Source of the DNA: Angustibacter luteus
GTDB lineage: Bacteria > Actinomycetota > Actinomycetes > Actinomycetales > Angustibacteraceae
Length of the DNA stretch: 64,000 nucleotides
NCBI RefSeq assembly: GCF_039541115.1
Contig: NZ_BAABFP010000004.1
Span: 434,001-498,000 of the forward strand
Reading direction: 5' to 3'
Below, piece by piece: positions 1-64,000 of the stretch. Within the stretch, counting starts at the first letter, position 1. Every line of letters begins with the position of its first letter. Both the position numbers and the translations under genes were made by a program. Below the pieces are notes generated by a model. It was not told the origin of the DNA. It saw only the letters and a program-made list of their open reading frames with translations, and made no database searches.

Positions 1-122
1 TACGTCCCATCTGCGGCCGTGAATGGCCACTCAGTGCTAGACGTGATGGTTTCGTGATGCCAGACTATGGACTTGTAACATTTCAGTCAACCGGTGCTGA
101 TGTATGACGGAGGCTTGCGGCG

Positions 123-1373
123 ATGAGCTCGTTCAGGGATTTCCTCTTTCCCCTCGACCACCCTCGGCTGGCCGGACTGGACGAGTTTGACGCTTACAGC
201 TACCCCGATGCCATCCGGACCAACCCGATGGTGGACGAGGCCCTGACTGGGTGGCTCAACTTGTTTGAGACCTCCGAGTTCGGCGGCATCACAACTGACG
301 GTTCGCTCATACCGGGGCTCTTTGGTCTCGAGGGCTCGGACGAACCTCCCAACCACGCAGCCGCCACGGCGGCTCGGGAACTCCTTGACGCTCTGCCGAG
401 CACACTGCGCGATCGAGTCTCGCATCCCCTGGACAGCAAGGTGTGGCGAGCCTGGATGAACCCCGAGTTCTACGTGAACAGGTTCGGCCTACGTCTCGAG
501 GAGCTCGAACCGGCGCACATTGAGCGGGTCCTCGCACTCCTGGCGGCCAGCCTGAGCCCGGCCGGGTTCGAGAAGACCCGGTTGCTTATGAAGGTCAACC
601 AGTTCCTTGGCGAACTGGTGCATCTACCGAAGCTTCTCAACGAGTTCAGCTACAACATCAACCTGTTCGGGGACCCGGCAAGCGGCCAGCCGTGGGGGTG
701 GAATCTGTACGGCCACCACGTCTGCCTCAACACGTTGTTCATCGCTGACCGGCAGGTCTTCACGCCGGTCTTCTTTGGAGCCGAACCAGTGGAGATGGAC
801 GAAGGGGAAGCCGCGGGCACGGTGCTCTTCACCGATCAGGAGCGGCTCGGGCTTGAGCTCATCCAGGCGCTGTCACCGGAGCAGGCGGAGGCGGCGATCC
901 TGTACCACCAGAAGCGGGACCCGACAATGCCGGCCGACCGGAGGCACCCCGGCGACGAACTGCATCTTGGCGGAGCGTTCCAGGACAACCGAGTCATCCC
1001 CTACGAGGGTGTCGCGGGTTCTCGACTGGATGCATCCCAGCGGGCGCGAATCTTGGAGCTCGTCGAAGTCTTCCTGGATTACCAGCCTGAAGGTCCACGA
1101 CGGGCACGGGTCGCCGATGCTCGCCGTCACCTGGATGACACCTGGTTCTGCTGGATCGGTGGGACTCGCCTTGGCGATGCCTTCTACTACCGGATCCAAA
1201 GCCCCGTGATCCTAATTGAGTTCGACCACCATGCTGGCATCTTCTTGGCCAACACGGAACCAGAGCGATTCCACGTACACACGCTCGTGCGCACCCCCAA
1301 TGGCAACGACTACGGCGTCGACCTGGTCCGTCAGGCCACCGGGGACCCACAGCGCCTGAATGGTCCGGCCTGA
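123..1373 (+). CDS. DUF3500 domain-containing protein
   Basis: Motifs WGWxLYGHHVCLN, YYRIQSPVILIEFDH and HVHTLVRTPNGNDYG typical of DUF3500. Confidence 0.85.
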   Translation: MSSFRDFLFPLDHPRLAGLDEFDAYSYPDAIRTNPMVDEALTGWLNLFETSEFGGITTDGSLIPGLFGLEGSDEPPNHAAATAARELLDALPSTLRDRVSHPLDSKVWRAWMNPEFYVNRFGLRLEELEPAHIERVLALLAASLSPAGFEKTRLLMKVNQFLGELVHLPKLLNEFSYNINLFGDPASGQPWGWNLYGHHVCLNTLFIADRQVFTPVFFGAEPVEMDEGEAAGTVLFTDQERLGLELIQALSPEQAEAAILYHQKRDPTMPADRRHPGDELHLGGAFQDNRVIPYEGVAGSRLDASQRARILELVEVFLDYQPEGPRRARVADARRHLDDTWFCWIGGTRLGDAFYYRIQSPVILIEFDHHAGIFLANTEPERFHVHTLVRTPNGNDYGVDLVRQATGDPQRLNGPA

Positions 1374-1786
1374 TGGCTGGCCCAGACAACGATGCTGAGC
1401 GCGCTTGCGAGCGCCTCATCATCCAGTTTGCCCACTATCTCGATCATCGCCGCTTCACCGAGGTGGCCGCTTTGTTCGCGGAAGACGGGGTCTGGCTACG
1501 GCATGGCGAGCAACTCGTTGGGCCCCAGGCAATCCGGTCGCTGTTGGAACAGCGATCCGCAACGCAGGTTGAGCGGCATGTGATGACGACGGTGTTGGTT
1601 GAGCAGGCATCACCGACCGAGTGCACGGCTGTCAGCTACGTGCTCATCTTTAGGGCGCATGGTCCGGATCCCCACGGTCAGCTGCCCAAGGTGGGGGAGT
1701 TCCACGACCGGTTCAGCCTGACTCCGCACGGATGGAGGTTCGCCTTTCGGACCTCCCTGCCCGCGTTTGCCGGCGACTCGCAGTAG
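1373..1786 (+). CDS. SnoaL/NTF2-like family protein
   Basis: 137 aa with LFAEDG and GWRF motifs; start overlaps upstream stop (TGATG). Confidence 0.8.
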   Translation: MAGPDNDAERACERLIIQFAHYLDHRRFTEVAALFAEDGVWLRHGEQLVGPQAIRSLLEQRSATQVERHVMTTVLVEQASPTECTAVSYVLIFRAHGPDPHGQLPKVGEFHDRFSLTPHGWRFAFRTSLPAFAGDSQ

Positions 1787-1975
1787 CAGCCCCGGCCGAA
1801 CCGACCGCGCCGCCTTCGGGTGGAGTTGCTACACCATGAGGGCCTGACAGGGTCGGGAGACTTGGCAGCCAGTGGCGGGACGGCCGCCGCGACCCCTTGG
1901 TGACCGGACATCACCGCTGCCTTGGAAACTGCCCATGACGGGCACCACATCCGGCCTCAAGTCCTGCGTCCAGGC

Positions 1976-2647
1976 TCACCCGGCGGTCTGCCCCGTTGCG
2001 GTTGAGGCCACGGTGAGCTTTGGCTGGGTCTTGTCGAGCACCTCCCTGAGGTCAACGCCTGGCGCCAGCTCGACGAGTTTGAGCCCGCTGCCCTCGGATT
2101 CGGGGACGACATCGATCACGCACAACTCAGTGATGATCCGCTGCACGACCCTACGGCCGGTGTAGGGAAGGGTGCACTCGTCGACAATCTTGTAGGAGCC
2201 GTCTCTGGCAACGTGCTCCATGAGCACAATTACGCGCTTGGCGCCATGGACCAGGTCCATGGCGCCGCCCATCCCCTTGACCATCTTTCCGGGGATCATC
2301 CAGTTCGCAATGTCGCCGTGCGCGGACACCTGCATAGCGCCGAGGATGGCCACGTCGATCTTTCCTCCGCGGATCATCCCGAACGACGTCGCGGAGTCGA
2401 AGAACGAGGCTCCGTCTTGGATGGTGACGGTTTCCTTGCCTGCGTTGATCAGGTCCGCGGACTCCTCACCTTCGTACGGGTAGGCCCCGAACCCGAGAAT
2501 TCCGTTCTCTGATTGAAGCACCAGGTGCACCGAGTCATCGACATAGTTAGGCACCAGTGTGGGAAGCCCGATGCCGAGGTTGACGTACGACCCGTCGGCG
2601 AGTTCTGCCGCCGCCCGCGTTGCCATTTCCTGACGTGTCCAAGTCAC
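1976..2647 (-). CDS. scoB: 3-oxoacid CoA-transferase subunit B
   Basis: [10 protein letters not shown], catalytic [13 protein letters not shown]. Confidence 0.92.
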
Positions 2648-2796
2648 TGTTCACCGGCCCTCTGGTCGATTCGGATGTGGTCGGCAGAGATGTGCATGGA
2701 CACTTGTCCATCGTGCGTGAACTTCGCCGGCCCATCGACGGGGCACCGGCGATCAAGGCGCTTCGCCCGTGCCAGGAACGATGCGTTGGCGATCAT

Positions 2797-3579
2797 CTAC
2801 GGCGCCCCGGGGGCGGCCCGGACCGTTCGCTTCTCGATTCGCTGGTCGGCGGCCTGCTCAACTGACATCGGTACGACGCGGTGCACGTAGGCGCCGGGTG
2901 TGTGAACGTGATTGGGGTCGAGGACGCCGGGCTCGACAAGCTCTTCGACCTCGGCGATCGTGATGCGTCCGCACATCGCGGCAAGCGGGTTGAAGTTGCG
3001 CGCCGAGTCCTTGTAGATGAGGTTTCCGTGCCGATCACCCTTGTGGGCTCGCACCAGCCCGTAGTCGGCGACGATCGCTCGTTCCAGGACGAACTCCTGT
3101 TCGCCGTCAGTTGTCTCGAAGAACTGCGTCTGCTTTCGAGGGCTTGATCGAACAACATTGCCTGTCGCGTCGTATCGCCAGGGCAAGCCACCCTCAGCCA
3201 CCTGGGTACCGACGCCGGTAGCAGTGAAGAACGCGGGGATGCCCGAGCCGCCGGCGCGCATCCGTTCCGCCAGCGTTCCTTGCGGAGTCAGCTCGACCTC
3301 CAACTCGCCGGCCAGGTACTGGCGAGCAAACTCCTTGTTCTCACCAACATACGAGGCCACCATCCGCCGTAGACGACCTGACTCCAGCAACAGCCCGAGA
3401 CCCCAACCGTCCACCCCGGCGTTGTTGCTGACCGCCTCCAGGTCTTTGGTGCCGGCTTCCAGGAGAGCCTGGATGAGGACTGAAGGGATTCCGCACAAGC
3501 CAAAACCCCCAACCGCAATGGTTGCCCCGTCCAGCACGTCGGCAACCGCTTCCGCGGCCGACGTCACCACCTTGTCCAT
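2797..3579 (-). CDS. scoA: 3-oxoacid CoA-transferase subunit A
   Basis: GGFGLCGIP, PQGTLAER, ARNFNP. Confidence 0.92.
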   Translation of the reverse strand: MDKVVTSAAEAVADVLDGATIAVGGFGLCGIPSVLIQALLEAGTKDLEAVSNNAGVDGWGLGLLLESGRLRRMVASYVGENKEFARQYLAGELEVELTPQGTLAERMRAGGSGIPAFFTATGVGTQVAEGGLPWRYDATGNVVRSSPRKQTQFFETTDGEQEFVLERAIVADYGLVRAHKGDRHGNLIYKDSARNFNPLAAMCGRITIAEVEELVEPGVLDPNHVHTPGAYVHRVVPMSVEQAADQRIEKRTVRAAPGAP

Positions 3580-3804
3580 CTGTCAGTCCACCTATCTGTC
3601 GAACTAGGCCAGGGCCGACTCCTTGGAGGCGGCCTCTCTGCCATGCCGTCGTCGGGCCACCTCACCGCTGAGCTGGTCCAGCCGCACCGTCCCTCAGGAA
3701 CGGCGAGGTTGAGGGGGTGGAGGTAACCGCCGGATCAGCCCGCTCCGGCCAAAACGTCTGCCCCGACGCGCCGTTGGCCCCGGCCGCCCGACTTCCCAGC
3801 GGAC

Positions 3805-5145
<1,341 letters not shown>

Positions 5146-5193
5146 TCACTCAAAGAAGTGCTTGACATACAACAAGCCCAGGCAGGGGTAGGC

Positions 5194-6312
5194 GTGAAGA
5201 TCATCGACATCTCGATACTGCGTCATCAGCAACCCTTCCCCGCGGCCGTAGGCCCCGAACACGTCACCCTGGACTTGCTGACCATCGCAACGGACGAGGG
5301 CATCCAGGGGCACACCTTCGCGGGAGGCCCGGGCGAGGACATCGCCTCGGTACTTCTCGATGTCGTGCGGCCCATGCTCATCGGGCTGGATCCCCTCGAC
5401 ATCGGCCGTGTCTGGGCCATGACCGGAAGGCGAGGTCTACCCGCAACGGTGCGCGGCGCGGTGGACGTTGCCCTCTGGGACATTGCCGGGAAGGCCGCGG
5501 GTCTTCCCGTCCATCGCCTGATCGGCACCGTCCGGGATCACGCGCCGGCGTATATCGCCACATGGGTGCACCGAGACATACCCACATACGTGGACGAGGC
5601 GCTGGCCTACCGTGAGATGGGCTTCACCGCTCACAAACTGCATCCGCTCACTCAGCTCCGGCATTTCGATGGCAAGCAGGTGCCCGTCACGGACGACATC
5701 GACCTATGTGCACAGGTCCGAGCGGCCGTCGGGGACCGACATGTCCTGGCCCTGGACGCAGCGTGGGCCTACGACTACCCGGAGGCCGTCCAGGTCGGCC
5801 TGGCAATCGAAGAGCTCGGATATGCCTGGTACGAGGATCCGCTCGCAGCGGACGATCTGTACGGCTACATCCGCCTCAAGCAACAACTGTCGATCCCACT
5901 AATGGCGACCGAGGTGACTCAAGGAGGATTGACGGCGCTCGCGCCATGGGTCGTGGAGCGTGCTACCGACTTCCTGCGGGGGGACGTCGTACTCAAGGGT
6001 GGGATCACTGGCATGGTGAAGATCGCGCACCTCGCGGAGGCGTTCCATCTTCCATGCGAGATCCACGACGCCTACAACAGCCTCAACAACCTCGCCGGGC
6101 TCAACGTCATGATGGCGATCGCAAACTGCCAATGGTTCGAGATTCTCGCGCCCCATGCCCCGGGCTCATATGACATCGATGCACTGAGCTATGGGCTTGT
6201 TGAGCCCATCACGATCGACCCGACTGGCAACGTCCATGCACCAACTCGCCCCGGTCTGGGAATCGACATCGATTGGGAGCTGCTGCGGGCCAGTGGGGAG
6301 TTACTCGGCTAA
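5194..6312 (+). CDS. Mandelate racemase/muconate lactonizing enzyme (enolase superfamily)
   Basis: AVDVALWDIAGKAAGLPV, metal ligands D/E/E (LDAA, YEDP, ATEV), C-terminal PGLGIDID; start uncertain (GTG 5194). Confidence 0.85.
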   Translation: MKIIDISILRHQQPFPAAVGPEHVTLDLLTIATDEGIQGHTFAGGPGEDIASVLLDVVRPMLIGLDPLDIGRVWAMTGRRGLPATVRGAVDVALWDIAGKAAGLPVHRLIGTVRDHAPAYIATWVHRDIPTYVDEALAYREMGFTAHKLHPLTQLRHFDGKQVPVTDDIDLCAQVRAAVGDRHVLALDAAWAYDYPEAVQVGLAIEELGYAWYEDPLAADDLYGYIRLKQQLSIPLMATEVTQGGLTALAPWVVERATDFLRGDVVLKGGITGMVKIAHLAEAFHLPCEIHDAYNSLNNLAGLNVMMAIANCQWFEILAPHAPGSYDIDALSYGLVEPITIDPTGNVHAPTRPGLGIDIDWELLRASGELLG

Positions 6313-6355
6313 GCAGCCCCAGGAGGGCTGGCCATGCCCCGTGCATCGCGCCGAG

Positions 6356-7174
6356 TCAGCGGTTGAGGAACTCCTCAACGAGAGCGACGAACTCCGCGAC
6401 ATTGATGTTCTGGAGGTCGTGCATTCCCCCAGCGACGAACCTGAAGTCGGCGTGCGGCAGGTACGTCGCGAACGCTTCGCGCTGACTCGGCCTCAGGATC
6501 TCGTCCTGATCTCCCAGGAGCGCCAATACCGGGAGGCGCAGATCAGTGAGCGATTTCAAGGCGTCCTCCGGCAGAAACTCCGGCGCCACCCAGGCGATCA
6601 TCTTGAACCTGTTGGCCATTTGGTTGGCAATGAACTCGTCCGTCGCCCACGGCTTCTTAGGGTTGACCGGAGGCTGGGGGTACTGAGGAGCGCCTTCGGA
6701 CTGAAACGGCGCCTGCACGGGCGCGTCGGGCTCGGGGCGCGGCGGCGGCGGCACAATGACGTCTTGCTCTCGCGCTGGCGCCATCCCGCCCTCGAGGATG
6801 ATGCCCTTCACCCGCTCTGGGTGTGCCGCGGCGGCATACACGGCGTTCACTCCACCCATGGATGACCCAAGGATGTAGTACCGGTCCTGGACCAGTTGGT
6901 TGGCAGCCTCAGCGAGAAGTTGCGCGGTCTCAGCCATCGGCATCGGACGGTTCAGGTCGTCCTTGCCGCCCCAGCCAGGTGGGTTGATCTCGATCACCCT
7001 GTACCTCTCGGCAAGAATGTCTTTCGAGGGAGACATCTCGAGGCCAGCCGAGCCAGGAAACGACACCAGAGTCTCAGTGGGCGCATCAGGTCGCGCCTCC
7101 GCGTAGTCCAGGACGAACTCGCCGGCCTTGACGGTGCCATAGGTGAATGGCGCTCCGGGTTGCTGCACGACCAT
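6356..7174 (-). CDS. Alpha/beta-fold hydrolase
   Basis: GSSMGG nucleophile elbow, GDQD acid and GMH histidine. Confidence 0.8.
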   Translation of the reverse strand: MVVQQPGAPFTYGTVKAGEFVLDYAEARPDAPTETLVSFPGSAGLEMSPSKDILAERYRVIEINPPGWGGKDDLNRPMPMAETAQLLAEAANQLVQDRYYILGSSMGGVNAVYAAAAHPERVKGIILEGGMAPAREQDVIVPPPPRPEPDAPVQAPFQSEGAPQYPQPPVNPKKPWATDEFIANQMANRFKMIAWVAPEFLPEDALKSLTDLRLPVLALLGDQDEILRPSQREAFATYLPHADFRFVAGGMHDLQNINVAEFVALVEEFLNR

Positions 7175-7455
7175 GGGTCGCCCCTTCTGTTCGCTGCCCG
7201 GTCACCGGTCACAGCTGACGATTCATGAGTGTGCCCACCATCCGGCAGGCACAACCGAGGCATGACGTCCGCTCGATACACACCACCTGACCAGCAATGG
7301 CGGGCGACAATTCAGCGGCCTGTAAAACATCTCACAGGGGGTGTGGCATGTCTAGTGACGAGAGAGAGGTTTCAGAAGGCGCGGGGAGGCCTGCGCGTCG
7401 CTGCGGGTGGGCGGCTCCCACCGCTGTGTCTTCGTGCGATGAGGCCCGAAGGGCC

Positions 7456-7932
7456 TTAGCCCTGGGGTCGTCGACGAAGGGCAACCGGCTCATCTCGGTA
7501 CCTCTCCATCACGGCGCGGAGGGCGTCGGTGATGGCCCAGGCGCAGTCCAGGGACTGATCCCAAAGGACGAGCGATGTCTCAGCCACGAGGGCGGGCTCG
7601 TGCCCCGGCGCAACTCGCATCTCCGAACTGACGCTGAACGAGGTTCGCCCGACGTGACTGACCCACAAACGCACGAGGAACGGTTGGTACGCGGCGTAGC
7701 GCATCTCGGCGTGATAGTCGACGCGTTGGGCGCCCACGAGTTCGGACACGGTGATCGGGAGTCCGCCCAGTAGCCCAGGATGGGAGTCGCCTGTTCCCGG
7801 GAGCATGGCGTAGCGGAAGAACAACACGCGCGCCTCGTCCACCACCCGGATAGCTTCGACGTTGTCAACGTGGCCGCCAAGGTTGACGTCCCGCAACCGC
7901 GCCTGAATCTCGCAATCAAAGACCGCGGCCAT
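7456..7932 (-). CDS. Acyl-CoA thioesterase (hotdog fold, 4HBT-like)
   Basis: RLRDVNLGGHVDN..EAR and VGRTSF motifs. Confidence 0.8.
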   Translation of the reverse strand: MAAVFDCEIQARLRDVNLGGHVDNVEAIRVVDEARVLFFRYAMLPGTGDSHPGLLGGLPITVSELVGAQRVDYHAEMRYAAYQPFLVRLWVSHVGRTSFSVSSEMRVAPGHEPALVAETSLVLWDQSLDCAWAITDALRAVMERYRDEPVALRRRPQG

Positions 7933-8204
7933 GGCGATCTCCATCGCGGGTGACGGCCTCGCTGCCGCGGCAAGAATCGTGACAGCTCAAGGAAGACGGC
8001 ATCCAAGTTCCTTAGGTCAGGCGGTCACCCGTTGCCGTCCGAAGCCGGCCGTGCGATCTCGCTGTTGACACTCCCGGCCCGGATCGTGGGCACCAGGGGC
8101 AGCCGGCGGTCCCCATCGTTGACCAGCTGATATCGGCTGGGTAGTTTGTGAAACATTACGGATCTCCTCTGGGAGGTTCAAGCCCAACCGACGGGGAACG
8201 CCGC

Positions 8205-9239
8205 ATGCCGCTCTCTTCCCATCGGGCCGCCAGTCGGCGGCCGGTCCCTGAGCACGCGCGCAGCGCCATGGCCCGGTCAGCCGTGATTGATCGCCCCGGC
8301 GTCGCCCCTCGCATCAACGACGCCACAGCCCCGCTGCGCCACCGAGGAACGACCCTGGTGCGCGTGCTTGCGGCCGCGTTGAACCCGTTGGACATCAGTA
8401 TTGCCGCTGGGCTCGTGCCAACGGCGCGGCATGAGAAGCCATACGTGCCGGGCATCGAGGCTGTGGGGGAGGTGGTCGAATCAGACGTCTTCGAACCTGG
8501 TCAGATCGTTTACGGAGAGTGCCATCCGAGCCCCACTCGCCCGGGATGTTTCGCCACTCACGTCGTCCTCGAGGACCAAGCGCTACTCAGGTTGCCCGAG
8601 AAGCTCGACCCTGTCGCGGCTGTGGCCGTGGGGAACTCCGGCGTGGCCGCCTTCCTCCCACTCATCGGGGTCGCGGCTCTGCAACCCAACGAAGCGGTGC
8701 TCATACTCGGTGCCACCGGAACCGTGGGCAGACTTGCCGTGCAGGTTGCTCGAGAGCACGACGCCGGCTACATCGTGGCGGTGGGCCGTAATGAAGAAGC
8801 CTTGGCGCGCGTTCGCGAACTCGGTGCGGATGCTGCGATTCCACTCAGGTCCGGAGAGGCCCAAGGCGAACTTGTGCGGCGACTGCAACGCGCCGGTCCT
8901 GCGGCGGACGTCATTCTTGATGGCCTCGGCGGCGACCCGCTGAACGCAGCGATGCATGCCTGCGCGCCGCTGGCCCGAATCGTCAACATCGGCAACTCCG
9001 CCGGCGAGCAGGTGAACTTTGCAGCGACCCTGCTGCGCAGCCGGCAGTTGACTATCAAGGGTTTCGCCAGCTTCCTCACACCGCTAGCAGTCAAGCGTCC
9101 AGCGCTTGAGTGGATGTGGAGCGGCCTTCTGGACGGAAACATCCACGTCGACACGCGAGCGCGACCACTCGAAGAGCTGCCCGTTGCGTGGACCGAGAGA
9201 CCTTCAGTAGCGCAGCCAAAGACGGTCATCGTGCCCTAG
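8205..9239 (+). CDS. Quinone oxidoreductase-like MDR family protein
   Basis: LNPLD, PYVPGIEAVG, LGATGTVG Rossmann motif; start uncertain (8205 or 8268). Confidence 0.85.
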   Translation: MPLSSHRAASRRPVPEHARSAMARSAVIDRPGVAPRINDATAPLRHRGTTLVRVLAAALNPLDISIAAGLVPTARHEKPYVPGIEAVGEVVESDVFEPGQIVYGECHPSPTRPGCFATHVVLEDQALLRLPEKLDPVAAVAVGNSGVAAFLPLIGVAALQPNEAVLILGATGTVGRLAVQVAREHDAGYIVAVGRNEEALARVRELGADAAIPLRSGEAQGELVRRLQRAGPAADVILDGLGGDPLNAAMHACAPLARIVNIGNSAGEQVNFAATLLRSRQLTIKGFASFLTPLAVKRPALEWMWSGLLDGNIHVDTRARPLEELPVAWTERPSVAQPKTVIVP

Positions 9240-9389
9240 GCCGTGAGGCAGATGTGCCCAAAGCTAGCGGCACGGGCGGGCCACATGGTGGACCACTGGA
9301 CCGCAGCGTGGCACGGGGTGCAGACTGTCGACCTCTCGGCTGTCGTCATGTTCAAGGGGATCCCCCCAGGAGTAGGAGCGCAGGCAGAG

Positions 9390-10127
9390 ATGAGACCGCA
9401 GTTGCAGACTGTCGACTATGTTTCTGGCAGTGGTGATCGGCTAAGGGGCTACGCCGGGTCGAGCGATCTACCCGCGGCAATGGCCGTCGTTCTCTTCCCT
9501 GACGTGATGGGGATCCGAGAACACATTCACGCCCAAGCGGCGCGCGTTCTCGCGGCCGGGTTCGACGTGTTCATCGCCGACATGTATGGGGGAGGCCGTG
9601 CGTTCACCGCGGCGGATGAGGCATTCGCGTCACGGGATGCCTTGCTGAGCGAACCGCAGCTCCTGCAGGATCGGGCCGCAGCCGCGGTCTCGACGCTTTC
9701 CTCGATCGGTCGGGACCCGGCGATGATCGCCGCGGCGGGATACTGCTTCGGAGGACAGGTGGCGCTAGAGCTGGCTCGGTCCGGCGCGCCACTCAAGGCA
9801 GCCGTCAGCTTTCACGGCGAGCTCCTGCCGCTCGGCTCCGCTCTGAGTTCGCCGAGCATCAGCGTACTCAGCTACTCCGGAGGGGCTGACCCCTTCATCC
9901 CCCCCGAAATGGTCAGCACGTTCAGGAGTGAAGCCGAAGCGGCGGGCTGTCCGTGGCAGATCGTCGTTGACGGCGGAGTCGGGCACGCGTTCACCGATCC
10001 GGGGGCTAACGCCATGGGCATCCCCGGCGTGGCGTACGACCGTCGGGCCGACCACCTGTCCTTCGCCCTAATGCGCGAGCTGCTCGCCGACCTGGTCGCG
10101 CAAGAAGCGCCCGGGCGAGCCGACTGA
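9390..10127 (+). CDS. Dienelactone hydrolase family protein
   Basis: GYCFGG, SFHG, ADP, GHAF catalytic motifs; start 9390 preferred over 9243. Confidence 0.88.
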   Translation: MRPQLQTVDYVSGSGDRLRGYAGSSDLPAAMAVVLFPDVMGIREHIHAQAARVLAAGFDVFIADMYGGGRAFTAADEAFASRDALLSEPQLLQDRAAAAVSTLSSIGRDPAMIAAAGYCFGGQVALELARSGAPLKAAVSFHGELLPLGSALSSPSISVLSYSGGADPFIPPEMVSTFRSEAEAAGCPWQIVVDGGVGHAFTDPGANAMGIPGVAYDRRADHLSFALMRELLADLVAQEAPGRAD

Positions 10128-10146
10128 GCTGTGCTGAGGAGCAATA

Positions 10147-11400
10147 GTGAACCCTGAGAACTCTCTGCTCATCAGCCCGGACTCGCGGACGGGCCGGGTC
10201 GGGGTACCCGCCGGCTCGACACAGGACCCCGTCCTCGTACGCGCCCCACGAGACGAGATGGACCGGCGGTGGGCGCTCGTGCGCGCGCACCTCACCGCCC
10301 AGGGTCTGGATGCAGTCATCTGTCTGGGTTCTGACGACAGTCTGTCCGGGAGCATCCGGTGGCTGTGCGACTTCGGTGCGCCTGCCTACATGAAGGTGGC
10401 GTTGTTCTTCGGTGAAACCCCAATGACGGTCATCGAGCACGGCGCTATCTCAGGGATTCGCGAAGTGTCTCCTGCCGACGCCAACACGCCGGGCGTGGGT
10501 CGCGTCAGGGCTGTGTCCGCGTTCAAATCGGTCAGACAAACGCTGGAGTACGAAGCGCGCGCCGTGGTCGAGGAGTTCAGCGCGCGGGGCATTGAGAACG
10601 TGGGGCTGGTGAGGCCCGGGAGCATGCCGTCCGCGTTCATCGATCGACTCAAGCAAGACCTACCGCAGGTGTCGTGGTCGGACGAGACCGCCGCCTTCGA
10701 CAGCATGATGGCGATCAAGAGCCCGGTCGAGCTCGACAGTCTGCGCGAAGCATGTCGCGTGCAAGACCAAGCCTTCGAGCGCTTGCTGGGGCAGGTTCGT
10801 CCCGGCGTTCGTGAGGTCGAACTCATGGCCTCGGTCGAGCGTGAGCTTCGGTTGCGGGGAGCACTGGACGGAACGTTGGGATGCGGGTCCGCTCCTGCAG
10901 GGCAGCCGACCGGAATGCGCTCATGGCGCGCACAGAACCGGGAGTTGCAGAAGGGGGACACATTCACCGTATTGATCGAGCTCTCCAACGCCGGCGGCTA
11001 CTACGCCGAGCTGGCCCGTCAGGTGGTGCTCGGACGGGCCAGTCACGAACAACGGCGCGCCTTCGAGGTCGTCCGCGAGGCGCAAGCGGAGACGGCGGCT
11101 AGCCTCTACGCCGGTGCGAGCTGCAGCGCGCTGGCGGGGGCGCACGACGCGTTCATGGAAGCGCGTGGTTACGAACGGGAAACGCGCCTATTGGGGCACG
11201 GACAGGGCTATGACATGGTCGAGGCTCCGCTGCTGCGAGCCGACGAAACGATGGCCCTGAGGGCGGACATGTTCGTGTCCGTGCACCCCTCCGTCGTCAC
11301 CCCATCCATGTTTGTGTTCTTGTGCGACAACTACGTTGTGCAGCCCGCCGGGCCAGCCGTTCGCCTTCACGACACGCCTCAGGAACTCTTCGAGGTGTGA
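10147..11400 (+). CDS. M24 (Xaa-Pro peptidase/creatinase fold) family protein
   Basis: IKSPVEL, GYYAELAR, GHGQG pita-bread domain motifs. Confidence 0.8.
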   Translation: MNPENSLLISPDSRTGRVGVPAGSTQDPVLVRAPRDEMDRRWALVRAHLTAQGLDAVICLGSDDSLSGSIRWLCDFGAPAYMKVALFFGETPMTVIEHGAISGIREVSPADANTPGVGRVRAVSAFKSVRQTLEYEARAVVEEFSARGIENVGLVRPGSMPSAFIDRLKQDLPQVSWSDETAAFDSMMAIKSPVELDSLREACRVQDQAFERLLGQVRPGVREVELMASVERELRLRGALDGTLGCGSAPAGQPTGMRSWRAQNRELQKGDTFTVLIELSNAGGYYAELARQVVLGRASHEQRRAFEVVREAQAETAASLYAGASCSALAGAHDAFMEARGYERETRLLGHGQGYDMVEAPLLRADETMALRADMFVSVHPSVVTPSMFVFLCDNYVVQPAGPAVRLHDTPQELFEV

Positions 11401-11538
11401 CGTTGCATGGCGAGGCTGCCTCTCGATCCTCCGGCCGCACCTCGGAAACTTGGCTCGACCTTCGCTGCCGTCGCTCTGACCCGCTGAGTTCGGATCCAGT
11501 CCGACCTCAACGCTGAGAATGTGGAGGGGCTCGACCGA

Positions 11539-12513
11539 TCAGCTGGTGGCGTCAGCCACCAGCCTCGCCGCCTCCTCTGGCTCAATTCCACCAACTCCCA
11601 GGCCCGCGACAACCTGTCCGTCACGGGTCAGGGGAACTCCGCCCCCGACGTACAACTCCCGATGGGGGTGCAGAGTCGCCAAAGCGAATGCCTGCCCCCC
11701 ATACAGATCCGCAAGGCGATGGCTGGGCATGCCATGCCTAGCTGCGGCCCGGGAGACTGCCCCGGCAACGTGCGTTGCAGCAGCGACGGCTCCGTCCATG
11801 TGGTCCTGCTGGATCGGATCACCCCCCCGGTCCACCACGACTGTCGCCACCTCGAGGCCACGCGACGCCGCCAAGGTGAGGACGTGATCGCAAACTTCTT
11901 TGGCCCAGAGCAACTCGGGCTGATGCGAGGCAGTCGGTGCCGGCTTCATGCCGAGGCTGTCCTCCGCGGGCACCACGAGATCCCCGAAACGGTCCTTCCA
12001 GAGGATGGTGTCGTCCCCATGTTGGCCGACATAGGGACCGCCGAGCGCGTAGGAGATGATGAGATCCTCAGGATTTGCCGGACTCCCCTCAGCGCTGACC
12101 AACTCGGGCGCAACGCCCGCGGGCAGGAACGGACTGACCGTGGCGCCCGAGGCCGCGATGCCGCCGAGGATCTCGCCAGACTCCGTGAGGATTTGCATCC
12201 CGCCGCCGCCGGGAAAGACGGACTCTGGAGAGACCTGCATAAAGCCCCAAGCCATGATGGCTGGAGCTGCCGCGATCCTGTCCTTGTGGACACCGCTTGC
12301 GAGTTGTTGTGTCCCCGAGATCCAGGCCTTGGAAACCGCACGCCCCATCCCGCCCGGCCCACCGAAGTCGAGCCGTGAGGCGCTTATGAGGGTCCCACTC
12401 GCTCCGACAACCGCGATGCTCCCGCGAACCCCAAGCTGCTCCGCCTTGTCGACGGCTCGAGAGACCATGGCGCGGGCATCGTCCAAGCGGACATCGCGTG
12501 GGTGAGGAGTCAT
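11539..12513 (-). CDS. GlcG/HbpS heme-binding family protein, tandem domains
   Basis: Two repeats: GGGMQI..GEILGGIAASG and GGGVPL..GQVVAGLGVGG. Confidence 0.75.
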   Translation of the reverse strand: MTPHPRDVRLDDARAMVSRAVDKAEQLGVRGSIAVVGASGTLISASRLDFGGPGGMGRAVSKAWISGTQQLASGVHKDRIAAAPAIMAWGFMQVSPESVFPGGGGMQILTESGEILGGIAASGATVSPFLPAGVAPELVSAEGSPANPEDLIISYALGGPYVGQHGDDTILWKDRFGDLVVPAEDSLGMKPAPTASHQPELLWAKEVCDHVLTLAASRGLEVATVVVDRGGDPIQQDHMDGAVAAATHVAGAVSRAAARHGMPSHRLADLYGGQAFALATLHPHRELYVGGGVPLTRDGQVVAGLGVGGIEPEEAARLVADATS

Positions 12514-12756
12514 GTCAGAACCCTTCTCGAGGTTGGGGTGCGCTGGAACGATGTGCGCTTGGAGGCGAGCATCTCGACTACCAGGCGGGAGCCTTCGCGC
12601 CTCGATGTCGCAGTTCTGAACGTGCGGACCGGTCTACGGACCACTGGTCCCCCAAGTGGACCAATTCGCACGTACTCTAGCCCCCGACGACTCAGCAAGC
12701 CAGAGCTGCCGGTTGGCCTGCGCACCAGCGGTTCGGCTCCGTAGCTCGCCGCTCGG

Positions 12757-13398
12757 TCAGGAGTCCAGCACGAGCCGCTCCGCCGCTCGTGTCACCGCCT
12801 GCGCGCGGGCTTTGGCAAGGCCGAGCATGCGCAGCTGCGCTATCGCGAGCAGCGTGCCGACATGGCGGGGCTCAGATCCGGAGAGGACCTCGCGGGCACC
12901 CACCCCAAACATGGACCCCCAGACCTGGACGAACATCGGAACGTCGTCAGGCTCAATGTCGAACGCTCCAGCCGTGATCCCTGTCCTCAGGTCGGCACCG
13001 AGCTGAGTCGCGGTCTGCCGAAGCACATCGCTGCGCTGCTCAAAGTATTCGGCCATGACGGCCCCGATCGATGGGTTGGTGGCGACGCGACGCATGACCC
13101 AGAACGCGCCGACGGCAATTCGCCTGGGAATCTCGAGCGCTTCCTGGAAGGCCGTCAGTTCGCTCGTCATGTCTGAGATAACCAGCGCTCCCACGGCTTC
13201 GGCGATGTCCCGCTTGTCTGCGAAGTAGTGGTAAAAGGTGCCGTTGGAGACGCCCGCGTGCTTGGTGATGTCAACGATGGACGCGTTCGCGAGGCCTTCC
13301 TCGGCGAAGACCTCCACGGCTGCCCGGATCAGCTGATCGCGTCTGTCTACCGGCGCCAGTCGGGTTCTTGCCGCTTTTGGCGTGGCATGCGACGGCAT
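12757..13398 (-). CDS. TetR/AcrR family transcriptional regulator
   Basis: HTH ASIVDITKHAGVSNGTFYHYFADK; start trimmed to ATG 13398 with AGAGG RBS. Confidence 0.9.
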   Translation of the reverse strand: MPSHATPKAARTRLAPVDRRDQLIRAAVEVFAEEGLANASIVDITKHAGVSNGTFYHYFADKRDIAEAVGALVISDMTSELTAFQEALEIPRRIAVGAFWVMRRVATNPSIGAVMAEYFEQRSDVLRQTATQLGADLRTGITAGAFDIEPDDVPMFVQVWGSMFGVGAREVLSGSEPRHVGTLLAIAQLRMLGLAKARAQAVTRAAERLVLDS

Positions 13399-13484
13399 CG
13401 AACAACCTCTCAGGCAGCAACTCCGATGGACAACCGTACTGCCGAGTCGCATAGGCGACGGGAGACGGCCGGCCACTTTCCACG

Positions 13485-13520
13485 CTATTGACAGGGCTCT
13501 CAATAGTGAGAGTACCCTCA
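13485..13520. promoter_or_regulatory. Divergent promoter with tandem TGA-N8-TCA operators (probable TetR sites)
   Basis: CTATTGA-N8-TCAATAG palindrome containing TTGACA, then TGAGAGTACCCTCA, between tetR and the monooxygenase. Confidence 0.6.
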
Positions 13521-13594
13521 AGTCGACGACAGCAAACTGGCGCGGCTCCGCCTCCACAGGTACCTCCGTCGCCGTGCAGGTTCGGAGTAGAGGC

Positions 13595-15271
13595 ATGGTC
13601 GACGAAGCAGTGTCCGATATTGCTCCTGTAACCGTCGCGGGGGGTGGAGTCGTTGGACTCACTCTCGCGCTGATGCTTGCGCGACGAGGGGTACATACGG
13701 TGGTCCTTGAGAGGGACCTCGTCCCATTGCCGCTGCCACGCGCACACGCGGTGAATCCGAGAACGCTCGAGATCCTTCGAGAGATCGACATCCTGCCTCA
13801 GGACGTCGCAGCAGTTGCCGCGCCCCGAGAACTGACTGCAGAGGTTCGGTTCGTCACAACCATGACTGGCCACTGCTTTGGGGTTCTGCCCTACGAGCGT
13901 CAAGATCCCGACGTGCTAGCGCTCACGCCGACGCCACTACTCAACGTGCCCCAGCCGGAGCTGGAGCGTCTCCTATTGGCTCGCGTACAAGCCGACGATC
14001 GAGTTGACCTCAGACGAGGGCACACGTGGGTGTCGGCTGTGCAACGGGACGGCGAGGTTACGTCGACAGTCCGCGCCGGCGAGGAGGCGTATGAGCTGAC
14101 CTCGGAATACCTCGTCGCTGCTGATGGAGCGGGCAGCCAGGTGCGCGAGAGCCTCGGAATCAGCATGACAGGCGTGGAGGAAGTCGCCGCTGCCGTAACG
14201 ATGACGTTCAAGGCAGACCTCACACCAATCGTCGCCTCCCGGCCCGGTGTCTTGCATTGGGTGTTCGAGCCACAGCCGCACGGCACTTTCATCTCGTACC
14301 AACCGGACAGCCTCTGGGCCTACATCATCACGATGCCGCCCGGTCACGTGGACATGACCCAGTACACGCGGGAGCGCGCGCTCGACCACATCCGGGCCGG
14401 GCTCGGTCCTGGTGCCACCGATGTCGCGATCGAGTTGGTTGCCGTTATCCCGTGGACCATGCGAGCACAGGTTGCCGACAGGTACCGGCAGAGCCGCGTC
14501 CTACTTGCGGGGGATGCAGCCCATCGCTTCCCGCCCACTGGGGGGCTGGGTCTGAACACCGGACTCCAGGATGCTCACAACCTTTCGTGGAAACTCGCGG
14601 CCGTGATCGCCGGCTGGTCCCCCGAGCCTGTGCTCGACACCTACGAAACAGAGCGTCGTCGTATTGCCGTGCAGAACGCTGATCAGAGTCTGCAGAACGC
14701 CAGGGCATTGGCCGTGCTGTCGATCATCGACGAGGCCTGTGGGCTTGGATCCGGGACGGATGCATTCAAGAATTGGCTGGCGGATGGCGCAAACGCCTCC
14801 GCGGTTGCTCAGGCCATCGCTGAGCAGCGAGGACACTTCGACAGCCTTGCTCTGCAGCTGGGATTCTCGTATGACCCGGACGACGAGCCGCCCGCAGATG
14901 TGTCGACCTACGTGCCGAGCGCGCGTGCCGGTCGACGACTGCCGCATGGATGGCTGAATTGGGGAGATGAGCGGGTTTCCACACTGGACGTCCTGGACCC
15001 CGAAGCGTTCACCGTGCTTTGGCTGGCTGACGATCCCAGCCCAATCGACGCTGGACCCGTTCCGGTCACTGTGGTTCACCTCAGCCCAGGTCGCCCGGAC
15101 GTCCAAGGTTGGGTGCGGGCCGCGGGGCTGACCAAAGTGGACGCCGTCCTAGTACGGCCCGATGGTCACATCCTGGAGACCTTCCCCAGCGGCTTTGATA
15201 CCGGGCAACTGGTGGCGGTGATCCGGGACCTCCTCAACGGCGGAAGGCCTCTGGCTAGCACGCAATCATGA
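13595..15271 (+). CDS. FAD-dependent aromatic monooxygenase (PheA/TfdB-like)
   Basis: GGGVVG, AADGAGS, LAGDAAHRFPPTGGLGLNTG, VRPDGH. Confidence 0.9.
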   Translation: MVDEAVSDIAPVTVAGGGVVGLTLALMLARRGVHTVVLERDLVPLPLPRAHAVNPRTLEILREIDILPQDVAAVAAPRELTAEVRFVTTMTGHCFGVLPYERQDPDVLALTPTPLLNVPQPELERLLLARVQADDRVDLRRGHTWVSAVQRDGEVTSTVRAGEEAYELTSEYLVAADGAGSQVRESLGISMTGVEEVAAAVTMTFKADLTPIVASRPGVLHWVFEPQPHGTFISYQPDSLWAYIITMPPGHVDMTQYTRERALDHIRAGLGPGATDVAIELVAVIPWTMRAQVADRYRQSRVLLAGDAAHRFPPTGGLGLNTGLQDAHNLSWKLAAVIAGWSPEPVLDTYETERRRIAVQNADQSLQNARALAVLSIIDEACGLGSGTDAFKNWLADGANASAVAQAIAEQRGHFDSLALQLGFSYDPDDEPPADVSTYVPSARAGRRLPHGWLNWGDERVSTLDVLDPEAFTVLWLADDPSPIDAGPVPVTVVHLSPGRPDVQGWVRAAGLTKVDAVLVRPDGHILETFPSGFDTGQLVAVIRDLLNGGRPLASTQS

Positions 15272-15523
15272 CCTGTGGACCGCCGTCCACCATCACGCAG
15301 ACCGACCCGGCGGCCTTCTCGCCGCAGCAGCTTTCGGCGCCGCGATCTGGTCCTTGCGCCGACGGGGTAGGTGCCCCGGCGCGGATCGCTTTGGCCGAAA
15401 CGGGGTCAACAAATCGGCTGCGATCGGAGCCGCCGCGGACATGGCGCACGTCCGGTGCCAGGTCCGCGACGGCCCGCTCAACTCAGTGCCGGAGCCGGCG
15501 AGCGCCTCTGCAGTACAACGGTT

Positions 15524-17089
15524 TCAGCTAGTCAAGGACAACTGTGAAAGCAAGTCCTCGACCAGGGCCTTGGTTTCATCCGGACCTGCGGCGACGCCGA
15601 AGAGGAAGAAGTCGGGTCGGGCAAGAAGTGCGGTGACCTCGTTCGCCGCGAAGAACTCTGAGTAGGTGCCGTCAAGGTCTTGCAGGTCATCCGGTCCCTC
15701 CCCGAGGACCAGGACGTGCACGCCCAGCCTTTCGAGCACCTCCACCTGCGCGTCAGACAAGGCCGTGTGCAGCGGCGACGAGCTGATCAGCTGGAACCCA
15801 GAACCGATGAGGCTATCCAGCAGTCCTTCCTGGCCGGCGAGCCGGACGCGTCCTTGCGGGCTCAGTGCACCAGTCGGCCCGGCTGCGAGTTCATCGCCGG
15901 ACTTGTGCAGGATTCCTTGCATGAGTCCCGGCACGGGCGGTTCAGGGCTTGGCGAGGACCGAAGGAAGGCGTCCCGCTCAGCCACCTTGACGGGATCGTT
16001 CTCAATTGCTCGCTCCCAGGCGATGACGGAGCCATGAATGAGTGGGAGGACGTGGGACAGTCTCTCCGGCTCATAGCTGTCAAGGAGAGCCTCGGTGGCC
16101 CGTCCGGTCAAAATGAGATCCAGCTTCCACGCGAGGTTGCTCGCATCGCGCATGGCCGAGCAGGAACCCTGACCGATCCCAGGCGTCATGGTGTGTGCGG
16201 CGTCACCGCCGATGAAGACCCTGCCCTTGCGGAACGTCTTGGCGTACTGAGAGCGGAACTTGTAGACGACGCGACGGGTGATGCTCACCTGCTCACGGTT
16301 GATGCCGAGCTTACGCTCGAGGAACTCGTAGGCCTTCTCATGCTCGAGCAAGTCGTCGTTCGTGGCTGTCGGGTCCATGACCCGCACGTCGGTCCGGCAT
16401 CTGTTCGCACCATTGGGGCCCCAGAACCACGGACCGTTCGGGTCGAGATGCACGGTTGTCGTCGGCGGCTGCAACTCGGGGTCGACGATGTCGAAGTCGG
16501 TCAGAACCCACCGATCCTCGTGGTTCTGCACCACTTCGATGGGGATGCCGAGGGACTCGCGCACGAAGCTGGAGGCGCCGTCCATGCCGATGACATAGGT
16601 TGCCGAGATCGCGACAGCTGCTCCTTCGTTGGTGACGCCGGCCCGCTTCGAGGGAGCTGCCGTGATGCGAATCTCGTCCCCAGTGTCGTCGAGGCCGGTG
16701 ACCTCGTAGCCCCAGTGAATGGTCACGGTGGGGCACTCGCGGATGCGAGCCTCCATCGCCTTCTCGATATTGGGCTGGTGAAGGCTCAGGCGGTACGGAT
16801 GTCCGCATAGCTTGAAACCCCAGTCCGCCGTCGTTGCGATCTCGCCATTGGCGCCGTAGAAGATCGCACCTGGTTGGGGAATCGACCCCTCGAGCGCCTC
16901 GTCGGGATTTGCCGTGTGCTGCATGAGGCGGGCCGTTTCACCGTCCAGAGTGCTCATCCGCGGAAGGCCGTATGGAACAGCGGACTTTTCGAAGACGACA
17001 ACCCTGTGCCCCGCCTGCCCGAGTAGTGAGGCGAGCGCCTCACCGCCGGGGCCGAAGCCCACGATTGCCACGTCAGCGTCGACGCTCAT
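15524..17089 (-). CDS. FAD-dependent monooxygenase, MhpA-like
   Basis: GFGPGG, MDGASS, GGDAAHTMTPGIGQG, ARPDF; start at ATG 17089 with GGGAG RBS. Confidence 0.85.
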   Translation of the reverse strand: MSVDADVAIVGFGPGGEALASLLGQAGHRVVVFEKSAVPYGLPRMSTLDGETARLMQHTANPDEALEGSIPQPGAIFYGANGEIATTADWGFKLCGHPYRLSLHQPNIEKAMEARIRECPTVTIHWGYEVTGLDDTGDEIRITAAPSKRAGVTNEGAAVAISATYVIGMDGASSFVRESLGIPIEVVQNHEDRWVLTDFDIVDPELQPPTTTVHLDPNGPWFWGPNGANRCRTDVRVMDPTATNDDLLEHEKAYEFLERKLGINREQVSITRRVVYKFRSQYAKTFRKGRVFIGGDAAHTMTPGIGQGSCSAMRDASNLAWKLDLILTGRATEALLDSYEPERLSHVLPLIHGSVIAWERAIENDPVKVAERDAFLRSSPSPEPPVPGLMQGILHKSGDELAAGPTGALSPQGRVRLAGQEGLLDSLIGSGFQLISSSPLHTALSDAQVEVLERLGVHVLVLGEGPDDLQDLDGTYSEFFAANEVTALLARPDFFLFGVAAGPDETKALVEDLLSQLSLTS

Positions 17090-17463
17090 CTGTACTCCCA
17101 CGATGTCGTTTTCGAGGTGAAGGGTGATGTCTCCGTGCAATCTTTTGACCGAGCTTGCGGTGGAGCATAGCCTCTAATTGGCCCGCAGAGTAGACCAATG
17201 GTCCGCATGATGGACCGGGCATCGTTGAGGGGGAGGATGAGGCGGTGGCGACGTCAACCGGGATCATCTGTACGTATCGCACCCCGGAATCGACGCCGCC
17301 AGAACCGCCTTCGGCTCCGGTTCGCCCGTCGCTACGGTGGTCGACGCGGCCCGGGGGTGCGGTGCGGGACTTGGCAGCGGTGGCCCGACCAGCCTGCTAC
17401 CCCCGGGACCAGGCGTCGAGAGCTAGTGGCTCATCGACAGACCCAGTTGGGCCCGTCGGGCAG

Positions 17464-18231
17464 CTACAGGCCGACCCTCGGTAGCGAGGCTGCAATCGCG
17501 TCCGCCGTCGCCCTGACCTTCTCGCCGTAGGCCGTGCGCAACCGAGCGGGCATACGCGACGCCGGCGCGGAAATGGACAACGAGGCCGCCGGCCTTGGCC
17601 CTGGCGGGTGAATGGCTGCGGCCACGGACACCACGCCGTCCATGAGCTCTTCGTCGCTCACGGCGTACCCTCTCGCGCGCACTCGCTCGAGCTCCTTCCG
17701 GAGCGTGTCCGGCTTGGTAATGCTGCGCGAAGTCGTTGGACTCAGGCTGTGACTGAGGTACCGCTCGACATCCTCGGCCGGGAGGCTTGCTAGGAACGCC
17801 TTTCCGTTCGAGCTCGCGTGCAGGGGGGCCTGAGAACCGAGCGGGGAGAAGGCCCGGAGGGCGTGCCGACTGTCGATGCGCTCGATGAGCACCACCTGTT
17901 CGCCATCGAGCACCATCAGGTGAATGGTCTCGCCCACGTCAGCGGCGAGGGCGTTCATGTGTGGCAGGGCGGCCTGGCGCAGGCCGCCGCGTTCGCCGAC
18001 TGTGCTGCCCACGATAAACGCGCGAGTGCCGACGACCCAGCGTCCGGCGCTGTCGCTCTCGATCCAACCCGCGTCGGCGAGGGTCGCCAGGGCTCGCTGG
18101 ACGGTGCTTTTCGGAAGGCGTACCTGACGGGTCAGCTCGCTGAGACCGATCGGCTGCAACTGCGACAGCGCCTCCAGGACGTCGAGCGCGACCCGCACGC
18201 TTCGGTTGCCCCTGTTGTTGTCCTCGGTCAT
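17464..18231 (-). CDS. IclR family transcriptional regulator
   Basis: LPKSTVQRALATL HTH; PLHASSNGKA; RARGYAVSDEE. Confidence 0.92.
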   Translation of the reverse strand: MTEDNNRGNRSVRVALDVLEALSQLQPIGLSELTRQVRLPKSTVQRALATLADAGWIESDSAGRWVVGTRAFIVGSTVGERGGLRQAALPHMNALAADVGETIHLMVLDGEQVVLIERIDSRHALRAFSPLGSQAPLHASSNGKAFLASLPAEDVERYLSHSLSPTTSRSITKPDTLRKELERVRARGYAVSDEELMDGVVSVAAAIHPPGPRPAASLSISAPASRMPARLRTAYGEKVRATADAIAASLPRVGL

Positions 18232-18611
18232 CGCCCCTCATTCTCCGTGCCTTCGGTGATCCAAGCACTCCATGGACTAGTCCACGGTTCAAACGCTCGC
18301 ACAGCCGCACAAGTGGTCGGCCCTCCCGGGGCCGGAGTATGGCACCACCCGTACCGAGTCGCCGTGACTGGGCCGCTGGCGGAGCTGTGCCGAGCGCGGA
18401 GCGGGCTCTTCCTTAACATCCCCGCAACGAGTGAAGAAACCGTTGACATCCATGAAATCTGGGCCTACCTTTGCGCTGGTCCGCACAGTAGACCATTGGT
18501 CCGCTGGACGGACCAGGCGAAGGGAATTCAGCCGATGGGCGACTGCTTGCTGGACGGCTCGCGACCGCCACGTCACCGGCGCCCTGATGCCGCTGCGAAG
18601 GGCGGCGCGTG

Positions 18612-19376
18612 ATGGCACTGCTCGAGGTTCAGGATCTTCGCGTGACCTACGGCGGAGTCGTAGCGGTCGACGGGGTGAGCTTCTCGGTCGAGCCAGGATC
18701 GATCGTTGGTCTCATTGGCCCCAACGGTGCGGGCAAGACATCCCTGATCGACGCCCTGACCGGCTACCACCGTCCGTCCGCGGGTCGCGTGGTCTTCGCT
18801 GGCGACGATGTCACAAGCGTGAAGGCGGACAGACGCTCCCGCCTCGGATTGGCCCGAACCTTCCAGTCCGTCGAACTGTTCGATGACCTCACCGTTGAGG
18901 AGAACCTGCTCGTGGCCGCGGAGCAGGTCGGTCTGCTTCAGCCGTTGAGGGACATGTTTCTGCCGCATCGGCCGCGAGGCGCCGAGGCCGTCGGTTGGGC
19001 GACGTCCCTGCTCAACCTCAATTCGCTGTCCGGGCGCATGCCGACCGATCTGTCCCACGGCCAGCGGAAGCTGGTCAGCGTTGGCCGGGCCCTCGCGCAG
19101 CGCCCGCGCTTGGTGCTTCTTGACGAGCCGGCAGCTGGACTCGATTCCCGCGAAAGCTTGGAGCTCGGCCAGGAGCTTCGGAACCTGCCAGACAACGACG
19201 TCAGTGTTCTCCTCGTCGACCACGACATGGGCCTGGTTCTCGGTGTCTGCGACCACGTCCTCGTCCTGGACTTCGGCCGAATCATCGCAGCCGGCAGCCC
19301 TGACGAGATCCGAGCGAACGCGACAGTGATCGAGGCCTACCTCGGCAGCGGCGGGTCGGAGGAATCCCATGGCTAG
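18612..19376 (+). CDS. ABC transporter ATP-binding protein (LivG-like)
   Basis: GPNGAGKT, ARTFQ, LLDEPAAG, VIEAYLG. Confidence 0.92.
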   Translation: MALLEVQDLRVTYGGVVAVDGVSFSVEPGSIVGLIGPNGAGKTSLIDALTGYHRPSAGRVVFAGDDVTSVKADRRSRLGLARTFQSVELFDDLTVEENLLVAAEQVGLLQPLRDMFLPHRPRGAEAVGWATSLLNLNSLSGRMPTDLSHGQRKLVSVGRALAQRPRLVLLDEPAAGLDSRESLELGQELRNLPDNDVSVLLVDHDMGLVLGVCDHVLVLDFGRIIAAGSPDEIRANATVIEAYLGSGGSEESHG

Positions 19377-20187
19377 GTCAAGGGCCGTCGCCTCGGACGG
19401 ACCTGAGGTGGCCAAGCAGCCGGTGCTCTCTCTGGCCGGGCTTTCTGCGGGCTACTTCGGTACGCCGGTGGTCCGGGACCTTGCGCTAACGGTCCAGCGC
19501 GGCGAGGTGATCGCGCTGTTGGGGGCCAACGGTGCCGGCAAGACCACCACCGTGAACACGATCGGAGGATTGCTGAAGCCGATCAGCGGCGAGGTCAGAC
19601 TCAACGGAGCCAGCGTCGGCGGGACGCCGGCGCATCTCTTGGCACGCAAGGGCGTCGCACTCGTTCCGGAGAACCGCGCGTTGTTCCCCGGATTGACCAC
19701 ACGTGAACACCTGCGACTTGCCAAGTCCGCGGACGGCTTGTCGCAACAGGACCTGCTTGAACTGCTGCCCGAGCTTACGAAGTGCCTGGATCGGCGCGTC
19801 GGGCTCCTCTCAGGCGGCGAGCAACAAATGCTGGCTATGGGTCGCGCACTCATGGCTCGCCCAACACTCCTGATCATCGACGAAATGAGCATGGGGCTGG
19901 CTCCGGTCATCGTCGAACGACTACTTCCCGTGCTCAGGCGCGCAGCAGAGGACCTGGACACGGCTGTCCTTCTCGTCGAGCAGCACGTATCCCTGGCACT
20001 CCAGGTCGCCGATCGTGCATATGTGCTCAGTCACGGTCGACTTGTGTTGAGCGGCCATGCGGCCTCACTGCGCGAAGACCGAGAACTCCTTCGCAAGAGC
20101 TACATGGGCGAGCTCGACGCCAGCGATATCCCGCACTCCGAGCAGGTCAATGGACACCCACCTGACATCCCCACGGATCAGAACTGA
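19369..20187 (+). CDS. ABC transporter ATP-binding protein (LivF-like)
   Basis: GANGAGKT, LSGGEQQML, DEMSMGLAP. Confidence 0.92.
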   Translation: MARSRAVASDGPEVAKQPVLSLAGLSAGYFGTPVVRDLALTVQRGEVIALLGANGAGKTTTVNTIGGLLKPISGEVRLNGASVGGTPAHLLARKGVALVPENRALFPGLTTREHLRLAKSADGLSQQDLLELLPELTKCLDRRVGLLSGGEQQMLAMGRALMARPTLLIIDEMSMGLAPVIVERLLPVLRRAAEDLDTAVLLVEQHVSLALQVADRAYVLSHGRLVLSGHAASLREDRELLRKSYMGELDASDIPHSEQVNGHPPDIPTDQN

Positions 20188-20273
20188 CGCCACGTCGAAA
20201 GACCTGGCGGCTTCAACCAGAGGTACACGTTCACGCACGTCAGTCGCACATCGCACCCCCGAAAGGAACAGCA

Positions 20274-21518
20274 ATGAAGCGGAAGGTCCTCGTCACATAC
20301 GGGGTGGCCGTGGCTGCCGTGGCGCTGCTCACGGCATGTAGCAACTCGAGCCCCTCGTCATCGTCATCGGCCACCCCGTCTGGATCCGCCGCTGCAGGCG
20401 CCGATCCCTTCGCCACGCCGAACAAGGCGACCAAGAGCCCGATCGTTGTCGGGTTGGTGAACCTAGAGGCCGGACCCATCACTGCTCCTGGGTACCGGAC
20501 GGCGGCGGAGGCCGCGGCCTCCTACGTGAATGACTACCTGGGCGGCGTGGGTGGACACCCGATCAAGATCGAGTCCTGCGTCACCGACGGTCAGCCAGCC
20601 ACTTCACAGCGCTGCGCCAATCAGCTCCTGGACAAGAAGCCCGTCTTCATTCTCGGTGGAGCTGACGTAGGAGGCGCCGGCGCGTACCCCGCGTGGACGC
20701 GAGCGAACCTGGCCGTCGTTGGAGCCGTCCCGCTCACACCTGTGGAGCAGACGTACAAGAACGGCGTGATCTTCTCCGCCATCTCGGGCCCAGACAACGC
20801 GGCGGCCGTGTCGTACGCGTCGCAGAAGGGCGGCAAGAGCGCCTCCGTGGTCTACACGTCTGACGCGGCCGGGACCCACAGCGGTGAGCTGTTCCAGCAG
20901 TTCTTCAAGAACACCGGCTACACGACGGTCAAGGCGGTGCCTGTGGCGCCGACCGCAGCAGACCTCAGTGCGCAGGCCGCGCAGGTGGTCACGGCCAAGT
21001 CGGACACGGTGGCAGTGAACACTCCCGTGGGCTGCGGCAGCATGTTGAAGACCCTTGATCAGCTTGGCTTCAAGGGCACGAAGGTTGTGATTGACCCCTG
21101 CGCCGATCCGAAGGTGATCGCTGCAGCGGGCGCAGGTGCTGAGGGGATGATCTGGGGCGGTCCCTTCGACCCGCCTGGGGCATCCGCTGACTCCACGCTG
21201 ATGGCAGCGGTTATCAAGAAGTACCAGCCCGCCACGGCACCAATCACGGCGAGCTACATGGGCTTCCAGGCCGTCATGAACGCCCAGAAGTACTTGTCGC
21301 CGATCTCCGACAAGTTGACGACCGAGTCCATCGTCGGCGCCTTCCAGGCCGGCAGCAACAACGCCAACTTCGCAGCGCACCCGTTCACGTGCGACGGCAA
21401 GCAGATCCCCGGCGCACCGTCGATCTGCAACGGCTACCAGCACATCTTCCAGTACTCGAAGGGCGCCACCACAACGGTCGGTGACTGGGTGAACCCCGCA
21501 CCTGCCATGGGTGGCTGA
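20274..21518 (+). CDS. ABC transporter substrate-binding lipoprotein (Liv/HAAT type)
   Basis: Signal peptide with LLTAC lipobox; GGVGGHPIKI type I periplasmic binding fold. Confidence 0.85.
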   Translation: MKRKVLVTYGVAVAAVALLTACSNSSPSSSSSATPSGSAAAGADPFATPNKATKSPIVVGLVNLEAGPITAPGYRTAAEAAASYVNDYLGGVGGHPIKIESCVTDGQPATSQRCANQLLDKKPVFILGGADVGGAGAYPAWTRANLAVVGAVPLTPVEQTYKNGVIFSAISGPDNAAAVSYASQKGGKSASVVYTSDAAGTHSGELFQQFFKNTGYTTVKAVPVAPTAADLSAQAAQVVTAKSDTVAVNTPVGCGSMLKTLDQLGFKGTKVVIDPCADPKVIAAAGAGAEGMIWGGPFDPPGASADSTLMAAVIKKYQPATAPITASYMGFQAVMNAQKYLSPISDKLTTESIVGAFQAGSNNANFAAHPFTCDGKQIPGAPSICNGYQHIFQYSKGATTTVGDWVNPAPAMGG

Positions 21519-21529
21519 CCGAGAACACA

Positions 21530-21569
21530 GGGTTCGCCCGCTCGGCGCTGCTGTCGAGCGGGCGAACCC
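21530..21569 (+). terminator. Strong intra-operon hairpin after the binding-protein gene
   Basis: GGGTTCGCCCGCTCGGC / GTCGAGCGGGCGAACCC 17-bp stem without a U-tract. Confidence 0.65.
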
Positions 21570-21602
21570 GACCATCCATCCTTCTCGACGACACGAGGCG
21601 AC

Positions 21603-23633
21603 ATGACCGAAACCATGCTCTTCTTGGTACTCGGGTTCGGCGCGGGTGCGATCTACGGCATTCTTGCCCTGGGCCTCGTGCTGAAGTATCGGGCCGCGGG
21701 TGTCGTTGACTTTGCGCATGGCGCAGTCGCGATGATGTGCGCCTTCCAATTCGTGTCCCTGCGCGACGACGGCGACTTCACGTTTCCCTGGCCCGTGCTC
21801 CCGCACACACTGCACATCTCTGACACCGGGGTACCGCTCCCGACCAGCATCGCGTGGACGCTGATCTTCTCGGCTCTGCTCGGGGCCTTGCTCTACTACG
21901 TGGTCTACAGGCCATTGCAGCGGTCGACGCCGCTCACCAAGGTCTGCGCCTCGGTCGGCGTGATGCTGTACCTGCAGGCCACGGCCGTCCTCAACTACGG
22001 CACCTCCGGTCGATCCACGGCTCCCGTCCTGCCCAGCAGCACGATCACTATCGCTGGGGTGCCGATCCCGACCGACAGGTTGTGGCTCAGTGCCCTTGTC
22101 GTCCTACTCGCTCTCGTGCTCGCCTACGTGTACCGCCGAACGCTATTCGGGCTGCGCACCAGAGCTGGAGCCGAGAGCGATGTTGGCTCCGCGGTCATGG
22201 GCCTGTCGTCCACTCGCATCGCGATGCAGAACTGGATTCTCGCGACGGTCCTCGCTGGCGTCTCAGGCATTCTCCTGTCGCCCATCTCGAACCTGGACCC
22301 GACTTCGTACACGCTCTTCATCGTTCCCGCGCTGTGTGTCGCGCTCCTGGCAGGATTCCGCTCGTTCATCGGCACCGCACTTGCCGGACTAGCCCTCGGC
22401 ATGGCCCAGTCCCAGATCGTGCACATTCTCTCGTCGCACCAGAACCTGCCCCAGCAAGGAATCTCAGAAGGTATCCCGTTCCTTGTCATCCTCGTCATCA
22501 TGACCTGGCGCGGTCGAAGCCTCATCCCTCGTGGCGAGCTAGCCGACCCCGACTATCCGAAGGTTGGTCGGCCCAGCGCTCCCTTCAAGACCGCGCTGCT
22601 GACCCTGATTGCCGGCTCAGTCGTCCTGATGCTGCTGCACGGCTCACTCAAGGCCGCCTTCATGACCTCGATCATCTGGACCTGTCTGGCACTCTCGCTT
22701 GTAGTCCTGACTGGATTTGTCGGACAGGTTTCATTGGCGCAGTTGAGCTTCGCAGGATTCTCCGGCTTCATCGTGGCACGCGTCTCCGCAGACCTGGGCA
22801 TCAACTTCCCCTTGTCGCTGCTTATCGCCTCGGTCGCCGCGGTACCGCTGGGTCTGCTCATCGGACTGCCGGCCCTGCGCGTCCGCGGCGTCAACTTGGC
22901 CATCGTGACGCTCGCCGCTGGATCCGCGCTCGACGTCCTCCTGTTCAACAACGCGAAGTTCAGCGGAGGGGACAGCGGTTTGACCGTCCCGACCCCGACG
23001 TTCATGGGCTTCAACTTGGGGATTGCCTCAGGACCTGACTACCCGCGAACCATCTTTGGTGTTCTCATCCTCGCGATCGTCATCGGCGTCGGCGTCGTGG
23101 TCGCGCGGCTGCGCAACTCATCCACTGGGCGCATGCTCTTGGCCGTACGTTCGAACGAGCGCGCAGCCGCGGCGTCGGGCATCAATGTTCCCCGAGCCAA
23201 GCTGTTGGCGTTCGGCATCTCGAGCTTCATCGCGGGCCTTGGTGGCGTGCTCCTGGCGTATCAGCAAGGCAGCGTGTCCGCGTCCTCGTTCGGGGTATTC
23301 CAGTCCCTTGGCCTGCTCGCCATCGCGTACGTCGCCGGCATAGGTCGAATTTCTGGCGCCGTCGTAGCGGGCCTGCTCCTGTCGGGTGCGGGACTCATGG
23401 TCAGCGCCTTCGACAAGTACCTCGGGCTCGGGATCTACCAGGCGGTCATCGCTGGCATCGCGCTCACGTTGACCGCTATCCAGAACCCGAACGGAATCGC
23501 AACGCCGATCCCGAGCGGGAAGAGCCCAGCGAACGCACTGGAGCGTTGGGGCCACTGGCTCGTCGGCCGTGGGGGTCACACGGCTGTGGCCGGAGAGAGT
23601 CAACCGGTGACCTCCCGTCAGGACGCAGCATGA
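21603..23633 (+). CDS. Fused ABC permease (LivH+LivM)
   Basis: Highly hydrophobic 676 aa; VVDFAHGA and GQVSLAQ..GLPALRVRG motifs of both permease halves. Confidence 0.9.
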   Translation: MTETMLFLVLGFGAGAIYGILALGLVLKYRAAGVVDFAHGAVAMMCAFQFVSLRDDGDFTFPWPVLPHTLHISDTGVPLPTSIAWTLIFSALLGALLYYVVYRPLQRSTPLTKVCASVGVMLYLQATAVLNYGTSGRSTAPVLPSSTITIAGVPIPTDRLWLSALVVLLALVLAYVYRRTLFGLRTRAGAESDVGSAVMGLSSTRIAMQNWILATVLAGVSGILLSPISNLDPTSYTLFIVPALCVALLAGFRSFIGTALAGLALGMAQSQIVHILSSHQNLPQQGISEGIPFLVILVIMTWRGRSLIPRGELADPDYPKVGRPSAPFKTALLTLIAGSVVLMLLHGSLKAAFMTSIIWTCLALSLVVLTGFVGQVSLAQLSFAGFSGFIVARVSADLGINFPLSLLIASVAAVPLGLLIGLPALRVRGVNLAIVTLAAGSALDVLLFNNAKFSGGDSGLTVPTPTFMGFNLGIASGPDYPRTIFGVLILAIVIGVGVVVARLRNSSTGRMLLAVRSNERAAAASGINVPRAKLLAFGISSFIAGLGGVLLAYQQGSVSASSFGVFQSLGLLAIAYVAGIGRISGAVVAGLLLSGAGLMVSAFDKYLGLGIYQAVIAGIALTLTAIQNPNGIATPIPSGKSPANALERWGHWLVGRGGHTAVAGESQPVTSRQDAA

Positions 23634-23723
23634 CGGTCGCAGGCCGGCCGCGCGTTTGTGGTCCGGTTGACGTCATTTGGCCCGCAGGGTCGTGTCTTGA
23701 CCCGGTCGACCCCTGGACCTCCC

Positions 23724-25904
23724 GTGATCACAAGGGTCGCTGAGGGCGAGCTGCGGGTCGCCCGCGAACTGCACGATTTCGTGCGCCTGGAAGCGCTCCC
23801 CGGAACAGGGTTGGACGAGAGAGGCTTCTGGTCGGGCGCCGCCGAGATGGTCGGTGATCTCCGGCCAGGTTTGAACGCCCTCCTGCAAGAGCGCGTGGCG
23901 ATACAAGCTGCCCTCGACGTGTACAACAGTGATCAGAATCTTCCAAAGCAAGGTGGGGGCTACGAGGCATTCCTTCGTTCGATCGAGTACGTCGTCCCCG
24001 AGCCAGAGGACTTCGAGATCACGACAACTCGCGTCGATCAGGAAATATCAAGTCAGCCGGGACCTCAGCTCGTGGTGCCGCTGCTCAATGCCAGGTTCGC
24101 AACGAACGCGGCGAACGCGCGGTGGGGCTCGCTTTACGACGCGCTCTATGGGACCGATGCGGTTCCCGAGTCTGGTCGGTTAGCGCGCAGCCGGGGGTAC
24201 AACCCGGCACGCGGGGACGAGGTCATCGGCCGAGGCAGGCGCTTCTTGGACGAGATCTTCCCGCTGACCGTTGGCTCGCATCGAAGCGCAACGTCGTATG
24301 AGGTTGGTGCTGCCGGCCTGGTGGTCCACCAAGGTGAAGAAGTCACCGTCCTCCAACGCCCCGAAGCCTTCATCGGATACATCGGCCCTCGGGAAGGCCC
24401 CTCCAGTGTCGTGCTCGTGCATCACGGGCTACACGTCATCCTCGAGTTCGACCGCGGCCACCAGATCGGTGCGAGAGACGCAGCCGGCATCTGCGACATC
24501 GTCGTCGAAGCTGCCGTCACAGCGATCATGGATCTTGAGGACTCTGTGGCTGCCGTCGACGCATCGGACAAGGTCCGCGGGTACCGAAACTGGCTTGGAC
24601 TGATGCAGGGGACACTGACGGCCGAGGTGGTCAAGAAGGATGCGTCCTTCACACGCCGGCTGCACGCGGATCGCGTGTTCAGGACGACCAGCGGCGGCGT
24701 AACCACCCTCAAGGGCACTGCGCTGCTGATGGTGCGGCACGTCGGGCATCACATGACGACCGACTCAATCCTGGACTCTCAGGGGAACGAAGTACCCGAA
24801 GGAATCGTGGATGCCCTCATCACCGCGGTCTGCGGTTTGCACGATCTCCGCGGTCCGCGGGCCGGTAGCAACTCACGGGTCGGCTCGATCTATGTGGTCA
24901 AGCCAAAGATGCACGGACCGAAGGAGGTTGCCTTCGCGTGTGAGCTCCTCCGTCGCACCGAGCAGCTCCTAGGTCTGGAGGCGTGCACGATCAAGATCGG
25001 CATCATGGACGAGGAGCGCCGCACCTCCGCCAACCTCAAGGCATGCATCCATGCCGCCAGCGATCGCGTGGCATTCATCAATACGGGTTTCCTCGACCGG
25101 ACTGGCGACGAGATTCACTCCTCGTTGTTGGCCGGACCAATGGTTCGCAAGGCTGCCATGAAGCGTCAGCCATGGATGCGCGAGTACGAGACGCAGAACG
25201 TGTCGATCGGACTGTCCTGCGGATTCCGGGGACGCGCTCAGATCGGCAAGGGCATGTGGCCGGCGCCCGACAACATGGCCGAGATGCTTGAGCAGAAGGT
25301 CTCGCATCCCTTGTCGGGCGCCAGCTGCGCCTGGGTTCCCTCACCAACAGCTGCCACTCTGCATGCCCTCCACTACCACGCCGTGGATGTCCTGACGCAT
25401 CAGGCGGAGCTCGCCCGGCCATCTCGCCATCGAAACCTGGCGCAACTGCTGACAGTCCCCCTGGGGAACCCAGACCAATGGACATCCGAGCAGCGAAGCG
25501 CGGAGATCGATAACAACATTCAGGGCATCCTTGGGTACGCAGTTCGGTGGGTCAACGACGGAGTGGGCTGCTCTAAAGTGCCCGACATCGATGGCACCCC
25601 CCTCATGGAGGACAGGGCGACCTGTCGGATCAGCTCGCAGATCGTCGCGAACTGGCTGCAGCACGGCGTTGTTGACACCGAGCAAGTTGAGGACTCGCTG
25701 CGTCGCATGGCTCTCGTCGTTGACGCCCAAAACGCAGACCAGCCTGCATATCAACCGATGGCCCCGTCATACGACGGAAGCGCTTTCCTCGCCGCCCGCG
25801 AACTTGTCATGTCGGCAGCAGAGCAGCCGTGTGGGTACACCGAACTGGTACTGCGCCGCTGGCGGCGCATTCAGAAGCGTGCCATCCCCGCGAAGCCACC
25901 CTGA
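23724..25904 (+). CDS. glcB: Malate synthase G
   Basis: NARWGSLYDALYGTD, KPKMHGP, IMDEERRT, FINTGFLDRTGDEIH, LMEDRAT; start approximate. Confidence 0.95.
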   Translation: MITRVAEGELRVARELHDFVRLEALPGTGLDERGFWSGAAEMVGDLRPGLNALLQERVAIQAALDVYNSDQNLPKQGGGYEAFLRSIEYVVPEPEDFEITTTRVDQEISSQPGPQLVVPLLNARFATNAANARWGSLYDALYGTDAVPESGRLARSRGYNPARGDEVIGRGRRFLDEIFPLTVGSHRSATSYEVGAAGLVVHQGEEVTVLQRPEAFIGYIGPREGPSSVVLVHHGLHVILEFDRGHQIGARDAAGICDIVVEAAVTAIMDLEDSVAAVDASDKVRGYRNWLGLMQGTLTAEVVKKDASFTRRLHADRVFRTTSGGVTTLKGTALLMVRHVGHHMTTDSILDSQGNEVPEGIVDALITAVCGLHDLRGPRAGSNSRVGSIYVVKPKMHGPKEVAFACELLRRTEQLLGLEACTIKIGIMDEERRTSANLKACIHAASDRVAFINTGFLDRTGDEIHSSLLAGPMVRKAAMKRQPWMREYETQNVSIGLSCGFRGRAQIGKGMWPAPDNMAEMLEQKVSHPLSGASCAWVPSPTAATLHALHYHAVDVLTHQAELARPSRHRNLAQLLTVPLGNPDQWTSEQRSAEIDNNIQGILGYAVRWVNDGVGCSKVPDIDGTPLMEDRATCRISSQIVANWLQHGVVDTEQVEDSLRRMALVVDAQNADQPAYQPMAPSYDGSAFLAARELVMSAAEQPCGYTELVLRRWRRIQKRAIPAKPP

Positions 25905-26146
25905 CCGCCAACGCCCCAGGACCGGAGCCACGTTTGCCTCGGCCCGAACTCGTTGACCTCAGTCCGAGGGCCCTAGGGAGGGTCCGAGGACAAGTCGGTT
26001 TCAGGAACAGTGGGAGACCGCCCCCGACGCATTTGCGTCGGCTCAGACCTGGCCCGCCATGCGGACCAGTGGACCGTATAGCGGTTCGCATGACATGCTG
26101 GTGCCTCCGCCAGTCATCGCGTGAGCCTTGACCCGTCTGGAGAATC

Positions 26147-27385
26147 GTGTCCGAACTACCACTGAGTGGAGTACGCGTCGTCGATCTGACACGTGCTCTG
26201 GCTGGCCCGTTCTGCACCTCACTGCTCGGCGACTTCGGTGCTGACGTCGTGAAGGTCGAGGGACTGCCGCTCGGCGACGCCACACGACACTGGCCGCCGT
26301 TCAATGGAGCGCGAAGCCTCTACTTCCTGAGCACGAACCGCAACAAGCGGTCGATTGCGCTCGACCTGCGCACGCCGGAAGCCAAGTCGATCTTGTCTGA
26401 CCTTGTCGCCGACGCCGACGTCCTCGTGGAGAACTTTCGCCCCGGTGTGCTGACCAAGCTTGGCTTGGACCCAGCACGGCTGCGGCAAGAGCGACCGGAC
26501 CTCGTGATCTCTAGCATCAGTGGATTCGGCGAGGTCGGCCCGATGAGTCAGGACGTCGGACTCGATCAGGTGGCCCAGGGCATGGCCGGGCTGATGTCGG
26601 TTACTGGTGCAGGAGACCAGACACCGATGAGAGTCGGCATTCCGGTGGTCGACCTCGCAGCCGGCATGCTCTCCGCCTTCGGGGTCGCCGCCAGCCTGGC
26701 TGGACGGGCGCACAATGGGCGCGCCAGCCGGGTGAACGCCTCGCTCCTTGAGAGCGCGATCTCGATGATGACGTTCCAAGCGCAGCGCTACCTCTCGCTT
26801 GGCGAAGTCCCCGATCCGCAGGGCAACGACCATCCATTGATCTCGCCGTACGGCACCTTCCAGGCATCCGACGGCAGCCTGAACGTCGCCGTTGGGTCCC
26901 AAGCCCAATGGGTGTCGCTCTGTGACGTGCTCGGGTCTCCGGAGCTCGCCTCGCGCCCCGAATACGCCGAGCCCGCGCAGCGCACACACAATCGCCGTGC
27001 GCTGTCAGATGAGCTCAACGCCCTCTTTATGACCCGGCCCGCCGATGACTGGATGGCGGCCCTGCGGCAAGTCGGGGTGCCATGCGGACCGGTGTACGCG
27101 ATGGACGAGGTCTTCGCGGATGCCCAAGTGCAAGCCCTCGGGATGGTTCGAACCGTCGGAGAAGGCCCGGAAGCCGATGTGCTCCTTCGAGGTCCCCTCT
27201 GGGTCGATGAGCAGGCCAGTGGAATCACCCGACGACCACCACTATTGGGTGAGCACAGCCGCGAGGTCCTTCACGAGCTCGGCTACGTCGACGACCTGGT
27301 GGACAACCTCGTGCGCCGCGGTGTCGTTGGAACGGCCGACCGGGACATCGCCGCTGCGCAGTCCACTGCGGAGGCCAGATCGTGA
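26147..27385 (+). CDS. CaiB/BaiF family III CoA-transferase
   Basis: LAGPFC, NRNKRS, VENFRPG, PPLLGEH. Confidence 0.92.
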   Translation: MSELPLSGVRVVDLTRALAGPFCTSLLGDFGADVVKVEGLPLGDATRHWPPFNGARSLYFLSTNRNKRSIALDLRTPEAKSILSDLVADADVLVENFRPGVLTKLGLDPARLRQERPDLVISSISGFGEVGPMSQDVGLDQVAQGMAGLMSVTGAGDQTPMRVGIPVVDLAAGMLSAFGVAASLAGRAHNGRASRVNASLLESAISMMTFQAQRYLSLGEVPDPQGNDHPLISPYGTFQASDGSLNVAVGSQAQWVSLCDVLGSPELASRPEYAEPAQRTHNRRALSDELNALFMTRPADDWMAALRQVGVPCGPVYAMDEVFADAQVQALGMVRTVGEGPEADVLLRGPLWVDEQASGITRRPPLLGEHSREVLHELGYVDDLVDNLVRRGVVGTADRDIAAAQSTAEARS

Positions 27386-29181
27386 GCGATGAGGCCGGTT
27401 CGCTGATCCTGTCCGAACCGGACCTACATTTCATGCTGTACGACTGGCTCGATGTCGAGAAGCTCACTGAGCATGAGCGATTTGCCGAACACTCGCGCGA
27501 GGTCTTCGATGCTGTGCTCGACCTGGCCGCCGATCTCGCGACGCTGAACTTCGCCCCGCACAATCGCCTCAGCGACCTAAATGAGCCGACCTTCGACGGT
27601 GCACACGTAGCCGTCATACCTGAGGTCGCGCAGGCGCTACAGGCCTACGGCAGGTCGGGTCTGCTCGGCAGCGCCATGGACGAAGCAGTCGGTGGCGGAC
27701 AGCTGCCGCAAGTCGTCGGTCGTGCATGCTTCACGTGGCTGCAGGCGGCCAACTCGGCCACGGCTGCATATCCACTACTCACCATGGGCAACGCCAACCT
27801 CCTGGCCACCTTCGGCACGCCACAGCAGATCGAACAATTCGTTCGCCCGATGGTCGAGGGCCGGTTCTTCGGCACGATGTGCTTGTCGGAGTCGCAGGCA
27901 GGCTCATCGCTCGGCGACGTGACCACCCGCGCAGTGCCGCAGCCGGACGGCACTTTTCGACTCTTCGGCGACAAGATGTGGATCAGTGGCGGCGACCACG
28001 AGATGAGCGAGAACATCCTGCACCTCGTGCTGGCGCGGGTCGAAGGAGCGCCCGCCGGCGTTCGGGGACTGAGTCTGTTTCTGGTGCCGCGCATACTCCT
28101 GGGCGAGGACGGCAGCCCGGGGCAACGCAATGACGTGATCGCCACCGGGCTGAATCACAAGATGGGCTACCGAGGCACCGTCAACGCCGTGCTGGCCTTC
28201 GGCAGCGGAAGCCACCTCCCCGACGGTGAGCCCGGAGCGATCGGTCAGCTGGTCGGAGAGCTCGGACACGGCCTCGATCACATGTTCCACATGATGAACG
28301 AGGCCCGGGTTGCAGTGGGCGCCAGCGCCGTCGGACTGGGGTACACGAGCTACCTGCACGCCCTTGCCTACGCGCGGGCTCGTTCGCAGGGGAGACTTCC
28401 TGGTCACAAGGATCCACGAACGCCTCAGGTCGCCCTCATCGTCCACCCGGACGTTCGTCGGATGTTGCTCGCCAGCAAGTCGTACGTCGAGGGCGGACTC
28501 GCCCTGGTTCTGTACGCCGCCAAGCTTCTCGACCTGAAAGCAATCGCCGACGACGAAGAAGAGGCTGCGCGCCTCGACCTCCTGTTGGGTGTGCTCACCC
28601 CGATCGTTAAGGCCTGGCCCTCACAGTGGTGCCGCAAGGCCAATGATCTCTCCATCCAGATACATGGCGGCGCCGGCTACACGCGGGACTTCCCGGTCGA
28701 ACAGTTCTATCGAGATGCTCGGTTGAACCCGATCCATGAAGGCACCGACGGCATACAGGCGCTGGACCTACTCGTGCGAAAGCTGGCGACGCCTACGCTG
28801 ACTGAGCTCGAGGTGCTGCGAGCATCCTGTCAAGCAACGATAGATAAGACTCCCGAGGAGCTTTCCGCCTTCGCGGGGCAGCTAGGCGGAGCTGTCGACC
28901 TTCTCGTTGGAGTGACACAGCGGTTGCGCGACGCTGGCGACCCACTGTTGCTCGCTGCTCAGGCCACTGCGTTCGCCGATGCGGCCGGACACATTGTGGT
29001 TGCCTGGATGTGGCTCGAGCAGATGATCGCTGCCCAACGTGGTGCCAACCGAATCCATGAGGGCAAGCGGCTGGCCGGTCGGTACTTCTTCGCCTACGAG
29101 CTCCCCATGGCAGTTCGCACACTCGACCTCGTCGACGATCACGACCGCATCGTCGTGGATCTGGATGACAACTTCCTGTGA
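27382..29181 (+). CDS. Acyl-CoA dehydrogenase
   Basis: GTMCLSE..AGS, KMWISGG, QIHGGAGY, PIHEGT. Confidence 0.92.
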   Translation: MSDEAGSLILSEPDLHFMLYDWLDVEKLTEHERFAEHSREVFDAVLDLAADLATLNFAPHNRLSDLNEPTFDGAHVAVIPEVAQALQAYGRSGLLGSAMDEAVGGGQLPQVVGRACFTWLQAANSATAAYPLLTMGNANLLATFGTPQQIEQFVRPMVEGRFFGTMCLSESQAGSSLGDVTTRAVPQPDGTFRLFGDKMWISGGDHEMSENILHLVLARVEGAPAGVRGLSLFLVPRILLGEDGSPGQRNDVIATGLNHKMGYRGTVNAVLAFGSGSHLPDGEPGAIGQLVGELGHGLDHMFHMMNEARVAVGASAVGLGYTSYLHALAYARARSQGRLPGHKDPRTPQVALIVHPDVRRMLLASKSYVEGGLALVLYAAKLLDLKAIADDEEEAARLDLLLGVLTPIVKAWPSQWCRKANDLSIQIHGGAGYTRDFPVEQFYRDARLNPIHEGTDGIQALDLLVRKLATPTLTELEVLRASCQATIDKTPEELSAFAGQLGGAVDLLVGVTQRLRDAGDPLLLAAQATAFADAAGHIVVAWMWLEQMIAAQRGANRIHEGKRLAGRYFFAYELPMAVRTLDLVDDHDRIVVDLDDNFL

Positions 29182-29536
29182 ATGTCGGCCTCCCCGGACA
29201 ATGGGTAGGTCATGAGGTCGAGTCGACCTCCAGATCCAGCTAGCAATACTCGCTCGCGTCCCAGACGCTGTCGGCGTAGTGCTCCATCGTGAACATCGCG
29301 GCACGAAGAAGCCGAACCTCAGAGCGGTCGAAGGTCAGGCTTCCGTCGTCGCTCCGTCGCATCGCTGGACCCTACGACTGTGATCGTCGAGAAGCAATCA
29401 GTTGCCGCTCATAGGCAAGACCGCGCACGGTCGGCGGCAGATCCGGGCGGCTTGGGAGCAGGTCCAAGGTCAGCAGACGAGTGGCGTTTTGCGCAGAACG
29501 ACGGCGCTGCGTCACGGGCCCGGCTAGCGTCGCCGC

Positions 29537-29842
29537 ATGCTCCTGCGCCGCCGCCCTGCCCTCCTGCTGTTCGTGTCGCTTGTGGTGCTGTTGTTCGGCG
29601 TGTGGCTACTGCTGGCTGAAAGCCCGCTTCTGAGGCCCTGGGAGCACCTGTCGGACGCGGATCTAGAGAGCTACCGCAAGGTCCTGCCCGAGACGTGTGG
29701 ATTGGTCTGCACTCTTGACTCGACGGATAGGCAGACGTTGATGGGCGCTGCGCTCACGGCGCTTGGCGTTGTCGGGCTCGGCTTCTCTGGCTGGGCCGCA
29801 GTGTCGAAGCGGCGCCACATCACTACCCCAAAGGCGTCCTAG
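29537..29842 (+). CDS. Small hypothetical membrane protein
   Basis: Two hydrophobic segments; TAGCGT -10-like hexamer 6 nt before ATG (leaderless-type). Confidence 0.55.
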   Translation: MLLRRRPALLLFVSLVVLLFGVWLLLAESPLLRPWEHLSDADLESYRKVLPETCGLVCTLDSTDRQTLMGAALTALGVVGLGFSGWAAVSKRRHITTPKAS

Positions 29843-29894
29843 GAGCCGCCCTCACCGCGGCAGATGAGTGCGTTTCATGTGGCACGATTTCGCC

Positions 29895-30167
29895 GTGGAC
29901 CGCGCCTGCTACGAGGAGATCGCCGGCATCCTGCACGGACTTCTGATCCGGCTGGATGACCGACTGCCTGGCAAGGACATCACGCTGATCGCGGAGTTCA
30001 TCGACGCGAACGAACTGGGTTTGGCCTTGGAGCAGTTGGCCGACGTACTGAGCGAGGACGAGAAGCCGCTCTCGCCAGAGGAGCGGGCCAACATACTTGC
30101 TCTCGTCGATCGCATGCAGATGGATGATCGAGTCCCTCACGCCTTGACCTTCTGTCCGGCGAGGTAG
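29895..30167 (+). CDS. MafI-like immunity protein
   Basis: EFIDANELGLALEQLADVLSE resembles the MafI family motif; GTG start 6 nt after CACGAT. Confidence 0.6.
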   Translation: MDRACYEEIAGILHGLLIRLDDRLPGKDITLIAEFIDANELGLALEQLADVLSEDEKPLSPEERANILALVDRMQMDDRVPHALTFCPAR

Positions 30168-30192
30168 CGCCCAAGGCGCGCCCGTGCACGCT

Positions 30193-30332
30193 CCGCGGCA
30201 GATCCGGGCGAGCGGTCGCCCTCACCGCGGCAGATCCGGGCGAGCGGTCGCCCTCACCGCGGCAGATCCGGGCGAGCGGTCGCCCTCACCGCGGCAGATC
30301 CGGGCGAGCGTAGGCGCCCTCAACGCGGCAGG
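30193..30332 (+). repeat. Tandem 32-bp repeat CGCCCTCACCGCGGCAGATCCGGGCGAGCGGT
   Basis: Units at 30217, 30249 and 30281 plus partial flanking copies. Confidence 0.95.
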
Positions 30333-30382
30333 AGCGGATGGCTACAGCCGCTGGTGCGGGGGGGGCGTCGGGTGACCCTCGC

Positions 30383-30853
30383 TCAGCGTTGCTTGCCCTC
30401 GCGGAACAGGCTCACGGCCTTCTGTATTCGCCGGGCACGGGTCTCCGGCGTCTTCGCGGAGTTGATGTTGTCTATGTGATAGCGCTGGATGCTGTTCGAC
30501 AGTCCATCGAAGAACGTCTGCGCTTCCTGATCGGCGGCCAGGGCGGCGGCGAAATCCTCCGGCACAATCACTTCGCGAGGCGCCGTGGCCACGGCGAGCG
30601 TCACGGTGACGGGATGTCCTGGTTCGAGGCCCGTTGCCTGCCTGACCGACGCGTTCACGCCGATCAAGTACGTCCCGCCCATGACAGCCACTGTGCTGCG
30701 GTAGCCGAAGCCGTCAAGATCCACATGCACCGCAGGGCGGCGTCCCGCGCCGAGTCGCTGGATCACATCGTCGGGGACGACGATGCCGGCCTTGCCCCCA
30801 GAGCCGGCGATCGTGGTTCGGAATGCAACAGCTTCGGCGGCACCTTCAGTCAT
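30383..30853 (-). CDS. DUF1905 + YdeI/OmpD-associated domain protein
   Basis: YRSTVAVMGG, VPEDFAAAL, AKTPETRARRI; AAGGAG RBS. Confidence 0.88.
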   Translation of the reverse strand: MTEGAAEAVAFRTTIAGSGGKAGIVVPDDVIQRLGAGRRPAVHVDLDGFGYRSTVAVMGGTYLIGVNASVRQATGLEPGHPVTVTLAVATAPREVIVPEDFAAALAADQEAQTFFDGLSNSIQRYHIDNINSAKTPETRARRIQKAVSLFREGKQR

Positions 30854-31036
30854 GTGTACTCCTTATGAACGGCCCGCCTCCGGGCTTCGAACAGTCGGTA
30901 GACCGCCGTCCACGCCCGCACTCATCGCTGTGCAGAGGAGGCTAACTCCCGATAGCCGCCACCGGCGGCCGCGAGCGATAAGCGCTCGTCGGCGTAGCCG
31001 CCCTCAACGCGGCATGTCGGGCGTCGAAATCGGCGG

Positions 31037-31639
31037 TCAGTGACCCAGTGAGGCGAGCAGGCTCATGGTGAGGTTGACCTGGTCTTCGAGCTCAAGACGA
31101 CCCTGGGACCAGGATTCCCACGGCCCGTCTGCGCTGAGGAAGCGGTCGGAGTGACTGGCGCCGGTTCTGCGGTCGACGCTGACAAGGGCGGCCATTGCCC
31201 ACCACTGGTCGTAGCGCGCCTCGACGTCAGGGAGCCAGCGATCCAAGTAGGCAGTGAGCTGCTCTGTGGCCAGGGTGGTTCCAATGCTCGCCAGTGCGAT
31301 GCAGTAACCCTGGCCTGAGTACACAAGCTGGCTCTCGATCAGTAGCTCACCGACTAAGGGCACGAAGTGCTCGCGTCTGGAGGCGGCGACGAGGTACGCC
31401 GCCGTCAGCCGACTTCGCCATTCGGAGGAAAGCAGAACTCCGACCGCGTCGTCGTTGATCTCGCCCGCGTCATTAAGCAGCGCATACACGAACCGAAGGC
31501 GCTCCTGCTCGGGCTTCGCCAGGTAGTTTCCATGAAGCAGTTCCAGGTATCGCCGGTCGGGCATCACGAATCGCTCGAAGAGTCCCGTCAACTCGGGGTC
31601 GTCGTCGTAGGGCATGGGGATCTCGCGCTCGTCTGGCAC
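31037..31639 (-). CDS. DUF6000-like hypothetical protein
   Basis: RRYLELL, EWRSRLTAA, S..VYSGQGYC.ALA, YLDRWL, YDQ.WA; start uncertain. Confidence 0.65.
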   Translation of the reverse strand: MPDEREIPMPYDDDPELTGLFERFVMPDRRYLELLHGNYLAKPEQERLRFVYALLNDAGEINDDAVGVLLSSEWRSRLTAAYLVAASRREHFVPLVGELLIESQLVYSGQGYCIALASIGTTLATEQLTAYLDRWLPDVEARYDQWWAMAALVSVDRRTGASHSDRFLSADGPWESWSQGRLELEDQVNLTMSLLASLGH

Positions 31640-31888
31640 TTCGTCAGCATGCCGGTCCAAGGTGGGTCACGCACTCATCTCGGCAGATCCGGTCGTGCCT
31701 TGGCGCATCCAACTTTGACGAAGAGTCCGCGGCGACTGTCTGGCGGTGGCACGCCTCGGCGCCGTCAGCCGGGCCAGGACGGTGGACGGGCCGGCGCAAG
31801 GAACTGCCTCACGCAGGGGTGAATTCGCGCGGCTGCGAAGTCGGGTGCCCTCCTACTGTGTGGACCTCGCCGAAGACGAGTTCAGCTC

Positions 31889-33142
31889 TCAGCGCCGGCC
31901 TACCGGTGCGGACTCGGAGAGCCTTGAGCTTGGGACCCATCCTGGTTGGTACGCCGAGGACGGGGACGCGCCGAGGTGAGCACGGAGTGCCGCAGTAGCC
32001 GCGCGGGCCGCATGCCCCTGAGCCGTCCGTCCCTGGGCGGCGCGCAGCCGTGCGACTGCGACGACCAGGTCCACCAGGCGCTCGAGCGAACGTGCCTCCG
32101 GCGGCATCCCGTGATTGTTCGCCCGGAGTGCCTTGGCCGCGGATCTGAGCAGTCTTTGATGGTCCATCAGTCCAGGGGGCCGATTGAAGGGTTCTCGACG
32201 TGCGCGCTCAAACGTCGCAGCCGCCTCGGTCAGCGGACCCCCTCGTCGTCCTTCCTGCCTGCGGGCCGCCAGTTGCAGTAGATCCGCTGTATCCGAAGCG
32301 AGGCTGGCGGGCTCAGCCGCCCAGACGCTGCTGAGCTTGGTCCAGGACAAGTCAGTGGCAAGCTTGCTGCCGCCGTACCAGACCGGATGGCCCGCGGCGG
32401 TGCGATGTCCGGGCAAGGCGACTGAGTACCCGGTGATTTGCCCCTGAGTGTTCTGACTGCGCCGCGGCCGGACGAGCAGCCCCGCCCCGCTGAGTCGCTG
32501 AAGAAAGTCCTCAGGGTCGGCCGCGGCCGCCGCGGCGACGCGGACCTCACGCAGGAGCTGCATGCGTGCTGGCACGGACTCGCCTTGGCGGGCGGTCTTC
32601 TCCGTCTCAGCCCGGGTGGGGCGCTTGTCGGCTGTGCGGTCCCGCGGCGGTGTGACGAGGAGGCCGTACTCGCGTTCAGCCCGTCGGCAGGCCTCACCGA
32701 GACGGTAATAGTCGTTGGACGTCGACACTCGGCGTCCGTCCTGCCTGGCCAGCGTGACGACGACATGGATGTGGTCGTCGGCGTGCCGCACGGCGACCCA
32801 TCGGCAACCGGAGTCCTCCTCGTCGCGCCGGGCAAAACCCGTGCGATGTACGACGTCGCGCGCCACGGCGGCCCATTCGTCGTCGGTCAACCGACGGTCG
32901 GACGGCGCGGTGCGCAGTGAGCAGTGCCAGACGGGCTGCTCGGGTAGCCGTGACCCGGTGCGGAGAGGCTGCTCGAGTAGCCCGGTGAGGGGACCGAATT
33001 GGCCGTGGGGTTCGAGTCGCCTTGTCCGGCCGTCCCATGCGGCGACCAGGTGAGGGTCCGTGTGCTCGTTCGCCCGTCCCGGCCCGTAGAGGTAGCGCAG
33101 CAGTCCTCCCGCATGCGCTCCACGGACTACCTTGCCGATCAT
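31889..33142 (-). CDS. Relaxase/mobilization nuclease (MOBP type)
   Basis: N-terminal LLRYLYGPG (catalytic Tyr), VWHCSLR, WVAVRH.DDHIHVV HUH motif. Confidence 0.9.
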   Translation of the reverse strand: MIGKVVRGAHAGGLLRYLYGPGRANEHTDPHLVAAWDGRTRRLEPHGQFGPLTGLLEQPLRTGSRLPEQPVWHCSLRTAPSDRRLTDDEWAAVARDVVHRTGFARRDEEDSGCRWVAVRHADDHIHVVVTLARQDGRRVSTSNDYYRLGEACRRAEREYGLLVTPPRDRTADKRPTRAETEKTARQGESVPARMQLLREVRVAAAAAADPEDFLQRLSGAGLLVRPRRSQNTQGQITGYSVALPGHRTAAGHPVWYGGSKLATDLSWTKLSSVWAAEPASLASDTADLLQLAARRQEGRRGGPLTEAAATFERARREPFNRPPGLMDHQRLLRSAAKALRANNHGMPPEARSLERLVDLVVAVARLRAAQGRTAQGHAARAATAALRAHLGASPSSAYQPGWVPSSRLSESAPVGRR

Positions 33143-33412
33143 CTGGACATGGTGCCATCTACTTCAGCAGATGCGCGCCACGCGGCTGTCAGCTGAGCGT
33201 ATTCAGTTGGGCCAAGTTCAGACTGGCTGGCAGAAGCGTTGTCTGCCACATGTGGCTATCGGGGCTAAGTGCTGGTCACCCTTGGTGCGGATGGTCAGGC
33301 AGGGCGGTTGATTCGACCGCGCCCGGTCGCCACTCTCAGCCTGCATCTGGGTACCAGATGCATATCTTGCTCCGCTCTAGTGGCCGGCTTACCATCCCAG
33401 GCAGTCGCCTTG

Positions 33413-33628
33413 TCACCGGTCGCCGAGGAGGTCCAGCGGAGGGACGTCGAGCTGCTCGGCGAGCGACTCGAGGGTCTGGAGGGTGAGGTTTCGTTCGCCC
33501 CGCTCGAGTCCACCCAGGTAGGTGCGGTGCACGCCCAGCTGATCTGCGAACGCCTCCTGGCTCAGTCCGGTGTCCTCCCGGATCTGGCGGAGGTTCCGTC
33601 CAACTAGCTTCTGAAGGTCGCCGCGCAC
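33413..33628 (-). CDS. XRE-family HTH regulator, controller (C) protein-like
   Basis: 71 aa; SQEAFAD.LGVHRTYLGGLERGERN. Confidence 0.88.
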   Translation of the reverse strand: MRGDLQKLVGRNLRQIREDTGLSQEAFADQLGVHRTYLGGLERGERNLTLQTLESLAEQLDVPPLDLLGDR

Positions 33629-33647
33629 GTCGTTGAGCCTGTGATGC

Positions 33648-33681
33648 TGCTACTTTTAAGTCTACAGACTGATAAGTAGCA
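33648..33681. promoter_or_regulatory. 34-bp palindromic operator (C-box-like)
   Basis: TGCTACTTTTAAGTCT-AC-AGACTGATAAGTAGCA; arms match at 14/16; about 20 bp upstream of the XRE start. Confidence 0.75.
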
Positions 33682-33703
33682 CCGATGGCCTTGGAGGTTC
33701 GCG

Positions 33704-34015
33704 GTGGAACGCTCGCCAAGTCCCAGTGGCCTTGCCCTCGTGGGCAGCTCTCTGGCCGCCGCAGGTCCGAGGATCTGTCTGGCCTCCATCGACGACTACC
33801 GGCAGGGGCGATTGACGGGGGAGTGGGTCAGTCTCCGGAGGGACGCTGCGCTGGTACGTGCGGTCGTCCGATCAGTACTCGACCGCACTGTCACATCGGT
33901 GAGCCTTGGGGTGGGCGTGTTCGACGTCGAGGGTGCGTCCTTGAACGACGCCGCGGTCCGCGAGCTGCTCAGTCCTGTTCTCGGTATCGAAGGTCGACGG
34001 CGGCTAAACGCCTGA
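33704..34015 (+). CDS. Hypothetical protein
   Basis: ORF divergent from XRE with GGAGG RBS; RICLASIDDYRQGRLTGEWV loosely recalls the ArdA N-terminus. Confidence 0.4.
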   Translation: MERSPSPSGLALVGSSLAAAGPRICLASIDDYRQGRLTGEWVSLRRDAALVRAVVRSVLDRTVTSVSLGVGVFDVEGASLNDAAVRELLSPVLGIEGRRRLNA

Positions 34016-34039
34016 CCGCCGGTCCACCCACTCCGGCGG

Positions 34040-34819
34040 TCAGGCTGCGGCGTCCAGCGCCTGGGCTTTGATTCGCTGCGCGGTTCGTACTGAGACCTGA
34101 TGACCGTGTTCGTTCAGCTGGGCGGCCAGTTCCGCTGCGGTCATGTCTGGCCAGGTCCGCAGAACTCGCTCGGCGACCTGCGCGCGGCCAGGGCGCTCGG
34201 CGGGCGGCTCGAGCCGACGAGCCCTGTCCGCTCGAGGTGTCTGCGCCGGTTGGCGGCGACTCGGCCTGGCGGGTGTCGTGGTCACCGACATGGGGGTCGC
34301 CTGGCCTTCGGCCAGGATGGCGGCGCGCCAGGTACGCCACGTCGCGCGGGGTGCGAGCAGCCAGACGATGGCGCGGCGTGGACGTCGTCGCTGTCCGGCC
34401 AGTGCCTGTCGGCGGGCGCTGGCGATGACGGACTCGAAGCAGATCACGAACATGGCCGGCGGGACGGCGTGCAGCAGCCGTCCAGGTGCACCGGCGCTGG
34501 CGGCCCCGTTCGCGGCCACGGACGCCACGGACAAGGCGATAACCAGCACTCGCAGGGTCAGCGCTGTCTTGCCAACCCTGGCCGCGCTGAGGACTTTGAG
34601 GCTGAGCACCACGATGCCCAGGTCGAAGGACAGGGGGACGGCGGGCGCCAGCCACGGCGCGAAGCCGCCGTCGGTGGCGGCCAGCAGACGCAGGGTGTCG
34701 TAGGAGGTGACGAACCCGATGGCCACGAGCACGGACACACCGACAGCGATGGCAGCGTCCATGACCGTGTCCAGGGTTGGCCGCCCGGTGTTGGCGGTGC
34801 CAGTGGCTGTCGCGGTCAC
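34040..34819 (-). CDS. DUF2637 (SpdA-like) membrane protein
   Basis: GFVTSYDTL, PLSFDLGI, four TM segments, WLLAPRATWR, C-terminal HTH; GTGA overlap with mobC stop. Confidence 0.75.
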   Translation of the reverse strand: MTATATGTANTGRPTLDTVMDAAIAVGVSVLVAIGFVTSYDTLRLLAATDGGFAPWLAPAVPLSFDLGIVVLSLKVLSAARVGKTALTLRVLVIALSVASVAANGAASAGAPGRLLHAVPPAMFVICFESVIASARRQALAGQRRRPRRAIVWLLAPRATWRTWRAAILAEGQATPMSVTTTPARPSRRQPAQTPRADRARRLEPPAERPGRAQVAERVLRTWPDMTAAELAAQLNEHGHQVSVRTAQRIKAQALDAAA

Positions 34820-35313
34820 GACGCCGCCTGTCCGGCTGGCTGTCCGGCTGGTTGTCCGGCGGTGGGGCCGTGTCTGGCTGTCCGTTGGCTGCGCCGGGTC
34901 TGGCGGGCGACGTCGGTAACCGCGGCCGCTGCCTGATCGAGCCGGTCGACGGTCCGGTCGGTCATGGCCAGTGCCCAGTCCAGCCAGTCGGGTGCCTCGC
35001 CGGTGGCGTTGATGGCCCGGGTGGCTTGGTTGATGTTCACCCCGACCCGGCGGACCTGGCCGCGGGCGTCCATCAGTTCCAGCAGGGCGACCCGCCACGG
35101 CGCGGTCGACGGCGTCTCAGTTCCGCGGGCCGCAGCGAGGGCGGCCTCGGCCGCGTACCCAGTCGGCGTCAGCCCCGCTTCGCGGGCAGCCTGGACGACG
35201 GCGGCGTACTCGTCGTCGCTGTAGCGGAGCTTGACCTGCCGCGGCCGGCCGGGCGTGAGGTGATCGCGGTCGCGACCGGGTGCTCGTCGACGTCCGGGCT
35301 GCGACTCGCTCAC
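34816..35313 (-). CDS. mobC: Mobilization relaxosome accessory protein MobC
   Basis: RHH-like VKLRYSDDEYAAV..AA; VRRVGVNINQATRAIN motif. Confidence 0.85.
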   Translation of the reverse strand: MSESQPGRRRAPGRDRDHLTPGRPRQVKLRYSDDEYAAVVQAAREAGLTPTGYAAEAALAAARGTETPSTAPWRVALLELMDARGQVRRVGVNINQATRAINATGEAPDWLDWALAMTDRTVDRLDQAAAAVTDVARQTRRSQRTARHGPTAGQPAGQPAGQAAS

Positions 35314-36401
35314 GGGTCCACCTGCTCGCTGTCTCGATCGAGGATCTGGACGGCGCGGCGAACGACGGTGGCGCGGGTGACTGGCATCTGCTCGGTCCCG
35401 AGCTCTGCTCGGGCCTGAGCCTGCAGGGCGACGCGTCGTCCGCCGATGTCGGCCAGCCTCGCCTCGGCGGCCGCCAGCGACTGGGCGTCGTCCGCACTGG
35501 CGACATCGCTAGGGACGGCGTCCCACCAGGGGCCGGCCTCCGCGACCCGGACGGGGGAGCGGCTCACCTTGTCGGCGGCCACGGCGAGCAGCGCGGCGAC
35601 GACGTCGCAGGCTGGCCAGCCGCGGTTGACCACAGCCATCCGGATCGCCACGGCCAGGCACTGCGGCGCCCATCGCCCCCCGGGCTGTCCGAGGGCGCGC
35701 CGGGCCGCGATGCAGCGCTGGGACAGCTCGTCCAGGCCAGCCGACCCGTCGATCCCGCACTCTCGCAGCAAGTCATCGTTGGCCACCTCCACCGCCGTGC
35801 CCCGCCCCGCCCCGACGGGCGCGGGATCGCGAACTGGTGGCGGTGGTTCTTTGCTCTGGGTAGAGATCTCTCGGTCGGGCCGCACTTGTGCGGCCAGTCC
35901 CACCGCAGAAGTGCGGCCAGGGGTGGCCGCAGATTTGCGGCTACCCGAAATCACCGAACGACGTGCTGGCTGACCCGCCGGCGGAGTGGCCGCAGAACTG
36001 CGGCCACCCCCACCGGCCGGCATCGCCGGGACCGGAGGCGCCGAGGTGCGCACGTGGTAGCGGTTGGACAGGAACTGGCGACCCGCGCGGCGGTGCTCGA
36101 CTCGCACCATGCCGGCCTCGACCAGGTGCCGCATCGCCCGATCCACGGCGTCGACGGACCGGCGCATTCGTCGGGCCAGCGTCGGCCTAGCCGGCATGCG
36201 GTGCCCGGACCCGTTGCCATAGCGCAGCAGCAGCGTGTAGAGCCGGAAGGCGCCGTCCGGGATGTCGGCGTCGATCACCCACTCCGGCACGATCGCGAAC
36301 CGCTGTTCCTCGACCAGCAGCGACCCCTCGTCGCCGACATCGGAACCGGGCGGATCGTGATCCGAGGCGGTATCCAGCTGGTCAGGTGGGTCTGAGGGCA
36401 T
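35310..36401 (-). CDS. HTH-domain replication-initiator-like protein
   Basis: FAIVPEWVID..AFRLY.LL..PARPTLARRM..SVD.VDRA..HL.EAG..SNRY; start 36401 with GGGAG RBS. Confidence 0.7.
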   Translation of the reverse strand: MPSDPPDQLDTASDHDPPGSDVGDEGSLLVEEQRFAIVPEWVIDADIPDGAFRLYTLLLRYGNGSGHRMPARPTLARRMRRSVDAVDRAMRHLVEAGMVRVEHRRAGRQFLSNRYHVRTSAPPVPAMPAGGGGRSSAATPPAGQPARRSVISGSRKSAATPGRTSAVGLAAQVRPDREISTQSKEPPPPVRDPAPVGAGRGTAVEVANDDLLRECGIDGSAGLDELSQRCIAARRALGQPGGRWAPQCLAVAIRMAVVNRGWPACDVVAALLAVAADKVSRSPVRVAEAGPWWDAVPSDVASADDAQSLAAAEARLADIGGRRVALQAQARAELGTEQMPVTRATVVRRAVQILDRDSEQVDP

Positions 36402-36599
36402 GACGAGATCTCCCATCGGCGCATGGGCTCTGAACGAGCTGGGAAAGGGGCTACGCGCTAACCGCGCGCTAGGAAATGCACGGGACGTGCACGCTCGAGA
36501 CATCCCCGGCCGGACGAACCGACACCACCGCACGGGACGAAACCGCAGGTCAGCGACCTGTGGCGGCTTTCCCGGTTCCAGCCGGACAACCGCCAGGCC

Positions 36600-36643
36600 G
36601 ACTACGGATCAGAAGGTTAGGGGTTCGAATCCCTTCGGGCGCG
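36600..36643 (+). mobile_element. att site: displaced 3' half of tRNA-Arg(ACG), right boundary of an integrative element
   Basis: GACTACGGATCAGAAGGTTAGGGGTTCGAATCCCTTCGGGCGCG gives anticodon loop ACG, T-arm and acceptor 3' strand; no 5' half upstream. Confidence 0.88.
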
Positions 36644-36676
36644 CACCGTCTTGAGACAGCGGTACTACTACGGATC

Positions 36677-36712
36677 AGGCCCCTGACCTGCGGAAACGCG
36701 GTTGGGGGCCTT
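36677..36712 (+). terminator. Hairpin downstream of the tRNA fragment
   Basis: AGGCCCC-TGACCTGCG-GAAA-CGCGGTTG-GGGGCCT followed by TGTT. Confidence 0.55.
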
Positions 36713-36837
36713 GTTCGTGCCGCCTTTTGCGGGTCCGCTTGCCCCCGCAGCCCGGTCACCCGTCGGTTGTCTGGAGGAACGAGCCCGAGTTGACGGAGGG
36801 GCCTCCCTCGAGATCGGGCTGGGCTATCTGCCAGGGA

Positions 36838-37497
36838 TCAGTGGTCCGGCGCGGCGGCCTGCTCGGGCATCGCCGACCGCGGTGATGGGCCGAGGACGAA
36901 GACAAGGGCGAGCAGCACCGTGAGCACAATGGTCAACCAGGACGCGACCAGAGCCAACGCGGTGGCCACCGCGTAGCCGATCAGTCCGGACAGGTATCTG
37001 ATGTCGACGTCGCGGACGAACGCTGCCGACACGCCTGGGACCATCAAGCCACGCCGGCTCACCCGGCGCCAGATCAGGTTGAACGCCACGGCACTGAGCG
37101 TCAGCGTCGCGCCGTAGAGCAGCGAAGCGGTCTGGCCGTCGTCCCCGCTGGTGTGCTCGGCGATCAGGCCGGTCGGCAACGGCAGGAAGGCGACAGAAGC
37201 CAGCAGCAGCAGGTTGAGCAGCAGGAGCATCTGGTCGACGCGGGCGACCAGCCGGAACAGCGCGTGGTGGTTGGCCCAGATGATGCCGATCTGCAGGAAG
37301 GTGGCGGCGTAGGCGGCCATCTGCGGGAGCGCCTCGTGCAATGCGTGCGTCAGGGACTCACCATCGGTGGGGTCCACCCGGACGTCCAGAATGAGCAGCG
37401 TGATCGCGATGGCCAGGACGCCGTCGCTGAACGCCTCCAGTCGCCCAGCGTCACCGCGCAGCGCGTTGCCGCTCCACCAGCGACTCTGCAAGCTCAT
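36838..37497 (-). CDS. TMEM175 family (DUF1211) K+ channel-like protein
   Basis: RLEAFSDGVLAIAITLLIL signature; W.NHH. Confidence 0.92.
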   Translation of the reverse strand: MSLQSRWWSGNALRGDAGRLEAFSDGVLAIAITLLILDVRVDPTDGESLTHALHEALPQMAAYAATFLQIGIIWANHHALFRLVARVDQMLLLLNLLLLASVAFLPLPTGLIAEHTSGDDGQTASLLYGATLTLSAVAFNLIWRRVSRRGLMVPGVSAAFVRDVDIRYLSGLIGYAVATALALVASWLTIVLTVLLALVFVLGPSPRSAMPEQAAAPDH

Positions 37498-37726
37498 GCC
37501 CCGGTCAAGCGCGAGTAGGCGCCACCGATTCCCGCTGCCCGCCGCCGCGAGTTCCACGGTGCGAAGTCTCCGGGCGCTGATCGAGCGCGCTCTGGGACCG
37601 CCGAGCCCCAGAAACAGAAGTGGCTGGAGCCGCGCGGACTCGTCGAGGTCGGAGCGTGCCTCCGGTTGCCGTGTCGACGGGTTGGGTGGACGGTGGACGG
37701 CGTCGTCCCAGCGTGGAGGCAGTCGC

Positions 37727-39964
37727 ATGCGTCGTTCGGTCGTCCCATCCCAGGGCTCACGTCGACCCGCCGTCGCGCTCGCCGCGGTCGCCGCCGCGGC
37801 CGTCACGCTCTCGACTCTGCTCGCGCCCGGTGCCAGCGGTGCAACGGGCGTGGCTGGCACGTCGGCCGACGGTGCGGCGCCGGGCGGCCCTGGTGTGCAG
37901 GAGGGTTTCCTGCCCGCGGACAAGAGTGGGTTCGGCACGTCGGCAACGCGAGCGAGCCGGGTCTGGTTCACCCAGCAGCGCTCCGGCGGGCTGGGCGAGA
38001 TCTTCTACCCGGACCTGAGCACTCCCGCGGCCCGCAGCCTCGATCTGCTCGTGCAGGATCAGCCGGGTCACGTCGTCCGGGCCTCGGATGCGTCCACGGT
38101 GAGCACCAAGCGTGTGGCATCTGGTGGGCTGTCGTTCACCCAGACGTACGCCGCGCGCTCGGGGCGGTGGCAGCTGCGGACCACGACCGTGACCGACCCG
38201 TCGCGGGCGTCCGTCGTCCTCGAGGTCACCGTCAGCAGTGCCGACGGTGCTGCGCACCCGGTTTGGGCCGTGTACGACCCGGCACTCTCCAACAGCAGGA
38301 ACGACGACGCGGGCAGTACCCGTGGCAGGACGCTGGTCGCGAGCGACGCGACCGCGGCCAGCGCGCTAGCCGCCGCGCCGGCCATGACAGCGACGTCCAA
38401 CGGGTACCGCGGCACCAGCGACGGCGAGTCCGACCTGTTGGCCGACGGCCGGCTGGACGGCCGGTACGCGACGGCCGCGCCTGGCAACCTCGTGCAGACG
38501 GGACAGCTCGCGGTCGACGGCCGCAGTCACCGCTCCGCCACGCTGGCGATCTCGTTCGCCCCCACCGAGGACGGCGCGGTCGCGGGCGCGCAGGCCACCC
38601 TGCGCAAGGGCTTCAGCCAGGTGTCGGCGTCCTACGCGCGCGGATGGCGCAGCTACCAGGACGGCCTGCGTCGAGCGCCGTCCGCGCTGACGGCGTCCGA
38701 GCGCCGGCTCTACCAGACGTCCGTCCTGGTCCTGGCGGCCAGTGAGGACAAGACCTACCGCGGTGCCTACGTGGCGTCGCCGTCGGCACCGTGGGCCTTC
38801 GGAGCGGACGAGCCGAGCGGTCCCTACCACCTGGTGTGGTCCCGCGACCTCTACCAGATCGCCACCGCGCTGATCGCTGCCGGCGATCGGGCCGGCGCCG
38901 GCCGTGCCCTGACGTACCTGTTCGACCGTCAGCAGAAGCCGGACGGGTCGTTCCCGCAGAACTCGACCGTGGCCGGTGTCCCGTTCTGGGGCGGGCTGCA
39001 GCTGGATGAGGTGGCGCTCCCGGTCGTGCTGGCCGACCAGCTGGGACGGCGCGACGCCGCCACCTGGACCCATGTGCGGTCTGCCATGGAGTTCCTGCTC
39101 TCGTTCTCTGCTGACGGGTACGCGGCGCCGTACACGCCGGCCGAGCGGTGGGAGAACCAGTCAGGCTTCTCGCCGAACACCATCGCGGCTGAGATCGCCG
39201 GCCTGGTCTGCGCGGCACGGATCGCGCGGGCGAACGGTGCCACCACGGACGCCCGTCGCTACCTCGCGACCGCCGACGACTGGCAGCGCCGCCTCAAGGC
39301 CTGGACGCTCACCACCAACGGTCCCTACTCCGACAAGCCATACTTCCTGCGCCTGACCAAGGACGGACACCCGGACCTGGGCACGACGTACACGATCGGT
39401 GACAGTGGCCCCGCCGACGTCGACCAGCGGCGGGTCGTCGACCCGAGCTTCCTGGACCTGGTGCGCCTCGGGGTCCTGCCGGCGCAGGACCGCGACGTAC
39501 GCAACACGCTGCGGGTGGTGGACGAGCAGCTCGGCGTCCGCACGGCTCGCGGGCTGTACTGGCACCGCGCCTCCTTCGACGGCTATGGCGAGCAGGCTGA
39601 CGGGAGCCCGTGGGAGATCGGCCTGCCGGACGGCTCGCTTCTCAACCACGGACGGGCCTGGCCGCTGCTGAACGGCGAACGGGGCGAGTACCTCATCGCT
39701 GGTGGGCACGACTCCGCCGCTCGCGAGCAGCTGGCAGCGATGGCGCGAACCGCCGGGTCGGCGCAGATGCTCCCCGAGCAGGTCTGGGATGACTACCCGC
39801 CGTCCGGTCAGCCCGGCTTCACCCCCGGCACCGCGACGACGTCCGCCACCCCGCTCGCCTGGACGCACGCCCAGTTCGTACGGCTGGCACAGAACCTCGC
39901 GGCCAGCCGGGTCGTCGAGCAGCCATCCGCGGTGAGACACCGATACGGCGGCACTGCCGGCTGA
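37727..39964 (+). CDS. Secreted GH15 glucoamylase/glucodextranase
   Basis: Signal peptide; YHLVWSRD, QLDEVA, ERWEN, MLPEQVW, PLAWTHA; GGAGG RBS. Confidence 0.9.
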   Translation: MRRSVVPSQGSRRPAVALAAVAAAAVTLSTLLAPGASGATGVAGTSADGAAPGGPGVQEGFLPADKSGFGTSATRASRVWFTQQRSGGLGEIFYPDLSTPAARSLDLLVQDQPGHVVRASDASTVSTKRVASGGLSFTQTYAARSGRWQLRTTTVTDPSRASVVLEVTVSSADGAAHPVWAVYDPALSNSRNDDAGSTRGRTLVASDATAASALAAAPAMTATSNGYRGTSDGESDLLADGRLDGRYATAAPGNLVQTGQLAVDGRSHRSATLAISFAPTEDGAVAGAQATLRKGFSQVSASYARGWRSYQDGLRRAPSALTASERRLYQTSVLVLAASEDKTYRGAYVASPSAPWAFGADEPSGPYHLVWSRDLYQIATALIAAGDRAGAGRALTYLFDRQQKPDGSFPQNSTVAGVPFWGGLQLDEVALPVVLADQLGRRDAATWTHVRSAMEFLLSFSADGYAAPYTPAERWENQSGFSPNTIAAEIAGLVCAARIARANGATTDARRYLATADDWQRRLKAWTLTTNGPYSDKPYFLRLTKDGHPDLGTTYTIGDSGPADVDQRRVVDPSFLDLVRLGVLPAQDRDVRNTLRVVDEQLGVRTARGLYWHRASFDGYGEQADGSPWEIGLPDGSLLNHGRAWPLLNGERGEYLIAGGHDSAAREQLAAMARTAGSAQMLPEQVWDDYPPSGQPGFTPGTATTSATPLAWTHAQFVRLAQNLAASRVVEQPSAVRHRYGGTAG

Positions 39965-40196
39965 ACCCGCTCGCGTAACGAGCAGGTCGAGTCCGCGGCG
40001 AAGGCGCACGGCTCGAGCCTGCTGGCGCACGGCCTCCGCGCAATCGCTGCGTAGCTGGCTGGACTAGCCGCAGGTCAACTCCTGCCGAGAGAGGCCATAC
40101 CCCGGCACTGCCAGGGTGCCTGCCGCTGCCGATGTGAGCGCGGCGCCGAGAGTGATGTCCGCAATGAACTCAACCGGCGTCGTCCCGGCCGCGCGA

Positions 40197-41195
40197 TCAT
40201 TGACGGCGGTCAGCCTCAGTCGTGTGACATGAGCTGGAACCTGTGGCCTTGTCCCGGTACATGGCGGCGTCCGCCAGGCGCCATGCGTCGTCCAACGAAC
40301 CGTCGGCAGGGCGCGTGGCGACCCCGATGGCGGCTGGGATGCCTGCGGCAGCGAGGGCCTCGCGCAGGTGGGCAGCAGTCTTGCGCCCGCCGGCGCCGTC
40401 TGTCTCCACGGTCAGGACGGCGAACTCGTCCCCACCGAGCCTCGCCACCAGGTCAGCGTCCCGGGTGGTCCTGCTCAGGACCTGCGCGCACGTGCGGAGC
40501 AGTTCGTCACCGGCGGCGTGACCGCGGTCGTCGTTGACCGCCTTGAGCCCGTTGATGTCCAGGACGAGAACGCAGGCTGGGTGGCCGTATCGCAGACAGC
40601 GGGCCTCCTCGGCAGCCACTACCTGGTTCCAACCACGCCGGTTCGCCAGGCCGGTGAGTTCGTCACGGGTGGCGTCGAGCTCAGCCCGTTCGGCTCGACG
40701 GGTCAGCTGCTCGCGACCCAGCTCAAGGTCGAGCACGGTGGCCAGCAGCCGGCCCGCCAGCTGGATCGCGGGCTTGGCTGCCAGCAGGGCGTCGGACTGG
40801 GGCTCGGGGTCGAACCCGCACAGGCTCCCGAACACTGTCCCGTCGCCAAGGCGCAGTGGCACCCCGGCGTAGGCCTCGATATCCATGGACTGCCGGTTGG
40901 CGGCTCGGGCGTACGCACGGACGTCGGCTACCCGAGGGGCGACAGTGGGACCCTCTCCGGCCACCATCTGGGTGCACAACGATCCCGACCAGCTGAGCAC
41001 CGTTCCTTCGGTGACGGTTGAGCCCGCCGGCGCCTCCGCCTGCAGCACGATCTGGTCCTCCCCGGCGGCTCGGGTGACCAGCCAAAGCCGCAGGCCGACC
41101 TGGCTGCGAAGACCGTCGAGGACGGCTCGGGCGGCCTCAGCGAAGCCATCGAACGGCCCCCCACCGTCGTCCGGTTCTGGTTCGCGGAACGCCAT
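40197..41195 (-). CDS. GAF-GGDEF diguanylate cyclase
   Basis: AYAGVPL..FGSLC GAF; DELTGLANRR, ARLGGDEF. Confidence 0.92.
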   Translation of the reverse strand: MAFREPEPDDGGGPFDGFAEAARAVLDGLRSQVGLRLWLVTRAAGEDQIVLQAEAPAGSTVTEGTVLSWSGSLCTQMVAGEGPTVAPRVADVRAYARAANRQSMDIEAYAGVPLRLGDGTVFGSLCGFDPEPQSDALLAAKPAIQLAGRLLATVLDLELGREQLTRRAERAELDATRDELTGLANRRGWNQVVAAEEARCLRYGHPACVLVLDINGLKAVNDDRGHAAGDELLRTCAQVLSRTTRDADLVARLGGDEFAVLTVETDGAGGRKTAAHLREALAAAGIPAAIGVATRPADGSLDDAWRLADAAMYRDKATGSSSCHTTEADRRQ

Positions 41196-41329
41196 CTAAG
41201 CCCCCTGGCAGCCAGCGCATCACCGCGCACAGCCCACGGTACGGACCAACCCGCTGAGGCGACGGGCGGATCGCAGAAATGCAGCGCAACCCCCACCAGA
41301 CCTGACGAGTGCAGCCGCCAGGAAGGGGA

Positions 41330-41591
41330 CTAGCGGCGCCCTCCTAGGAACGTGTCAATCACGGTGGACTGCGCACTGATGATGGAGGCGATCTCTTCGT
41401 GGATGGCCGTGACCTGCTCGACCGCGGTGTTGATGGTGCCGATCGCGTCTACGGCGCTTTTCGTGCCCGATTGGACCTCGGCGAGGCGCTCGGCGACCTC
41501 CTCGGCCGAGCGGGCGCTGGCCTGGGCGAGCTGCTTGACCTCGGTCGCCACGACCGCGAAGCCCTTACCGGCGTCGCCGGCCCGGGAGGCG
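41330..41591 (-). pseudogene. C-terminal fragment of a methyl-accepting chemotaxis protein
   Basis: SRAGDAGKGFAVVATEVKQLA hairpin-tip motif with no upstream MCP sequence. Confidence 0.8.
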
Positions 41592-41599
41592 ACGGTGCG

Positions 41600-42208
41600 G
41601 TCCGTCGGGCCATCGCCTGGCTGCGCGCCGGTTACCCCGAAGGCGTTCCCCAGCAGGACTACGTCGCCGTCCTCGGCGTCCTGCGACGCACCCTGACCGA
41701 CACCGAGCTCGAGCAGGTCGTGCAGGACCTCGTCGACGACGCTGCCAACGGGCAGGCCCTGGTCAACCGGGCCGTCATCGAGGCCCGCATCGCCGACGTC
41801 CTGAAGGGACCGATCCTGGACGGCGACGTGCTCCGTGTCTCGGCGCGCCTCGCGGCTGCCGGCTGGCCGCTCGCGGCACTTCACGGCCCAGGGCCGCAGG
41901 AGCACGAGCCGACCACCCGGACCACCCTGGTCACGCGCGTGGTCGACTGGCTGCGCACCGGGTACCCCAAGGGCCTGCCGGAGCGGGACTACATCGCACT
42001 GCTGGCCCTGCTGCGACGCCGGCTCACCGACGGGGAGGTCATCCACGTCGGCCAGCAGCTGATCCGTGACGGGGTGCTGCCCCCCGACCGGGCGGACATC
42101 GGCACCGCGATCGTGGGGATCACGGCCGAGCTGCCGGCCGACGAGGACGTGGAACGCGTCCGGCAGTACCTGACCGGCCACGGATGGCCGACTGACCTCA
42201 GCCTCTGA
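41600..42208 (+). pseudogene. Tandem DUF3349 protein, apparently lacking its start
   Basis: Two WLR.GYP.G.P..DY..LL..LRR.LTD repeats; no in-frame start near the first repeat. Confidence 0.65.
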
Positions 42209-42331
42209 ACCCCCATCGGCTGCGGGCCGCCGCGTCGGCACCCAAGCCCGTCAGTGCCGGTCAGGTGCACTCCGTCGGCGTCAGCGGTCCAGAGCGGCTG
42301 GGGCGACGCTGCCCCGACCTAGACTGACGAG

Positions 42332-43111
42332 GTGGACTGGGCCTTGGGGAACTTCGAGAAGTCGGCGGGTGAGATCAGGCCGGCGTCCGAGCAGGTCGTC
42401 GACGCGCTCGCGCCCGCGCGGGGGGACGTCGTCCTCGACCTGGGCTGCGGCACCGGCAACGCGGCGCTGATCGCGGCGGCGCGGGGCGCGGTGGTGACCG
42501 GGGTCGACCCGGCCGAACGCCTGCTGGACATCGCCCGGGCGGACGCCGCAGCCGCCGGACTCGACATCACCTTCGCTGCTGGCGACGCCGCCACGATCCC
42601 GCTGCCGGACGACTCGGTCGACGCCGTCATCTCCGTGTTCGCAGTGATCTTCGCGCCGGACGCCGCCGCGGCCGCCGCCGAGATGGCGCGCGTGCTGCGG
42701 CCCGGCGGCACGCTCGTGCTGTCCGCCTGGCGACGCGAGGGGGCGCTCGCCGCTCAGGCCGACCTCCGCCTCGGGCTCCTCGATCGCGCCGGCGGCCCAG
42801 CCCCCGCCGGTCCGCTCTTCGCCTGGCACGACGAGCACGCGCTGACCGAGCTGTTGTCGCCGTACGGGTTCGCGGTCACGACCACTGAGCACACGCTCGC
42901 CTTCACGGCGGCGTCGCCGGCCGCGTTCGCCGACCACGAGCTCGTCGACCACCCGATGTGGGTCGAGTCGCGCGAGCTGCTGGAGCGGGCGGGCCTGTGG
43001 GAGCAGGCTCGGCGCGACCTCACCCGAGCGTTCGACGAGCTCAACGAGGACCCGGCGGCCTTCCGCATCACTGGGCGCTACGTGGTGGCGACGGCAGCCC
43101 GACGCGGCTGA
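42332..43111 (+). CDS. Class I SAM-dependent methyltransferase
   Basis: VLDLGCGTG, GDA..IPLPD.SVD, RVLRPGG; TAGACT 6 nt before GTG (leaderless-type). Confidence 0.9.
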   Translation: MDWALGNFEKSAGEIRPASEQVVDALAPARGDVVLDLGCGTGNAALIAAARGAVVTGVDPAERLLDIARADAAAAGLDITFAAGDAATIPLPDDSVDAVISVFAVIFAPDAAAAAAEMARVLRPGGTLVLSAWRREGALAAQADLRLGLLDRAGGPAPAGPLFAWHDEHALTELLSPYGFAVTTTEHTLAFTAASPAAFADHELVDHPMWVESRELLERAGLWEQARRDLTRAFDELNEDPAAFRITGRYVVATAARRG

Positions 43112-43118
43112 GCGGCGC

Positions 43119-43961
43119 TCAGCGCGGCTTGCGGACGCCGCGGAGCGGCCAGTCGCCACCCTGGGCCGTCGACAGCACCTCCTCGGACTCCGTGGGTTGC
43201 GCACCGACGTCGTCCCGGATGGGTACCGGACCCGAGACGATGTGGTTCGTGAGCTTGCCGAGCCCCTCCACCTCGACCTCGACCACATCACCGGGGTAGA
43301 CCGTGCGCGAGTTCGCGGGCGTCCCGGACAGGAGCACGTCACCGGGGTTCAGGGTGATGGTGCGGGCGATGTCGGCGACGAGGTAGTGCATGTCCCACTC
43401 CATCTCGTCCGTGGACGCCTGCTGCTTCACCTCACCGTTGACGGTCAGCCGGATGGTCTTGCCCCGGAAGTCCCAGTCGTCGACCAGCCCAGGACCCAAC
43501 GGGCACAACGTGTCCGAGCCCTTGACCCGGAGCATCGAGCCGGCGTCGGTGTCCCGGAAGTCGTGCAGCCCGTAGTCGTTCGCGATGGTGTAGCCGGCGA
43601 TGTAGTCACCGGCCGCGTCGGGGCTGATGTTCCGGCACGTCCGGCCGATGACGATGGCGATCTCCCCCTCGTAATTGAGCCAGTTGCAGCGCTCGGGTCG
43701 CACCACCGCCCCTCGGTGGGCGTTCAGGGCCGACGTCGGCTTCTGGAAGAAGGTCGGACTGGCCGGCAGGGCGGTGCCGAACTCCTCCACCCGGCTGGTG
43801 TAGTTCAGGTGCACGGCAATGATCTTGGAGGGCACGACGGGTGGCAGGTGCACGGCCGTCTCCACGTCGACGGTCCGGCCGTCGCCGGCGACGAGCAACT
43901 CACCGTCACGGACGACGTCCACGACCGCGCCGTCCAGCAGGATCCTGCGGTACTCGGTCAT
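43119..43961 (-). CDS. Fumarylacetoacetate hydrolase family (HpaG-like)
   Basis: YEGEIAIVIG, GYTIAND, PGDVLLSGTP. Confidence 0.9.
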   Translation of the reverse strand: MTEYRRILLDGAVVDVVRDGELLVAGDGRTVDVETAVHLPPVVPSKIIAVHLNYTSRVEEFGTALPASPTFFQKPTSALNAHRGAVVRPERCNWLNYEGEIAIVIGRTCRNISPDAAGDYIAGYTIANDYGLHDFRDTDAGSMLRVKGSDTLCPLGPGLVDDWDFRGKTIRLTVNGEVKQQASTDEMEWDMHYLVADIARTITLNPGDVLLSGTPANSRTVYPGDVVEVEVEGLGKLTNHIVSGPVPIRDDVGAQPTESEEVLSTAQGGDWPLRGVRKPR

Positions 43962-44914
43962 GAGCCGGCCACCCCCGCGTCGTGCATCGAGGGTTGCTCG
44001 GCGGTCAGCGGCTCGAGGTGCGTGCGTCGCGGCCGCGGGAAGCCATCGGCCGGCCGGTCGAACCACAGGTGCGCCTGACCGGTTCCGACTGAGTTCTCGT
44101 ACTCGCCGTACTGGCGCCCGGTCGCGGTGCAGTCTCCCTCCCCGAGCGCGCCGATCATCATGAGGTAGTGCCCGAACCGGGCCTCCGGCCGGAACCGGTA
44201 GAACTGGGCCATCGTCTCCAGCACCCTCGCGTGGTCGCCGTTCTTGAACCAGTCGATCCGCTCGGCGTCCGCGGCCGCCGCCTCCGGGGTGAAGATGTGC
44301 TCGATCCCTGCGGCCTCGTGCTGACGCAGCTGGCGCAGCGGCCAGAACGTGTGGCTCAACGCGCCGGAGGCGATCAGCAGCACCTTGCGGTCGCTCTCGG
44401 CGATCGCGTCGCCGAGCGCCCGCCCGAGGCGCAGGTTGTCCTCGCCCTCGGCCGTCTGGCAGACGCCGATGGAGATCCACTTCTTGTCCGGCAGCCCGTC
44501 GCCCAGGAACTCCCAGACGTTCGTGGTGGCGTAGAAGATCGGCAGGTGGTCGTCCTCGATGGCCGTGATCCAGGTGCCGTGCCGGTCCGCCTTGCTGGCG
44601 ATCAGGTGCGCGAGCTCGGGGTCGCCCTGGAAGTCGTAGGGTCGCTGGGACATCCCGCGCGGCAGCTCCTCCGAGGTGAACAGCCCGTGCCGCCGGGACT
44701 GCGCCGTGACCACGAACTCCACCGTCGTGGCCCAGTGCGAGTCCAGGACGACGACGGTGTCGTAGTCGAGGGTGTCGAAGACCTCGCGGCGCAGCTGGTG
44801 CAGGCCGGACACCAAGGTGCTGTCCTGCCCGTGGTTCAGCTCTCGCCGTACCTCCTCGGGCAGCACGATCGTCGGGACGTGCGCGATCAGTCCGGCCCCC
44901 ACTACCTCGCCCAT
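43958..44914 (-). CDS. Extradiol ring-cleavage dioxygenase, LigB/HpaD-like
   Basis: AHVPTI, DSHW, ASGALSH, SVGTGQ. Confidence 0.85.
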   Translation of the reverse strand: MGEVVGAGLIAHVPTIVLPEEVRRELNHGQDSTLVSGLHQLRREVFDTLDYDTVVVLDSHWATTVEFVVTAQSRRHGLFTSEELPRGMSQRPYDFQGDPELAHLIASKADRHGTWITAIEDDHLPIFYATTNVWEFLGDGLPDKKWISIGVCQTAEGEDNLRLGRALGDAIAESDRKVLLIASGALSHTFWPLRQLRQHEAAGIEHIFTPEAAAADAERIDWFKNGDHARVLETMAQFYRFRPEARFGHYLMMIGALGEGDCTATGRQYGEYENSVGTGQAHLWFDRPADGFPRPRRTHLEPLTAEQPSMHDAGVAGS

Positions 44915-46407
44915 CAGCGAGCTCCCTTCCCTGCGTTCCAGCCGTGCGGCGCGAAGACCGTGTTCTTCACGTCCGTGTAGAAGTCGAACGACCAGGTGCC
45001 GCCCTCTCGGCCGATCCCTGACTTCCCGTTCCCGCCGAAGGGTGCGCCGAGGTCCCGGACGAAGAAGCAGTTCACCCAGACCGTGCCGGCGTTGAGCCTG
45101 CTGCTCACCCGCTCGGCCCGCTCGGGGTCACCCGTCACGAGGGTCGCGGCCAGGCCGAAGCGCGTCGAGTTGGCCATCTCGACGGCCTGGTCCTCCGTGG
45201 TGAAGGACTGGACGGTCAGCACCGGCCCGAAGACCTCCTCCGTGAGGATCTCGCTGCCGGGCTCGGCATCGACCAGGATCGTCGGGCGGTAGTACAGGTG
45301 CCCGAGGTCGTCGTTGGGCCCGCCACCGAGCACGGCCTTGGCGCCGGCGCCCTTGGCGCGCTGGACGAATCCGTCCACCCGCTCCAGGTGCGCCCGGCTG
45401 ATCAGGCAGGACATGTCGGTGTCCTCGTGACGTGGGTCGCCCTGCACGATGGCTCGGGCCCGCTCGACCACGGCGTCGAGGAAGGTGTCCCGGATCGAGT
45501 CCTCGACCAGGATCCGGAACGCGCCGAGGCAGACCTGCCCGGAGTTGTCGAACTGCTCGACGGCCAGGCTCACTGCCAGGTCGAAGTCGCTGTCCGCGAA
45601 CACCACCAGCGGCGACTTCCCGCCCAGCTCGAACGACAGCGGCACGATGTTCGGCGCCGCGGCGGTCGCGATCGTCCCGGCGGTCGGTACGGACCCGGTG
45701 AACGAGAGCCGGTTGATGCCTGGGTGGGCGGTCAGCGGAGCGCCGGCCTCGGCACCCGTGCCCTGGACGACGTTGAACACCCCCGCCGGCAGGCCGGCCT
45801 CCGCGGTGATGTCCGCGAGCAGGGACGCGGTGAGCGGGGCCCACTCCGGCGGCTTGGCGACGACCGTGTTGCCGGCGGCCAGGGCCGGCCCGATGCGCCA
45901 CGTGGCCAGCATCAGCGGGGCGTTCCACGGTGTGATGATCGCGGCGACTCCGGCCGGGTCGTAGCTGACCCGCTCGCGGTGCCCGCGGATCTCGCCGTCC
46001 GGGTGGTCCAGGTTCTCCACCCAGTCGGCGAAGAACCGGAAGTTCATCCCGACCCGGGGCATGACGCCCCGGCGGTGCGAGCGCAACAGCGAACCGTTGT
46101 CGCGGGTCTCGACCCGGGCGAGCTCCTCGGCCCGGGCGTCGATCCCGTCGGCGACCCGGCGCAGGATCGTGGCGCGCTCGGCCGCCGGCAGCGCGGCCCA
46201 GCTGGGGAAGGCCGCCCGGGCGGCAGCAACAGCGGCGTCCACCTCCGCGGCCCCGCCGGCCGAGATCTCGGCGATCGGCTGCTCGTCGATCGGCGAGACG
46301 TCCGTGAAGGTCGTCGCGGAGGCGACCCGCTCGCCGTTGATCCAGTGCCGGGTGTCGACGTCGACTCCCTCGACCGTCGCGAGCGACGGGGTCGTCGAGG
46401 CGCTCAC
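44914..46407 (-). CDS. Aldehyde dehydrogenase (hydroxymuconic semialdehyde dehydrogenase/HpaE-like)
   Basis: PWNAP, FELGGKSP, GQVC, EEVFGP, PFGGNGKSGIGREGG. Confidence 0.9.
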   Translation of the reverse strand: MSASTTPSLATVEGVDVDTRHWINGERVASATTFTDVSPIDEQPIAEISAGGAAEVDAAVAAARAAFPSWAALPAAERATILRRVADGIDARAEELARVETRDNGSLLRSHRRGVMPRVGMNFRFFADWVENLDHPDGEIRGHRERVSYDPAGVAAIITPWNAPLMLATWRIGPALAAGNTVVAKPPEWAPLTASLLADITAEAGLPAGVFNVVQGTGAEAGAPLTAHPGINRLSFTGSVPTAGTIATAAAPNIVPLSFELGGKSPLVVFADSDFDLAVSLAVEQFDNSGQVCLGAFRILVEDSIRDTFLDAVVERARAIVQGDPRHEDTDMSCLISRAHLERVDGFVQRAKGAGAKAVLGGGPNDDLGHLYYRPTILVDAEPGSEILTEEVFGPVLTVQSFTTEDQAVEMANSTRFGLAATLVTGDPERAERVSSRLNAGTVWVNCFFVRDLGAPFGGNGKSGIGREGGTWSFDFYTDVKNTVFAPHGWNAGKGAR

Positions 46408-47216
46408 CGGTCGACCCCGTCGGTCAACGTGGCGAGGCTGCGGCCGCCGTTCCAGACGACGCCGACCTGGCGGTAGTAGCCGCCGATGATCTCCTCCACC
46501 GGCAGCCGGTCGAGTTCCTCGGTCGGTGAGTCGAACAGTCGCAGCTCGGCGTCACCGCTCCAGGCCTGACCGCCCTCGAAGTCGCTGGCGCCCGACTCGA
46601 TGAGCTCGGCGAACGCGTCCGGGGCGCCGGCGGCGATGCCCGGGTACACCCGGTGATGCGCCATGGGGTGGCCGTTGACGAAGCCCGCGGTCGGGCTCTC
46701 CTCGCGCAGGGTGAGCACGGCCTCGGCCAGGCGCCGGTCGCCGGCCGCCAGCGTGGCGCCGAAGACCCCGCCGGGCGCGATCTGCGGGGCGGCGTGCCCG
46801 AACACGTGGGGCCGGGTCTGCCAGATCGAGCCGAGCTTCTTCGGGTAGCCCTGGTGCAAGCCTCGACCGATCGCGAAGTCCTTGTCCACCCAGATGTAGA
46901 CGCAGCGGGAGTAGGTCTGCCCGCGGAACGTGCAGCGCACGACGACGAAGGCTTCCTTGTACTGCGAGCGCACCGGGTCGAGCAGCTCCTCGCGCGAGCT
47001 GGAGCAGGACTGCCAGTCCGCCCAGATGATGGCGACCGCACCCGGATCGTCCTCGGCGAGGGTGAGCGGCGCGGGCAGCAGCTCGGCGACCCGGGCCGGG
47101 TCGGTCCGGTACTCGACGGTCAGCAGGTCGCCGGAGTAGGACCACGGCGGGGCCGGGATGAGCGACGACCTCCCGGTCGCGCTGCGGGGGTAGAAGAACC
47201 CCTGGACGTCGTTCAT
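46404..47216 (-). CDS. Acetoacetate decarboxylase family protein
   Basis: PPW.YSGD, QGYPKKLG Schiff-base lysine motif. Confidence 0.85.
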   Translation of the reverse strand: MNDVQGFFYPRSATGRSSLIPAPPWSYSGDLLTVEYRTDPARVAELLPAPLTLAEDDPGAVAIIWADWQSCSSSREELLDPVRSQYKEAFVVVRCTFRGQTYSRCVYIWVDKDFAIGRGLHQGYPKKLGSIWQTRPHVFGHAAPQIAPGGVFGATLAAGDRRLAEAVLTLREESPTAGFVNGHPMAHHRVYPGIAAGAPDAFAELIESGASDFEGGQAWSGDAELRLFDSPTEELDRLPVEEIIGGYYRQVGVVWNGGRSLATLTDGVDR

Positions 47217-47362
47217 CGGTGCTCGCTCCCGTCGTTCGTTTGGATCCGTACGATACAGCGGATGGGTCGGCCTGACAACGCGCTCGGACGTGGCCGTCGG
47301 AGCCTTGCCAACCGCCGACTCCTCGACTACCGTTCGGACCCAAATGATCTGGGAGGTACCTG

Positions 47363-48715
47363 GTGGGGCACTTCGACACGTCCGGTCTGGAAGAGGCCGC
47401 TGCGGGGCTGGTCCAGGACGGCATCGACGTCGTCCGGGTGGCCTACTCGGACCTGATGGGCACCGACCGCGGCCGGGACATCCTGACCAACCGGTTCGCC
47501 CGCACGACGCACGACGGGGTCGCCTTCTGCCGGTCGATCTACGGCACGTCCCCGATGGGCGACGTGATCGACATCGAGGGCGGCCTGGCCGCTGGGCTGC
47601 CGGACGTGGTGGCCTTCCCGGACGTGTCGACCCTGCAGAAGGTGCCCTGGGAACCCGGTGTCGCGCACTGCATCGCCGACGTGTTCAATCCCGACGGGAC
47701 GCCCGCGGAGGAGGACCCGCGGACCGTGCTGAAGCGGGTCATCCGCCAGTTCGCCGAGCTCGGCATGGTTCCCACGGTCGGGCCGGAGCTCGAGTTCTAC
47801 CTGCTGGAGAAGGACGACACCGTGCCCAGTGGCTGGCGTCGCTACGGCGAGGCGACCGGCAACGTGTACGTCGCCGGCCTGCGGGGGGATCCCGAGAACA
47901 CGTTGCTGCGCAGCCTGCGCCACCTGTCGGCGTACGGGCTCGAGGTGGTGGCGGCGAACCACGAGTTCTCCAGCGGCCAGTTCGAGATCAACCTCTGGCA
48001 CTCCGAGGCGCTGGACGCCGCCGACCGCGCCTTCCGGTTCAAGGCCGCGGTCAAGGAGCTCGCCCGCCGCGAGGACAAGCTCGCGACCTTCATGGCCAAG
48101 CCGTTCAACGACGAGGGTGGTTCCGGCTTCCACCTGCACTTCTCCACCTGGTCCGACGACGGCCAGCCGCTGTTCCACGACCCCGACGCGCCGGACGGGC
48201 TGTCCCAGGTGGCCCGCGGCGCCATCGCCGGCGTGATCAAGCACGCCCCGGCACTTGCCGCGCTGGCCAACCCGACCATCAACTCCTACAAGCGGTTCGG
48301 GCCGGACACCCTCGCCCCGTGGTTGATCGACTGGGGCCTGGACAACCGCAGCGCGATGGTGCGGATCCCACCCGAGCGCGGTGGTGCGACCCGGCTCGAG
48401 CTGCGCCTGGGCGACGCCAGCGCCAACCCCTACCTGGCCGTCGCGGGACTGCTCGCGGCCGCCTACCTCGGGATCAAGGAGGGCCTGGAGCCGCCGGCCG
48501 CCCTGGAGGGCTACGGCTACGACCCGGCGAAGGCGGACCTGCTGCCCGGCGACCTCGGCACCGCGCTCGACGCGCTGGAGGCGGACACCGAGCTCGTCGA
48601 GGCGCTCGGTGGCCAGTTCGTGCGCACCTTCGCGGCGTACAAGCGCAACGAGCTGGAGCGCTTCTCCCGCTGGGTCACCGACTGGGAGTTCCGCGAGTAC
48701 GCCTACCACCTGTGA
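47363..48715 (+). CDS. Glutamine synthetase-like protein (probable gamma-glutamylamide ligase)
   Basis: GPELEFY, HEFSSGQFEI, TFMAKP, GSGFHLH, DNRSA, ELRLGD..NPYL. Confidence 0.88.
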   Translation: MGHFDTSGLEEAAAGLVQDGIDVVRVAYSDLMGTDRGRDILTNRFARTTHDGVAFCRSIYGTSPMGDVIDIEGGLAAGLPDVVAFPDVSTLQKVPWEPGVAHCIADVFNPDGTPAEEDPRTVLKRVIRQFAELGMVPTVGPELEFYLLEKDDTVPSGWRRYGEATGNVYVAGLRGDPENTLLRSLRHLSAYGLEVVAANHEFSSGQFEINLWHSEALDAADRAFRFKAAVKELARREDKLATFMAKPFNDEGGSGFHLHFSTWSDDGQPLFHDPDAPDGLSQVARGAIAGVIKHAPALAALANPTINSYKRFGPDTLAPWLIDWGLDNRSAMVRIPPERGGATRLELRLGDASANPYLAVAGLLAAAYLGIKEGLEPPAALEGYGYDPAKADLLPGDLGTALDALEADTELVEALGGQFVRTFAAYKRNELERFSRWVTDWEFREYAYHL

Positions 48716-48755
48716 ACCGTTGACCGCACCACCTCTCGAGATGAGGAGCACGACC

Positions 48756-50033
48756 GTGACCGAGCCAACGCCCGTCCCGCTCGAGGACGTCGACCTGGCG
48801 GACCTGGACCGGTTCGCCCGCAACGAGGGCTGGGGACAGTTCGACACCCTGCGGCGCGAGGCCCCGGTGTTCTGGAACGCCGAGGCGGCCCCGAGCTCCG
48901 GGTTCTGGGCGGTGACGCGGCACGAGGACATCTGCGCCGTCGACCGCGACCCGGAGACCTTCACGTCGACGAAGTTCACGAACCTCGAAGAGGTGGACGA
49001 CGACCTGCAGGACCTGCGGCGCTCGATCCTGGAGACCGACGGCCTGCGGCACCGAGCGTTGCGGAAGCTGATCCAGCGCGAGTTCAGCCAGGGCAACCTG
49101 CTGCGCAACTACGAGGAGTTCCTGCGCGGGCTCACCAAGGCCACCGTCGACGCGGCGCTGCCCAAGGGGGAGTTCGACTTCGTCAAGGAGATCAGCGCCG
49201 ACTTCCCGATCCAGGTCCTGGTGCGGTTGCTCGACGTCCCGGTGGCGGACACCGGCAAGCTGATCGACTGGGGCAACCAGATGATCGGCAACACCGACCC
49301 GGACTACGCCGAGCACCTGCTCGCCGACCCGGAGAGCGAGCAGTACAAGCACCTGCCGTTCCGGTCGCCGGCGGCGCTCGAGGTGTTCGAGTACGGGCGC
49401 GCACTGGCCCGCGAGCGCAAGGGCGGTGACGGCACCGACCTGATCAGCATGCTCGTGAACCGGGTGCCGGAGGACGGCGAGCCGTTGTCCGCCACCGACT
49501 TCGACAACTACTTCCTGCTCCTGGTCGTGGCCGGCAACGAGACGACCCGGCACACGATCAGCCAGGCCATGCTGGCGCTCATCGAGCACCCGGACCAGCT
49601 CGCCCTGCTCCAGGAGCGACCCGAGCTGATCCCCGGCGCGGTCGAGGAGTTCCTGCGCTGGGCCTCGCCGGTCTACCACTTCCGGCGTACGGCGACCCGC
49701 GACGTGGAGCTCGGTGGCGCGCAGATCAAGGAGGGCGACAAGGTCGTCATGTGGTTCGCCTCCGGCAACCGCGACGAGAGCGTCTTCGACGAGCCGTACC
49801 GGTTCGACGTGACCCGTCAGGACATCGACCACGTCACGTTCGGCAAGGGCAGCCCGCACGTCTGCCTCGGGAACAGCCTGGCGCGCATGGAGATCCGGCT
49901 CATGTTCACCGAGCTGATCCCGCGGCTCGCGAGCATCGAGCTCACCGGCGACGTCCGCCGGGTGCGCAGCAACTTCGTCAACGGGATCAAGACCCTTCCG
50001 GTCCGCGTCACCACCCGCCAACCTCCCCCGTGA
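48756..50033 (+). CDS. Cytochrome P450
   Basis: AGNETT I-helix, EEFLR, FGKGSPHVCLG heme motif; AGGAG RBS. Confidence 0.95.
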   Translation: MTEPTPVPLEDVDLADLDRFARNEGWGQFDTLRREAPVFWNAEAAPSSGFWAVTRHEDICAVDRDPETFTSTKFTNLEEVDDDLQDLRRSILETDGLRHRALRKLIQREFSQGNLLRNYEEFLRGLTKATVDAALPKGEFDFVKEISADFPIQVLVRLLDVPVADTGKLIDWGNQMIGNTDPDYAEHLLADPESEQYKHLPFRSPAALEVFEYGRALARERKGGDGTDLISMLVNRVPEDGEPLSATDFDNYFLLLVVAGNETTRHTISQAMLALIEHPDQLALLQERPELIPGAVEEFLRWASPVYHFRRTATRDVELGGAQIKEGDKVVMWFASGNRDESVFDEPYRFDVTRQDIDHVTFGKGSPHVCLGNSLARMEIRLMFTELIPRLASIELTGDVRRVRSNFVNGIKTLPVRVTTRQPPP

Positions 50034-50145
50034 TCATGCACGTTCGCCCCACCCCCCGCGGTGATCATGCACGTTCGCCCCGCCACCCTGGCGGTGATCA
50101 TGCACGTTCGCCCCACCACCCCGCCGTGATCATGCACGTTCGCCC
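50030..50145 (+). repeat. 4 copies of GTGATCATGCACGTTCGCCC
   Basis: Exact copies at 50030, 50061, 50094 and 50126 with 11-13 bp C-rich linkers. Confidence 0.97.
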
Positions 50146-50149
50146 GCGC

Positions 50150-51064
50150 TCACCAGCGCCGACGTCCGATCTGCGGCTCGAGGCCCAGCAACTGGCCCAC
50201 GGCGTGCTCCAGCGCGAGCGACGGACCCCACACGTGGCCCCGGTGGAAGCCGACGACCTCCCAGCCGAACCCGGCCCGCAGGTGGTCGCGGCGGCGAGCG
50301 TCGGCCAGCTGCTCTGCCGGTGACCCGTGGTGCTCGTCCCCGTCGTACTCGACGCCCCGCCTGGCGTCCTCGAAGCCGAGGTCCAAGCGATAGAGCACGT
50401 GGTTCCGGGCGTTCCGGATGGGGATCTGCGCCGTCGGTCGCGGGAAGCCGGCGTCGTGCAGTCGCAGTCGCAGCCACGACTCCCCGAAGGACTCCGTGAG
50501 CGGTTCGACCAGGCCGAGCAGCTCACGACCCTGGGCGACGCCGCGGTGGCCGGCGAACCGTTCGATCTCGCTCAGCGCTCGTGGCGCGTCGACGAGCCCG
50601 CGGCTCGCCAGTCCGTCGAGAGCCGCCAGCGCCATGGGCCGCGGGAGCAGCCGGGCCAGGTCCAGGGTGGTTCGCAAGGTCGACGTCCGAAGTAGTCCGT
50701 GCGACTCGACGACGTCGCCAGAACCCATCGGAGCGGTGTAGCACCGGATGCCCGGCCGCCGGACCGGCGTGCGCCCGGCCGGCAGGACGCACTCGATGGT
50801 CGGCAGGCTGCGTTCTGAGCCGGGAAGGCGCAGGTCGCCGATGCCGCCGAGCCAGGCGACGGTGCCGCGGCAGAGCACAGCGTCGGCGGGCAGGAGGAGC
50901 GCGGCCGCCTGGGCTCGCAGCGCCAGGGTGTCGGCGGCAGCGACGTCGACGTAGACCCCCCGAAGCATCTCGCGGGCGCGACCGGCCGCGACCAGTCGGT
51001 ACGCCCGCCGTCCGGTGAGGTCCCGGGCAGCGCGTGCGGTGAAGGGTCGGCCGTCATTGAGCAT
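50150..51064 (-). CDS. AbiEi-like/DUF559 (Vsr-like) nuclease-domain protein
   Basis: TS.LRT.LDLAR; ES.GESWLR; RLDLGF..GVEYDGDEHH..D.RR..GWEV. Confidence 0.75.
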   Translation of the reverse strand: MLNDGRPFTARAARDLTGRRAYRLVAAGRAREMLRGVYVDVAAADTLALRAQAAALLLPADAVLCRGTVAWLGGIGDLRLPGSERSLPTIECVLPAGRTPVRRPGIRCYTAPMGSGDVVESHGLLRTSTLRTTLDLARLLPRPMALAALDGLASRGLVDAPRALSEIERFAGHRGVAQGRELLGLVEPLTESFGESWLRLRLHDAGFPRPTAQIPIRNARNHVLYRLDLGFEDARRGVEYDGDEHHGSPAEQLADARRRDHLRAGFGWEVVGFHRGHVWGPSLALEHAVGQLLGLEPQIGRRRW

Positions 51065-51116
51065 CCGGACAGGATGGGACGTCGGAGCGTCCAGGCGCTG
51101 TGGTCATCCACAGGCG

Positions 51117-51204
51117 GGGCGAACGTGCATGATCACGGCGGGGGGGGCGGGGCGAACGTGCATGATCACGGCGGGGGGGGGGTGGGGCGAACGTGCATGA
51201 TCAC
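51117..51204 (-). repeat. 3 inverted copies of the same 20-bp repeat
   Basis: GGGCGAACGTGCATGATCAC at 51117, 51150 and 51185 with G-rich linkers. Confidence 0.97.
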
Positions 51205-52214
51205 CGGGGGGTTTCGTCGGCGACCATCTGGCGCACGATCTTGCGCACCTGCAGCGCGGCAGCGTCGGCGCTGACGCTCACCGTGGGTCGCGGTCCGTCC
51301 CTGTCGAGCACGGCCTGCATGGTCTCCAGGATCGCCTGCACGCGCCGGTAGTACTGCTCGAACATCGGCCGCAGGGTCTGCTCCGCGTCCGGTTGGAGCG
51401 CGAAGTCCCGGCTGACCCGCCACAGGTGGCGCGTGTGGGTGGCGTCGATCGGCGTGAGGGCGTGGGTGAACCGGAAGGTGCAGGCGGGACCACCGCCGTC
51501 CTCGCCGGCCTCCCACCCGTCCACCCAGAGACCCGGAGTGACGAACTGCCCGAGCTCCCGCTGCCGGAACAGCGTGCCCGCCGGACGTCCCACCAGCTCG
51601 CTGTGCCAGGCGGTGAGCTCGGCCGGCGGGTAGTCGCGGGAGAACGACACACTCGTCTCGCTGACCTCGACGTCGAGCCGGGGCGGCGCTGAACGCAGGA
51701 CCGGCGGGGCGAAGTCGGGGTCGACCACCGTGATGTGGCTGATGTCGGCGAAGTTCTCCTGCAGCAGGTCGATGGCCGCGTGGGTCTCCCACTGCGAGCC
51801 GAAGCTCGCCCAGGCCGGGTCGGCAAGCCACGGCACGGACGGCGCGGTGCGCAGTGAGGCTCGCGCCGGGTCGCCGAGCCACGCCCAGACGAAGGTGCCG
51901 TCGTCGTGCACCGGGAACGCCCGTACCCGCGCGCCGACCGGGATGCGGTCCTGGGTGGGCACTCGCACGCACGCCCCGGACGCGTCGTACGCGAAGCCCG
52001 TGTAGCCGGACACGATGGTGTCGCCGTCGACCCGGCCCAGGCTCAGCGGGTAGGGCCGGTGCGCGCAGCGGTCCTCCAGGGCGACGGCGCGCCCGTCGGA
52101 GACCCGGAAGAGGACGACGGCCTGGTCGACCGCGCGCCGACCGAGCGGAGTGCCGGTGACCTCGTCGGACGTCGCCGCGACGTACCAGCAGTTGCGGGGG
52201 TAGCTGCGGGACAT
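51201..52214 (-). CDS. VanA-like Rieske oxygenase subunit with degenerate metal ligands
   Basis: YPRNCWYVAA, LEDRCAHR..PLS, THALTP VanA-like motifs. Confidence 0.85.
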   Translation of the reverse strand: MSRSYPRNCWYVAATSDEVTGTPLGRRAVDQAVVLFRVSDGRAVALEDRCAHRPYPLSLGRVDGDTIVSGYTGFAYDASGACVRVPTQDRIPVGARVRAFPVHDDGTFVWAWLGDPARASLRTAPSVPWLADPAWASFGSQWETHAAIDLLQENFADISHITVVDPDFAPPVLRSAPPRLDVEVSETSVSFSRDYPPAELTAWHSELVGRPAGTLFRQRELGQFVTPGLWVDGWEAGEDGGGPACTFRFTHALTPIDATHTRHLWRVSRDFALQPDAEQTLRPMFEQYYRRVQAILETMQAVLDRDGPRPTVSVSADAAALQVRKIVRQMVADETPR

Positions 52215-52241
52215 GGCGCTCCTGGGTCAGCGGACGGCAGA

Positions 52242-53216
52242 TCAGAGGTCGAGGGTCAGTCGGGCGGAATGGCACCGCGAGACACAGATCATCATGAACT
52301 CGTTCGAGGCCTTCTCGTCGTCGTTGAGCACCGAGTCGCGGTGGTCGACGTCGCCGTCCACGACCTCGGTCTCGCAGGTGCCGCAGACGCCCTCCAGGCA
52401 CGACCCGAGCACGTTGGCGCCGGCCTCCTTGGCGACCTGGAAGACCGACTTGTCCGGCGGCACCTGCAGGGTCAGCCCGGACCGCTGGAGAACCAGCTCG
52501 AACGAGGAGTCCTCACCGGTCGCGCCTGGGTCGGATGCCTTGGGCGAGAAGCGTTCCAGGTGCAGGGAGCCCGGCGGCCACACCGTGCACCGCTCCTCGA
52601 CGGCGGCCAGCAGTCCCTCCGGCCCGCAGCAGTAGACGACGGTGTCCGGGCGCGGCGTACCCAGCCACTCGTCCAGGTCGAGGAAGCCGGTCTCGTCCTG
52701 CGGGGCCAGGGTGACGTGGTCGCCGTACGCCTCCAGCTCGCTCAGGAACGCCATCGACGCGCGCTCGCGACCGCCGTACAGCAGGGACCACTGGGCACCG
52801 GCGGCGTGCACCTCGGCGATCATCGGCAACAGCGGCGTGATGCCGATCCCGCCGGCCACGAACAGGTACGCCGGGGAGGCCACCAGCGGGAAGTGGTTGC
52901 GCGGCCCGCGCACCCGGACCGTCCGTCCGGGCGCCAGCTGCTCGTGCACGTACGTCGACCCGCCGCGGCTGGCCGGTGCCCGCAGGACGCCGACCCGCCA
53001 GCTCGCTGCGTCGATCGGGTTGCCGCACAAGGAGTACTGCCGGGTGAGGTCGTCGTCGAGCAGCAGGTCGATGTGCGCCCCCGGCGTCCAGGCTGGCAGC
53101 GCCTCGCCACGCGTCGCCGTCAGCGTCAGCGACACCACGTCGGCGGCCACCACCTCGGCATCGCGCACGATCAGGTCGGCCTCGAACTCCTTGAGGGTCG
53201 TCCTGGTCTCGGTCAT
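52242..53216 (-). CDS. PDR/VanB family FMN-[2Fe-2S] reductase
   Basis: RQYSLC, SRGGS, AGGIGITP, CCGP, SCLEGVCGTC..CVS. Confidence 0.93.
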   Translation of the reverse strand: MTETRTTLKEFEADLIVRDAEVVAADVVSLTLTATRGEALPAWTPGAHIDLLLDDDLTRQYSLCGNPIDAASWRVGVLRAPASRGGSTYVHEQLAPGRTVRVRGPRNHFPLVASPAYLFVAGGIGITPLLPMIAEVHAAGAQWSLLYGGRERASMAFLSELEAYGDHVTLAPQDETGFLDLDEWLGTPRPDTVVYCCGPEGLLAAVEERCTVWPPGSLHLERFSPKASDPGATGEDSSFELVLQRSGLTLQVPPDKSVFQVAKEAGANVLGSCLEGVCGTCETEVVDGDVDHRDSVLNDDEKASNEFMMICVSRCHSARLTLDL

Positions 53217-53244
53217 CGAGGCACTCCGTCCGGCCAGCCAATTC

Positions 53245-53262
53245 TCGTTCGGATCCGAACGA
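53245..53262. promoter_or_regulatory. Perfect 18-bp palindromic operator TCGTTCGGATCCGAACGA
   Basis: Upstream of the reductase; near-copies at 47236, 47330, 55475, 55489 and 57355. Confidence 0.75.
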
Positions 53263-53312
53263 TATCGAGCAGACGGCCTGCACGCAAGGCCCGGCAGGCG
53301 GTTCCGGCGGGG

Positions 53313-53876
53313 TCAGCCGGCGTCGGCGCTGCCGCCGACGGAGGTCGCGGCGACCGGCACGGGCGGAGCACCGGCCGGGTCGATCTCCTCCAGCCGCAGC
53401 ACGACCTTGCGCAACGCGCGGGCCATGACCTTGAGCTCGTTGGCGGACAGGCCCGACGTCACGAACGCCTCCTGCTCGTTGAAGGCGGGGAACAGCTCCT
53501 CCATCAGCCGCCGCCCCCGCGGGGTCAGCGAGAGCAGGACCCGCCGGGCGTCGTCCGGGTGCACCCGGCGCTTGAGCAGCCCGCGCTTCTCGAGCGTGGT
53601 CGAGACGCCGGTCAGGGTGCCCTTGGAGATGCCGGCCTCGGCGGCCACGTGCCGGGTCTCGACGTCCTTCCAGACCCACACGACCCACAGCACGACCCAG
53701 CCCGTCCAGGTCAGGTCGTGCGGGGCCAGGACCGTGCGCTCCAGGTGGTTGCGCACGGCCCCGGCCGCTCGGTAGATGTTCCCGACCCCGGCCATCGCGG
53801 CCATGTCGATCGGCAGACTTCCCAGCTGCTCCTCGATCGCGCGCTCGGTCTCATGGAGGGTGTGCTGTCCGGCCAT
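53313..53876 (-). CDS. MarR family transcriptional regulator
   Basis: ISKGTLTGVSTTLEKRGL, DARRVLLSLTPRG. Confidence 0.9.
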   Translation of the reverse strand: MAGQHTLHETERAIEEQLGSLPIDMAAMAGVGNIYRAAGAVRNHLERTVLAPHDLTWTGWVVLWVVWVWKDVETRHVAAEAGISKGTLTGVSTTLEKRGLLKRRVHPDDARRVLLSLTPRGRRLMEELFPAFNEQEAFVTSGLSANELKVMARALRKVVLRLEEIDPAGAPPVPVAATSVGGSADAG

Positions 53877-53926
53877 GGCCACATCCTCCCCGAACCGCGG
53901 GTCCGGCGCTGGGGCGGGCATCCCCG

Positions 53927-55414
53927 CTACAGCCGGACCGGGCCCTGCTCGGACTCGGTCAGCTCCCCGAACTGGGTGCTGGCCGGGGCTCGTCCGGGCA
54001 TCACCCACGTCAGCGCGAGGCCGACGACGAACACGCCGAGTGCGGCATAGGGCGCGTAGATCGTCGGTGCCGTGACCTTGTAGACCGAGCCGAACATCGC
54101 GGCCAGGGTGATCACGATGCCCACGACCGCCGCGAGGTACAGCAGCGCCCGCTTGGGCGTGTCGGACAGGCCGCGCAGGGCGCCGATCGACATCAGGAAG
54201 TAGATCGTGGCCAGCGCGAACCCACCGAAGGTGGAGGCCCAGTAGAAGATCGACGCGTAGTGCGGGGTCTCGGGGAGGGCGAACAGGGCGGTCCAGAACT
54301 TCGTCACCAGGATGACCAGCAGGCCGAAGGCCAGGACGAAGGTGCTGGCCACCAACGGCGTGCCGCGGCCAGACACCTTGCCCAGCACGCTCGGCAGCCG
54401 GCGGTCGCGACCCATGGCGAAGAAGCCGCGCGAGGCGGCGACGGCCGTCCCGATGAGCACGGCGAGCATGTCGAGGACGACGACGAGCTCCATCAGGCGG
54501 CGCAGGGCCACCGAGCCGTAGCCGCCCTCCGCGGCCGGGCCGGCGAGCCCGAACAGCGGCGCGCCCGCGTTCTTGCCCAGTGCCTCGAGGTCGAAGTGGT
54601 AGCCGGCCACCGTGGCGTACGAGCCGATCACGTAGAACCCGGCGACCGCCATCACGGAGAACAGCACGGCCCGCGGGATGTCGCGCTTCGGGTGCTCGGT
54701 CTCCTCGGCGAGGTTCGCGGACGTCTCGAACCCGGTGAACAGCAGCACGCCGTAGAGCACGCCGAACAGGATGCCGTTCCAGCCCTGCGGGGACGAGCTG
54801 GGCTTGAAGGCGGTGGCCACGCTGTTGTCGCTACCGACCTTGATGATCACGTAGATGAAGAAGATCAGGACGACGGTGATCGACACCAGCGCCAGGGTGA
54901 GCTGGGCGCGGGTCGACAGGGCCACGCCGAGGTAGAGCACCCCGGCCAGGATGGCGAGCAGCAGCAGGTCCCAGACCGTCTCCGGCAGGTAGGAGTGCCC
55001 GAACTCGGCGAGCAGCGTGTCGTGGATCGTGCCGCCGATGAGCACCAGGAGGCCGGTGCTCAGCACGAGGATGCCGCAGTAGTAGAGCAGTCCGGACGCG
55101 ACGCCGAGGCGTCCCCCGAGACCGTCGGTCACGTAGTCGTAGAGCGATCCGGCCGCCTGGATCTTGCGGGTGTACTGCGCCACGATCCAGCCGAGCGCGA
55201 GCACGCCCACGGCGGCGATCAGCACGGAGAGCGGGGCGGCGTTGCCGCCGCCCTTGCCGGTCGCCGAGATGATGCCCACCAACAGGGGCACCAGGAACGC
55301 GATCGAGAAGACCGGTCCCATGAACCCGATCGACTGGGCGACCGCGTCGATGATGGTCAGCTTGCGGCCGCTGCCCCCCAACCGCTGGTAGTCGCCGTGA
55401 TCCTCTTGCGCCAT
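53927..55414 (-). CDS. APC family amino acid/amine permease
   Basis: AGSLYDY, FTGFETSANLAEE..PKRDIPRA; about 12 TM segments; GAGGAG RBS. Confidence 0.9.
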   Translation of the reverse strand: MAQEDHGDYQRLGGSGRKLTIIDAVAQSIGFMGPVFSIAFLVPLLVGIISATGKGGGNAAPLSVLIAAVGVLALGWIVAQYTRKIQAAGSLYDYVTDGLGGRLGVASGLLYYCGILVLSTGLLVLIGGTIHDTLLAEFGHSYLPETVWDLLLLAILAGVLYLGVALSTRAQLTLALVSITVVLIFFIYVIIKVGSDNSVATAFKPSSSPQGWNGILFGVLYGVLLFTGFETSANLAEETEHPKRDIPRAVLFSVMAVAGFYVIGSYATVAGYHFDLEALGKNAGAPLFGLAGPAAEGGYGSVALRRLMELVVVLDMLAVLIGTAVAASRGFFAMGRDRRLPSVLGKVSGRGTPLVASTFVLAFGLLVILVTKFWTALFALPETPHYASIFYWASTFGGFALATIYFLMSIGALRGLSDTPKRALLYLAAVVGIVITLAAMFGSVYKVTAPTIYAPYAALGVFVVGLALTWVMPGRAPASTQFGELTESEQGPVRL

Positions 55415-55559
55415 CGTCTGCTCCTCGCAGGTCGTGAGGTCGTGACCGAGCTGTCCGTTCGGTCGCGTTCGCGCACGTTCGGGTCTAAACGTTTGAGGCC
55501 GAACGACATGCAGGCTAGCGGCCGGGCGGCCGTTCGTCACGGGGTTGACGGAGGATTTC

Positions 55560-56408
55560 TCAGCCGTCGCGAGCGGACAGCCGGAAGTCGAAGGCCACCG
55601 TGCCGGCGTCCACCAGCGTGGTGCCGCCGTCCACGGTGAGCACCGCGCCGTTCACGTAGGACGCCTGCGGGCCCAGCAGCCACAGCACGGCCGCGGCCAC
55701 CTCCGCGGGGAGGGCCGGACGTCGTTGCGGCACGAGCGTCGTCACCTGCTCGTACGCCGCCGCCCGATCCAGGCCGGCGCCCTCGCCGAACTCCCGCATC
55801 TCCTCGTCCGCCATCTCGGTGCGCACCCAGCCGGGGCAGACCACGTTGGCCCGCACGCCCACCGGCCCGAAGTCGACGGCGATGCTCTGCACCAGCATGG
55901 TGAGGGCGGCCTTCGAGGTGGCATAGGCCGCGGCGCCGGCGGAGGCCCGTAGCGCCGCGATCGACGAGACGCCGACCAGTGAACCGCCGACGTCCCGCAG
56001 GTGCGGCAGGGCGGCCCGTGCGAGCAGGTACGCCGAGGTGAGGTTGCCGCGGATCACCTCGTCCCACTCGGCCGGCCCGGTGTCCAGGATCGTGCCGGAC
56101 CGCATGACGCCGGCGTTCAGCACCACGTGGTCGAGCCGGCCGTACCGGACGACGACGTCCGCGACCAGCCGCTCGACGTCCCCGGGAACGCTCACGTCCG
56201 CCACGACGGGGACCACCTCGCCGGGCAGACCCGCCGTCCGTGCCTGGGCCGCAACGACGTCCAGCGGCTGGGCGCGACGTCCGCAGACGACCACCCGGTG
56301 CCCGAGCGCAGCGGCGGCGGTGGCGACGGCGGCGCCGATCCCCGTCCCGGCACCGCTGACGAGCGTCACGGGAGCTGCCGTGCCACCGTTCCCGCTGGGC
56401 GCGCTCAC
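55560..56408 (-). CDS. SDR family oxidoreductase
   Basis: SGAGTGIG, LNAG, YATSK, VCPGWVRT. Confidence 0.92.
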   Translation of the reverse strand: MSAPSGNGGTAAPVTLVSGAGTGIGAAVATAAAALGHRVVVCGRRAQPLDVVAAQARTAGLPGEVVPVVADVSVPGDVERLVADVVVRYGRLDHVVLNAGVMRSGTILDTGPAEWDEVIRGNLTSAYLLARAALPHLRDVGGSLVGVSSIAALRASAGAAAYATSKAALTMLVQSIAVDFGPVGVRANVVCPGWVRTEMADEEMREFGEGAGLDRAAAYEQVTTLVPQRRPALPAEVAAAVLWLLGPQASYVNGAVLTVDGGTTLVDAGTVAFDFRLSARDG

Positions 56409-57340
56409 GACGAGATCACCTCCACCTTGCGGACGAGCTCACGGCAGAACGGACCCAGCTCGTCAGGGTCGTCGATGAACATCGACGGCTTGAAGCAGAT
56501 GGTCGTGTAGCCCTGGGCCAGCTGGGCCGGCAGCGACTCGAGCGCCTGGTCGAGGTCGGCCGTGCCGTCGGGGGAGTCGAACCGGCCACGGATGCCGCCG
56601 ACGAGCTCCAGCTCGCCCGGGTCACGCCCGGCCGCCGTCATGGCGAGCCCGACCTTCTCGAGGTCGTCCTGCGTCAGCGGACCGAACGGGTTCACCCCGT
56701 GGCCGTACCGCACGATCCGGCGCAGCAGCGCCGGGTGCATGCCCTGGCCTCCGAACCACATCGTCGGGCCCTGTGGCCGCCACGGCCGCGGCTCGAGCCA
56801 CACGTCGTCGAAGTCGAAGTACTCGCCGTGGTGGGTGGCCGGCCCTGGCGACCACGCGGCCCGCAGGGCTGCGAGCTGCTCGTCCAGGATCCGGCCCCGC
56901 TGGTCGAACGGGACGCCGAGAGCGGCGTACTCGTCCCGGTGCCAGCTGACGGTCGGCAGGACGACGAGCCGACCCTCGGACAGCACGTCGAGCGTCGCCA
57001 GCTCGTTGGCCAGCAGCAGCGGGTGGCGCAGCGGAGCGATGACGGCACCGGCGACCAACCGCAGTGCGGTCGTCGCCTGGGCGATGGCGCCGAGCAGCAC
57101 CAGCGAGCTCGGCCAGGGGGTCGCCGGGTCCTGGTTGCCGGGCGCGGCGTACTCGCGGGGGTTGCCCATCACGCCGTTCTCGCCGGCCGAGCGGCCGAGC
57201 ACGACGTGCTCGCTGAGCATGACGCCGTCGATCCCGGCCTGCTCGGCGTCAGCCGCCATCTGCACGAGTCGCCGCAGGTCGCGTGGGCCGACCATCGTCC
57301 AGTTCTCGGACAGGACGAGCAACAGCCTGGGGGTCGGCAC
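56405..57340 (-). CDS. LLM-class flavin/F420-dependent oxidoreductase
   Basis: SEHVV, PLRHPLLLA.ELATLD.LSEGRL. Confidence 0.88.
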   Translation of the reverse strand: MPTPRLLLVLSENWTMVGPRDLRRLVQMAADAEQAGIDGVMLSEHVVLGRSAGENGVMGNPREYAAPGNQDPATPWPSSLVLLGAIAQATTALRLVAGAVIAPLRHPLLLANELATLDVLSEGRLVVLPTVSWHRDEYAALGVPFDQRGRILDEQLAALRAAWSPGPATHHGEYFDFDDVWLEPRPWRPQGPTMWFGGQGMHPALLRRIVRYGHGVNPFGPLTQDDLEKVGLAMTAAGRDPGELELVGGIRGRFDSPDGTADLDQALESLPAQLAQGYTTICFKPSMFIDDPDELGPFCRELVRKVEVISS

Positions 57341-57420
57341 CGGCGCACCTCACTTCGTTCGGGAGCGAACGATAGTGTGGCACGAAGACCGGCTCGGGGG
57401 GAGGGGGCGACGCGAGGTCG

Positions 57421-58002
57421 CTAGGCGGTCGGTGCCACGGCCTGGACCTCCAGCTCGATGGTCACCTTGTCGCTGACCAGCACGCCACCGGTCTCGATCG
57501 CCTCGTTCCAGGTCAGACCCCACTGCTTGCGGCTGATCTGGGCCTTGGCGCTGAAGCCCGCGCGGACGCCGTCCCACAGGTCCGGCCCCGCACCGTTGAA
57601 CTCCAGCACGAACGTCACCGGGCGGGTCACGCCGACCAGGGCCAGCTCGCCGTCCAGCAGGAAGTCGCCGTCGTCCTCGCGCACGCCGGTCGACCGGAAG
57701 GTCATCTCCGGGTGCCGCTCGACATCGAAGAAGTCGGGCGAGCGCAGGTGCTCGTCGCGGGCCGGGTCCCGGGTCTCGACGCTCGCCGTCCGGACGCTGG
57801 CCTCGACCGAGCACTCGGCCAGCGTCGCGCCGATCGTGATCTGGCCGGTGAAGTCCGAGAACCGCCCGCGGACCTTGCTCACCATGAGGTGGCGAGCGAC
57901 GAACTCCACCTCGGAGTGCACCGGGTCGACGGTCCACACGCCGGGGAAGAGGCCGTCGATCGTGCGTCCGGACGCGGTGGTGACGTGGTCGGTGGAAGGC
58001 AT
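57421..58002 (-). CDS. YceI family protein
   Basis: WTVDPVHSEVEF..RHLMVSKVRGRF, RDEHLRSPDFFD. Confidence 0.93.
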   Translation of the reverse strand: MPSTDHVTTASGRTIDGLFPGVWTVDPVHSEVEFVARHLMVSKVRGRFSDFTGQITIGATLAECSVEASVRTASVETRDPARDEHLRSPDFFDVERHPEMTFRSTGVREDDGDFLLDGELALVGVTRPVTFVLEFNGAGPDLWDGVRAGFSAKAQISRKQWGLTWNEAIETGGVLVSDKVTIELEVQAVAPTA

Positions 58003-58062
58003 CTCAGCAGCTCGTCTCAAGGTCGGGGTCAGGGTGACGGAGGTGTGGTCCCAGGCGGTTGT

Positions 58063-60252
58063 TCACAGGTCCAGGACGAGTGGTTCCGACGACGCCGCGC
58101 GCGAGACGCAGATCATCATCCGCTCGTTGGCACGTCGTTGACGGGGGGTCAGGAGGACGTCGCGGTGGTCCACGGCGCCGCCCAGCACGCGGGTCTCGCA
58201 GGTGCCGCAGTTGCCCTCGCGGCACACGTTGGGGATCGGCAGCCCCTTCTCCTCCAGGACGTCGAGGATGGTCCGGTCGGCGGGCACGTCCAGGGTCAGG
58301 CCCGTGCGCGACAGGGTGACCTGGAACGGCCCGTCGTCCTCACGGTGCGCCTCGCCCGCCGCGAACCGCTCGACCACCAGGGGGAGCCCGGTGCTCTCGG
58401 CGTGCTGCTCGAGGGCGCTCACCATGCGTTCCGGGCCGCAGGCGTGCATGGTGGCGCCGGCCCCCAGGGCCTGCGTGGCGAGCTGCTCCAGGTCGGCTCG
58501 CGACCCCTCGTCACCCACGTGCACGTGCACCCGGTCGCCGTACGTCGCGAGCTCCTCGAGGAACGCCATCCCGGTTCGGCGACGGCCGCAGTAGTCCAGC
58601 CGGAACGGCGTTCCCTGCCGGTGCAGCTGACGCATCATCGGCAGCAGCGGAGTGATGCCGATCCCGCCGGCCACGAACCGGTGCTCGGCGGCTGCCGCGA
58701 GGGGGAAGGTGTTGCGCGGGCCACCCACCTGGACGTGCATGCCCGGGCGCAGCTGCTCGTGGACGAACGTCGAGACGCCGCGGCTGTCCGGCTCGCGCAG
58801 GACGGCGATCCGCCAGCTGGTGCGGTCCGCGGGGTCGGAGCACAGCGAGTAGTGGCCGGCGTGGTCGGCGACCACCCACAGGTCGAGGTGGGCGCCCGGC
58901 TCCCACGGCGGCAGCTCCGCTCCGTCCGGGTCGACGAGCTCCACCGAGACCACGTCCTCGGCCTCGAGGCGCAGGGCCCGGACCTGCATCAGCCGGGTGT
59001 CGGAGTGGCCGGCCTCGACCACCGGCGTGCGCAGGGACACGACGGGCCGCTCGCCCGGCGGATCCCACTGCACGGGAAGGGACTTGGGGGCTCGGAAGAC
59101 CCAACCGGTGACCCGTTCCGGCTGCCGGGGGTCGGCCCGCAGCCCCGGCAGGGCCGCCAGCAGCTCCTCGAACATGATGCGCTGCACCTGCCGGGCGAAG
59201 AAGTGGCCGGCGCAGAAGTGCTCGCCGTTCCCGAAGGCCTGGTGGGTGCGGCTGCTGCGGTCCAGGTCGAAGACGTCGGGGTCGTCGAAGCGGGTCTCGT
59301 CCCGGTTCGCCGAGCCCAGGATGGTCATCACGATGTCGCCCGCGGGGATCTGGACCCCGGCGATCGTGACGTCGGCGCTCGCCTGCCGCTCGACCGCCCC
59401 GATCGGGGCGATCCAGCGCAGGCCCTCGTGCACCGCCAACGGGATGTAGGCCTCGGGGTCCGCGTAGGTGAGGGCGAGCTGGTCCGGCCGGGAGAACAGG
59501 CCGTGCAGGGTGCTGCCCGCAGCGTGGCCGGGCTCCTGCATCCCGCCGAGCAGGATCACCTTGAGCGAGGGCAGGATCAGCTCGAGGGAGCGCGGCTCAC
59601 CGTCCTCGCGCCCGGTCCAGATCATGTGCGAGAGCATCGAGTGGTCGGGGTGCCGGCGCAGGTGCTCCAGGTGCGGTCGGACGACGGACTCGATCTCGGC
59701 GCTGGCCCGGTCGGCGACGGCGAAGCTCTCGGGGTCCAGGCCGAAGTTGGAGACCCCGAGGTTGAGGTCGGCGAACCAGCGGCGGAGCGTCGCGGCGTCC
59801 ACCAGCCCCTCCAGGCCCATCACCTGCCGCAGCGCCTCGACGCTGACCGGCTCGAAGTACGCGGACATCAGCTCCGCCTCGGTGCGGCCGGCCAGCTCGG
59901 CCAGGTAGTGCTTGGCGACGGGTCGCACCAGGGCGTCGATCATCTGGTGCACGGGCCCGGGCTGCAGGGGCGGGTCGACGCCGCGGCGCAGGTCCGCGTG
60001 CTCCTCGCCGCCCGAGGTGAGGACGTTGGGGGCGCCGAACACCCGCTGCAGGGTGGGGTGGCTGGTGGCCCCGGCGAAGCCGTGCTTTCCGGTGCCGATC
60101 TCGGCGCACTCCTCGAACCGGGTGGCGAACCAGACGCCGGCGGCCGGGATCCACGCGACGGGCGCCTCCCGGCGCAGCCGGGCGTACGTCGGATAGGGGT
60201 CGTCCTCGAGCTGCTCGAGGGTGATCTCCGTCAGGAAAGCCGTGTCCGCCAT
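58063..60252 (-). CDS. Self-sufficient cytochrome P450 (GcoA/CYP255-like heme domain) fused to a PDR-type reductase
   Basis: LGGMQEPGH, EGLR, FGNGEHFCAG; then YSLC, GGIGITP, ACGP, CREGNCGTC..CVS in one ORF. Confidence 0.9.
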   Translation of the reverse strand: MADTAFLTEITLEQLEDDPYPTYARLRREAPVAWIPAAGVWFATRFEECAEIGTGKHGFAGATSHPTLQRVFGAPNVLTSGGEEHADLRRGVDPPLQPGPVHQMIDALVRPVAKHYLAELAGRTEAELMSAYFEPVSVEALRQVMGLEGLVDAATLRRWFADLNLGVSNFGLDPESFAVADRASAEIESVVRPHLEHLRRHPDHSMLSHMIWTGREDGEPRSLELILPSLKVILLGGMQEPGHAAGSTLHGLFSRPDQLALTYADPEAYIPLAVHEGLRWIAPIGAVERQASADVTIAGVQIPAGDIVMTILGSANRDETRFDDPDVFDLDRSSRTHQAFGNGEHFCAGHFFARQVQRIMFEELLAALPGLRADPRQPERVTGWVFRAPKSLPVQWDPPGERPVVSLRTPVVEAGHSDTRLMQVRALRLEAEDVVSVELVDPDGAELPPWEPGAHLDLWVVADHAGHYSLCSDPADRTSWRIAVLREPDSRGVSTFVHEQLRPGMHVQVGGPRNTFPLAAAAEHRFVAGGIGITPLLPMMRQLHRQGTPFRLDYCGRRRTGMAFLEELATYGDRVHVHVGDEGSRADLEQLATQALGAGATMHACGPERMVSALEQHAESTGLPLVVERFAAGEAHREDDGPFQVTLSRTGLTLDVPADRTILDVLEEKGLPIPNVCREGNCGTCETRVLGGAVDHRDVLLTPRQRRANERMMICVSRAASSEPLVLDL

Positions 60253-60323
60253 CGTTGGTCCCTTCGCCGACGGCCACTATAACAGGGCGGTCGTTCGATT
60301 TATCGGAACACTCGACGGCGACC

Positions 60324-60890
60324 TCAGGCGTCCCGGTCGGGGTAGAGGGCGACGACCCAGACGGCGGCCGGCTTGCCCTTGACCGCCTGCCAGACATGCG
60401 GTCCGTCGGCGGGGTAGGTGGCGTAGTCGCCGGCCGAGACCACGGCGCTGGACTCCTCCGGCCCGAGCCGGGCGCTGCCGCTCACCACCAGGACGTGCTC
60501 GCGGGCCCCCGGTCCGTGGCCGGCCGACACCTCCGAGTGCCCGCGCTTCAAGGTCAGCGAGTGGAACTCCAGGAGCGAGGCCTGGACGGTCGTCGACTGC
60601 ACCAGGAACCCGGCGATCGCGTCGTCGGAGATGTCGGTGCCGGAACCGCGTGGCACGACGAGCACTTCCCGGCTGGCTGCCGCGGCGGTGATCAGCTCCG
60701 GCACGGACGACGACAGCGCCCCGCCCAGTGCGGTCAACGTCCCCAGCGTCGGGTTGGCCGAGCCGGCCTCGATCTGCGACAGCGTCGACTTGGCGACCCC
60801 GGAGCGGGCGGACAGCTGCGCCAGGCTCAGACCTCGAGCCTGGCGCAGCCGCTTGATGTTGTCGGCGACGTTCGCCGTCAAGTCGTCCAT
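60324..60890 (-). CDS. XRE-cupin transcriptional regulator
   Basis: LSLAQLSARSGVAKSTLSQIE..ANPT; HGPGAREH cupin. Confidence 0.9.
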   Translation of the reverse strand: MDDLTANVADNIKRLRQARGLSLAQLSARSGVAKSTLSQIEAGSANPTLGTLTALGGALSSSVPELITAAAASREVLVVPRGSGTDISDDAIAGFLVQSTTVQASLLEFHSLTLKRGHSEVSAGHGPGAREHVLVVSGSARLGPEESSAVVSAGDYATYPADGPHVWQAVKGKPAAVWVVALYPDRDA

Positions 60891-60924
60891 GGGCCGTGAG
60901 TATGGCCCAGGTGGGGGCGAGTCC

Positions 60925-62454
60925 CTAGCCCACGGCCTCCGTCGGGCGCTCGCCGACGGCCGTGCCGTCGTCCGAGCGGTTGCGGCCCATCTGGGCGTAC
61001 ATCTGCGGCGCGACGGACTTCAACCGCAGGGCGGCGCCGAGCCCGACGACCGCCGCGACGACGATCAGGGCGGGCAGGATCCACCGCAGGGAGCTCTCCG
61101 GGTTGCCGAGCAGCAGGCCGAACTTGGCCGCCGCGTAGACCGCGACCAGCCCCATGCCGATCCCGCCGATCGCCGGTGCGATCACGGTGCGCCACAGGTT
61201 CGAGTCGAGGCCACGGTTGGCCGCGAAGAAGGCGATCACCGCGAAGGACGACAGCGACATCAGCACGAGGATGGCCAGCGTGCCGAGGTTCGTCAGCCAG
61301 GTGAACAGCTCCAGCACCGGGTCCTTGTCGGCCAGGACGAACACCAGCACCACGACGAACGCCAGCGTGGTCTGCGCCAGGGACCCCACGTGCGGGCTCT
61401 GGTGCTTGGGGTGGGTGCGGCCCAGCACGCTGGGGACCAGGCCCTCGCGCCCCAGGGCGAACAGGTAGCGGGCCACGGCGTTGTGGAACGCGAGCAGCGC
61501 GGCGAACACGCTGGAGACGAAGAGCAGGGACATGAGGGTGGTCAGGCTCGAGCCCATGTAGGTGTCGCCGAGGACGAACAGGAACGCGGTGGGGTCGGGC
61601 TTGAGCCCGCCCAGGAAGTCCTGCAGCCCCACGGCACCCTGGCCGTTGACCATCAGCCACGTGGTCACGGTGTAGAAGAGGCCGATCGTCAGCACGGCGA
61701 CGTACGTGGCGCGCGGCACCGTGCGCTTGGGGTCCTTGGCCTCCTCGCTGTACAGCGTGGTGGCCTCGAACCCGATGAAGGCGGCGAAGTTGAACAGCAG
61801 CGCGATGGTGATCGAGCCGGAGGTGAAGCTGTCCCAGCTGAAGGGGCTCAACGAGATGCCGGACTTGCCGCCTTCGCCACCCTTGACCAGGATCATCAGG
61901 TCGAGGATCAGCACGATCAGGAACTCGAGCGTCACCAGGACGACGAGCACCTTGACCGACAGGTCGACCTGCCGGTAGCCGCAGAGCCCGACGATCGCCA
62001 TGGCGATGAAGACGTAGACGTACCAGGCCATGTCGATGCCGAGGTGGTCGCTGGCGAAGCCCGCTGCCGCGGCGCCGAACAGGCCGTAGAGACCGATCGA
62101 CATGCAGTTGTAGCCGAGCACCGCGATGATCGCGGACGCGCCGCCCGTCGGCTGCTTGAGGCCGCGGGTGATGTAGCTGTAGAACGCGCCGGTGCTGGTG
62201 TGGTGACGAGCCATCGTGGTGTAGCCGACGGAGAAGATCAGGAGCAGGACGCTGACCACGACGTAGGCCGCGGGGATGCCGGCGCCGTTGCCGTAGAGCA
62301 TCGCGACGGGCGCCCCGCCGGCCATGGCGGTGAGCGGGGCGGCGGCGGAGACGACGAAGAACGCGATGCCCAGGACGCCGAGCGTCCCTCGTCGCAGCTT
62401 CTGCGAGTCCCTCTTCTCGATCTCACCCTGGGCCGAACTGGACTGGTGACTCAT
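60925..62454 (-). CDS. APC family permease
   Basis: SAAAPL, GAFYSYI, FIGFEATTLYSEE.KDPKRTVPRA. Confidence 0.9.
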   Translation of the reverse strand: MSHQSSSAQGEIEKRDSQKLRRGTLGVLGIAFFVVSAAAPLTAMAGGAPVAMLYGNGAGIPAAYVVVSVLLLIFSVGYTTMARHHTSTGAFYSYITRGLKQPTGGASAIIAVLGYNCMSIGLYGLFGAAAAGFASDHLGIDMAWYVYVFIAMAIVGLCGYRQVDLSVKVLVVLVTLEFLIVLILDLMILVKGGEGGKSGISLSPFSWDSFTSGSITIALLFNFAAFIGFEATTLYSEEAKDPKRTVPRATYVAVLTIGLFYTVTTWLMVNGQGAVGLQDFLGGLKPDPTAFLFVLGDTYMGSSLTTLMSLLFVSSVFAALLAFHNAVARYLFALGREGLVPSVLGRTHPKHQSPHVGSLAQTTLAFVVVLVFVLADKDPVLELFTWLTNLGTLAILVLMSLSSFAVIAFFAANRGLDSNLWRTVIAPAIGGIGMGLVAVYAAAKFGLLLGNPESSLRWILPALIVVAAVVGLGAALRLKSVAPQMYAQMGRNRSDDGTAVGERPTEAVG

Positions 62455-62613
62455 GTGGGCTCCTTGGAGGCTCCGCCAGAGGGTCCGGCGGCCGACACTG
62501 CTGGATCTTTCACGACGACGACTGTATATTTCGCGAAACGCAGCGATCGGTCAAGAGGTTCGGCCCAAGTGGTTCTTGCGGCGGCCCCGATCGACCACAG
62601 ACGAGGAGCGGGC

Positions 62614-63222
62614 ATGATCGACGAGGACGTCCTGCCGGGCAGGAAGCTTGCAGTGAGCCACTTCGGGCTGAGTTGTCTGGACTTCCCCCTGATGCTCGAC
62701 TTCTACACCCGGGTGCTCGGACTGACCCAGAGCGACGGTGGCGAGATCGAGTCCGGCGGGGGCACCGACCTGGCGTTCCTCACGACGGACCCGCGCGAGC
62801 ACCACCAGCTCGTGCTGGCGTCCGGCCGCCGCGACCAGGTGGTCGAGACCAGCTCGGTGGTCGGCGGCAGCATCGGGTCGAACGTCTTCCAGGTGTCGTT
62901 CCGGGTCCGCGACCTCGACACGCTGCGCGGCATCACCCGCCGCCTCGCCGAGGCGGGTCGTACCGACCAGAACGCGATCAGCCACGGCAACGCGTGGTCG
63001 CTGTACGTGCGTGACCCCGAGGGCAACGCGCTCGAGTTCTTCGTCGACGCGCCGTGGTACGTCGCCCAGCCCTGCGCTGAGCCGCTGGACCTGTCCAAGT
63101 CGGACGAGGACATCCTCGCCGAGACCTCCGCCTACTGCCTGGCCCAGCCCGAGGTGCTGCCCTACGAGGAGTGGGTGCGCCAGACCGGCGAGAAGATCGT
63201 CGCCGACCAGGCGAAGCTGTAA
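62614..63222 (+). CDS. VOC/glyoxalase family protein
   Basis: SHFGL, EHHQLVL, HGNAWSLY.RDPEGNALE; GAGGAG RBS before ATG 62614. Confidence 0.85.
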   Translation: MIDEDVLPGRKLAVSHFGLSCLDFPLMLDFYTRVLGLTQSDGGEIESGGGTDLAFLTTDPREHHQLVLASGRRDQVVETSSVVGGSIGSNVFQVSFRVRDLDTLRGITRRLAEAGRTDQNAISHGNAWSLYVRDPEGNALEFFVDAPWYVAQPCAEPLDLSKSDEDILAETSAYCLAQPEVLPYEEWVRQTGEKIVADQAKL

Positions 63223-63226
63223 CCGG

Positions 63227-63997
63227 GTGTCAGCGCAGGCGCGAGACGTCCGACCGGGTGCCCTGGCGCGCCGGCTCGGTGAGGAGCCGCCGCTCATCGG
63301 GACGTTCTCCATCCTGGACGACTCGGTCGCGGCGCAGTCGTTGGCCCGCAGCGGTTTCGACTTCGTGCTCGTCGACCTCCAGCACGGCCTGTCCGACCTG
63401 AGCCGGATGGTCCCGCTGCTGCAGGGCATCGAGGCTGGCGGAGCGATCCCGCTGGTGCGCGTGCCGTCGCTGTCGCCGACCGAGATCGGCACGGCGCTGG
63501 ATCGCGGCGCGCACGGGGTCGTCGTCCCCATGATCGAGTCGTCGGCCCAGGCGGCGGCCAGTGTCGCCGCGTGCCGGTACCCACCCGCGGGCGAGCGCAG
63601 CTACGGCCCGTACCTGGTGCGCACCGACGGCTTCTCGGACGCCGCCCCGCCGCCGTGCTTCGTGATGGTCGAGTCGGCCGCGGCGCTGGCCGCGATCGAC
63701 GAGATCGTCGCGGTGCCAGGGCTGTTCGGCGTCTACGTGGGCCCCTCCGACCTGGCGATCAGCCTCGGTCTGGGCGCCGACTACGACGTCGCCGATCCTC
63801 GGCACGACGACGCGGTCGCCGCGATCGGGACGGCGTGCCGGAGCGCCGGGGTGGTCAGTGCCATCCACACGTCGAGCGCGGCGGAGGCGCAGCACCGGAT
63901 CGCGCAGGGGTTCACGATGGTCAGCGTTCGCAGCGACCTGGCCCTGCTCGGTTCCGCGGGCACGGTCCTCCTCGCCAGCACTACGCTGCATCCGTGA
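63227..63997 (+). CDS. HpcH/HpaI aldolase family protein
   Basis: DFVLVDLQHG, LDRGA.GVVVPM, RYPP.G.RS, MVES, VGPSDL. Confidence 0.9.
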   Translation: MSAQARDVRPGALARRLGEEPPLIGTFSILDDSVAAQSLARSGFDFVLVDLQHGLSDLSRMVPLLQGIEAGGAIPLVRVPSLSPTEIGTALDRGAHGVVVPMIESSAQAAASVAACRYPPAGERSYGPYLVRTDGFSDAAPPPCFVMVESAAALAAIDEIVAVPGLFGVYVGPSDLAISLGLGADYDVADPRHDDAVAAIGTACRSAGVVSAIHTSSAAEAQHRIAQGFTMVSVRSDLALLGSAGTVLLASTTLHP

Positions 63998-64000
63998 CGG

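Follow-up and report, generated by a model that had tools for sequence, protein, structure and literature searches.

The window, that is the whole 64,000-nucleotide stretch of Angustibacter luteus DNA analysed here, carries between positions 29424 and 31695 four short genes interspersed with copies of a 26-bp sequence of 10-6-10 layout, whose canonical form is CGCCCTCAAC-GCGGCA-GATCCGGGCG (arm A, core, arm B'), and with variants of it. Scanning the window with a position matrix trained on 155 unique sites, all from other genomes, gave exactly nine sites, all on the plus strand and scoring 18–35 bits (starts at 29424, 29847, 30185, 30217, 30249, 30281, 30315, 30999 and 31670). A pattern search tolerating up to three mismatches matched the window 6 times, whereas 100 shuffles gave an expectation of 0.00. 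The features of the array and its neighbourhood are as follows.

29288..29313, plus strand: weak, possibly decayed site, left edge of the array, CGTGAACATC-GCGGCA-CGAAGAAGCC; core intact, arms poor
29424..29449, plus strand: site 1, CGCACGGTCG-GCGGCA-GATCCGGGCG; variable left arm, canonical right arm B'; 24.1 bits
29537..29842, plus strand: cassette gene 1, 101-aa protein with two hydrophobic stretches, without family match
29847..29872, plus strand: site 2, CGCCCTCACC-GCGGCA-GATGAGTGCG; canonical left arm A, cassette-type right arm; 29.0 bits
29877..30167, plus strand: cassette gene 2, MafI-family immunity protein, 96 aa from ATG (NCBIfam NF033691, E 1.6e-13, 50.2 bits, cut-off 31)
30185..30210, plus strand: site 3, TGCACGCTCC-GCGGCA-GATCCGGGCG; cassette-type left arm, right arm B'; 28.5 bits
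30217..30306, plus strand: sites 4–6, three identical A-core-B' units of 32-bp period with linker AGCGGT, 34.7 bits each; read as empty landing-pad units
30315..30340, plus strand: site 7, CGCCCTCAAC-GCGGCA-GGAGCGGATG; left arm A, cassette-type right arm; 28.4 bits
30383..30853, minus strand: cassette gene 3, YdeI/OmdA and DUF1905 protein, 156 aa (PF13376, E 1.3e-22; PF08922, E 3.2e-17)
30917..30942, plus strand: probable decayed site closing cassette 3, CGCACTCATC-GCTGTG-CAGAGGAGGC
30999..31024, plus strand: site 8, CGCCCTCAAC-GCGGCA-TGTCGGGCGT, with linker-like GGCGTAGC just before it; 18.1 bits
31037..31660, minus strand: cassette gene 4, DUF6000 protein (E 5e-59), 207 aa from TTG, with an in-frame ATG at 31615
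31670..31695, plus strand: site 9, right edge of the array, CGCACTCATC-TCGGCA-GATCCGGTCG; core variant TCGGCA; 32.6 bits
31889..33142, minus strand: MobA/VirD2-type relaxase of the carrier element (PF03432, E 2.6e-13)
36610..36639, plus strand: repeat at the right end of the carrier element that copies the 3' end of tRNA-Arg(ACG)

The initial annotation had described about nine co-oriented copies plus two weak ones, and four genes (membrane protein, MafI, YdeI/OmdA, DUF6000) each lying between two copies. The coordinates agree with this description, both weak copies scoring below 12 bits, and also with its statements that genes lie in both orientations (genes 1 and 2 on the plus strand, 3 and 4 on the minus strand) and that the copy at 29847 is a near-palindrome around GCGGCA. 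The decayed site at 30917 has the same left arm as site 9, and the tandem array at 30185–30340 amounts to 4.3 units of 32 bp. By contrast, the -10-like hexamer claimed to lie 6 nt before the start of three genes was found for one of them (TAGCGT at 29525–29530, ahead of the ATG at 29537); the YdeI gene has instead AAGGAG 5 nt ahead of its ATG. A simple promoter scan gave 0 sites, and there is at most a hint of self-contained expression of the cassette genes. Rfam returned no RNA family for positions 27000–34000 beyond a chance snoRNA match (E 0.9), and a search of positions 36300–37000 for known RNA families returned none.

The array rides on an integrative element of about 50 kb located at tRNA-Arg, to which the adjoining relaxase, already ascribed to a mobile element from the window alone, belongs. 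The exact 30-mer found at the element ends lies at C4:420514 and C4:470610, and the tRNA-Arg and the element integrase about 13.5 kb before the window start. Such an integrative, mobilisable element with the array as cargo would offer the array a route of spread between hosts.

In the whole 4.16-Mb genome, 56 of the 89 matrix matches fall within four loci that span less than 1% of the sequence, and inside each locus all sites are on one strand; the remaining 33 (18 plus, 15 minus) are at chance level. The genome-wide scan did not reveal the hundreds of dispersed copies in both orientations of a REP/BIME pattern, a scatter that the initial annotation had named as contrary to its reading. The large array, which lies on another contig (C8), is 17 kb long and comprises about 23–30 cassettes and 35–41 sites, with 23 gaps longer than 100 bp (median 523 bp). 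GC content is 65–66% in the arrays versus 72% for the genome. The cassette genes of this genome are small, unrelated and found in both orientations, their families including two glyoxalase/bleomycin-resistance proteins, NUDIX, SDR, His_Phos_1, SUKH_6, DUF6869, DUF7660, PGPGW, MafI and YdeI. A CRISPR-like array was ruled out: the spacings of 222–2509 bp hold genes, and spacers are absent from the pure runs.

The same site, often in the form of tandem 34-bp units, was found across Actinomycetota, in many genera. Its asymmetric 6-bp core, GCGGCA or TCGGCA, is flanked by two 10-bp arms of general form CGYNCKSAWC that are imperfect inverted repeats of each other; this is the layout of tyrosine-recombinase core sites (inverted arms of ~10–13 bp, asymmetric spacer of 6–8 bp). 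Counted position by position over 334 sites in 47 loci, the core G-C-G-G-C-A is at 90–100%, and arm positions 1, 2, 3, 5, 8 and 10 and their mirror positions are mostly conserved. Arms beside genes vary while arms beside the 8-bp linker are conserved: in the same set, sites that open a short-spaced run vary in the left arm and keep the B' arm at 94–98% conservation, and sites that close such a run keep the A arm at 92–100% and vary in the right arm, a dominance of arms A and B' that is partly built in, since loci of other genomes were retrieved with an 18-mer made of arm A and the core and the site detector requires one near-canonical arm. Of 167 short spacings, 137 are of 34 bp, and the 8-bp linker is AGCGTAGC in 124. 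Tandem 32/34-bp runs reach 20–28 units, pure runs without genes occur, and cassette size has a median of 858 bp over 120 gaps. Single matches in non-actinobacterial records (e.g. L029, L055, L095, L109, L123, L128), being one conserved gene or chance, were left out as arrays. Arrays are rare, with 2 clear cases (G111 and G413) among 400 sampled class genomes. The DNA folds of sites and doublets revealed no stable hairpin (z of -0.2 to -1.1 versus shuffles), which rules out attC-like hairpins.

Whole arrays are present in one genome and missing from another. Where A. luteus has the 25.2-kb segment C8:541,936–567,141, which includes the large array, a genome of the same genus, G003, has 1.5 kb between the conserved flanks; the latter genome carries its own array at another chromosomal place, with cassettes different from those of A. 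luteus. Four same-genus genomes contain hardly any DNA matching the window region, and no homologous locus displays the same four genes in fixed order. Once tandem-unit artefacts are left out, homologues of the A. luteus cassettes in the other retrieved arrays are limited to the glyoxalase (G003), DUF6869 (L116) and, weakly, PGPGW (L012).

The boundaries of shared cassettes coincide with sites, and in the clearest cases exactly with the core, where the initial annotation expected breakpoints to fall. For the glyoxalase cassette, 90.6% identical between the C8 array and the G003 array, homology sets in with the initial G of GCGGCA on either side of the comparison, the left arms being unrelated. 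Likewise, the NUDIX cassette common to loci L054 and L075 (84% over 488 bp, unrelated flanks) extends from GCGGCA, followed by a right arm of its own, to CGCGCTGTCA-TCGGCA. Homology breaks inside the core in the pair L023/L057 and at the core in L020/L063 and L018/L065. In a systematic count, 13 of 120 homology ends were within -20 to +25 of a core versus 5.4 ± 2.3 under the null, a modest enrichment given that the null maximum was 16 in 2000 draws; the wider count gave 21 of 225 ends versus 8.3. In several shared cassettes homology is lost 10–60 bp before the recognisable site.

These comparisons bear on the hypothesis that the 26/34-bp units are passive intergenic repeats, shuffled by homologous recombination, slippage or insertion sequences with no dedicated site-specific recombinase. 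Tandem runs as long as those described above are the expected product of slippage or unequal exchange, the modest breakpoint enrichment fits as well, and A. luteus, like 20 of the 36 array genomes, is without the candidate recombinase described below. Moreover, IS30- and IS110-family elements lie inside the G003 arrays, so that some of the rearrangement there is transposase-driven. However, in the clearest pairs the break occurs at the 6-bp core while the outer 10-bp arms differ, and the shared sequence is therefore too short for homologous exchange. The gene-side arms are cassette-specific and move with the gene, as exemplified by the NUDIX cassette, the sites are strictly co-oriented within each array, and an Xer-like recombinase gene is found in or beside arrays. 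A merely passive role of the repeats thus seems unlikely.

The candidate enzyme is a 307-aa Xer-like tyrosine recombinase encoded in or beside the arrays of other genomes. Its match to PF00589 spans positions 3–170 of 172 (E 5e-24), i.e. a full-length catalytic domain, and the copy at L048 contains the PF13495 N-terminal domain. At E ≤ 1e-30 it was detected in 15 of 34 array genomes and in one of two further ones (G111 but not G413), that is in 16 of 36 overall versus 5 of 60 relatives; a control tyrosine recombinase from A. luteus was detected in 0 of 36. The initial annotation had put forward co-occurrence of the sites with one tyrosine recombinase as a check; the search gave no match in the other 20 array genomes. 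In G055 the recombinase is represented by fragments, and the motif gave no match. The gene lies no more than about 8 kb from sites in all 9 contexts retrieved and 1.5 kb from the G111 array, and is often itself flanked by sites, of the TCGGCA type; in several contexts a TCGGCA site abuts its stop codon. Inverted site pairs were seen only around some recombinase genes.

In A. luteus, the searches run found no intact copy of this gene, neither in the window, as first noted, nor elsewhere in the genome. Six Phage_integrase matches exist, none beside an array, and no serine recombinase was found by PF00239. Three tyrosine recombinases were rejected as the array enzyme: C7:329274–330290 is absent from five same-genus genomes and from the 36 array genomes, C4:420573–421850 is the integrase of the tRNA-Arg element, and C8:369.2–369.9k is only 30% identical to the candidate. 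Since no intact recombinase copy is present, the arrays of this genome are probably orphans, comparable to CALINs, and could move only with an enzyme supplied in trans.

The arrays here would on the contrary be active if XerC/XerD of the host used the sites, as in pdif modules and other Xer-exploiting elements, in which case no dedicated enzyme would be involved. The 10-6-10 layout does resemble that of Xer sites, near-identical sites occur in many genera, and A. luteus has strong XerC- and XerD-like proteins without a dedicated recombinase. Yet the only dif-like candidate of this genome, C5:482343 (...CGCCGATAAT-GAACAT-TATGTCATTC), found with a 10-nt XerD-arm motif, differs from the array site in arms and core alike, so that likeness to a chromosomal dif (11-6-11) is lacking. 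In addition, the array sites never alternate in orientation but are all direct repeats, a separate Xer-like family is found together with the arrays, and arrays are rare although Xer is expected to be near-universal. I regard the use of the sites by the host recombinases as quite improbable. As to the idea that the repeats serve as signals for protein binding or at the transcript level (operators, terminators, REP-like) and accumulated between foreign genes that do not move, the sites are indeed intergenic, GC-rich partial palindromes and one gene start overlaps a site arm, but site orientation is constant whatever that of the genes, single-strand folds are no better than those of shuffles, T-tracts and Rfam matches are lacking, the sites are confined to islands and pure tandem runs contain no genes, which together make this idea hardly credible.

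The clustering of the sites, the different cassettes of each array and the breaks at sites support instead the integron-like gene capture proposed in the initial annotation. Judging from the sequence, the window stretch is probably a small array of four mobile gene cassettes, an orphan and integron-like member, with core-type sites, of an array family of Actinomycetota. The inferred scheme is that a circular cassette bearing one site, with its own arms, recombines with a canonical A-core-B' site, strand exchange taking place inside the core. The tandem 34-bp canonical units would serve as landing pad, and insertion would produce the order A-core-[own right arm] gene [own left arm]-core-B'; one extra 34-bp unit would remain after excision. 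The 307-aa Xer-like tyrosine recombinase is the likely acting enzyme. More broadly, I lean towards the view that Actinomycetota possess their own widespread gene-capture system, built on a 26-bp double-strand core site, on landing pads of multiple tandem 34-bp units and on a 307-aa recombinase whose own gene is a cassette. In this view the arrays hitch-hike on integrative conjugative or mobilisable elements and form a pool, common to different genera, of accessory genes for immunity, detoxification and other functions. Searching the literature by site sequence and by topic, I found no description of this site or system.

Several known systems share part of this design. In loxP, FRT and the shufflon sfx sites, inverted arms surround an asymmetric spacer of 6–8 bp that gives direction, and in sfx conservation is confined to one of the two arms; the array sites have the same organization, including the sfx-like pattern of conserved and free arms. 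Those sites, however, resolve, invert or integrate single segments, and systems of that type are not known to assemble captured genes into arrays. In pdif modules, short Xer-type sites (two arms and a 6-bp spacer) that resemble dif and alternate in orientation bracket gene modules with no adjacent recombinase gene. The array sites also bracket discrete gene modules without an adjacent recombinase gene, but they are unlike the candidate dif, direct within every array and associated with a dedicated Xer-like enzyme.

The likeness to integrons lies in the small, unrelated, mostly single-gene cassettes of similar size bounded by co-oriented sites, a property shared with CALINs, and in a recombinase of the Xer/IntI branch of tyrosine recombinases. 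Whereas attC sites are hairpins of 57–141 bp, the sites described here are 26-bp double-strand-type core sites, distinct, as first noted, from attC as well as from canonical dif. The array recombinases score only 49.5–59.7 bits on the integron-integrase model TIGR02249 (cut-off 265) and 33.7–37.9 on PRK15417 (cut-off 435), their gene is itself bracketed by sites, and the tandem 34-bp empty units are a further difference. Nor was an arrangement of attI and Pc promoter by intI found in this genome, whose arrays have no integrase beside them, mixed gene orientation and 0 promoter-like sites. CALINs are defined, in Cury et al. 2016 (PMC4889954), as arrays without recombinase, which the arrays described here can also be; the same paper reports Actinomycetota to be without complete integrons.

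rAID-1 of Bacteroidales, according to Ross et al. (bioRxiv 10.1101/471110), has an XerD-family recombinase, intergenic repeats 'reminiscent of integrons', a skewed GC content and as many as 31 genes, with predicted immunity genes abundant among them, and is carried by mobile elements; its recombinases are recognised by an identity of at least 44% to a B. fragilis reference. The arrays resemble it by their immunity-type genes (MafI, SUKH_6, DUF6869), their low GC content, their carriage by a mobile element and a recombinase described in similar, Xer-like terms. They differ from it by the phylum, by a recombinase not fixed at the 5' end, by the defined 10-6-10 core site and tandem landing units and, as from integrons, by genes in both orientations; the rAID-1 layout of a 5' recombinase followed by co-directional low-GC genes is not that of the A. 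luteus arrays, which have no recombinase at either end.

If the proposed system exists, the integron-style pooling and shuffling of single genes would have an independent counterpart in a major soil, antibiotic-producing phylum, and a large part of actinobacterial accessory-gene turnover, including that of immunity and detoxification genes, would become traceable through a simple 26-bp site readable directly from sequence. It would account for three to four islands of small foreign genes in this genome and would provide a compact site/recombinase pair to try as a genetic tool in high-GC bacteria. It would also assign a function to a very large 'XerD-like' family, which comprises more than 6,231 clusters at E ≤ 1e-40 and thousands of soil-metagenome members, all with generic names only.

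The consensus CGCMCTCAHC-GCGGCA-GATCCGGGCG has six matches in the window at up to three mismatches, as against none expected from 100 dinucleotide shuffles. Sites were also scored with a position matrix trained solely on 155 unique sites from other genomes, a site being 26 bp long and made of a 10-bp left arm, a 6-bp core (GCGGCA or TCGGCA) and a 10-bp right arm. By this procedure nine sites, all on the plus strand, were recovered at 18–35 bits. Of the copies listed in the initial annotation these nine stand, and the two weak ones (29288-29313 and 30917-30942) score less than 12 bits. The four genes said to lie each between two sites do so. The observation of the array is confirmed, and its interpretation as a gene-capture platform is supported by what follows.

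Features of the window array, the element that carries it and the four loci of the genome
29424, 29847, 30185, 30217, 30249, 30281, 30315, 30999 and 31670 (window, start positions), plus strand: the nine sites found with the position matrix
Cassette gene 1: 101-aa protein with two hydrophobic stretches, no family
Cassette gene 2: MafI-family immunity protein (NF033691, 50.2 bits, cut-off 31)
Cassette gene 3: OmdA/DUF1905 (YdeI-type) protein
Cassette gene 4: DUF6000 protein
C4:420475-420548: tRNA-Arg(ACG), integrase gene adjoining, outside the window
C4:420475-470640 (its part in the window: 1-36640): carrier element, about 50 kb, low GC (64–65%), at tRNA-Arg(ACG)
Locus 1: the window array
Locus 2, C5:845.29-847.98k: one to two cassettes between doublets
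Locus 3, C2:1093-1100k: weak group
Locus 4, C8:545.5-562.95k: large array, 35–41 sites

Sites are also arranged in close succession, window 30185-30340 being a tandem array of 4.3 units of 32 bp. Across loci, doublets 32–35 bp apart are frequent and read [variable left arm]-GCGGCA-GATCCGGGCG-AGCGTAGC-CGCCCTCAAC-GCGGCA-[variable right arm]. Arms were counted in 334 sites from 47 loci, each with at least three co-oriented sites. In sites that open a short-spaced run, the left arm is variable, yet keeps CGC.C..A.C at 68–95%, and the right arm B' is conserved at 94–98%; in sites that close a run, the left arm A is conserved at 92–100% and the right arm is variable. The prominence of arms A and B' is partly built in, because the loci of other genomes were fetched with an 18-mer spanning arm A and the core and because the detector requires one near-canonical arm; the difference between sites that open a run and sites that close one is no artefact of either. 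Short spacings are exactly 34 bp in 137 of 167 instances, with AGCGTAGC as the linker in 124, and long spacings have a median of 858 bp; in some genomes the 34-bp unit forms pure tandem runs of up to 20–28 copies. Arms fall into few types, namely A (CGCCCTCAAC), B (CGCCCGGATC), CGCACKCWYC, CGCGCGATCA and CGTCCGCATC, the canonical site being A-core-B', and matching arm types give a near-palindromic site, as at window 29847 and at position 4970 of the foreign locus L013.

The Angustibacter luteus genome (4.16 Mb, 72% GC, 11 contigs), of which the window is C4:434001-498000, was scanned with the matrix at a threshold of at least 12 bits. Of 89 matches, 56 sit in the four loci, on a single strand inside each, and the remaining 33 show a chance-like split (18 plus, 15 minus); a second, mismatch-based detector placed 51 of 84 matches within the same loci. 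The motif is thus not scattered genome-wide like a REP, the pattern that the initial annotation had set against gene capture. The C8 array has 23 gaps longer than 100 bp (median 523 bp, range 222–2509), and its genes are small, unrelated and in both orientations. They encode two glyoxalase/bleomycin-resistance proteins, His_Phos_1, SDR, DUF6869, SUKH_6, DUF7660, NUDIX and PGPGW proteins, and many further open frames have no family. GC of the arrays is 65–66%. Two strong lone sites outside arrays, C7:112161 (minus, 26.1 bits) and C8:379608 (plus, 19.3 bits), could be relics or places of secondary insertion.

The window has 63–67% GC from base 1 to about 34,000, and a 30-mer of the tRNA-Arg(ACG) 3' end is repeated at C4:470610 (window 36610). 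Between the tRNA repeats lie catabolic genes, the array and genes for a relaxase, a NikA-like protein, DUF2637 and HTH proteins, with the integrase at the far end and the relaxase, NikA-like, DUF2637 and HTH genes at the near end. Among the cargo genes are those for aromatic-ring hydroxylases, an IclR regulator, a branched-chain ABC transporter, malate synthase G, a CoA-transferase and an acyl-CoA dehydrogenase. Since the repeats enclose both array and relaxase, the window array is cargo of an integrative, mobilisable element of about 50 kb, in agreement with its proposed position beside the relaxase of a mobile element. Four genomes of the same genus contain almost no DNA that matches the carrier region. 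Elsewhere in the window, two tandem arrays with a 33–35-bp unit (50030-50154 and 51113-51211, 3–3.6 copies each) are mutual reverse complements flanking about 960 bp.

Judged from genome comparison, whole arrays are insertions. The region C8:541,936-567,141 (25.2 kb) corresponds to only 1.5 kb in the same-genus genome G003, with flanks 85% and 81% identical; outer genes of this island have 82–90% matches at scattered places in G003, one of which adjoins a decayed doublet. G003 carries an array of its own (about 12 sites) at another location, an insertion relative to C2:419.9-422.3k of A. luteus. No motif match was found in the same-genus genomes G001, G002 and G004, and a fifth, G005, has one with two mismatches.

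Breakpoints had been expected within the sites, and in the clearest pairs of cassettes they fall at the GCGGCA core. Between the glyoxalase cassette C8:545522-545980 and a cassette of the G003 array, identity is 90.6%; homology begins at the first GCGGCA base and the left arms are unrelated. A NUDIX cassette common to L054 and L075, loci of two different metagenome-assembled genomes (84% over 488 bp), begins with GCGGCA and then its own right arm GTTGCGGACG, and finishes two bases beyond CGCGCTGTCA-TCGGCA, with unrelated sequence outside on both sides. Homology also breaks within the core in the pair L023/L057 and at the core in L020/L063 and L018/L065. Systematic enrichment is modest. For 30 homologous stretches that link different array loci, 13 of 120 ends fall between -20 and +25 of a core, against 5.4 ± 2.3 (maximum 16) in 2000 random draws; a wider count, which non-array loci diluted, came to 21 of 225 against 8.3 ± 2.7. 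Several common cassettes lose homology 10–60 bp before a recognisable site. Two contigs of one metagenome bin (L119 and L127) share a cassette start, 99.5% identical, that follows two versus five site copies with differing upstream cassettes, a difference that could stem from a recent move of the cassette, from duplication of the array or from variation among strains. Strand exchange would take place at the core, a circular cassette would be the intermediate and the tandem units would serve as landing pad.

The G003 array (L130:12896-14503, L131:1876-3030) also contains two IS30-like copies (HTH_38 and rve), 99.6% identical, and two IS110-family copies, 99.9% identical; several of its sites are preceded by a common octamer, CACGACCG.

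A scan in which each species was represented by one genome gave at least 124 stretches with a site match. Among the matches listed, multi-site loci belong to Nocardioides, Cellulomonas, Humibacillus, Angustibacter and many uncultured Actinomycetota, one record bears the label Limnocylindria, and lone matches in other phyla are at chance level or come from one conserved gene. Among 400 evenly sampled genomes of the class (three of them unpublished, on which no claim depends), clear arrays besides those of A. luteus occur in only two, G111 (19 matches) and G413 (6).

The initial annotation placed the recombinase outside the window. Indeed, none of the six Phage_integrase matches of A. luteus lies beside an array, and neither a serine recombinase nor an intact array-type recombinase was found in this genome, the arrays of which are most likely orphans. 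In other genomes, an Xer-like tyrosine recombinase gene, probably that of the array enzyme, lies inside or beside arrays. The protein has a full PF00589 domain, with a PF13495 N-terminal domain in the L048 copy, and its scores with the XerC, XerD, XerA and integron-integrase models stay well under cut-off. The family is very large (over 6,231 clusters at E<=1e-40, out of 8,000 candidates scored), with a usual length of 307 aa and generic names only. Of 34 array-bearing genomes, 15 have matches at E<=1e-30, at 65% identity or more in 11 of the 15; of two additional genomes with arrays, G111 is positive and G413 negative. Among 60 relatives of A. luteus, five have matches, only two reaching 65%: G003, as a fragment only, within its array, and G055, as fragments, without a motif match. 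A search of 36 array genomes for a control tyrosine recombinase of A. luteus found it in none. All nine recombinase contexts fetched have sites nearby, abutting to about 8 kb away, and in G111 a tandem run lies 1.5 kb from the gene. Several copies have one TCGGCA-core site that begins one base past the stop codon and a second 40–240 bp upstream; the recombinase gene is therefore bracketed like a cassette. The bracketing sites are direct in L054, L068 and L008 and inverted in L135:7008-9729, L140:8526-9574 and L137 around 10763-11830 (reverse-strand coordinates); gene and flanking sites may form an invertible or self-mobile module.

No description of the site or of the array system was found in the literature searched. 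A search with a 10-nt XerD-arm motif gave a lone dif-like sequence in A. luteus, C5:482343 (minus), ...CGCCGATAAT-GAACAT-TATGTCATTC, which I take to be a candidate chromosome dimer resolution site. The arrays are unlike pdif modules because this one candidate differs in sequence and because the sites are direct repeats throughout. As single strands, sites and doublets fold no better than shuffled sequences do (z -0.2 to -1.1), and the site is, as originally noted, unlike both an integron attC and a canonical dif. The actinobacterial array system works like an integron/CALIN, yet is negative in the IntI, attC and attI/Pc tests; complete integrons were absent from all Actinobacteria genomes examined, according to Cury et al. 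2016 (PMC4889954). The closest described analogue in the literature searched is rAID-1 of Bacteroidales, which has skewed GC, arrays of immunity genes, a recombinase of the XerD family and intergenic repeats like those of integrons (bioRxiv 10.1101/471110).
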